Assembly: GCA_030167865.1 (NCBI GenBank)
Contig: JALAGF010006341.1
Coordinates: forward strand, 1-41,883
Length of the DNA stretch: 41,883 bases
Direction: 5' to 3'
Origin: Craspedostauros australis
Taxonomy: Eukaryota
The stretch's first letter is position 1. Each line of letters starts with the position of its first letter. Made by a program: the position numbers and the translations under genes. The notes beneath the pieces were generated by a model. That model did no database searches, was not told the DNA's origin, and was given only the letters and a program-made list of their open reading frames with translations. This document shows positions 1 through 41,883 of this stretch, one piece after another.

Positions 1-49
1 TGCAGCCACCATCCAGCAGGATACACAGCTGACCATTCAATATCGCGAA

Positions 50-2620
50 GTGGGTGGGGTGCCTCGGCCCTTTGTGGTGCTGAAATATCGGCCTCCAGTG
101 GCCATTGGAGCAAAGGGGGGTATTGCAAAGGCCATTTGCAACCTTCAGGCGACCCGCTTCGTCGATGCAGCACAGAAGGCACAAGCACACGACCTGCAAA
201 TGCAGAAGGCCGGTTTTGCAAAGGGGCACTGGTGCGAAATGCTCGTGCCAATGCCCTTCGCTATCGACACCATGTTCTGCCCATCCGCTTGCGGCACGCT
301 GGGGGGCGTTGTCTGGCTCAATCATGTGATGCCAGACAACAATGGGGAACCACGTAAAGTCCTCATCTTGTCGACGAGGGTGAAGGAGAAGACAACAACT
401 GTGGGAATGACGTGCAGGTTTTCAAAAATGCATGCACTTGGTTTCAACTCAGGCGGAACCAATCCCATCGAAAAAGGGGCCAAGTCACAAATGCTACCTT
501 CACAGTCACACAGAATCCCCCAATGCACAGACAACAACAGCAACTCCAGCAACCCACCATCTGCCAGCAATGCCCAGAAGGTGACCCCATGGCCGCAACC
601 CTTGCAACCCAGGAGCCCAATGGGCAGCCGCATTCAACGACGCTTCCAATCGCCAAGAACGACACAGAATCTCCGCACCCTTGGAGCACGCAACATGCTT
701 CATGGAGACGATCAATCAGTCACAACGCAGGTGACTCAGGTGTTNNNNNNNNNNNNNNNNNNNNNNNNNNNGAGGGTGGCCGAACTTGAGCTGAGGGTGG
801 CACTGCGAAAGCAGGCTGCCAGAGAAAGGGCAGAGCTGAGACGGCAAGGACAGCTCAACCAGAGCCGTCCAGGAATGGTGGTGACTGGTGGTACAGCTTC
901 TGATGAGGCTACCAGAAACCTTCCTGATGGTGTCTTCAACAAAATGGACGACCTCACCAGACCGTATTTCGTAAAGGGCCCAGGATCAGTCCAGCACCCG
1001 GCAATGATGCAAAATGGTCAGACTGGGACGGGCAACATGCAGTCGACGAATCTGCAGCAACTCAGCACAGGGCAGATCCTTCCGCACGGACGGGAGNNNN
1101 NNNNNNNNNNNNNNNNNNNNNNNNNNNNNNNNNNNNNNNNNNNNNNGACCTATAATGTTGTAGGCCTACAGTGCGCGCCAGCCAGTCGAAGAACGCGCCG
1201 GCATGGCCATGTGCTCACCATCCGTGTCTCGCCGAACTGGTAGAGTTACGCGTATTTGTTGTATCATCGATATTCAAATTTGGGTCTATGAAAGTACCAT
1301 ATTACCCACATATAACGTTACGCGCCAGCCGGCTCTTCTTCGCGCCAGCATGGCTGCGCGTTTTGCATCCGAATGCACGTGACTGAATGTCCCCCTCGAC
1401 GTCCACCTGAATGTCCCCCTTCGCTTTTTTTGTCTCCCTCAATGTCCCCCTCAATGTCCCCCTTCGCTTTTTTGTCCTCCTCAATGTCCCCCTTCGCTTA
1501 TGTGTCCTACTCCGTGTCCATCGAATGTCTGCTGTTGTTCATCTTCAATTGCTTTCTTGTTGGCTCAAGAGGAAGAGAGAGAGAAACAGGTGGCACGAAC
1601 ATCAGCATCAAAATCGTACAAGTGTGGTGAGGAGAGTTGTCGGGAATCTCATTAATCCGGCGCATTGTTAACGTGCGGATGTGCAAGTTACACATGACAA
1701 ACGCAAGCTGCCGCAAGCGAAAGATCCCAAGAGGACATGGAGGGGGACAAAAAAGCGAAGGGGGACGTTGAGGGGGACATTGAGGGGGACAAAAAAGCGA
1801 AGGGGGACATTCAGGTGGACGTCGAGGGGGACATTCAGTCACGTGTATTCGGATGCAAAACGCGCAGCCATTCTGGCGCGAAGAAGAGCCGGCTGGCGCG
1901 TAACGTAATATGTGGGTAATATGGTACTTTCATAGACCCAAATTTGAATATCGATGATACCACAAATACGCGTAACTCTACCAGTTCGGTGAGACACGGA
2001 TGGTGAGCACATGGCCATGCCGGCGCGTTCTTCGACTGGCTGGCGCGCACTGTAGGCCTACAACATTATAGGTCTATCTAAGTACCTTCTCGTTTGGGCC
2101 TACTGGGGACAATTTACCGTGCGCCCCAGCAACAACAACACCTCAGATGTCTCCTCCACCAACACGAGTTGTTTATCCATGTGAAGGAATGCTGGTCCTT
2201 GCAGACCAAGCCAACAAACTGACAGAGGCAGCAGCGGTGGGAGCAGCAGCAGCAGAAGCAACCAACCTTGCAACTGCAACAACCACCATCACAGCGGGGT
2301 CCACAGCTGTAAATACGAATCAGAATCCGGAAGGAGAGAATGTGAGGCAATCCGCAGGCAGTGCAGGAGCTCAGATGACCAGTCAGGAGGTGCCAAACCA
2401 ACCTGAAGGCGGAGGGGATGGGCCAACAACCAACAACTCGCTGGACGAAGATGTTGAGATAGTGCAGGACCCAACAGCACCATTGAATGCTACAGAAGCA
2501 CCATGGAATGATGCAGAAGCACCATTGAATGTTGACGAGGCATTGGACATGACTGGAGATGGAGAGAGGCAGGGTGACAATGGAGGCAGTGACGGAAACG
2601 AGCATGACACAACAAACTAA
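50..2620 (+). pseudogene. Hypothetical low-complexity ORF, probably disrupted by the inverted-repeat element (segments ~50-1096 and 2075-2620)
   Basis: Frame reads to ...PHGRE (GAG 1094-1096) before a 50-N gap. Right after the element's right end, 2075 opens a stop-free frame (YLSTFSFGPTGDNLP...MSPPP...HDTTN*, stop 2618-2620). No recognisable domain; N gaps obscure the junctions. Confidence 0.3.
1147..2074. mobile_element. Non-autonomous DNA transposon (MITE/foldback-like) with ~345-bp terminal inverted repeats
   Basis: 1147-~1490 is the reverse complement of ~1731-2074 (GACCTATAATGTTGTAGGCCTACAGTG... / ...CACTGTAGGCCTACAACATTATAGGTC), with about 5 mismatches in the outer ~235 bp. Inner arms carry tandem AATGTCCCCCT subrepeats around a ~240-bp spacer. 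No transposase ORF. TA follows the right end; the left flank lies in an N gap. Confidence 0.8.
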
Positions 2621-2911
2621 GCAGCAANNNNNNNNNNNNNNNNNNNNNNNNNNNNNNNNNNNNNNNNNNNNNNNNNNCAAACCAACCTGAAGGCGGAGGG
2701 GATGGGCCAACAACCAACAACTCGTTGGTCGAAGATGTTGAGATAGTGCAGGACCCAACAGTACCATTGAATGCTGCAGAAGCACCATGGAATGCTGCAG
2801 AAGCACCATTGAATGTTGACGAGGCAATGGACATGACCGGAGATGGAGAGAGGCAGGGTGACAATGGGGGCAGTGACGGAAACGAGCATGACACAACAAA
2901 CTAAGCAGCAA
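2394..2911 (+). repeat. 234-bp direct duplication (2394-2627 and 2678-2911) separated by a 50-N gap
   Basis: The copies align end to end with 8 substitutions by my count; each holds a ~21-bp internal repeat (GCACCAT(T/G)GAATG...). Confidence 0.85.
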
Positions 2912-5509
2912 CAACGTGAGAAATAGATACACACCTTTGAAGAATCTATTGTGGATGTAGTGTGCTCATGATAGTCGGAACAAACGAGGAAGTACTGAAT
3001 GGTTGATTTGTACCACAAGAAGAATGACATTGTGTGGGTAGTGGGAGAGTAGAAGGAAGCACAAGTTGGCCATGACAATGAGGAATGTCCGGACAACACA
3101 CACGATCAGGCGACAGGGTGTAAAAGTCAAAAATGGAGCCACGAATCTGGGTTTTGCATAAATCAGGATGATTGTGCAAACAACTGACAGGAAGAAGGCT
3201 GAAAGATGGCAAATTTTCAGTTTGGTTNTTGACTTTTGGACTGTAGATTATGGAAGAAACTGTTGTTGCCTTATCATGGGAAATGAAAAATTACCGTCTT
3301 TCCCCCCCCCCCCTGGTGGGGAGGTGCATTGTGAGTATGATGTGATGTGTACCAACAATTCTCTTGGGTTCTCGATGTTGTTGTTGTTGTTGTGGCCTGT
3401 GAAGTATCTTTCGTGTCACCGCCAGCCTCTCGCGCTTCCGCTCTCGGTTCTGTTTCGGGGGCAGAAGGGAACAGTGTCGTGTCGGGATTGTGCTTGTACG
3501 ACACACAACAGAAAAATCGTGTCGCTCGGTTGGATGTTGGAGAGTTGGCGTCCTCGCAACGAATCTTCCCTGTGACTCAAGTCTCCATGTGTTTCCATGA
3601 TTGGGGGTGTTGTTGTTTCGCGTGTGGCCATCTGGTTTGGTGTCAAGGATTGGATGTCCCGCACAAGCACGAATGCCCTTTCCCAACACTCGCACGGGTG
3701 CGCCATTCCGCGACTGTTGTGGTCAGTGATGATTGAAGGAAAGATTGACTGGATATTGTGTCGCAGTCGGAGAGCAAACTTACAGGAACGCGCTCACAGG
3801 TCATTCCTCTGCAACTGCTGACAGGATAGTGATTCATCGTGTCGAAGTTTTGGATGGTTCAAAACTCCAGCATGTGCACATGCAAGAGAGGGAACGGAGG
3901 AGAGAGAGAGAGAGAGTAGTCGGAGGAGGAGACCTGAATTGAACTTTGACTGCACTGCACTTCGCAAGAGACGACATCGGGGCAAAAGGGAAGTTGGCCG
4001 CAAGACTTCGCCGCAGCAATTGAGCATGTGGCCGGTTTGTTCTCCACTTTGCGAGGATCCTTCTCCCACATCATGGGACGCAAACGCATTGGCTATCTTG
4101 AGAGCAATCGGACAGCACTTGAAGGAGGGGCACAGTGTAGGACATGTACCTTTGAATGATATCCGTGGTGCCCTACTAGGTATACAAGTGACGAGCACTA
4201 ACATGCCTGTTGATGATGTCGCTTGCAGCTCCATTTCAAGCGGGCAATGGATTGAATCTCGTCGCTTGTACTCATGCGCAAACTCTCCGCATTTCTCAAA
4301 TTCAAACCTGCCGCTCTCTCTGTCTCTGTCTAACAGTGTGAGAGATGGAGAGTAGAACAGAGTGGAGTGGAGTGGAGTAGAGAAGAGAAGAGAAGAGAAG
4401 CGCCATCATCTTGGTGACAACCAACATGAACAATGAATGACAATGGATTCGCGTTTGTGCAAGCCATTGAGCACTCCTGGAGTTGGGATGACCTCTCTCC
4501 CTCTGCTCGGAGATGACGAACAGGTAAAATACGCTGGAGTGCAGTGGAGCATCCGTGAATTCGGCGCAGTCCGAGTACTAGGTGGTATGGCACGAACAAT
4601 GTAATCCACCATTGCAACCAGGAAGGATGCAATGGTCACCATCGTGCAGTCGTGGAGTTCTTTCGTTTGAGAATGGACGAAGTCGCCACTAATTTTTGGC
4701 AGTGGGAATTTTAAAATAGTGGAGCGAGGTGGCGGGTGGTCGCCCTGCTCGTTGGTGCACGTAGCATGTCTCACACATTCAACACATCTCACAGCATTGG
4801 CCTTGCGTGAATAAATTAGGTCTTGTTGTGTCAGGGTCAGTTGTGTCTCTGTCGGCGCATCGACGCGCTTACTCGCCACATTTCCACCAAATTTTGGAGG
4901 GGGTGCGCTTAATTGTGTTGAAATGTCGGCAATTGTGTCCATGAAACTCGACACCGTCGCGTCCAACAACCCGCGCCACCCTCCAAATGTGGCTGCACGG
5001 TAAAAGAACGACAACGAGGAACACAGAGAAAACGATGAGGCGAAGCCCGAACAGGGCAGGACGCGACCAGGAAGGGCAAGAAACGCATGACATGGCGCGT
5101 TTGGCTCTCTGTGTGGTTCCAGTAGTTGCGGTAGCTGCGCCTGGCTGCCTCGCGAAGAAGGAGCAGAGAGCGCCATCCTCCCCTGTTTCGCAACCTCAGT
5201 GCGCGTTCAGCTATTCCGCGAATCCATCGTCACACCTTTGTCATCCACCACGAGGGTGTCATCTCTCTTGATCGCCATCTCCATCGCCATCTCCATCGCC
5301 ATCGTGCGAGTACCAATACTGGCGGGGTCCAACGTCCGAGTATTATTCTCGTAAGCATCGCCGTAAACATCGCAATCACCAGCACTGCTTCAGAGATCAA
5401 CGGCAGCATAGATCACAACAGACACAACAGACGCAACGGTCACCAACGCAACGACTTCTCTTGCACTCCGACAAGGCACGCAATCTCGTCCCATCTCCAA
5501 AGTTAAGCA

Positions 5510-5531
5510 GTGTGTGTGTGTGTGTGTGTGT
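5510..5531. repeat. (GT)11 microsatellite
   Basis: Read directly; lies upstream of the TPR gene. Confidence 0.9.
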
Positions 5532-5744
5532 CATTCCTCGCATTGGCACCAATAGTCAGTCGTACGTTGAGAAGGGCTCCTCCAACCATCCCACCAAGCA
5601 AGCTTCCGGATGCACAGCAATACCATTCTCAAACACGCAGAATAGAGCAGAGCAGTATCCTGTAGTAGCTCGTACCATACCAACACTCTTGCCAAGGAAC
5701 CACTCGACCAATCACTCGACCAGGCCATCAGACAAGCACTGAGA

Positions 5745-8741
5745 ATGATGAAGTCAAGATCATCCTTCCGATTGTCCAAGCGCGGCTCTCCGAGCGTCAA
5801 GTTCTCAAGTCTCCGAGACGACGGGTTTGACGACGACCGGTACGAAGAGAAGCAGATGGACGGCCCCCTCTCTCCCACCAATGTCAGAGACTTCCCTGCC
5901 GCCACCCCGGCTGCGGCTGCTTCGTCCCCAGGATCCAAGTCGCCAAAGGCCAAGTTCGCGCCATCCAAGATCACACGATCATCCTCCACAGCTTCCGCGC
6001 CACCAGCACCCGGCAAGGCAGCCAAGAGTCCAGGCCGCAGCGTCGTCGGCGGAGGTGGCGCCTTCCGCCGCATGAGCAGAGGCAGGCGGAGCAATGGATT
6101 GGGACGGTCGAGATCGAGATCCGTCGGGAGCAGAAGCACCGGCAGGAGCCGAAGTCGCAGCGCCAGCAGGAGCCACAGCAGCCGCGGCACCAGCCAAGCC
6201 AGGGACACCGCTCATTCGCGCAGTCGCAGTCGCAGTCAGAGTCGCACTCGCAGGAATGGCGACAACAGCAATAGCAACAGCAACAACAACAACAACAGCA
6301 GCAACAGCACCAACACCGCCAACACTGTTGCCCCAAAGAGCAGCATGAGCTCCAACCCAAAGTACAACAAAACGGCGGCGAAGGCTGCGGCCCCCGCCGC
6401 GGCCTCCCGATCGACCAACTCGCGCAAGAACAAGCAGCAGAAACAGAACCAGCCATCTCCGAGGCGGCTGTTCAGCAACCTGGGCCTTCGCTTTTCGAAG
6501 AACCGCGGTCAGGACAAGGCCAAGCTCGATTCCTCAACGAGCAGCACGGAGGATGTCGTCGCCCACGAAGAGCCCGACTCTGCTGTTGCGGCAGTGGAGG
6601 AGGATCCTGTTATGAAGATCTTCGAATCCAGAAACACGCAGAGGGTTCGCTTCTCCTTCGATGTGGAGGCCAGCGCACCTTCGAAGCCACGCGGCAAGGC
6701 TGCCAAGTCTGGATCGTCGTCGGAGCGCTCATCCGGCAACAACGTCAAGCAGTTCATGTCGCGCGCGCTGTTCGGCGGCAACAAATCCTCGAGGCGCCTC
6801 AATGAGGAGATGAAGCGCGAGGTGGCTGCGGCTGGGGGAGACTCCATCGTCTGGGCCAGCGCGGACACTCCGTCAGGACCGGAGGTCGTGCACACCCAGA
6901 GGACGTCGCCCAGCAAATCGAACAACGGCTTCGTTGTCAGCTTCACGGAGGATCCAAAGGCGCGCGCCACCGTCACAAAGCTCCTCAGCAAGGCCCGCAG
7001 GGCGGAGCACATACACTTCCGCTACGAATACGCAGTCAAGTGCTACGTCAAGGCGCTAGACATACTCAAGAAGGCTAAGTACCCGCAGGATCACCCGACC
7101 GTCGCCATGACGGTCAGCCTCCTCAACACCGCACACCACGTGCTCAGCTCATACAACAACAGCGCCAGCATCGTCAAGATGGGCATCAAGTACGAGGATG
7201 CCGGCGAGCTTGTGCGCGCCCTCAAGATGTACACCATCGCCTACCGCATCCGACGCGACAACCTCAATCGCAACCACCCGAGTCTCGTCGTCCTCCTCAA
7301 CATGCTCGGAAGCGTGCAGATCAAGCGTAACGAGCTCAAGGAGGCGATGCAGATATACGAGCTGGCACTGAAGGATGCGCCGGTCATCTTCAGCAAGGAG
7401 GAGGAGGATCATCAGGAGATCAAGCCGCCCACGGCAAACCTCCTCGCCAAGAGCGTCACCTACCGCGAGATGGGGGTCATCTACGAACGCATTGGCAACA
7501 ACGATGATGCCCTCAAATCGTACCACAAGAGTCTGGAATGCGTTGCGGAGTGGAAGGAGGCCGTGTGTGGCGACGAGTTCCCATCGTTTCACGGACGTCA
7601 CGGCAGCGGTCGCAGCTTCTCAGGGCACAGCCATTCGGATGCAAGTGCCATGGACGGCACGACCATACGTGCGCCCAGTGCCCATCATGCCAGTCATAGC
7701 TACAACACCAACCCCGATTCCAGCAGCATCCTCAACAGCAGCGGAATCCTCAACAACGACATTCTCAGCACAAACGACAGCAGCGATAAAGAGAATGGCG
7801 GCATGGAGAGTCCCATCAACGGCGTTCAACTCGCACCCTGCAGCTCCAGCAAGAATGAGGACGGAAACGAAGCCGAGGTCGGCGAGATGGAGCTCTACCT
7901 GTCGCCAGAGGCAGTCAGCGCATCGGCCAAATCCAACATGTACGAATCCTTCTTCCCGCTTCGGTTAGAGGGCGAGATCGAGAAGACGACGCCAAGCGCG
8001 ACGGCAAACGATTCCTTCGCTGACATGGACCTGGCGCTCACCATCCACCGCATCGCCCAGTTGCACCGCTGCCAAGGCAAGTTCTCCGAAGCCTTGGATG
8101 CCTACGAAATCGCACTGCGAGGCATGAAGTACGCATCCGGCAAGTACCATCCGAATGTGGCCGCGGTTCTGGGCAACATCGGCAACTTGCAGAAGGAGAT
8201 GGGCAACATGGACGCCGCCTACAAGACCTACCAGGAAGTGCTCGGCATCGAATCCTACTGCCTGGGACTCAGCCATCCCGACGTTGCCATCACGCTGCAC
8301 AACATCGCCACGATCGACGCCGCCAAGGGCAACTACGACCACGCCCTGACGCTGTATCGCAAGGTTCTGGGGCTGCAGAAGAAGCTGTTCGGTGAAGATC
8401 ACATCTCCGTCTCCATCACGGCTGCCTGCATGGGAGACGTGTACGAACGCCTCGGCGAGCTCAAGAATGCAATCGAGATCTACGAGGAGGCCGTGCGCAT
8501 CAAATCCGCGGCGGTTGGTCGGCATTCCCTGGAAGTCGCGCGAATTCTGCACAAGCTCGGCAAGCTTTCCATCGTCCGCAAGGAATTTCACATGGCCGAG
8601 TCCTTCATCTCACGATCCGTCCTGATCTACAGACTCAACAAGCTCGGCGACGACCACGAATGGATCGTGGATGCTTACCGTGATGCGGCCGACATTGACG
8701 CCGCTCTTGCCATGGGCGAAGGTCGCCATTTTGAATGCTGA
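5745..8741 (+). CDS. TPR-repeat protein (kinesin-light-chain/nephrocystin-3-like TPR type) with RS/Ser/Asn-rich disordered N-terminus, 998 aa
   Basis: Uninterrupted ORF with coding-like codon use. Repeated ~42-aa helical units with HP motifs: YHPNVAAVLGNIGNLQKEMGNMDAAYKTYQEVL, SHPDVAITLHNIATIDAAKGNYDHALTLYRKVL, DHISVSITAACMGDVYERLGELKNAIEIYEEAV, plus an earlier cluster NHPSLVVLLNMLGSVQIKRNELKEAMQIYELAL. Confidence 0.85.
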   Translation: MMKSRSSFRLSKRGSPSVKFSSLRDDGFDDDRYEEKQMDGPLSPTNVRDFPAATPAAAASSPGSKSPKAKFAPSKITRSSSTASAPPAPGKAAKSPGRSVVGGGGAFRRMSRGRRSNGLGRSRSRSVGSRSTGRSRSRSASRSHSSRGTSQARDTAHSRSRSRSQSRTRRNGDNSNSNSNNNNNSSNSTNTANTVAPKSSMSSNPKYNKTAAKAAAPAAASRSTNSRKNKQQKQNQPSPRRLFSNLGLRFSKNRGQDKAKLDSSTSSTEDVVAHEEPDSAVAAVEEDPVMKIFESRNTQRVRFSFDVEASAPSKPRGKAAKSGSSSERSSGNNVKQFMSRALFGGNKSSRRLNEEMKREVAAAGGDSIVWASADTPSGPEVVHTQRTSPSKSNNGFVVSFTEDPKARATVTKLLSKARRAEHIHFRYEYAVKCYVKALDILKKAKYPQDHPTVAMTVSLLNTAHHVLSSYNNSASIVKMGIKYEDAGELVRALKMYTIAYRIRRDNLNRNHPSLVVLLNMLGSVQIKRNELKEAMQIYELALKDAPVIFSKEEEDHQEIKPPTANLLAKSVTYREMGVIYERIGNNDDALKSYHKSLECVAEWKEAVCGDEFPSFHGRHGSGRSFSGHSHSDASAMDGTTIRAPSAHHASHSYNTNPDSSSILNSSGILNNDILSTNDSSDKENGGMESPINGVQLAPCSSSKNEDGNEAEVGEMELYLSPEAVSASAKSNMYESFFPLRLEGEIEKTTPSATANDSFADMDLALTIHRIAQLHRCQGKFSEALDAYEIALRGMKYASGKYHPNVAAVLGNIGNLQKEMGNMDAAYKTYQEVLGIESYCLGLSHPDVAITLHNIATIDAAKGNYDHALTLYRKVLGLQKKLFGEDHISVSITAACMGDVYERLGELKNAIEIYEEAVRIKSAAVGRHSLEVARILHKLGKLSIVRKEFHMAESFISRSVLIYRLNKLGDDHEWIVDAYRDAADIDAALAMGEGRHFEC

Positions 8742-9077
8742 AAGTGGTACTGCGCTGGTGTCGCCACCAACTATTATATTATATTGCGTCAACCACTCCA
8801 ATGCTCCACTTTTTGTTGTTTTCTACCGCATGCATAGCAAAGCAGATCTTGAAGAATGCGGACAGTTCACATAAAGTCAGCGCCGCAAAGTTCGATGAGG
8901 CATCCGAAGGGTTGCCCGCCTCAAACCAATCAAGTGGGGGAAACGAATCTTTTTTGTGTTCCACCATTCCCGAACCCTCTCAGACGTAGAAAGAGAACAC
9001 TCTCCGTCACGAGGCACCCCAACCAACCAACCACCTGATACGCACACAACGCAACGCAAACTACGAACAGAGAGTAC

Positions 9078-10448
9078 ATGGCCCTCGCGACAACAAAAGT
9101 CATTCAGGTGCCACACTTGCGCAAACAAACAAGCATGCTGCTTCATCCTCATCTCAAGCCTTCGTCATCTTTTGCACGTCGCAGGTTGGTGGCTGCATTT
9201 GTTGGAACGCAACGAGCACTTCAGATCCGCCAGCGATCGTACCACGAACTGTCGTACGCCCAAAACGGTGAACCAAGAGATGTGTTGCGCTTTCGTTCCG
9301 ATCCATATTCAGCCGATGCACGGTCATTTTCTGATCGCGACAGGCGCGCTAACGACACAGTCGTCGTCGATATGAAGTATGCACCGCTTAATCCAGCCGA
9401 TATCAACACGATACAAGGAAGGTATCCGTTGCCTCATGCTTCCTTGGGCAAGGATACCACCGCGACGAGCTCTTTGGATCCTGGTCATCGTGTGGCAGGT
9501 TCCGAAGGAATCGGTCGCGTCGTTGAGACATCATCGCCGGATGACTATCCCCTGGATACGCTGGTTGCAATATGCTATCCTGGTCAAGGCACCTTTCGTT
9601 CCACGCTTTCCGTTCCAAAGGATCGTCTCATCTGCATCCCGCGCGGCGAAGAACTGCTGCAACGGCACGGCGCTGGAGCAGGTTGCCTGTACCAACTTGG
9701 TGGGACGGCATTGCGAATGCTCACGGACTTCGTTCCCATTCAAGCTGGCGATATCATCGTGCAAAATGGCGGAACCTCGGGTGTGGGCGTCATGGTATCG
9801 CAGCTGGCCTCATCGCTGTTTGGTGCACAGGTCATCAGCATTGTACGGCGCGGCGAACGCAACGCGCAGCAATTCAAGTCGTTGCAAGCATACCTGTGCA
9901 CGCATGCCAAGGCCGCAATCGTTGTGGCTGAAGAGGATCTCACAGATCGCGAAGGAATTCACAAGCTCCGAGAACAGATGTCCCAATTGTCGTCATCAAC
10001 ATCGCCGTCGACCAACGTTCCACTGGCATTGAATTGCATCGGAGGTCCAAGCGCGAAGAACTTACTTCGTTTGCTCGATCCTCATGGTACCATGGTGACG
10101 TACGGAGGTATGTCCATGCAACCCGTTTCGGTGGCGACATCTCAATTCATCTTTCAGGATCAACGGTTGCGTGGATACTGGCATGGGCGTTGGCTGCTTC
10201 AAAACAGCTTGGATCAACGGCAGACGATGGTGGACGAGATCACAAACGCGGTGTTGGACAGTGGCGTCCAGTGTCCGCCGCATGAATGCGTACCATTGGC
10301 AGAGTTTGAGCAAGCTCTGAGACGAATGGATAGCAACGGTCACGATGAAGATGGTAGTGGTGGCGACAGCGGCGATGGGAATGGTGTCGATGCAAACATC
10401 CGTCGCAAGATCATCTTTGATTGTCAAGAACAACTTGACAGATCGTAA
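9078..10448 (+). CDS. MECR: Mitochondrial trans-2-enoyl-ACP/CoA reductase (MDR superfamily, Etr1/MECR-like)
   Basis: Motifs PLNPADINTIQGRY (catalytic Tyr), AGSEGIG, VQNGGTSGVG (nucleotide binding), LALNCIGG, MVTYGGMS and FIFQDQRLRGYW. Arg-rich, acid-free N-terminus resembles a mitochondrial presequence. The true start could be a slightly downstream ATG. Confidence 0.88.
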   Translation: MALATTKVIQVPHLRKQTSMLLHPHLKPSSSFARRRLVAAFVGTQRALQIRQRSYHELSYAQNGEPRDVLRFRSDPYSADARSFSDRDRRANDTVVVDMKYAPLNPADINTIQGRYPLPHASLGKDTTATSSLDPGHRVAGSEGIGRVVETSSPDDYPLDTLVAICYPGQGTFRSTLSVPKDRLICIPRGEELLQRHGAGAGCLYQLGGTALRMLTDFVPIQAGDIIVQNGGTSGVGVMVSQLASSLFGAQVISIVRRGERNAQQFKSLQAYLCTHAKAAIVVAEEDLTDREGIHKLREQMSQLSSSTSPSTNVPLALNCIGGPSAKNLLRLLDPHGTMVTYGGMSMQPVSVATSQFIFQDQRLRGYWHGRWLLQNSLDQRQTMVDEITNAVLDSGVQCPPHECVPLAEFEQALRRMDSNGHDEDGSGGDSGDGNGVDANIRRKIIFDCQEQLDRS

Positions 10449-10728
10449 TTGCGCAGTGGTACGAGTACAAAGCAATGCGTTACAACGCATTGATGGAGGA
10501 CGAAAACACTATTCCATGTAAGAGTGGTGTCGAAGCGCTACGTGTACTGCGAGAATGATGTATGCTCGGGTGGGTGCAGCATGATGGCTCTCATGCTTGT
10601 AGAGCAGAGGATTCATATGTAGAGTAGAGCAGAGTATGGATATTCTGGAGTACTCTAGTAATCTAATCGCTGACTGACCCCCATCGGGATATGTTTCAAC
10701 TCAACATCACCATTCATCTCGTTGGCGT

Positions 10729-11766
10729 CTAGTTGGAGCGCTTCTTCTTCTTCGGTCTGCTGTTCGAAGATCCGCCGCTGCTGCCGTGCGTTTTCTTCGT
10801 GGACATGCCGACCCGATCATCCACAAAATCTTGCAGCGACAGGAATACTTCGGGTGGGATTGCGTCCACGTTGATCTCGACTTTGTCCCCACCCCAGCTC
10901 TCCAACGCTTCCGGGCATTCGACTTCTATCCTTGTCATGATGTGCCCCAGTTCGTTGCCGCTAAGCAGGAAGAGGTTCGAGCCGAACTGCGCTCGTGCAT
11001 CGAGGTTGTGTGATTGTGTGCAGGATGGGACAACGTAGGTCGTCTTTGACCCGCCGTCTTTGCTGGCTGCCTTGGATTTGCTGGTTTTGCTCGGCGGATC
11101 CGGGTTGTAGCTTTCGCCGACGTCATCTGTGAGAATGGATATGCAATGAAGAATGACCGCCGTGGGTGAGGCAGTGAGTATTAAACAAAGAGAGAGAGAG
11201 AGAGAGCGCGAGAGGAAGTGCGTTGGGAGGGATGCAGAGAATGATGTTGTGAGCACAATTACGATTCGCATCGAGACGAGCATGGCACATACTAATACAA
11301 GTACAGCAAATGATGGTGAATGAATTCGTGGTAAGTTCATCAATAGCAGCGCAATGACAGCGCAGCACGCAATGGCCGGGGTGATTGCATCGCACTTCCA
11401 TTCGCGACAACGCTCTCACGTACATTCCTTGCGGATCTTGCGATACCGATCCTCGAACCGACGCAGAAAGCTCTTGGCAAGCAACCAAAAGTCCGAACCC
11501 TCCGCGTTGTACGTCATGCAGTTGGACCAAACTAGCCGGATGTCGTTCGCAACGAGATGCGTGGTCGGGTACTGCCCGCGATCCAGCTTGCGCTTGACGG
11601 TCCCAAGGTCCATCATCTTGCTGATGATCTGAGGATAATCCAAGAGCTCCAAACCCTTCCAGTCGACGGGTTCGCGGAATGGCTCCGTGTCCTCATGCGA
11701 CAACAGCCAATCCACGATCTTCGTGATTTTCTTCATTGGTTGCTCTTGTCCTGGAATCGGCCCCAT
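10729..11766 (-). CDS. Single-bromodomain + ET(NET)-domain protein (GTE/BET-like), ~246 aa; exons 11766-11424 and 11126-10729
   Basis: Exon 1 encodes a bromodomain (EPFREPVD, LDYPQII, MDLGTVKRKL, DIRLVWSNCMTYN). GT-AG intron 11423-11127 joins in frame (KIRKE-Y-DVGES). Exon 2 has an ET-like segment (LSGNELGHIMTRI...VEINVDAIPPEVFLSLQDFV) and a basic NLS-like PKKKKR. Confidence 0.88.
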
Positions 11767-12907
11767 CTTTGTGGACGAGTGCTTTTATTTGTAGCCGAGA
11801 GAGAGAGAGAGCACAGTGCTGTTGGAGTATTGCAATGTAATATATGCTTGGGTGGTTTCGGTTCTTTGCTGTGCTATTCCTCTGGGCTGGTTCAAGCGTG
11901 TGCTTTGCTCGTACTTGAAGTTTTTGCTCTGTGTTGTGAATGCGAGCAGAGTGCGGTGCCTTTGTTTGTTGTTACATGATTGTGTCGCACGATGGAGATG
12001 TCGGCAGTAGCAGGAGGCATCGAACGCCACCACGCTTCATTTTGATCTTCCGGTCGTTCCTTGCTGAACGGGAGGTTCGCAACGGCAACAAGCGACGGTC
12101 GAGCGCCATGGTCGGCTCGATTTTCCTTCCTTCTTCCTTCTCTCGCAGTGTTTGTGTCGCGTTTGTCGCAAACGATCGAAGTAGTCGTTGGGTCTTGAAA
12201 TCGTCTGTCCTCGTCAGTCGAATCGATCGTGCGGGAAAGAAATCCCAATGACTCATGTTGGGAGCCGTTGTGGCATTGTTGGCGACTAGGCTGCTTGCGT
12301 TAGACTTCTGTTTGTGAAAACTGCGAAAAAGGCCCATTCGCTTCTACCGCCGTGGTTTTTTCTGTTCTAGGCTGCGAACTGTTTTTGTGGTTGGTTCCAA
12401 CGGCAAATTGAGGGTTTGGCGCAATGCCCTCCACACTTCGACACATCCAACCGTGGGATGGAGGACTGCACCCAACGCACTCCCTCACTCACTCATTCGC
12501 TTGCTCGCTCGGTCCGGCTCTGTTCTGCGAGTACGCAACAATTCAGCTCACGTCATTCCATCGAGGCAGCGCAAACACGATCGGCATCACAAACAAGGAA
12601 CACGAACAGGAACGCTTGCGAGAGGATCTGTCGCATCGCATCGCGTCGCATTGCATTGTGTTGCGCTGTGTTGCGTTGTTGATCGATCAATCTGGCCAAG
12701 GTCCTCACTGCGACTGCTTCACCTGCCGCCGAAGAGCACTCGGAAGAAGATTGTTGGTGGTGTGGACAAGTGTCTGGTCGTCTCCACGTTGGGTCCATCG
12801 CGTCAACAGCACCATTTGGGGAGGAGAAGCATACACAGAAGTAGAGAGAAGCGAAGAAGGAAAGGAGCAATCGACACGAAATCTATTCTCCCGGTGCCGC
12901 TGCAGCC

Positions 12908-15900
12908 ATGGGCAATGAACCATCCACTCCCGTACGAGATCAGTGGGGCGGAAATGCCGGTGACGGTGCTGCATATTCTTCTGCCGGCGTCCATGGAGGT
13001 CGTGAAGGTCATGGGCATCATCAGCAGTCACAGCAACGGTCACATCAGCAGTCGCAGATGCAGATGCATCAACCACAGCGAGTTGATTCCAGAATTCCCC
13101 AAACTCGATCATCATCATCCTATAGAGATGAATCGATGGCATACGATTATGGGTACGATGCAACAGATGACGACGCGGAGGTGGATTGGGCTCCAGAAAA
13201 CGAAGAACCACGTCGTGCTGGTGGCAGACAACCACGCAGAAGAAGCCTGGTCAACTCATTGGAGAGGATAGAGAATGTTCATCAATTCAATGATAACGGA
13301 GGCAGGCACCATTCCACGGAGGAAAGGCTAGATCCTTTGTTCCGAGCAGCCGCGAGAGCACAGAATGCCAGGCAGACCAAACGCCAGAAACAGAAAGCAC
13401 GCAGAGCGCAGCACGCACCGGCAACCGACACCAGGGCCATGCAGGCTCAGCAGCGCAGCATCGACAATGAATGGAAGGCCTCGTTGCATCGTCTGGCGTC
13501 GACGACCGCATCAACGGCCAAGACCTTCTCGCACATTGCAGCACCTGTGTTGGTAGACGCTGGCAGTATTTTGGCGCAGTCCGCGAAAGACATTGGTGAA
13601 ACCTACCACAGTTCAACGGTCAGCTCCAATGCAAGGAACATGAATGGAAACAAGAGCAAGGCTGAACCAGGCGGGCCACGTGGAGCCGCGGATACCCGAG
13701 GCAGTGTCAGCTTGCCAGCTGCTGCCATTCCAAGGCGCGCTGGTGATGATGATTCCAAAATGCTGTCAGACAGCTTTGCCGACGATGAAACCTTGGTCTT
13801 GTACCCGTACAGCCCGGCATTCGCTCGCACGCCCTCACGTTCAGATGGTATCCAACAGTCCTTGTCTCCGGACGCATCCACCGTCCAGCCCCACAATGTA
13901 TTGCTTCGCAACGAAAGCGAATTCCAGCTACCATCATTGCAGAGCGAGTCCAGCGACATCAAGCTCCAGCCCAGAACCCAGCCACTGCCAACACCGGTGC
14001 TCAATCGGCGGCTGCATGTCACAACAGCAACTGATACCTTGTCGCAGACCCAGCTAGCTCCTCCCGCTCAGGTGTCCGACGATGAGACCGACGGCAGTAA
14101 GACCGGTGAGAATGAAGATCCGGTCGAAGCTGATGGCGATGTCAGTACCGATGACAGTAATGCCAAGAGCAAAGACGACAAAGTCGACGATGGCAATGCC
14201 GGTGAGGATGAAGATGAAGATGAAGAGGATGGACATACCAGTGTCACACCAAAGCATGAAAACGCAGTCAACCAACTCGTTGCAGACGATGAGAACCAAC
14301 CGAACAACAACGCAAACAGTGACAAGACTGACGAGTCTGAGAATGATACGGTTGGCACCGGTGAGGAACCGCAGACCGCCAAGCGTGGCGAAGACACGCG
14401 TGACAGCAACATCGATGCTGCGGGTGGCCAAGCTGAAGTCAACGTGCACGCATCAGACGAACCTGATCTTCAACCCGATGCTATAGCAACTGCAACTGAG
14501 GAAGTGGCTTCGAAGCCAGATGCCGATGTGACTGCAAAACCGCAGGTCAATTCGGATGAGGCAGGAATTGAGGCAGCCCCCAAACCAGATTCCGATACAA
14601 CCTCAGTTCTGAATCCGGAGAAAGCCTCTGCCAGCAAGGCCCACACCGCTTCGGGCGCGGATACGGGTGCAGAAGCAGAAGCAGAAGCAAAGGGAACGGC
14701 GGAAACCATTTCAGGAGCAATCGATGATTCAGACGAGAGCCCCGAGCCAAACGACAGTCCCATCCTTGACGAAAATGCGGGTGCGGACACAGGAGACGAA
14801 ACGGAGACCAACACCAAATCCGTTCCAAATGCAGATGCGGATTCCGATCCGGAGGGAGGCTTGGATACGAAGCCCAGATCTGGAGTAGATGGAGACGCCG
14901 GCACAGATCAGGTAGCGAAGACCGCAGCCGACAACAACTCCAGCTCAAAAACAGACGATGATGTAGGTGCCAATACAGATGCTACGGCACCGGAGAGTCC
15001 ACGGACCGAGGCAGAGGGGGAAGCAGATGATGAGGCAGAGGACGAGGCGAAGTCTGCTTCAACTTCAGATGTGAGTGCCAACCAAGAAGAGACCGCCGAC
15101 GCAAAGCCGGAGCCCACTCTCGGGTCCGACGCCGAACCGGACCAGGACGCGAAGACCGAAGTCAAGAACGAATTGGCCTTGGATGCAGATGCCAGCGAAC
15201 TTGCTGAGGCAACAGGTAGTCCGCAGGTCGAGGCAAATGACGAGGCCAAATCTGACTCAAAGCCGGATACAGACGCAAGCACTGATCCAGGCGAAACTTC
15301 CGAGGCAAAGCCAAGCAGCGGCCCAGACTCCGACATAGAACCAGACAAGGAGGTACGAGCAGAAGCAGACTCCAAATCTGATGCTGACACAAAACCTGCA
15401 CCAGACGAAGGCCCAGAGACGCAATCTCGCCCGGATGCAGCAGCAGACGAAGCTGAAGCCGCAGGGAAAAGGGCCATCTTTGAGCTAGAGGCAGGTGTAG
15501 ATGCAAATGCAGAGACGACGGAGGAAGGTACCGGTGCAAACATCGAACCGGCCAATGACTCTGTTGGAACATCGAGGTCTGGGCCAGATACTGGTGTAGA
15601 TGCAGCAGCAGACGGGAATTCCCGACCAGAAGCTGACGGTGACACAAAGTCTGATGCGGATACAAATGCTGAATCAGATGAAGGCTCTGAACCAATACTG
15701 GGCGGAGATACAGGCATCGAGAGACGGACCACTGCAGAAGTCGAGGCAGAAGACAAATCGACATCCGGTGCCAAGGCGGACGAAGATCCGGTTGAGCTCT
15801 CCGAGACACATCCAAGCTCTGGCGTAGACATCGGACCTGAGGCAATCGCTGAAACCAGTATCGAATCTGACTCAAATATACAAACTCCTCCAGGTGGGGA

Positions 15901-18900
15901 TGTCAAGACCAAGTCCAACTCTGTCCCGCACGAACACGGAGATGCGGACACAGCCATCGACACAAGCGCCCAGGAAGCGGGCAGTCTAAATACAGACGTA
16001 GACGCGATGACAATGACAGTGACAACAACAGAGGACACATCGAGCGCAACCATCGATCCAGTCAAAGATCCTGACACACAGCCCAGCGCTGACCAAGGCA
16101 AGGATGCAACTATTGACGCAGATATCCAATCAGACACTAAGGTGAACACCACGTCTGATTCAGATGCAGATGCTGATCCAAGTGAACACCCTGAGGTAGA
16201 CGCGCAGACGAACATAGGCGCTGAGGCAGAAATCAAGACTACCTCGGATGCAGATGTGGACACCGCTACCGGTGAAGCCTCCGAGGTCACGCCCAGCTCT
16301 GTTTCAGATGACGGCGAGGATGCAGCTGCGGCTGCGGCTGCGACCTCAGATACGGATACAAATGCCGAAGCAGAGGCCGAAACCGCACCCGATACAGATA
16401 CAAACACTCATCAAGGTGAATCCTCCGAGCCGAAGCTCAGCTCTCCACCAGACGAAGATACAGGGGCAGGTGCAGACAACAGCCAAGAAGTAGCGGCCGA
16501 AGAAGAACACTCCAATTCCGATTCTGGCTCGAAGCTGAAGCCAGATGAGGAGTCTGAGGCCAAATCCAGCTTTGCCCAAGATGAAGACGTGGACGTGACC
16601 ACGGATAAAGCAACATTAGCTAATATCGAAGCCGACGCTCAGATCGAACCACAAGACGAAACCGTGGCCAAGGATCGGGCCAACACTAAATCTGACGCAG
16701 ACGGGGATGCAGGTACCGAGACTCAAGGCACCGCAGAGATCGATGTCGAACAAGAGGCCGACACAGAGACCGAATCCGAACACAACTCGGATTCAGACAC
16801 TGATCCAGGCGAGGTTTCTGAGACGAAGTCCATCTGCAGTGCAAAGGTAGGCGCAGCAGCAGACGGAGAAATAAAAGCGGAAGAAGACTCCAAGTCGGTT
16901 TGTGATGCAAGGGTTGCATCAGATGAGGATTCCAAGACAAAACCCGATTCTGATATTGATGGAGGTGCAGGTGCAGGTGCAGGTGCCGGTGTCTCTGGTC
17001 CAGAGAAGGAGATAGACAAGAGCGTAGATGCCACATCGCCACCGGAGATCGAGGTTGACGCCAAGTCGAGCCCAGATGCAACTGTTGATTCAGGTGAGGA
17101 TACTCAGACGGAGGCCAAATCTGATTCAGATGAGGACGCGTCATCAGCAACAGAGACAGATGATGAGCTGGAATCGCATCCAGATGCAGATGCAGACTAT
17201 CAGGACGATGCGAAGCATGAGCCTCGCCCAGACGAGGATGCGGATGCGGATGTAGTTGTAAAGAACGCAGCAACGAACGCCGTAGTCATGAATGGCGAAT
17301 ATAAAGATGGAACGACGGCAGTTGCTTCAGATGCAGGTGCAATGAAGGAGCCAACGACAGATGCCATGAAGTCCGATGCAGATGCAAACTCTCAGGATGA
17401 TGCGGAGACTAAAGCTGGATCGGATGTGATGATGGAAACGCATCCGAGTTCGACTACGCAGGTGGAGAAAGAGGAAGATGCCAAAACCACTTCTGACGAA
17501 AGCGGAGGGCTTCATGACGAGCAATCATCCATGCCCGACGAAACCGCAAATATAGATGCGGGGACAAACGAAGAGCCACCAGCAGACGCAGAAACAACTG
17601 CGGATGCTACTTCGGGTGCGCCTGCCAAATCCGAGGTTGATGTGGCATCCAAACCTGATCCAGATGCGAACGCAGAAACCGAGGCGGCGAAACGGGCAGG
17701 GGCCTGTTCCGACCAAGGTGCAGAGGAAGCTGCAGTGGTCGATGGAGATGCGCAAACAGAGCCAAACAAAGAGACAGTAGATGAGGCAGTATCAGGTCCA
17801 TCTGTGGAAGGAGATAAAGATGGCGACGATGCGTACGAGAAAGGAGCTAAAGCCGAGCTCAGTTCAGATGCGAACGCACACACTCAGGCGGTCACAGAAG
17901 AGACGTCCGCGCTCGCCTCGGGCTCAACGGCAGAATCGGAAAGCAGAAGCACAACTGCACCGAACTCAGATGCAATAGAAGATGATGATGCAAAAGATCG
18001 GCTGGACGCAGAGCACGAGGCTGAAATTGCGTCCAAATCCATGCAAGATACAAGTCGTGAGGAAGGTGCAAACACCAAGCCCGGATCTGACGAAGATGCA
18101 CGATCCAAGGACGGAGCAAAGCTTGAACGCGGTTCTGATGCTCATGTTGATGCAAGTGCAGGCGCAAACGCCGACAACGACGCCGCCGCAGGCGAAGAGG
18201 CAAAGGAAACTGTCGATGCCAACACAGATTCGGAGATAGCTGCAGCCACAAGCATAGGATCTGAAGAGGATGCAAAATCCACGTCACTGGGTGATGAAGA
18301 TGGAAAACCACAGTCGCAAGGAAAAGCGAGGGACGACGCAGACACACACACAGCAGTAGAGGCAGACTCCAAAGTGGATTCAATTGCAAACGCAAATGCA
18401 GCTGCAGAACCTCAGGCAAAGGCGGAGGAGGGGACTGGGCCCGTCTCTGACGAGAATGAACACAAAACCAGAGCAGCAACGGCAAACGCAGACACCCAGT
18501 CCCACTCCGACTCCGGTCAAGAAGAAGACTCACAATCGGGATCAGATTCAGAAACAGAATCTCTGCATGGAGAAGCAAAGGTCTCAAACAACCACTTGGC
18601 ATCCCAGAATGGCCATGGCAACGGACATGGTCAGAAACCATCCAACCAAGGATCGGTGAGTAGCAACGCCGACTTTACGGATTCATCAGATTTCATATTC
18701 CTCGATACCAACGATGGTCTTCGAACTCCAAACTTCCGTCGAGTGTCCATCCTCTCCAACGCCAACACACTGGAGTCGGACTTCGACATGCTCGCATTCT
18801 CAGCACCGAGGCCCACACGTGTGACTGATGCCACACCGCAACATTTGCGCTTCAGCCCCAGTGTCCTCGAAACTCCAATGCCATCAACTATCAGGACCAA

Positions 18901-21900
18901 GCGAAGGGACTCCGTGGTGCGATGGTCGCAGTTGCCCTCAGTTGGGAAACTGTTCGAGGCCGATCCCGAGGATCTCGTTGAGGGATTCGATGATCTGCAG
19001 GCATCGTTGGAGTTTCAAATGCGCCATTCCCTTCGCGCCTTGAGATCTCATCAAAAGCTCATGAGATCTTCATCCACTGATGCAGCTTACTCCGATCCTG
19101 GCACTCCCACGCGACAAGGTCAATCCCAGCAAGAGAAGCAGCACCAGGAAGGATCGTTGCTGTCCAGATCGCGTGCCGTGCTGGGAAATGATCTCTTGGA
19201 AGCATCAAGCTCAATCGCGCAGAGTATTGCGGCACAGTGGAATCGTTTCAGCGAAGCAATCAAACAGGATGATCGCGAAGGAAATGCGGTTGGTGAAGAT
19301 GATGTGTTTGCCTCGCCCCCTGACGTGTTTGACGCAGAAACAGTCCTGTCCATGGGATCCAGCGATGATTCAATCAAGACATCTCCAGAAGTGCCGGTGA
19401 CCGATCTCGCTCTTGATCCTTCGACGAATACAGCCGCCAAACATGACCAGATGACGACATCAACTGCACTCGAGACAGACGACTCCGTTTCAAGCATGTC
19501 ATGGGACATGGTGCCCGAACGCCATCATCTCGCTGCAGAAGACCTCGTTGATGTGGAATTGAAGATCACCGTGAAGGGTGCAGCTCAGCAGGCTGAGGCG
19601 TCTCAATCAAGCTCTTGCGAGATCAGCGACGTGATTCGGGTGAGCGAAACCAGCAGTGCTGTCAGTAAGGAAGGCAAACCGTCTGCCAACGAAGAGTCTC
19701 CCGAAGACGGCCACGAGGACACCGGAGTTGCTCAATCCACAGGCGACAAGGACGACAGTAACGAGAAGAAGGAAGATGGCGACATTGAAGGTCAAGCCGA
19801 AGCTCAAGCCACGGACGAATCCGCCAATCGCGCTCCAGCAAAGCCAAATGGTGAGCGCAGGGACGGTGCGAAAGCTGCATGTGGTGACGCCGATGAAGGC
19901 AAAGAAGCTGACAGTATGAATCACGAGAACCAAAACGCTGATTCCGGCGACAACTCGATTGAAAAGAAAGATACCGACGGCAGTCCGACTGGAAGTGATG
20001 ATGCACCAAAGGTGCAAAATGGAAAGACGAGTGCAATCCCACAAGACAAGTCCTTGTCGGAGCCAACGACACCAGCCGTTGAAACAACTGTCGGTTGGGA
20101 CAAGGATGCAGAAGCCAAGCACCCCAACATCCCAGAGACTGAGGAGATGACAGACGTGTTCGCTGGCAATGTTTTGGACACATCCTTGCTCGCACTGACT
20201 TCGCTGGACGACGTGGACTTCCTGAATAAGAAGCGCCCCTCCAGTGCTGCGTTGCGCAAAGATCTGACCGGCTTGGCTCGCATCAGATGGGACCAGCTCG
20301 TTGCCAATTGGATGCATGCCGAAACATGGAAGGCGATCAATGCAGTCTCTGCAGATGGCAAGGCTGGGAGCGAGCAACAAGGAGATGGAGATCCAGCCGA
20401 AGGCGAGAACGCTTCGTCAAGCAATTCTTCCACCGTGTCCACAGTGCAAACAGTGATAAACGAGCAGTGCAACCTGCTTTTGTCGACGACGAAAGCAGGT
20501 CCTTCACAGGTGCTACAAGCAACGGCATCACTGCCGAGATCTGTGCCTCAGCCGAGTATGTTCCGACCGATTGAATCGATGGAACAGTACTTGCCTCTGA
20601 GGACCTTGACAGATATTGGTCCCTTGGGAATGCCATCCATCGCCCCTTCGTCATCAGAATCTTCACCAGAGCTTTTGTCGCACGAAATTCACGGAGACGA
20701 GGATGGAAAGGGCGACGCCAAACATGAGGTCACGCAGTTATTGGAGCGGGCCAAGCAGCAATTGCCAGACTTTGAGTCATTGCTCCGAAGCATTGTTCGT
20801 TTTTCATCGCAGAACGAATCATCGAAGACCTATTTCGAGCAAACCGCGACGTCTTGCACAGTTGGACTAAAGAGTGAAGCATCCATCCGAAGCAAGGCTG
20901 ACCGCAAGTATGGTGGTGATGCCAAGCAGGTGAAGGATATTCTGCGAGGTCAGATAGTTTTCCCCGATCAACTATCCATGATATGTGCGCTTGTCTACCT
21001 CAGGCGTCGCACAAGAGCACGGAAGATGAAGCGATCAAAGTCCTCGGCAAGTGCAAGTGGAAGTGGAAAGATGAAGTCAGATGGAATGACGGATGGCAAG
21101 CACAGCGAAAAGCAAGTTGCTCCCATCGAGATTGTACGCATGAAGAATCTTTTCAGCGACCAATCAGTAGATGAGAATAGAGCGTTGCACGGTGCGCTGG
21201 CAACTGGGTATCGGCACGTGCTGCTAACGGTACGGCTGGAGGGTGGCCTGTTGGCAGAAATCCAGTGCCAACTGCGTGCGCTGTATGAAGTTCTTGGCGA
21301 AGAGGGGTATGCTTTGCACCGGAAGATAGAAGGCGTCGAAATCAGAAAAGGTGACAAGCCCAACCCCTCGTCCCAACAGCTGTTCTCGCTGGATGCAAAG
21401 ACTTTGATCCAATCCTTCCTTCCAAACGACGACAGCACGAATCGCGAAGAGCAATCCACACGAAGACAGCAGGAAGGGAGTGGGGCAGGTATGGCTGCAT
21501 CCACGCAAGAGAACTGCAAGCCTGCCGTGAGTCCGTTCGCCGGTGGTGGCATCGCAGCAGCTGCAGCAATGGCAGCAGCAAAGAAGGGTCCGCCAGATTC
21601 AAAGGGGAGCAGCAAACCCAAGGCGAGTCCGTTCGCTGGCGGTGGGATCGCAGCAGCGGCTGCAATGGCGGCAGCCAAAAAGTCGAACAATGGAGACTCT
21701 TCTGATGGTGGTAACAAGCCAAAGGTGAGTCCGTTCGCTGGTGGAGGTATCGCAGCTGCTGCGGCAATGGCCGCGGCGAAGAAGTCGAAGTCTGAGATGC
21801 CAACCGCAGAGACTAAGCCAAAGGCGAGTCCGTTCGCTGGCGGTGGGATCGCAGCAGCAGCGGCAATGGCCGCAGCAAAGAAAGCCAAACCGGAATCAGA

Positions 21901-24900
21901 GAAAAGCAAACCAAAGCCGAGCCCTTTTGCTGGTGGTGGTATTGCAGCTGCTGCCGCAATGGCTGCAGCCAAAAAGTCAAAGCCCAAGACATCTGGTGGA
22001 GACGAGAAAGCAAAGGCGAATCCGTTCGCCGGCGGTGGGATCGCAGCAGCAGCGGCAATGGCTGCAGCAAAGAAGTCGAAGTCTGATACTCCAAACGCAG
22101 ATGAGAAGCCAAAAGTGAGTCCATTTGCCGGCGGTGGGATCGCAGCAGCGGCTGCAATGGCGGCAGCGAAGAAAAACAAGCCCCTACCAGAGCCTGAAAA
22201 GCCAAAGGCGAACCCTTTTGCTGGTGGTGGTATTGCAGCTGCTGCCGCAATGGCCGCAGCCAAGAAGTCAAAGCCAAAGACATCTGGTGGAGACAAGAGA
22301 CCAAAGGTGAATCCGTTCGCGGGAGGAGGAATTGCCGCGGCGGCGGCGATGGCTGCAGCGAAGAAATCAAAATCTGATGCGCCAAACGCAGTGAGTCAGC
22401 CAAAGGCGAGTCCTTTTGCGGGAGGAGGGATTGCCGCGGCAGCGGCGATGGCAGCAGCCAAGAAGAGCAAGCCTCCATCAGAGGCTGACAAACCAAAGGC
22501 AAATCCGTTTGCAGGCGGAGGTATCGCAGCAGCCGCAGCCATGGCGGCAGCCAAGAAGAGCAAAGGAACAGCCAAGTCTCCCGGAGAGGATAAGCCAAAA
22601 GCTAGCCCGTTCGCAGGTGGCGGAATTGCCGCTGCGGCAGCCATGGCAGCAGCCAAGAAGAGCAAGGCATCAGGTAAACCATCCAGTGACGCAAAACCGG
22701 CACCAAGCCCATTTGCAGGAGGTGGCATCGCAGCAGCAGCAGCCATGGCGGCAGCCAAGAAAGGTAAGCCATTGGGGGAATCATCAACCGATAGGAGGCC
22801 TGGTGGAAGTCCATTTGCAGGTGGTGGGATTGCAGCGGCCGCTGCCATGGCCGCAGCGAAGAAGGCCCCCTCGGCGGAAGTGAGACAAAATGGAAGCAAA
22901 CAAGCGTTTAATCCTCTTGCTGGAGGTGGGATTGCCGCAGCTGCAGCCATGGCTGCTTCCAACAAGCAAGCCCAAACAGGCGCCAGCACATCAAACGTCA
23001 AAACGACGACAATCGCGATGGCCAAAGATAGTGAAACCCAAGGTGGGTCTCGTGGAAACTCTGACTTTACTGCGAATGAACTATTCGAATCGATGATCAA
23101 CATTGCCATCGGCCACTGCATTGAGAACCCGCGTGATGTTTCGTCGTTCTTGTGCCTTGCGTCACTCGTCGAATGCCAGACCAACAGCAACCAGAGCTCG
23201 CCATCAAGTGAGAGCACGAAACAAGCGCATAGCAAGGAAGGCGACGACGAAAGCAAGAGCGACGGGCAGCCGTTGAACTTCGCCAACCTTTTATTGCAGC
23301 AGTGTCTCGATATTTCCAACCAAGCATCCTCCAATGGCATGCTTGGTTGGCTCGAGTATGGCAGCAGCAACTCATTGGAGAGAAATCCTGAGCTTGGTCT
23401 CCAAATCGCGCACAAGCTGGCAGCGAACTTTGCCAGCGCCGGGCAGCATCGCACCGCCCTTGACATCCTGTCAGGGCTTCGCACGCATTGTGGTTTGAGG
23501 TTCCCTGTCGTGCATCCAATCGCAGTCAGCATCACAATCGATCTGTCCATTTGCGCTGCGCAAGCAGGAGATACAATCGTCGGTCAGAAACTTATCAACC
23601 AGGTCAACCGCGACATCTCTGCCTATCTGTCACAGAAGGAGTCATCGCATTTCGACCTGCTGCGAAAGTACGTCGCCTTCCGCAAAGCATTCGCAAGCGG
23701 GTGCTTCCTGGAGACCCTGACGGATCGCATCGCCGAGCTCAAGAGCTTCGCTGCGCTGATGGAGGCGCACCTCGGGCGCGGCTTTTTGTTGACTGTGGGA
23801 GACACGAACCCAGCAGCAATCATCAACAAGGCGATGGTGGGCAACTGCTGGATGGTCGTTGCGAATTGTGTCGCAGCCGGTGAGAGATCGCCTGTCGAGC
23901 TGATCCATGGCCTCAACACGGCAAGACAGAATACGGGACACCCGACCTTGCGTAGGAGGGAGTCAGCTTCCGCGTCGTCACGTGAGGCGGGAGTGTACTG
24001 GAACAAGGCGTACGAGCTGTATCAAAGCGCTTTCCGGAGCTACCTTGTGTATGAGCGTGGCACGATGACAAGCCAGGCAGCAGTGTTTGCATACAACGTC
24101 GCGCGTTGCCTCAGAGAGCTGGATAAGCGGAAGGAGGCCATTCATCTCTTGAACATGGTGGTGAGCAAGTTGGAAACATCGGCTGGCTCGGCGAGTCATG
24201 TTGGCAAACGAGGACACAGAGACCGCAACGATGGCGGCCGTGAACTTCGTCGCGGATGTGATCATTCTTCTGTCAATCCTGATGGTTCCAAAGAAGGCAG
24301 GCACGCGCAGCCTCAAATCATCGGTGTGCATGGAATGCATGGAGCCCATGGAGTTCATGGAACCGCCGCGCTGATGCCAAGCGGGAACGAAGAAGTCACA
24401 GCCTTGTGCCTGTGGATGATGGCGGTTCTTTCAGTGGAGGACTGTCCTGATGAAAGAGGCCGTATCCGTGCTTTGAGTTTGCTCCATGGAGCATCAACGG
24501 CTGTCAAGCAAGCAATGCACCAACTCCAATCTCCAGATGGGCATGATGGCGACGCAACCGGCCAGCCCAGCATCGGAGATAATAGGCGCAAGCTGCAGCT
24601 TCTCTACAAGCGCATCCAGGACGAAGCGCGCTCTCTGTACGAGCCGTTGGATGTTCTGGAGGCCAACTTCGCTGGTGTTTCCGGCTCCGATGGTTCGAAC
24701 GATGGCAGATCAGCCGGCCACCCCGGAACGCTGTACGATGAAGCAATCGATCCCACCCCGCTCGATTGGAGGGACGTGCTCACGCCTATGCGTCGAAAGC
24801 GTTGGGAGGACAAGCAGCGATCTCACCATTTCATTTCACCACGGAAACGCAACGCATCCGACAGAAGCAGCACCCTCCGCAACGGAAGGTTGGAAAGACG

Positions 24901-24967
24901 GACAAGTAGCACCAGACTTGTGGGTCCGCACAGACAGTCATCATCGGAACTGTCAGTGGCGATCTAG
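12908..24967 (+). CDS. Giant 4019-aa protein: N-myristoylation motif, acidic disordered tract, RelA/SpoT-like nucleotidyltransferase domain, 15x Ala/Gly peptide repeat, TPR-like C-terminus
   Basis: 12-kb stop-free frame starting MGNEPS. Motifs KSEASIRSK, KDILRGQIVF, VRMKNLF, GYRHVLLTV and AEIQCQL lie at ~20860-21330. The repeat array varies only synonymously in its core. The helical C-terminus has TPR-like segments. Short in-frame introns cannot be excluded. Confidence 0.85.
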   Translation: MGNEPSTPVRDQWGGNAGDGAAYSSAGVHGGREGHGHHQQSQQRSHQQSQMQMHQPQRVDSRIPQTRSSSSYRDESMAYDYGYDATDDDAEVDWAPENEEPRRAGGRQPRRRSLVNSLERIENVHQFNDNGGRHHSTEERLDPLFRAAARAQNARQTKRQKQKARRAQHAPATDTRAMQAQQRSIDNEWKASLHRLASTTASTAKTFSHIAAPVLVDAGSILAQSAKDIGETYHSSTVSSNARNMNGNKSKAEPGGPRGAADTRGSVSLPAAAIPRRAGDDDSKMLSDSFADDETLVLYPYSPAFARTPSRSDGIQQSLSPDASTVQPHNVLLRNESEFQLPSLQSESSDIKLQPRTQPLPTPVLNRRLHVTTATDTLSQTQLAPPAQVSDDETDGSKTGENEDPVEADGDVSTDDSNAKSKDDKVDDGNAGEDEDEDEEDGHTSVTPKHENAVNQLVADDENQPNNNANSDKTDESENDTVGTGEEPQTAKRGEDTRDSNIDAAGGQAEVNVHASDEPDLQPDAIATATEEVASKPDADVTAKPQVNSDEAGIEAAPKPDSDTTSVLNPEKASASKAHTASGADTGAEAEAEAKGTAETISGAIDDSDESPEPNDSPILDENAGADTGDETETNTKSVPNADADSDPEGGLDTKPRSGVDGDAGTDQVAKTAADNNSSSKTDDDVGANTDATAPESPRTEAEGEADDEAEDEAKSASTSDVSANQEETADAKPEPTLGSDAEPDQDAKTEVKNELALDADASELAEATGSPQVEANDEAKSDSKPDTDASTDPGETSEAKPSSGPDSDIEPDKEVRAEADSKSDADTKPAPDEGPETQSRPDAAADEAEAAGKRAIFELEAGVDANAETTEEGTGANIEPANDSVGTSRSGPDTGVDAAADGNSRPEADGDTKSDADTNAESDEGSEPILGGDTGIERRTTAEVEAEDKSTSGAKADEDPVELSETHPSSGVDIGPEAIAETSIESDSNIQTPPGGDVKTKSNSVPHEHGDADTAIDTSAQEAGSLNTDVDAMTMTVTTTEDTSSATIDPVKDPDTQPSADQGKDATIDADIQSDTKVNTTSDSDADADPSEHPEVDAQTNIGAEAEIKTTSDADVDTATGEASEVTPSSVSDDGEDAAAAAAATSDTDTNAEAEAETAPDTDTNTHQGESSEPKLSSPPDEDTGAGADNSQEVAAEEEHSNSDSGSKLKPDEESEAKSSFAQDEDVDVTTDKATLANIEADAQIEPQDETVAKDRANTKSDADGDAGTETQGTAEIDVEQEADTETESEHNSDSDTDPGEVSETKSICSAKVGAAADGEIKAEEDSKSVCDARVASDEDSKTKPDSDIDGGAGAGAGAGVSGPEKEIDKSVDATSPPEIEVDAKSSPDATVDSGEDTQTEAKSDSDEDASSATETDDELESHPDADADYQDDAKHEPRPDEDADADVVVKNAATNAVVMNGEYKDGTTAVASDAGAMKEPTTDAMKSDADANSQDDAETKAGSDVMMETHPSSTTQVEKEEDAKTTSDESGGLHDEQSSMPDETANIDAGTNEEPPADAETTADATSGAPAKSEVDVASKPDPDANAETEAAKRAGACSDQGAEEAAVVDGDAQTEPNKETVDEAVSGPSVEGDKDGDDAYEKGAKAELSSDANAHTQAVTEETSALASGSTAESESRSTTAPNSDAIEDDDAKDRLDAEHEAEIASKSMQDTSREEGANTKPGSDEDARSKDGAKLERGSDAHVDASAGANADNDAAAGEEAKETVDANTDSEIAAATSIGSEEDAKSTSLGDEDGKPQSQGKARDDADTHTAVEADSKVDSIANANAAAEPQAKAEEGTGPVSDENEHKTRAATANADTQSHSDSGQEEDSQSGSDSETESLHGEAKVSNNHLASQNGHGNGHGQKPSNQGSVSSNADFTDSSDFIFLDTNDGLRTPNFRRVSILSNANTLESDFDMLAFSAPRPTRVTDATPQHLRFSPSVLETPMPSTIRTKRRDSVVRWSQLPSVGKLFEADPEDLVEGFDDLQASLEFQMRHSLRALRSHQKLMRSSSTDAAYSDPGTPTRQGQSQQEKQHQEGSLLSRSRAVLGNDLLEASSSIAQSIAAQWNRFSEAIKQDDREGNAVGEDDVFASPPDVFDAETVLSMGSSDDSIKTSPEVPVTDLALDPSTNTAAKHDQMTTSTALETDDSVSSMSWDMVPERHHLAAEDLVDVELKITVKGAAQQAEASQSSSCEISDVIRVSETSSAVSKEGKPSANEESPEDGHEDTGVAQSTGDKDDSNEKKEDGDIEGQAEAQATDESANRAPAKPNGERRDGAKAACGDADEGKEADSMNHENQNADSGDNSIEKKDTDGSPTGSDDAPKVQNGKTSAIPQDKSLSEPTTPAVETTVGWDKDAEAKHPNIPETEEMTDVFAGNVLDTSLLALTSLDDVDFLNKKRPSSAALRKDLTGLARIRWDQLVANWMHAETWKAINAVSADGKAGSEQQGDGDPAEGENASSSNSSTVSTVQTVINEQCNLLLSTTKAGPSQVLQATASLPRSVPQPSMFRPIESMEQYLPLRTLTDIGPLGMPSIAPSSSESSPELLSHEIHGDEDGKGDAKHEVTQLLERAKQQLPDFESLLRSIVRFSSQNESSKTYFEQTATSCTVGLKSEASIRSKADRKYGGDAKQVKDILRGQIVFPDQLSMICALVYLRRRTRARKMKRSKSSASASGSGKMKSDGMTDGKHSEKQVAPIEIVRMKNLFSDQSVDENRALHGALATGYRHVLLTVRLEGGLLAEIQCQLRALYEVLGEEGYALHRKIEGVEIRKGDKPNPSSQQLFSLDAKTLIQSFLPNDDSTNREEQSTRRQQEGSGAGMAASTQENCKPAVSPFAGGGIAAAAAMAAAKKGPPDSKGSSKPKASPFAGGGIAAAAAMAAAKKSNNGDSSDGGNKPKVSPFAGGGIAAAAAMAAAKKSKSEMPTAETKPKASPFAGGGIAAAAAMAAAKKAKPESEKSKPKPSPFAGGGIAAAAAMAAAKKSKPKTSGGDEKAKANPFAGGGIAAAAAMAAAKKSKSDTPNADEKPKVSPFAGGGIAAAAAMAAAKKNKPLPEPEKPKANPFAGGGIAAAAAMAAAKKSKPKTSGGDKRPKVNPFAGGGIAAAAAMAAAKKSKSDAPNAVSQPKASPFAGGGIAAAAAMAAAKKSKPPSEADKPKANPFAGGGIAAAAAMAAAKKSKGTAKSPGEDKPKASPFAGGGIAAAAAMAAAKKSKASGKPSSDAKPAPSPFAGGGIAAAAAMAAAKKGKPLGESSTDRRPGGSPFAGGGIAAAAAMAAAKKAPSAEVRQNGSKQAFNPLAGGGIAAAAAMAASNKQAQTGASTSNVKTTTIAMAKDSETQGGSRGNSDFTANELFESMINIAIGHCIENPRDVSSFLCLASLVECQTNSNQSSPSSESTKQAHSKEGDDESKSDGQPLNFANLLLQQCLDISNQASSNGMLGWLEYGSSNSLERNPELGLQIAHKLAANFASAGQHRTALDILSGLRTHCGLRFPVVHPIAVSITIDLSICAAQAGDTIVGQKLINQVNRDISAYLSQKESSHFDLLRKYVAFRKAFASGCFLETLTDRIAELKSFAALMEAHLGRGFLLTVGDTNPAAIINKAMVGNCWMVVANCVAAGERSPVELIHGLNTARQNTGHPTLRRRESASASSREAGVYWNKAYELYQSAFRSYLVYERGTMTSQAAVFAYNVARCLRELDKRKEAIHLLNMVVSKLETSAGSASHVGKRGHRDRNDGGRELRRGCDHSSVNPDGSKEGRHAQPQIIGVHGMHGAHGVHGTAALMPSGNEEVTALCLWMMAVLSVEDCPDERGRIRALSLLHGASTAVKQAMHQLQSPDGHDGDATGQPSIGDNRRKLQLLYKRIQDEARSLYEPLDVLEANFAGVSGSDGSNDGRSAGHPGTLYDEAIDPTPLDWRDVLTPMRRKRWEDKQRSHHFISPRKRNASDRSSTLRNGRLERRTSSTRLVGPHRQSSSELSVAI
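21518..22966 (+). repeat. Coding tandem repeat: 15 units (93-102 bp period) encoding PFAGGGIAAAAAMAAAKK plus a variable K/S/P-rich linker
   Basis: Core starts at 21533, 21629, 21731, 21830, 21923, 22022, 22121, 22214, 22313, 22412, 22505, 22607, 22709, 22811 and 22913 (last degenerate: PLAGGGIAAAAAMAASNK). Confidence 0.95.
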
Positions 24968-24987
24968 AGAGAGAGAGAGAGAGAGAG
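24966..24987. repeat. (AG)11 microsatellite overlapping the TAG stop of the giant ORF
   Basis: Read directly: ...ATC TAG AGAGAG... Confidence 0.9.
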
Positions 24988-27541
24988 GGCAAAGTGGACT
25001 CGTAGACAGGAACATGATACAGAGAGACAGTGTCGCTATCATCTACACGATTGATTGTCATAGAGTACTATACCATACATGGAGCAAATGTAGAGTCGCA
25101 TAGAATAGAGTAATGGAGCATATCAGACCATGCTCAGCTGGTAGCATGACATTGTCGTTGCCCAATTCTCATTCTTCCTTCCGTTTCAATGAGCTGTTGT
25201 GGCCACAGTCATGAATGGGGTCGACAAGGGGATCAATCACTCCACCGCTTCACCAAGGAGGACGTATGTAGAATATGAGTGAAACATGGAAGCACATCCA
25301 AAAGTGTGGACAACATGGTCAACACACTCGCACATACATGCAGATAGTAGGCACTGATTATACTACACATGATTGCGCATTGGCCCCAGGTTACGTGAAT
25401 GGTATGAGTACAATACACATGATGACCTGGTTTCTCTTGAGTTGGTGGGAGTCGTCTTAAGTTGGAAAGGCCATCCCCATTTCTCCGAGCGCGATGCTCA
25501 TAGCAACTCCACAACCATCCGTCGCATCCACTCATGCAGCAGCACATGACGTGGTGAAGACAGGACATATCGTTGCTCCTCTTCCTCTCAACATAAAGTA
25601 TCGTATGCTACGATTCTTCCACATCCATACTCGCGCTCTTTGTCTTCGAATGCTCAGATGCCTTCACAAAATGTGACGATCGAACGAGCGGAGATGCGTT
25701 GGCTTTGCACATGAGTCCTACGGACTTCTGCGAGGCGAGAATTGTGGCGGCATCTCGTTGACGAAAACGCTGTGCAGATTTGTGGAACAGGTGCACGTGT
25801 TGGTTTCTCATTTTGTGGCGTCCACAAAATTGGCAGCACGATTCGGATCGTGTTGGCGCGTCATGGCTTGCAATGTCGCATTGTGACATTGTATCATTTC
25901 AATATATTAATGCGTGAATTTAGTAATATTCATTTGAATTTCGATACCGATTTAAGAGTAGTACGCGAGCAGAGCGTTGAAATTTCTTCAGGGGAAGCCG
26001 ACTCCGCCAGCCAACCTGTACAACGGTGAAGTTGCATATAAGTGAGCGTGCTTTTTGTGTGCTTGGCGGTTACGACAGCCGACGGTTTTTCCTCCCCGCG
26101 AGAAGGGAATCGTTGTTGTTGTCGCGTGCGGAGCAGATGGTGGTGCCAAGCAGCGCGGCACGATGCGGCGTGCGTGGCTCGACACGCGATGACACGCAGG
26201 AGGAACCACGCGAGAGCAACGCAACACTCCAGATTTGCAAACTGCGCACGCAACTTCCAGCGTTGCTTTCTTGGTTGTTTGATTTGTTGGTTTGTTGACT
26301 GGTGGGCCGTCCCTTCCTCTGCTTTGGTGGACATCAACCAGAGAACGAAATCCGTTCCTGTCGACGATTGATTGCTGACTGCTGACTGGTGGTCGCTCTC
26401 CTTCGCCCTCTTGTCTCCTTGTTGCCATTGTGCGTCTTTGGGTGGGAAGTTGCTTTCTTCTGGTGGGAATCTTGACAACCAACAACACAACAACAACAAC
26501 AAAGAAGAGCAGTAGAAGCAGCGGCAGCGGCAACAAGGAAGAGCCTCAATCCGTCCAATCCGTCAAGACAGAACACAGCAACCGTGAAAAGCAGCTCAAG
26601 TGCGACCCGCAAGCATCAGTTCAAGTGAGCCACCAAGACCAGAGACAGCGACAAGTCAAGTCAAGTCAAGAAGGGAGCATTGTGAGGAAGGCACCACTTC
26701 ATTGTCAGCGCCAAGACCACACAACATCGACGTGGCCATCAGAAGAACGGCGCATAGCTATCAGCATCATCTCATCACCGTGGAACATCGAATATCGAAC
26801 TTTGGTTCCCGAGAGTTGAGTGCTGAGTGTTGAGAGTCGAAGTGTTGACACGTTTCTACACGTAGCATCGCTGGATTGACGGAGCCCTTTCGACAAGTGG
26901 ATCGTCATCAACAAACAACGCATCGCGCAAAGCTGCTGCATCGAGTTACGTTGTGCTTGAGGCTCGCCCTTGCAGCCACAGCTGACTGGTTGGTACGGTC
27001 AATAATAATACCACACAACACCATCGTGGATTGTGGAATCATCGCTTGTTGTACACGAACAGGGACGCTTCGCAGAGGAGGAATTCCCATACTGGCGAAA
27101 AGGTACCCTTCGCACCCAAGAGCACACTCAGTCACCCTTGTCTGGTTGTTCCAGCGAAAACGGAACTGGTGTCGGAGAAGGACAAAAGACCGCGGTGACA
27201 AGATTCACAGGTACTTGCGTGCACAAGTAGGAATACTCGCCGCCATCACGCAGAGAGAAGAGCAGCGGGGCACAGCGGCAATTAACGCCAGTCAGCAGTG
27301 AACTCGAAATTGTCCACAGCGCGATTTATCCCACACACACACCACCAAGGACAGAGAGACAGACACAGCGCCATCGACTCCAGCGAAACAGCGAAGAACA
27401 GCAGGCCCCTGCGAATTGCGTGTGACAGCTCCGCTGGAAAGCACACGCATCTCAGGCACCACACGCATCACACGCTTCAACAGCGACAGCGAGATCAGCA
27501 CACAACCGCACGTCGCTTTCCGGCGCAACAGGACTTGCCCA

Positions 27542-29822
27542 ATGTCACCACTTCAGGTCGTTGTTTCACAGACTCCATCGGACTACGGTGACGCGCTTGG
27601 ATCGACCTCCAAGAACTCGGCAGGCACACCAATCACGCCAACCACAGACACCAGCGCCACAGGGGTAGATCACATTGAGGAAGATCTCGGCATCGACCTA
27701 CGACGGTCAGATAGCATGTCGCAATCACCGGCCTCCTTGGTAGACCTGGACATGGACATGGCGTCCCCCACTGCGCAGCCTATGGCACATCGCACCAACG
27801 GTGACACAAATAATCACACGCAAAACCAGAATCAGGTCCAGATTGATGCTAAAGCGGGTACGTCGCAGACATCGCAGTCTCAACGAGGCACCACCATCGC
27901 TACGGGCACGTTGTCCGGCGTGGTGAAGTCATCGACCAACGGCTCTGATGATCAAAAGGAGGGGGACAACAACCACCAGAAGCAGCACAAGAAGCAGCAG
28001 TCATCAAACTCAAGAAAAAGCAAGCGCACAAAGGCAGTTGCACCGCCAGGACAGCTGCTTCCATCGCTGCCACCACGATCGGAGACAGCGACGGCGAAAC
28101 CGAAATCCATCCCACGCCAATTGGACAAGTATGGCTTCATCACAAACGTCAATTCGCAAGGCCACGTCTACGACGATCCAAACAGCGGCCAAGCCGACAA
28201 CGCTGGCGTGCCCCTCTTCATGGATGCCAAGCGCATCGCACGGCGTGAGAAGAAGTGGAAGCAGACCATGGCTTCCTGGGAGCGCAGGAGACCGAAGGTC
28301 ACACTCAGGCGCCTCCGGAAGGGCGTTCCGGACAGCGTGCGAGGTCGTGTGTGGACCAAATTGGGTGGGGGAATCAAGAAGCGGGGCCTTTACGACGAGA
28401 TCATCGAAAAGACGAAGGACGTGGTGCTGGAGAACAGCACCTCCTACCTCGCCTCGGCTTCGTCGCTCTCGTCATCATCATCATCGTCGTCGCATTCGGG
28501 AACCAAAAAGCCAAAGTCCAAATCGGGCAGAAATGGAAAGTCCAAGAACAAAAAGAAGAACGCCACGAAACAATCGGATGCCAAGGATTCCGGCACCGTC
28601 GACCCGTACGTCAACAGCAAGGCCTTCCGCGACATACAGAACACTATCGAGCGCGATATCCATCGAACCTACCCCAGGCACAACCTCTTTTACGAGGATG
28701 ACAGCAGCGAGCATGAAGGACGCCCGTACTCCTCTCCGTCAAGCGCAAGCACTCCTGACAACCCGCTCTTGCATGGTCTCCGCGATCCGGAGGTCACGGC
28801 AGTCATCTCCAACATGGATGGGGAGATGAACATCTCGCCTTCTGAAGGGCTGGACCTGTCCACCAGAGCCAGCATGACGATCCCCACCTTCCCCGAAGGA
28901 CAGATTTCATTACGGCGTGTGCTGCGCGCATACAGCTACTACGACAGAGAGATTGGGTACTGCCAGGGCATGAACTTCATCGCCGGCATGTTCCTTACTT
29001 TGATGACAGAGGAAGAGGCCTTTTGGCTATTGGTTGGTACGTGACTTGATGCGGTGACATGACTTGACTTGATCCAATGACATCACCTGACCTGGCATTG
29101 TGCAATATGATGAAATCTCGTATTTTGTTCATGCGGCCATTGGAATCAACAACTCACCATCCATCGGCACCATGCGTTCTTCTCCGTCACTCTCCCATCA
29201 TGATGTGCCTTGTTGTGATTGCGTTTGGATGGTATTTGTGGCATAACGAACGGATGAATCAACGCTCTCCCGTCATCACGACCACGATCATGCTCGCGGC
29301 GACGGACTGTACAACATCGCTTGTGGACCACTTTTCTGAGCAGCTGTCATGCAGAACAAGCCATGCAGCATGCGAGGCTTGTTCGCAGAAGGGATGAAGG
29401 AAACTCACAAGGTTTTGCATGTATCGGAGATGTTGGTCCAGCAATTCCTTCCGCGGTTGTCCAAGCACTTTGAAAGGGAGCACATTCATGTGACGATGTA
29501 CGCCACGCAATGGCTGCTCACACAGTACACAAGCTCCTTCAAATTCGATTTGGTCACCCGCATATGGGATTGCTTCCTGTGCGAGGGATGGAAGATCATC
29601 TACCGTGTCATGCTGGCGCTGCTCCAGCAGTACCAAAGCCAGTTGCTCAAAATGAGCTTTGAGGAAATTCTTTCCTTCTTCCGAGAACTCCCAGATCGAG
29701 TTGATGGTGCAACTCTGATGGAGACCGCGTTGAAAATCCAACTGAGGAAGCAGCACATAGAGAAGTACGAGAAGCAGTGGGTGACGCAGCAAAAGCAGCA
29801 GCAGCAACGACAATCAAGGTGA
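27542..29822 (+). CDS. TBC-domain Rab GTPase-activating protein, ~657 aa; exons 27542-29036 and 29344-29822
   Basis: LDKYGF, RLRKGVPDSVRGRVW, arginine finger IERDIHRT, glutamine finger GYCQGMNFIAG, EEEAFW. GT-AG intron 29037-29343 joins in frame (FWLLV-A-VMQNK). Exon 2 has MYATQWLLT and RIWDCFLCEGWKIIYRV. First in-frame ATG is 27542 (the track start at 27416 is TTG). Confidence 0.92.
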
Positions 29823-30493
29823 TCGCTTCGCGAGCAACATTTGCTGCGAACAGGACACCGTCGCTGACAGAAGCACGCTGTGTCAATTTAACTGCGCACA
29901 TTCTTAAGGACAGGATTGGTGCGCTGCCACTTGCTGCAGCATGGTGCATCGTAGTATAGTACCTGCAGTACTGGCCGGGCGCGCAAGACGAAGCATGCGA
30001 TTCGTTGAGTGGAGCTCATGCAACTTAACACAAACGAAATTAGGATTCAACGCCAAACGAATGAACAAGTACGCTCACATGCGTATGTTCATGCAGGTGT
30101 TGCCGACTGACTGATTGATTCGATAGATGGGTGATTAGTCGAGAGTTACGCCATTGACGACCACAATTGTTGCAAGTACTGCACACGAGGCATGAGAAGA
30201 GCGCGAGGAAGTGTGTGGTTCTTGTTTGCCTCTGGAGAGTCTCATACACGTACCATGCACACTGCTCGACTGTGAGTACTCATGCATTAGCACATTCATC
30301 AGATGCATCACTCTTCTCTCTCTGTCTCTCGGAGTCGCGTCTCATGATAATGCAGCTCGCAATGATCCGTCGTCATGTGCAAGTAGAGCATGCCATGTAT
30401 CGTATTAGGATGAGTATGGTATCTTACAATTACGAGCATGTACACCAGCACAGCTGGCGGGGCTATTATCAACGCCACTTTCGTTGGCTTGCG

Positions 30494-31693
30494 CTACATC
30501 ATGATGCAGCATCCGCAATCCGTGGAGTTGTCCGGCTTGTCTTGTATGCGGTGGCGCTTCTTCCTCCTCTTCTTCTTTTTCTTCGTCTTCTTCTTGCCCT
30601 CCTTCTTCGCCTGAGTCGCTTTCTCCTTTTCCCCAGCAAAGTCAAATCCTTCTTGCTCTGGTTCCTTCTCTTCCGCCTCCGGTTTGGGCTGCTGCTCTGC
30701 AACGTGGGCGTCCCACTTCTCTTGGCGCTTCTTATTCATCGCCGCTGCAGCCTTCTGGAATTCCGGCACTTCATCTGATGGCTGTTGCTGCTGACCATTG
30801 GTGCCACCCTGCATGGGCGGGGCCGGAACGAAGTTGCGGACGGGCGTTTTGGCTTTGCCATCCTGCTTGGGAACAAAGCTCTTGACTGGTGAGAATTTGG
30901 AGGTGGTCTGGGTCGTTACTCTGGCCTTCACGGGAACAGGCGATGGCTGCGCCGTGCCCATGGCCGTGATGGAGGGGGCATTGGATCTATCGACCGCGAC
31001 ACGCTGCTTCGATACAGGCGAATGTATGACATCCGCGATGGTGGAACGCGGTGGCGCCACCTCACCTGCCAGGACGGAATCCTGCACATTCTGCGGCACG
31101 TTGGCCATGGCCATCTGTCCCATGAGGGCAGGACGCGGAATGCCGATTTTGAACATGTCGCGGAAGGGACCGGCGATCTTCTCGTCTTGCAGCGACAGCT
31201 GTGACACCTTGTCGTTGGAAGCACCTCCGGATGCATTGTTGCCGAAGCGGCCCCCGCGCGAGCTGGATGATCCGTCGACGTTGGCTCCTGCAGCAGACGG
31301 CGGCGGAACCGTCGGGGCCTTCTTCCGTCCCATGATGATATCCTGCAGCTCAGCGGACACGCCTGCCGCCTTCATCTCCCTTTCCACGGCCTGCTTGGGG
31401 AGACCGACCTTCAATTTCTGACCGAACTTCTTGACGATGGCCTCATCTGCCGCACTCAGCGCTGACTGAGCCTGCTGTGGTGATACCTGCTCTTCTCCCG
31501 CACGAGATGCCGCACGACCGCTGCCATTCGCAGGGCTTGAGGGGCTGGACGCGAAGACGGCATCCTGCACGTGCGGGGGGATGCCATCCGTCGCCATCTT
31601 ATGACGGATGGCACCCTCCGGTAACCCACGCTTCAGCAGCGCTTGGTACGTTTGCACCCATCCTTGCTCCTTTGCGGACAGCGCTGGCGCCAT
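30494..31693 (-). CDS. Protein with three ~42-aa CCDC53/WASH-like helical repeats and a polybasic + CaaX (CGCCIMM) C-terminus, 399 aa
   Basis: Repeats LSAKEQGWVQTYQALLKRGLPEGAIRHKMATDGIPPHVQDAV, LSAADEAIVKKFGQKLKVGLPKQAVEREMKAAGVSAELQDII and LSLQDEKIAGPFRDMFKIGIPRPALMGQMAMANVPQNVQDSV. Ends KKKTKKKKKRRKKRHR...CGCCIMM*. First ATG is 31693 (the track start at 31708 is GTG). Confidence 0.8.
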   Translation of the reverse strand: MAPALSAKEQGWVQTYQALLKRGLPEGAIRHKMATDGIPPHVQDAVFASSPSSPANGSGRAASRAGEEQVSPQQAQSALSAADEAIVKKFGQKLKVGLPKQAVEREMKAAGVSAELQDIIMGRKKAPTVPPPSAAGANVDGSSSSRGGRFGNNASGGASNDKVSQLSLQDEKIAGPFRDMFKIGIPRPALMGQMAMANVPQNVQDSVLAGEVAPPRSTIADVIHSPVSKQRVAVDRSNAPSITAMGTAQPSPVPVKARVTTQTTSKFSPVKSFVPKQDGKAKTPVRNFVPAPPMQGGTNGQQQQPSDEVPEFQKAAAAMNKKRQEKWDAHVAEQQPKPEAEEKEPEQEGFDFAGEKEKATQAKKEGKKKTKKKKKRRKKRHRIQDKPDNSTDCGCCIMM

Positions 31694-32575
31694 GACTCTC
31701 TCTTCCACGAGCTGCGGGCTACGGATTGCGGGTTACGGGTGACAGGCTTGGGGACGACGGATACGACAATGTCTTGGTATTGGTGTGTTTTCCTCTCGAT
31801 CAGTGTTGGTCGCTCCACTCCTTCTCTCCAGAGAGAGTCTCGCTCTCTCTACTCGTACTAGTATGGTGGGACTGCAGCTGTTAATGCAACAGTTGAAGTT
31901 AAACTTGCAGTGTATAATATAGAATATTAGGTATTACAGGCAGTGTATTCTATTCCATCCAATGAGGTATGCTCGGCATTCCCCTTGTCTCTTTGTATTG
32001 CTTGAGTGGAATGGTCTGCTCTCTCCATCATCCACTTCGCCTCCACCAACAACCACCCTCGGCTTTTCTCTCCACCAAGGCGACATCATTTGGGGTGTCA
32101 CAAACAATCAGCAGAGGGTCATTTCCGTCCATGTCGCCGGTATCCAACATCTTCGTTTCGAATTCTGTTGGTCCACGGATGACGCCAAACGGGATAGAAG
32201 CACGATTTATCCGCAATCGTGATTCAAGTTGGTCTTGGTTTCACATCGCGACACGAATCAATCGATTCTTGAAATGGTCCACGAATCATGCCAAAGAAGG
32301 TGCGAGACCGAACCAAATCACATCACAGAAAAGAGACGCGAACGAAAGAGAACGCAAAGGACGAAAGATCGTCTTGGTCACTGCCACCAACCTCTCCCTC
32401 TGTGCGTCGGTGTGTTGAGCCGGTGATGGCTGCTTTCTCTCCCTTGCAAACACAACCGACACACAAAAATCAAAGACACCAGAAAGCAAACGCACCAACC
32501 CACGAAACAGCCCCAAGCAGCAGCAGAAGCAGCAACACATCCACCACAGATCAAGACCAAGAGCTCGAGACGATC

Positions 32576-34191
32576 ATGACCATCGACATTTACCCAGAAA
32601 TCGTGACCCAGGACGACCTCTCCCCCGACGAGGGATTTGGAAGCGAAGTGGACGACTTGTGCCAGGTGAGCATACATGCGAGCCGCGTACAGTCAGCAAT
32701 GTGTGTGATCGAAGTTGAAAGTGGCCATCCGCACCCTCTACGATTGGCCGAGTTCGCGACGTCTTGTGGCAGATCGGTAGACATTGCCACTGCAACTTTC
32801 GTGCCTGTTGGTAGTTATTCGAACTCCTGCTTCCGTATCCAGCATTCTTTTCATGGTGCATGAATGTGCGCACAATCATAAACGAGCATTCACACGTGTT
32901 CTAACACCGGCACCACCCATTCCCCATTCTTGACGACTTCCGCACTGCACGCTCATCTGATCACAGCAAATCCATGACGCCACCGAGGGATGGGGTGCCA
33001 ACAAAGACAAAACCATCGAAGCGTTGGCCACTCAAGACGCCACCCGCCGCCACCAGATATCTCTCAGATACAAGGAGCTCTTCCAGAAGGATTTGAGAGA
33101 TGTCATGAAGAAGGAGTTCTCCGGCGATTTGGGAAATGCTCTGCAGTTCCTGGCGTGCCCAGCCGACGAGGCCGAATGCCGCATGCTCAAGAAGGCCATG
33201 GATGGCATCGGTGCCCAGGCGAATGTTATCTTCGCCATCATGACGGGGCGCACCAACAGCGAGATGGAACGCATCAAGCGCACCTTCTTCAAGCTCTACA
33301 CCAAGGATTTGGGCAAGCGATTGGCGGGCGAATTGCACGGTGACATGGAGCGACTTATTTTCAACTGTCTGCAGGCGGGCGAGGAAGAATACGATCCGCA
33401 GTACCACACCAAGGAGAAGGCATTGGAGGATGCCGAGGAGGTCCACAAGAAGGGGCAGGGCAAGTTCTTCGGGACTGACGAGCGGGGCATTTACAAGATT
33501 CTGTGCGCCGCACCACCTGAGCACATCGAGAACATAAATCAGGCCTACGCCGACAAGTACGGGTACACCCTCATGAAGGCATTGGAGAAGGAGCTTGGCG
33601 GAAACGCCGAGAAGGCATCCGTCCACATGATTGGCATGAAGCTCAAGCCGTACCCGACCATCGCGAAGCTCGTCAAGAGCGCTTGCGCAGGTATCGGAAC
33701 TGACGAGCTCCTGTTGACGACATGCATCGTGCGGTATCAGACGGTCATGAAGGACGGTAAGTTCGGTTCAGTTGCGATGCATCATGATCGATTCTTGTAT
33801 TCAATACAGTGCTGCATGCGTGCGCCACATGTGTCATCAGATGCACGGCAGACGGATGGCCTAAATTACGATTCGAAAGGAGGTGTGTCACGTTAATCGT
33901 CTTATCTTCTACAGGGTTGGCTTATTGGCACTCACTGTCGCATCGACCCGTCACCCCCCCATCAACCACCGCGTTCGTCCATCGTTCCCACATGTATGGT
34001 GTGTCGGTGGTTTCCTTTCCTTGTTTCGTGCAACAACAACTCATATTATACCACGCAATCATACAGTCATGACCGCGCATATCGAAGAGTATGGCAAGAG
34101 CATCCATGACCGCGTAAGAGAGGAGTGTGGTGGCAAATACAAGAGCGTTCTGCTGGCAGCACTGAACGCTGTGTGGCCAGAAGAGGGATAA
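32576..34191 (+). CDS. Annexin (four repeats), ~334 aa; exons 32576-32665, 32967-33756, 34067-34191
   Basis: Annexin repeats: ATEGWGANKDK...KEFSGDLG, AMDGIGAQ...GELHGDME, GKFFGTDE...KELGGNAE, CAGIGTDE...EECGGKYK. Two GT-AG introns (32666-32966, 33757-34066) splice in frame; total 1005 nt. Confidence 0.92.
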
Positions 34192-34710
34192 ACAATGCGA
34201 CTCCGCTATGCGATACTCTGCATTCGTACGAGCTACGAGCATCATCACATGAATACTCGTCCGTACGTACCCCGCAACAGCAAAACCGTGCCAACAATTC
34301 AATGAAGGGACAAGCGGAGGCCAGCCCGTGTGCGCCATCCATTCCAACGTGACAGTGTTGTACACATACCAAACCCGCATGTAGTAGAAGGACAACACAA
34401 CCACAAGCACTCTCTCACCAGTACTTGCAGAGAGCACAGAGTAACAGATACGCAGAACGAAATGGGACGAAACCCGGAGAGGAGAATGTATGAATGCAAT
34501 GATGCGACGTTTTCACCAGAAATCCCAACTTGAATGTATAAGATTAGGACAACACCATGGGAGTACACACGACGTAATAGCAACTCGTGAAGCAGTTGCC
34601 TGGTCGGCGATTTTTACAAGTGCGTGCGAGTGTGTGGTACATGCGCGCATACATGGTTGCTTGCACTAATACGGCCACGAAACGTGTACGCGTATCCATA
34701 CGAAACCAGA

Positions 34711-37700
34711 TCATCGCCGTGTGCGAGCCTTCTTGTGTTTCGAGCCTCCGCGTCGTGGCTCTCCCTCGCCCTCGTCCTCGTCCTCACCATCGGCATCAGC
34801 GTCGACGTCATCGTCGCCTTCTGCCTCGTCTGCATCGTGGTCGTCATCATCTGCGGTCCCAGGCGCACGACGCTTGTTGGCGGATGATGCCCCTCCCTGC
34901 CGTTGCTTGAGGAATTTGGGGATGTTCCAGTCCTGCGGGTTCTTGAAGTTGAACGGCCCGTTGAAGATGCAGAGCACGGTCATGGCTTCCACCTCCATGT
35001 CGGTGAGATTCGGCAGCAATTTGGGAGTGATCAGAAAGTATTGGCCGCTGTGGTTCATCGCTCCCTCGCGTCCAGGTTTGCGAGTTGAATTCTCAACGAT
35101 GCGTCGGAAGACGAGGCGTTCGTTGCGTTCATCCAGACCTTGGTTAATCTCATCGACGCAACGGAATGGCGCCACCATCATGTCCTGCAATGCCATCAAG
35201 TACATGATGGTGGACACTGATCGTTCGCCGCCACTCTGGACGCGAGCTGACAACACCTGCGGCTTCGTGTTCTCGCGGAAGCTGACGCGGATCTCGATCC
35301 CCCAGTCCTTGAAGCTTCCCTCCTCTTCCTCTTCTCCATCCGCCTCTCCTTCCGTCAACGCCACCTCGCCTTGGCAACCCAGCTCGCTCATGTACTGCGA
35401 GAACTTCGTGTCAATTTTGTTGACGGAATTCTTCAAGGCGGCCTGCCACGGCCCCTTCTTGTGCTGCATCTCCTTCACTTTGTCGTTCTTCGACAGCTGC
35501 ATCTGCTCCACCTGCTGATCCATCTCCTCGATCTGGACCTGCTGTCTGAGATACTGCCGCACGACATTCGGATCCGCCACGATTTCGTTGATTTTGGCCT
35601 CCGCCTCTTCCAAGGCGGCTTCACCTTCCTCAATCGTCTCCATGGGGATGGCCTCCAGTTCTGCCTTTAGCGGTAATTCGTTGCCGTCCCCATCATACAA
35701 CGGCGCATCCTGCTCCGCCTTAGTCTTCAAACTTTCCAATTCTCGACGGCTCTCCTGGTAGGCCCTGTGCGCATTGTGGACCTCACGTTCGGCTTTCTTG
35801 AAGTCGTGATCCATGTCTTCTTTCGCTTGTCTGGCATGCCGTTCGTCTGCTGCTGCTCTGTCCTTCTGGATCCTAATGCCTGCACATCGGTAGGTTGCGC
35901 TCATCAAGTTACTGTGACAGTCTCCGTGGAACTTCATCGCGGATATAGAGTTTGCCAACCGCAACCTCAGCTCGCTGACCTTCTTACTCTTTTCTGCCAT
36001 GCTGTCATCCTGGAGCATTTCCTCCATTTCCTGCAGCTTGCGCTCTGCATTCTTGATCCTCCCGCTGTGCTTGAAGAAGTTATCCAGATTGGCCTTGGTG
36101 GTCTGAAGCGCCACATGGAGCTGCTGACCCTCTTCCATTACGTCCGCCGTCTTCGTCTTTGCCTCCGTCATCGCTGCACGTGCTGCCTCCAGCGCCTTCG
36201 CACATTCATCGAACTGGGACTTGATCTCCTGCTTCTTCTCCTCGCTCACGCCGGGTGCCAGCTGTCTGGCGTCCTTCACGTCATCTATGACGGTCGAGAG
36301 GTTGCGGTTGCCGTAGTTGGAAACCCTTCCCATGTAACGGTACGATCGACCGCCTTCGCATGTGAAGATGGAGAATCCTTGCTTCTTGTTTGGATCGGCC
36401 TCGTTCCTGGAAAGTTCCTCCAGCAGGCCATTGTTCAAGCTCTCCTGGGTCTTTTCGGTTCCAATTAACACCTTGTGAACCTGCGCGGCGTTGCGCAGAG
36501 CCTGCTGCACGGCATCGGGTGCGTCGAATCCTTCGTCCATGTACCCGATCACCCCATGATCCCGCTTCAGTACTTCCATGCGCTGCTCGGAGTACATCCG
36601 GTGTGGCACTGCGTCTCCTCTATCTCCTTTGGCGATGATGATGTTGATGGGAATCCGTTTCTCCTGACGGACCTTGCTGTACAACAGATCGTAATCCTCC
36701 TTGCTTTGGACGACGAATGCTTTCAACATGGCGTTAGGCACGTGGTGCTCCAAGTAGTTCGCGACAATGGCAGATTTGGTCGTCACCTCACAAACGACTG
36801 GAAGCGCCATACGAGTATGAACGTACGAGTAGGTGATGCGCGTGTTGTGATTTGCGAATGATCCATGGTAATTTCGTGGAGCCGTGTACGCACGTAGGTA
36901 TGCATGCGTGCGAGCAGAGAGGAAGGCGATCGCATGAATTGCCACCAATGGAGAGCAAACAGGCGGAGAGTAGGAAGCAGACAAAGGTGCAGTGGCGAAC
37001 TGTGTGAGTTGCATCAATATCAATATAGCATTGGTATTCAAAGACGCGTTTTCTACCATGCACATGACCCATGAGACATGGCGCATGTCATATCAGAACA
37101 TCAATGAGGATGTGAAGCGAAACAGACATGTTTGAAACAGAGCAATAATACCAGCGCATGTATCCGTCCAGCATCCATCCGTCCAACATTCATGCATTCA
37201 ACCAACCAATCAACCAAACCCCCTCTCCTCGCCACCCGCAGGACTTACTGGGACCCCAGACCTGTTTACGAAAGAGACTGCGGTTGTCATCGACCCATTT
37301 GAAGGCATTGCTGAGATTCGGTTGCTGTCGAAAGATTCGCTCCCGTCGTTGGACCTTGTCATCCTTGATCTTTTCGAACTTGGCTCTGGCATGGTGGAAG
37401 TTCTCTTCGACGTCGCGGACATGCACCTCAGCATTTCGAGTTTCACGACGCGCGGCATCCAACTTGGGATTGATGGCCATTCGTTCGTTCTTGGCGTGTT
37501 CGTAGTCGTTGCGGATGTCCTCCTCGGGAGGAAACTGCTCAAACTCTTTCTGCAGCACCTCCAATTTATTCCGCGTATCTTGTGCCTTGCGACGAATCTG
37601 TTCCCTCCGTTCGTCGATTTCTCCGATCTCATTGATGATGCCCTCGATCTTGTCATCGTGATTTTCGTACTTTTGAAGCTGCTTCTCCAATTCCGCACGA

Positions 37701-38998
37701 TACGATTGGATCTCGTCGTGCTTCTTCGAGAACTCCTGCCTGATCGTCTTGTGTGCCTCGACTGCCTCCATGTGCAAATCCTCCAGCGGTTTCAGCTCGG
37801 CTTGCACTGCCTGCATCTTCTTCTTTGCTTCCTGTTTCGCCGCCCTTGCATCCAGGCATGCGGTCCGCGAAGCATCGAACTTCAACCAAACGAGCTTCTT
37901 CTTGAGCATGAGCGATTGCTCGATCGCCCGCTCTCGCTGCTCCATCCTCTCCTTCTCGCGTTCCAAGCGAGCATGCTCCGTCCTGAGCTGAGCCAGCTTC
38001 TGCTTCACATTTTCCAGGTTGCTGTGTCCGCTCCGCAACTCCTCCTGTGCTTCGATCAGATTCAAGTGCGTCTTGTACAAGTGTTGGCTGGTGCTGAGAG
38101 ACTTCTCCGTCTCGATGAGCAGGCTTTGGGAATTGAACCCGCTGAAGCTCCCCACCCTGTCTTGCGGCAAGAAGGTGCAAAGATTGTCCACCGACACGCC
38201 GAAGTCGTTCAGCACCATCTCGCGGATGTGCTTTGGAGTCACCAGTTTCCCGTCGAGGTAGAAGCACGAGTTTTTCTTGGACTTTGTGCCATCCCGTGTG
38301 ATGAAGCGCTTGATGATGGGATTGGAGCTATTAATCGAGGCGTTCTTGAGCTCGATCTCGATGCTGCCTTGCGTCTCACCATTCATGACGAAGGTCTCGA
38401 TGTCGCTCGCTCGACCCAGAAGCTTTGGTTCTCCACCCAATCCCAAACAAATGGCGCATAGAATGGTCGATTTGCCTGTTCCGTTGGGTCCGACGACCAT
38501 GTTGAGTCTACATAATGAAAACATCCCAAACCGAAATAGCGCAGCGTGGATAGCGTTATCGAGAAGCAAATGAAACAAAGGAATGAGACGATCAGTTAAC
38601 ATCACGCTTGTGCGGCACTGATCAAAGAGACGATAACGAAGCCAGTGGACGTCATATGCTCCAATGGGAATTGTGCTATGCAATGGATCATTCACAAACG
38701 AAACAGAATCATCGCGCCAACAGCAATGCCCTCAACTGCAGTGATGTTGGCATCCACAACGACAGTGGCAGTGACAGTGACAACGAGAATGACACCGACG
38801 GCACAAAGGGAAATTGGAAGGTCAGCATCATCAATGCCGTCGTTTCTGGATTGGATGGATCACGTCGACGCACCTTGGTCCTGGCCGACATTCCACATCC
38901 TTGTAGGTGAGGAAGTTGTGCAGCTTGAGTCTGCACACGGAACCGTGCTTGTAGTCCCCAACAACCTTTAGGCGTTCTCTGCGCTCAGCCTCTGACAT
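34711..38998 (-). CDS. SMC5: Structural maintenance of chromosomes protein 5, ~1156 aa; exons 38998-38874, 38507-37249, 36797-34711
   Basis: N-terminal GSVCRLKLHNFLTY...PGPRLNMVVGPNGTGKS (Walker A), NLCTFLPQDRV (Q-loop), coiled coils, hinge VWGPIVCEV, signature QSGGERSVSTIMYLMALQ, Walker B PFRCVDEINQGLD and SMC5-typical QYFLITPKLLP. Introns 38873-38508 and 37248-36798 are GT-AG and keep frame (3471 nt). Confidence 0.95.
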
Positions 38999-40101
38999 GA
39001 AATACATCTTGGAGTCGACCTTCGACGATCACGCTGGATGACGGCAGGAGTGATTGAAACAATGCCGTTGCTGTGCCTTGTACTTGAGTTCTGTACGTGA
39101 ATGTTGTGCAACTGCAGACAGGATGCGATCTTTGGCCACAACACCAGTGACAGTGGCAGAGACAGCGGTGGCAACAGCAGCAATGATGTTGATTGAGACG
39201 CCTCGGCGAAGCTCGATGAAGCCTCGTTTTGCGTGCCCTTCGCGTCGCTCCGCCTCGGCACTCTCTCCACAAGAAAGATCCTCGCGCTGTCTCTGATTCC
39301 CTGAATGATCCTTGGTGGGAGAGGATAGACGCAGTTGGTTGGCCTGTCTTGTCTCTCCTTGTTCAGGTGTGTGTTCGTGGTGTGCGAATTCGGAGGTGTC
39401 TTTGTTTTTTGTTTGGCGTGTTGTTTCTTGCTCTGTTGTGTGCGGCAATGCATCATCACAGATCGTGTGTTTTTGGTCAGCATGGTTGCACCCTTGAGAC
39501 GGAACAAAACCACAACACAAAATTCCCACCACCACAAACAACTCGATTCAGAAACGAGACTCTCTCTGTTGGTCGATGGAGTCGAAAATGGCGTGAGGGA
39601 TCTCGGGTCGCACAAGTCGACAATGAAGGTGTCTTCGTCGACGATCGTGACAATTGCGGGACTCGCGCAACGTACAACGAAGTAGGTAACCAATCCCTTC
39701 ATCAAATGAGTGTCTAGCTTCGCGCCCTTTCTGCAACGATGAACATGACATGTTCTTGCGGCAATGGGCAGAGCGATAGATGACGACCGGACAACAAGCA
39801 TCCTTGGGAGAGGCACTACTATACGCGATTGGTTGTTTTGATCAAACAGTTGAGCAATTTATATGACTATTTTTTCTGCATGGACGAGGAGAGTACAAGT
39901 GTTGACCAGCTCGTGGCTGTGCTTGAATGGTCGAGGTATCGAAGATCCCGATTGTATGATAGTTCGCAATCTTGGACCCTGGTACCATTGCTGGCAGCTG
40001 TCAGTCCCCTTGACACTTGTGCTCAACACGAGGTGTGCTCGACATGTACACTTTCACAGATATCATCAGCCCCGAAAGGTGATAAATTGAACGGAGGGTG
40101 C

Positions 40102-41383
40102 TTAGAGAGCGGTGTTGCACACCTCAACGAGCAATGCCTCGTAGTCTCCGCCGGTCTCGCTTCTGACGGTGTCCTGGACGGTCTTGCCCTCCTTCTCGAT
40201 GTAGGCCTCCATGACGTCCTTCAGGATATTCTGGTAACGGATGAGTGTGCAGGTGAGCATCAACTCGTTGGTTCCGAATCCCTTGCATGCCTTGGTGATG
40301 AGGTCGGCCACAGCTTCGTATGGCTGGAGCTTCATGGCGAGCATGAAGACAGCAGCATCCTCCAATTGTCCACCGAGCTCCTTCTTCAGGACCTTGAGGA
40401 GGGTGTAGCCGTGCTCCTCGGCGTACGAAGTGTTCAGTGCCTTGAGGTACTCTGGCGGGCATTTGCAGAGAGTCTTGAAGAGGCCAGCCTCGTCGGTTCC
40501 CCACTTGCCCTGTCCTGCGTCGTACAGGATCTCGATATCCTCCTTCATCTTGTCCTCGCTGCCGTGGAACTCCTCGTCGTATTCCTCCTCGCAAGCCTGC
40601 ATGCAGTTCACGATGAGCTTTTCAAAATCGCCGCCCAATTCCTCGTCGAGAATGCGTCCGAGGTCCTCGTCGTACATGTCGAAGTATGTCTTCTTCAGGA
40701 TCTGCATGTCCTCGTTGCTGCGTCCGCAGATGATGGGGTAAAGGACCTCCTCCTTGGATCCCATTCCCTTGCATGCCTTCTGGATCATGTCGCACTCGGC
40801 TTGGACTGGCGTCACGGCCAAGAACTTTAGCGCGGTTCCGAAGTCTCCGTTTCCGCACTCGCTCTTCACGACGTCTCTCAGCTCCTTGTCGAACATCTCC
40901 TTGAACTTGATTGGAATTTGGCATCTTTGTTCCGGTGTGGTTGCCGCAAGAGCCTTGACAAGGCGCTTCTCATCGGTGCCCCATCCCTTGCAGGCCTCGT
41001 TGATTTCCTGCCATTCGTTTGCGTAACAGCAGGGTTTGAAAGTTATCAGATGGAAGGAGGGAAGTGGTGCCAACGTTGATGAAGAGGCAAAGGGCAATCA
41101 TGCGAACGAATTGAAGGGAAGCAGGTGTTGGACAGAGATGAAGGAGAAAGAGACGCAGAAGTGAGAATTCGTCCAAAGTGATTCGTTGGGATTCAGACGC
41201 CGTTCCTCCAGTCCGTGTTGCCATTGTCGCAAGGGACACGATTTGATCAAGGCAATGCCATCTCGCCGTCGCACTCGTGCGAACGCATCATCGTACCTCG
41301 CAGATGCCTTCAATCTCCTCTCCGACAGCGTCTGGGGAAAGATCGCCGTCGTAGATCATCTGTGGGTAGATTCCGAGACTCAT
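40102..41383 (-). CDS. Annexin (four repeats), ~330 aa; exons 41383-41297 and 41007-40102
   Basis: Endonexin-type motifs KGWGTDE, KGMGSKEE, GKWGTDE and KGFGTNE, with downstream SECGNGDF, EELGGDF, KELGGQL and SETGGDY. Exon 1 (MSLGIYPQMIYDGDLSPD...ICE) is homologous to exon 1 of the other annexin. GT-AG intron 41296-41008. Confidence 0.93.
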
Positions 41384-41883
41384 GGTTGCAGTTGGGGTGG
41401 GTGTCGGGTGTGCTTGTGGTGCTTGTGGCGGTGGTGGTGACGAGGTTGCTTCGTTGGCGAAGTTTTGCAAATTTATGTCAGAGAGAGGAGGCAGTTGGAT
41501 CTTTCCGCATGTGTCGTCGTGTGTTGTGGTGTGTTGTGGTGTGTCGTGGTTCTGTGTTGCTGGTTTGCTCACAAGGGACGGATGTGCGCAACATGCGACG
41601 GGCACGAACCATGTGGTGTCATGCGCAACACACACTGCGACGTTTCGCCCTACATTTTCAACGACAAGATTCGGAAGAAGAACAGCGAAGCAAGGAGGAG
41701 AAGAATCCTTTTTGCTGTTGAGAAAGTCCATTCGTGTATAATCCGGGATTGCTCTGTCGATGGTTGCCAAATCGCACATTCGGTTCGCATGTTTATTTGG
41801 GGGCGAAAACAAACAAAAGAGCAATTGATCAGTCTGTCTACCCATCCGTGCGATGGATCATTTCGCATCCCCAAAATCGCGCA

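Follow-up and report, generated by a model that had tools for sequence, protein, structure and literature searches.

RelA/SpoT-type enzymes of eukaryotes are represented, in the accessible portions of two sources, by the (p)ppGpp enzymes of plastids (PMC6881373) and by domains annotated as effectors of fungal NLR proteins (PMC4986451). The diatom members of the first group, PtRSH1, PtRSH4a and PtRSH4b, were found by BLAST, show strong homology to bacterial synthetase domains, and possess hydrolase domains and plastid-targeting peptides (PMC6881373, accessible text). The family reported here resembles them in its RelA/SpoT synthetase fold and in being encoded in the nucleus of diatoms, but it has none of these four features; the accessible text of PMC6881373 does not mention it, and neither 'TPR' nor 'cytosol' appears in it (0 occurrences of either term). 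Like the diatom protein, the fungal NLR-like proteins join a RelA/SpoT-type domain and a repeat sensor within one eukaryotic cytosolic protein (PMC4986451, accessible text). As far as the fungal proteins are described in that text, the diatom protein differs from them in lacking a NACHT or NB-ARC domain, the interval between enzyme and TPR being filled by 15 repeats, and in that its enzyme is internal whereas the fungal effector is N-terminal; its lipid-anchor motif, acidic spacer and peptide repeats have no fungal counterpart.

The bacterial enzymes SAS1/RelQ, RelP, CapRel and Tas1/Apk1 are like the diatom domain in predicted fold (Z 12-13, Foldseek E 1e-5) and in the order of their motifs. 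Compared with the SAS and toxic SAS enzymes, the diatom domain is eukaryotic, embedded in a protein of 4019 aa and below the reach of the Pfam RelA_SpoT model, and it reads GYxLH for GHxLYE and GYRH for GYRD. Unlike the toxic SAS, the diatom protein has no evident immunity or antitoxin partner. AKAP12/gravin and MARCKS are myristoylated acidic disordered scaffolds without an enzyme domain of their own, and the diatom protein is similar to them in its MG start, its long acidic disordered chain and its basic motifs, a likeness of analogy and not of homology.

The diatom protein is encoded by Craspedostauros australis contig JALAGF010006341.1, of which a stretch of 41,883 nucleotides was analysed (the window, whose positions are used throughout). 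The open reading frame 12908..24967 on the (+) strand, stop codon included, is the longest among 61 ORFs of at least 150 aa across the window and translates into 4019 uninterrupted amino acids, in agreement with the first-pass annotation, which had described a 12-kb single frame without a stop. An in-frame TAG at 12842-12844 lies 22 codons 5' of the ATG at 12908 with no ATG in between, and this ATG is therefore the first possible start. Since the probability of 4019 stop-free codons is in the order of e^-190 by an arithmetic estimate, the frame did not arise by chance; 12908..24967 is a real gene. Every module that the first-pass annotation had listed is present in the protein, and the features are as follows:

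12908..12931, (+) strand: N-terminus MGNEPSTP, which fits the N-myristoylation pattern (translation and conservation of the start in relatives)
13469..13627, (+) strand: conserved N-terminal helical island NEWKxSLxRLAxTxASTAKTxxHxxAPVLxDA, aa ~188-240 (BLAST to P0006, E 4e-10)
14108..18607, (+) strand: acidic low-complexity tract, aa 401-1900, presumably disordered (composition)
19988..20707, (+) strand: conserved region before the enzyme domain, aa ~2361-2600 (21-46 relatives align; collinear with P0006)
20714..21352, (+) strand: predicted RelA/SpoT-fold (SAS/Tas1-like) nucleotidyl/pyrophosphotransferase domain, aa ~2603-2815 (AF2, Foldseek, VIA, profile)
21530..22966, (+) strand: 15 repeats of [S/N]PFAGGGIAAAAAMAAAKK, aa 2875-3353 (core search, TRF)
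23072..24640, (+) strand: predicted all-helical TPR-type solenoid, aa ~3389-3911 (AF2, Foldseek, Pfam of relatives)
24641..24964, (+) strand: basic, serine-rich tail with a conserved TPMRxxRxW island (pLDDT <50; island from the consensus of alignment A2)
24166..25113, (+) strand: stretch matched by one contig of public run X1, 948 bases (0 differences, no joints; kind of run guessed as RNA)

The RNA nature of run X1 is a guess; its contig extends 146 bases beyond the stop codon and reaches back over at most ~800 bases of the ORF, all at the 3' end. The claim that five neighbouring genes have introns was checked at two loci: one ORF, for a RabGAP-TBC protein, stops before its domain is complete, and two adjacent ORFs share a Rad50-like gene between them. 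A single intronless gene would at this locus encode a giant cytosolic protein, and no hydrophobic secretory-signal start is seen on reading the translated N-terminus.

At least 130 relatives of the protein were found, and all eight of the named source species are raphid pennate diatoms. A word-index search had returned one match in the class of 2210-7034 aa and none in the class of 154-490 aa; as an exhaustive search gave 151 matches, these blanks reflect limits of sensitivity. The 151 are cluster representatives at 50% identity. P0006 of Nitzschia inconspicua is collinear with the C. australis protein over three blocks (E 5e-52, 3e-45 and 4e-10). The enzyme and the C-terminal domain occur together in 20 of the 137 relatives matched by BLAST, and four of these 20 (P0009, P0010, P0011 and P0066) also have an MGN start. 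The expectation that orthologues retain the MG..S start, the RelA/SpoT-like domain and the TPR together thus stands for these four and, as regards enzyme and TPR, for the 20, and the N. inconspicua model, which is without Gly2, counts against it by the criterion of the first-pass annotation. The first-pass annotation had not recognised the architecture as a named family, and in the Pfam search of the whole protein and the Pfam, NCBIfam and PADLOC searches of the enzyme piece no named family was seen to cover the whole protein. No published description of the family was found in the literature on diatom/RelA SpoT/ppGpp and on toxSAS/eukaryote/TPR, nor did six terms bring up diatom names in the lists of Apk1/Tas1 homologues (six supplement files of PMC12691689). 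To that extent the protein family appears to be previously undescribed.

The enzyme-like domain was modelled by AF2 with a pLDDT of 74.9. Foldseek returned 42 matches to the model at E<=1e-3 with SAS1 first (E 1.3e-5); the top matches are SAS1, RelP, Tas1, RelSeq and RelA, and the best 26 of the 42 are all RSH-type. VIA gave Z 13.0-13.1 for CapRel, SAS2 and SAS1 (CapRel 13.1) and Z 12.1 for Tas1, with 131-174 residues aligned, whereas generic Pol-beta-type NTases reach Z ~8 as against 12-13 for the RSH enzymes. When the family profile was compared with the PDB, Tas1 (6ox6) was matched at E 8.6e-5 over just 36 residues (Tas1 280-315), a second stretch not being significant; by this profile Tas1 is the nearest solved relative in sequence. 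Single-sequence phmmer reaches bacterial proteins, and among 16 tail matches scanned with Pfam RelA_SpoT two pass the cut-off and five fall below it, the bacterial P0138 and P0143 scoring 33.6 and 30.2 bits against the PF04607 cut-off of 27. A fusion to an eCIS core domain was seen in one bacterial relative. The diatom alignment A1 and the bacterial alignment A3 were paired by hhalign with a probability of 99.96, a value that is non-independent, six of the 13 bacterial sequences being present in A1 as well, and to which no weight is given. The guess of a RelA/SpoT-like enzyme made by the first-pass annotation is therefore supported by fold, by the Tas1 profile match and by a transitive Pfam match, and as modelled the domain has the RSH synthetase (SYNTH) fold.

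Curated models did not match the C. australis sequence itself: Pfam gave nothing for the whole 4019-aa protein at E<=1, Pfam RelA_SpoT (PF04607) nothing for the protein and its pieces at E<=10, NCBIfam (TIGR00691 included) nothing for the enzyme piece at E<=1, and PADLOC nothing for the same piece. A phmmer search of the enzyme piece against the PDB returned an hnRNP chain only (E 0.58), which was discarded, as was a Pfam LMBR1 row (E 1.6); besides a weak TPR_12 row this was all that four pieces of the protein yielded in Pfam at E<=10.

The enzyme domain and the small alarmone synthetases have in common the motif order K...K...D..R, R.K, GYR, E.Q. The residues conserved in the family are K2655, K2663, K2667, Y2668, D2677, R2680, R2744, K2746, G2767-Y-R-H2770, E2784 and Q2786. 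D2677 and K2746 occur without exception in the 44 sequences, with conservation of 90% or more for K2655, K2663, Y2668, R2680, R2744 and G-Y-R 2767-2769; E2784 is found in C. australis, in all 13 aligned bacterial relatives and in those 15 relatives of A1 whose sequence continues beyond this position. D2677 and E2784, the Asp of the second strand and the Glu of the E-x-Q strand, mapped onto the solved enzymes by motif order, are what we take to be the equivalents of RelSeq D264 and E323. As the invariant Asp and Glu of the family are kept, the domain is probably an active Mg-dependent transferase, judging from its residues, and it would move pyrophosphate from ATP onto a nucleotide or onto the 3' end of an RNA. 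Between bacterial and diatom relatives GYRD has become GYRH, KDRF has become KNLF and GHxLYE has become GYxLH. The first motif reads VGLK, so that the residue preceding the conserved Lys is not Arg; an Arg at this position (RelSeq R241, SAS1 R46) presumably helps to hold ATP. Because of these motif changes and the lack of that Arg, the domain could be inactive or altered in its substrate. A basic and serine-rich loop, aa ~2703-2739, is peculiar to the C. australis protein.

The C-terminal domain had been described as helical and TPR-like. Its AF2 model (pLDDT 69.9, pTM 0.68) comprises 19 helices, with a disordered insert within the solenoid at aa ~3762-3822. Foldseek gave 50 matches at E<=1e-3, headed by Ctr9, OGT-TPR, LGN, APC/C and KLC1, and TMq values against solved TPR proteins are low (0.12-0.20). 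Pfam TPR_12 scores 14.8 bits at aa 3699-3751 (E 0.033), below its cut-off of 30.1, and at the homologous site a TPR passes in the relatives P0011 (35.3 bits), P0089 (40.6), P0164 (37.1) and P0166 (33.5); PF13424 is precomputed in 20 of 24 C-terminal relatives. The C-terminal domains are 24-33% identical, with 20 invariant columns in the 27 sequences of A2. The all-helical model, the TPR matches of Foldseek and the relatives that pass the TPR cut-off bear out the earlier description, and in the model the C-terminus is a TPR-type helical solenoid. Such a solenoid would bind a ligand or a protein and so regulate or target the enzyme. A neighbouring TPR_12 protein (5745-8741) was considered as a relative of the domain and rejected (best E 0.53).

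Preceding the solenoid, exactly 15 repeat cores were counted at aa 2875-3353, the number originally noticed. The 18-aa core PFAGGGIAAAAAMAAAKK is identical in 14 of the 15, and the linkers between repeats are 12-15 aa long and rich in K, P and S, with a net charge of +49 for the array; TRF reports the array at 21529-22558 with a period of 99. Over 105 pairs of cores the codons show 1063 synonymous and 92 non-synonymous differences, and the cores are thus under strong selection. Pfam returned noise rows only for the array (E >0.3), a profile of 14 repeat units had 0 matches among PDB sequences at E<=10, and the ESM Atlas gave no usable match. In relatives the repeat takes the form PPPGGIAALAAQAALKKS or GGGGGIAAMAAQAALKKA; P0010 carries four RLGLMDQIKA units instead, some relatives have no such repeats, and those of one relative match Pfam DUF6732. 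Literature was found neither for DUF6732 nor for Sro61_g035140. A complex prediction that paired two repeat units (aa 2870-2945) with the C-terminal domain of P0003 (its first 535 residues) ended without an answer (score 0.00, alignment unused) and speaks neither for nor against binding. The Gly/Ala-rich basic motifs are most likely docking sites for a partner.

The first-pass annotation had also likened the start of the protein, MGNEPST, to the N-myristoylation consensus as an MGxxxS sequence. The N-myristoylation pattern is G-{EDRKHPFYW}-x(2)-[STAGCN]-{P}, and it is fitted by 26 of 132 relatives. The start is MGN in 28 of the 132, of which 25 read MGNE and three another MGN, mostly in the form MGNExS; Ser occupies position 6 in 27 of 30 MGN sequences (the C. 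australis protein, P0156 and the 28 relatives), and these 30 diverge beyond residue 8. A further 87 of the 132 lack Gly after the initial Met and 11 lack the initial Met itself, many of these being fragments or ORF calls broken at introns. The retention of Gly2 by orthologues accordingly holds for many relatives and not for the full-length model of N. inconspicua, the one such model with a species name that the first search returned, which starts MNNDD. No second membrane signal in the form of a Cys or a basic cluster was found near the C. australis N-terminus. Going by this motif the protein is probably N-myristoylated, the conserved MGNExS N-terminus being the most likely recipient of the N-myristoyl lipid. 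To the helical island at aa ~188-240 six relatives align, and its motif is seen in P0006, P0023, P0031 and P0048.

The acidic tract, put at ~1500 aa in the first description, was recovered at aa 401-1900, where D and E make up 21-35 of every 100 residues; its net charge is -304 and only 5 of its 1500 residues are aromatic. No exact repeats were found inside it, and in SEG-filtered BLAST no relative aligns over it. Spacer length had been expected to vary among orthologues, and in the 28 MGN relatives the enzyme domain is separated from the start by 646 to 2441 aa. A long acidic disordered spacer that is poorly conserved in both length and sequence would act as a flexible tether or polyanionic brush; it might, as the first-pass annotation proposed, hold enzyme and sensor at a distance from the membrane to which the protein would be anchored. 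Pfam gives no match for the conserved region at aa ~2361-2600 that follows.

The reading that we regard as reasonably probable is that of an N-myristoylated disordered-tether protein in which a Tas1/SAS-like pyrophosphotransferase lies beside a TPR domain, possibly its regulator. An unlikely alternative, drawn by analogy with AKAP12/MARCKS, is a scaffold with a dead enzyme: the domain would be a pseudoenzyme kept for binding in a myristoylated acidic disordered protein whose repeats and TPR organise partners at the membrane. This would suit the altered GYxLH and GYRH motifs, the missing Arg before the first conserved Lys, the failure of curated RSH models to match the domain and the predominance of disordered spacer and docking-type modules; however, the Asp, the Glu and most basic residues of the nucleotide face are invariant or nearly so in more than 40 diverged sequences, as is typical of retained catalysis, and the strict conservation of the altered motifs among diatoms fits changed specificity better than decay. 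The same domain could serve an immune sensor and effector, again by analogy, if the TPR sensed a viral or bacterial molecule and freed a toxic Tas1/CapRel-like activity (ATP depletion via (p)ppApp, or tRNA pyrophosphorylation). The structural matches to CapRel (Z 13.1) and Tas1 (Z 12.1), the place of Tas1 as top sequence match among solved structures and the eCIS-core fusion of one bacterial relative, a context typical of toxins, point that way, as do the size and fast evolution of the family (151 representatives at 50% identity, C-terminal domains of 24-33% identity) and, in the accessible text of PMC4986451, fungal NLRs with an N-terminal RelA_SpoT effector and TPR, ANK or WD sensors. We nevertheless judge an immune role distinctly unlikely: Pfam detects no NACHT, NB-ARC or other switch domain between enzyme and TPR, nor a NACHT or NB-ARC domain elsewhere in the 4019 aa, and the 20 invariant columns of the TPR domain in 27 sequences indicate a ligand site that is conserved and not diversifying.

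If the repeats are considered on their own, they may be seen as degenerate WH2-like actin-monomer-binding motifs that follow proline-rich linkers, in which case the protein would link membrane and actin, for example in the raphe gliding apparatus. The WH2 consensus is LLxxIxxGxxLKK[VT], and the repeats of relatives, PPPGGIAALAAQAALKKS and GGGGGIAAMAAQAALKKA, likewise place hydrophobic residues 9 and 6 positions ahead of LKK; the four P0010 units and the restriction of the named source species to raphid pennates (8 of 8) are in keeping with this. Against it, Pfam WH2 is blank at E<=10 on the C. australis array, on P0006 and on five repeat-rich relatives, the C. australis repeat profile is blank against PDB sequences at the same threshold, and C. 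australis has Ala at both key hydrophobic positions and AKK for LKK; moreover, the motif varies between species though actin is highly conserved, and some relatives are repeat-free while the repeats of one match DUF6732. We regard a cytoskeletal linker as very unlikely. More improbable still is an artefact of annotation, in which the frame would fuse two or more genes or conceal in-frame introns. The match to the putative RNA contig covers none of 12908-24165 and the uncovered part is uninformative; relatives have an intron just before the EIQ motif, 104 of the 137 matched ORFs stop no more than 45 aa from the enzyme match, and in P0010 and P0051 the frame continues through an insertion before that motif. 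C. australis, however, lacks this insertion, gene models and ORFs from several species show the same order of modules, and the MGNExS start always lies upstream of the enzyme domain.

The preferred reading, of a lipid-anchored tether carrying an enzyme beside a TPR domain, can be taken further in a scenario that we consider rather unlikely. Raphid pennates would have taken up and domesticated a bacterial Tas1-like toxin-type RelA/SpoT domain. This domain would now be part of a cytosolic enzyme, anchored by a lipid and gated by the TPR, whose work outside the plastid would be either the synthesis of a (p)ppApp/(p)ppGpp-type nucleotide or the pyrophosphorylation of RNA ends. The pathway so formed, of the alarmone or abortive-defence type, would be eukaryotic and cytosolic, and through the 15 selected repeats, as multivalent docking sites, the enzyme would be coupled to a structure close to the membrane.

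In the repeat array, 14 of the 15 copies keep all 18 core residues although synonymous change is saturated, and a selected short linear motif is seldom marked so clearly. A large diatom family in which a Tas1/SAS-like domain with an intact catalytic pair is set on a probably myristoylated tether beside a TPR would alter the picture of eukaryotic RelA/SpoT-type enzymes as plastid enzymes and fungal effector domains. In such a family a eukaryote would likely have put a bacterial toxin fold to new use, and, if true, this would point to cytosolic chemistry of the nucleotide-alarmone or RNA-pyrophosphorylation kind in a major group of marine primary producers.

The 4019-aa protein is encoded by the longest of the 61 ORFs of 150 aa or more in the window (12908..24967, forward strand), which is translated without a stop from the N-terminus MGNEPST. 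ATG 12908 is the first possible start, since an in-frame TAG lies 22 codons upstream (12842-12844) with no ATG in between. The first-pass annotation had described this single frame as an acidic tract, an enzyme-like domain, 15 peptide repeats and a helical C-terminus, and all were recovered: the tract in the composition of aa 401-1900, the folded domain in an AF2 model around aa 2603-2815, the repeats as 15 cores and the C-terminus as an all-helical AF2 model. Just one public run, its kind guessed to be RNA, contains any part of the stretch; a 948-base contig from it lies on 24166-25113, is identical to the window and extends 146 bases beyond the stop codon, which at best hints at expression of the gene's 3' end.

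The enzyme-like domain has no match in Pfam, either in the whole protein or as a 280-aa piece (P0002, E<=10), none in NCBIfam or PADLOC and nothing meaningful in a single-sequence search of the PDB. When 1.84 billion representatives were searched exhaustively with phmmer, 151 proteins scored E<=1e-3, 119 of them E<=1e-10. Sixteen proteins from the tail of this list, bacterial where the source is named, were scanned against Pfam; two passed the RelA_SpoT cut-off of 27 bits (P0138, 33.6 bits; P0143, 30.2 bits) and five more matched below it, including P0153, which also has an eCIS core domain. The profile of the enzyme-domain alignment (A1, 44 sequences) matches the (p)ppApp synthetase Tas1 (6ox6) with E 8.6e-5 over just 36 residues, and its match to an exported Streptomyces alarmone synthetase is not significant (E 0.42). 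An AF2 model built on A1 (pLDDT 74.9, pTM 0.66) gave 42 Foldseek matches in the PDB at E<=1e-3, and among the 26 listed all are SAS1, RelP, Tas1, RelSeq, Rel or RelA. VIA-align scored the model highest with CapRel and SAS2 (both Z 13.1), SAS1 (Z 13.0, rmsd 3.3 over 147 residues) and Tas1 (Z 12.1), with generic Pol-beta-type nucleotidyltransferases next at Z about 8. Together the profile, the Pfam matches of relatives, Foldseek and VIA-align identify the modelled fold as that of a RelA/SpoT synthetase domain, in agreement with the RelA/SpoT-like guess made from the sequence. Compared with relatives, the domain (piece 20651-21490) also has a much longer loop, about 37 residues (aa ~2703-2739), which connects its third helix to the following strand and contains many basic residues and serines (RRRTRARKMKRSKSSASASGSGKMKSDG...).

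When diatom and bacterial members were aligned with MAFFT, four motifs were found in common and in the same order:

Motif 1: L-K-x3-[RS]-x3-K-x3-[DK]-Y-G-G-D-x5-D-x2-R-x2-I-x-F
Motif 2: V-R-x-K-[DN]-[RL]-F
Motif 3: G-Y-R-[DH]
Motif 4: [AV]-E-[ILV]-Q

The conserved residues of the window protein are K2655, K2663, K2667, Y2668, G2670, D2677, R2680, R2744, K2746, G2767-Y2768-R2769-H2770, E2784 and Q2786. Every one of the 44 rows of A1 has D2677 and K2746, nine more columns are at least 90% conserved, and the window shares E2784 with all 15 A1 relatives that reach beyond that point. We take the conserved Asp and Glu to be the Mg-binding and catalytic pair, equivalent to RelSeq D264 and E323; the modelled domain has an RSH-type fold in which the acidic pair is conserved. 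In SaEAS, a relative, D121A is stated to inactivate the enzyme (PMC12691689).

The domain could alternatively be an inactive pseudoenzyme, as Leu, Ile or Val precedes the first conserved Lys at the place where SAS1 has Arg (R46, mentioned in PMC6881373), the bacterial GHxLYE motif has become GYxLH in diatoms and GYRD has become GYRH. This reading is rather unlikely, and an active enzyme whose acceptor has changed is on balance favoured over it, because the diatom-specific residues at the changed motifs are themselves conserved. The closest relatives of solved structure synthesise (p)ppGpp or (p)ppApp or add pyrophosphate to tRNA, and an active diatom enzyme would move pyrophosphate from ATP onto a nucleotide or an RNA end.

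The first search turned up a single named full-length match, Nitzschia inconspicua IV203_013437 (2389 aa). Eleven GGGGGIAAMAAQAALKKA repeats separate its enzyme domain from its TPR domain, and BLAST aligns it collinearly to the window protein as three blocks:

N-terminal island, E 4e-10
Pre-enzyme region plus enzyme domain, E 3e-45
C-terminal domain, E 5e-52

Cluster names obtained for 30 relatives include a JGI Psemu1 model (presumably Pseudo-nitzschia multiseries), a Bacillariaceae MAG, Entomoneis paludosa, Nitzschia sp. Nitz4, Mayamaea pseudoterrestris, Fistulifera solaris and an 'expressed unknown protein' of 3079-3080 aa from Seminavis robusta. All four species whose taxonomy was checked are Bacillariophyceae/Bacillariophycidae, and one tail match comes from a marine bacterium. 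Orthologues had been expected to keep the MG..S start, the RelA/SpoT-like domain and the TPRs with variable spacers; enzyme and C-terminal domain indeed occur together in 20 of the 137 BLAST-matched relatives, and four of these (P0009, P0010, P0011, P0066) have the MGN start too. The module order is conserved, with variable spacers.

In 104 of the 137 relatives the ORF ends within 45 aa of the enzyme match. Since P0010 (aa ~2585-2608) and P0051 (aa ~2383-2411) carry insertions of 21-29 aa precisely where the conserved Ala meets the EIQ motif, an intron at this site probably breaks ORF-based gene calls in many species. The pairs P0033/P0167 and P0070/P0181 lie on contigs of equal size (52518 and 24411, respectively) and are presumably halves of split genes, which supports such an intron. 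The window domain lacks the insertion in the MAFFT alignment; the site appears to be a conserved intron position that is missing from the window gene.

The starts of 132 family members (P0006-P0137) comprise 25 MGNE, three MGN plus another residue, six MG plus another residue, 87 Met plus non-Gly and 11 non-Met; 26 satisfy the PROSITE-type myristoylation pattern. When the window, P0156 and the 28 MGN relatives are compared (30 sequences), the first three positions never vary, E at position 4 and S at position 6 each occur in 27, none has Cys in the first 20 residues, and similarity is gone beyond about residue 8. The MGNExS start is conserved in the family by these counts, and because conservation is limited to about eight residues it has the hallmark of a short co-translational signal, not of a folded domain. 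N-myristoylation of the window protein is probable.

The distance from start to enzyme domain in the 28 MGN relatives ranges from 646 to 2441 aa, and no relative aligns to aa 400-2320 in SEG-filtered BLAST; the family keeps a spacer, but neither its length nor its sequence. In the window the acidic tract (aa 401-1900) has 21-35 D+E per 100 residues, a net charge of -304, five aromatic residues and no exact internal repeats. Long reverse-strand ORFs within it are probably artefacts, because GAx/GCx-rich coding sequence yields such frames. The tract also holds an (AGGTGC)n hexanucleotide microsatellite (4.8 copies, 16963-16991) coding for a GAGAGAGAG run.

Between the enzyme and the C-terminus lies the repeat array:

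21530-22966 (aa 2875-3353), forward strand: 15 repeat cores
21529-22558: TRF array call, period 99

Each unit is made up of the core [S/N]PFAGGGIAAAAAMAAAKK and a linker of 12-15 residues that contains many K, P and S and closes with KPK[AV]; the array has a net charge of +49 and 14 of the 15 cores share an identical 18 residues. The 105 core pairs differ by 1063 synonymous and 92 non-synonymous codons, the latter almost all at S/N position 1 or in the last, divergent copy. The DNA has diverged while the peptide is unchanged, which reflects selection on the peptide and not recent duplication or gene conversion. Relatives have related, species-specific units (PPPGGIAALAAQAALKKS in P0164 and P0166, PPPFLGGGGIAAAAAAAAQARNK in P0177, four RLGLMDQIKA in P0010), and P0051 and P0055 have none. 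WH2, an actin-binding motif, has hydrophobic residues at -9 and -6 from LKK, and the units of several relatives fit this spacing; the window units however have Ala at these places and AKK, and no WH2 model or PDB sequence matches the repeats. A WH2-like nature is an alternative of low probability. Five PPPFLGGGGIAAAAAAAAQARNK repeats of P0177 (aa 16-232) match Pfam DUF6732 (38.7 bits, cut-off 27), so this uncharacterised family, for which no paper was found, has the Gly/Ala motif in common with the diatom repeat.

The window C-terminus matches TPR_12 weakly (14.8 bits against a cut-off of 30.1, aa 3699-3751). Relatives give stronger evidence: TPR-type Pfam matches occur at the homologous place in 10 of the 13 close relatives scanned, two of them above the TPR_12 cut-off. 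The last 639 aa retrieved 24 relatives (E 2e-62 to 2e-22), 20 with precomputed PF13424. The AF2 model on the C-terminal alignment A2 (pLDDT 69.9, pTM 0.68) has 19 helices and is disordered over aa ~3762-3822 and again from aa ~3916 onwards. Foldseek gave 50 matches at E<=1e-3 with TM-scores of just 0.12-0.20, among them Ctr9, the OGT TPR domain, LGN, APC/C subunits and KLC1. The domain is thus modelled as a TPR-type solenoid, as had been proposed, with no particular TPR family nameable. Twenty columns that do not vary in an alignment of 27 sequences suggest that a binding surface or the core is conserved.

The neighbouring genes are of ordinary eukaryotic types:

5745-8741, forward strand: TPR_12 protein, 998 aa, strong TPR_12 repeats (146 bits)
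30494-31708, reverse strand: CCDC53 (WASH) homologue, PF10152 31.5 bits, cut-off 24.6
34711-37086 and 37190-38695, reverse strand: Rad50-like gene, two adjacent ORFs with AAA_23/SMC_N matches
Zinc-type dehydrogenase
BET-domain protein
RabGAP-TBC gene, ORF stopping within the domain

The TPR_12 protein, 4 kb upstream, is not detectable as a relative of the C-terminal domain (best E 0.53). The CCDC53 match represents a component of the actin-regulatory WASH complex in a diatom. The Rad50-like ORFs, ~100 bases apart, are most likely one gene with an intron. Introns had been claimed for five neighbouring genes; the cut RabGAP-TBC domain and the split Rad50-like ORFs are consistent with introns in these two.

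It is proposed that N-myristoylation would confer membrane association, that the acidic spacer may form a flexible polyanionic tether, that the repeats may be docking sites and that the TPR domain would gate or target the enzyme. The membrane-anchored tether with an enzyme-plus-sensor module envisaged earlier is compatible with the data, not proved by them.

No description of this family was found in print in the literature searched. The published RSH enzymes of diatoms are described as three proteins that were identified by BLAST, have canonical domains and are targeted to the plastid (PMC6881373). The main text of an RSH classification preprint (10.1101/575399) has no occurrence of 'diatom' or 'stramenopil', and a 2025 survey of Apk1/Tas1 homologues mentions no eukaryotes in its text and none of six diatom terms in its six supplementary files (PMC12691689). 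Fungal NLRs are reported to combine a RelA_SpoT effector domain with TPR, ANK or WD sensors, but have a central NOD domain that the window protein lacks (PMC4986451). From the comparison with these systems, the fold is therefore already known and it is the setting that is new, a eukaryotic architecture here found only in diatoms.
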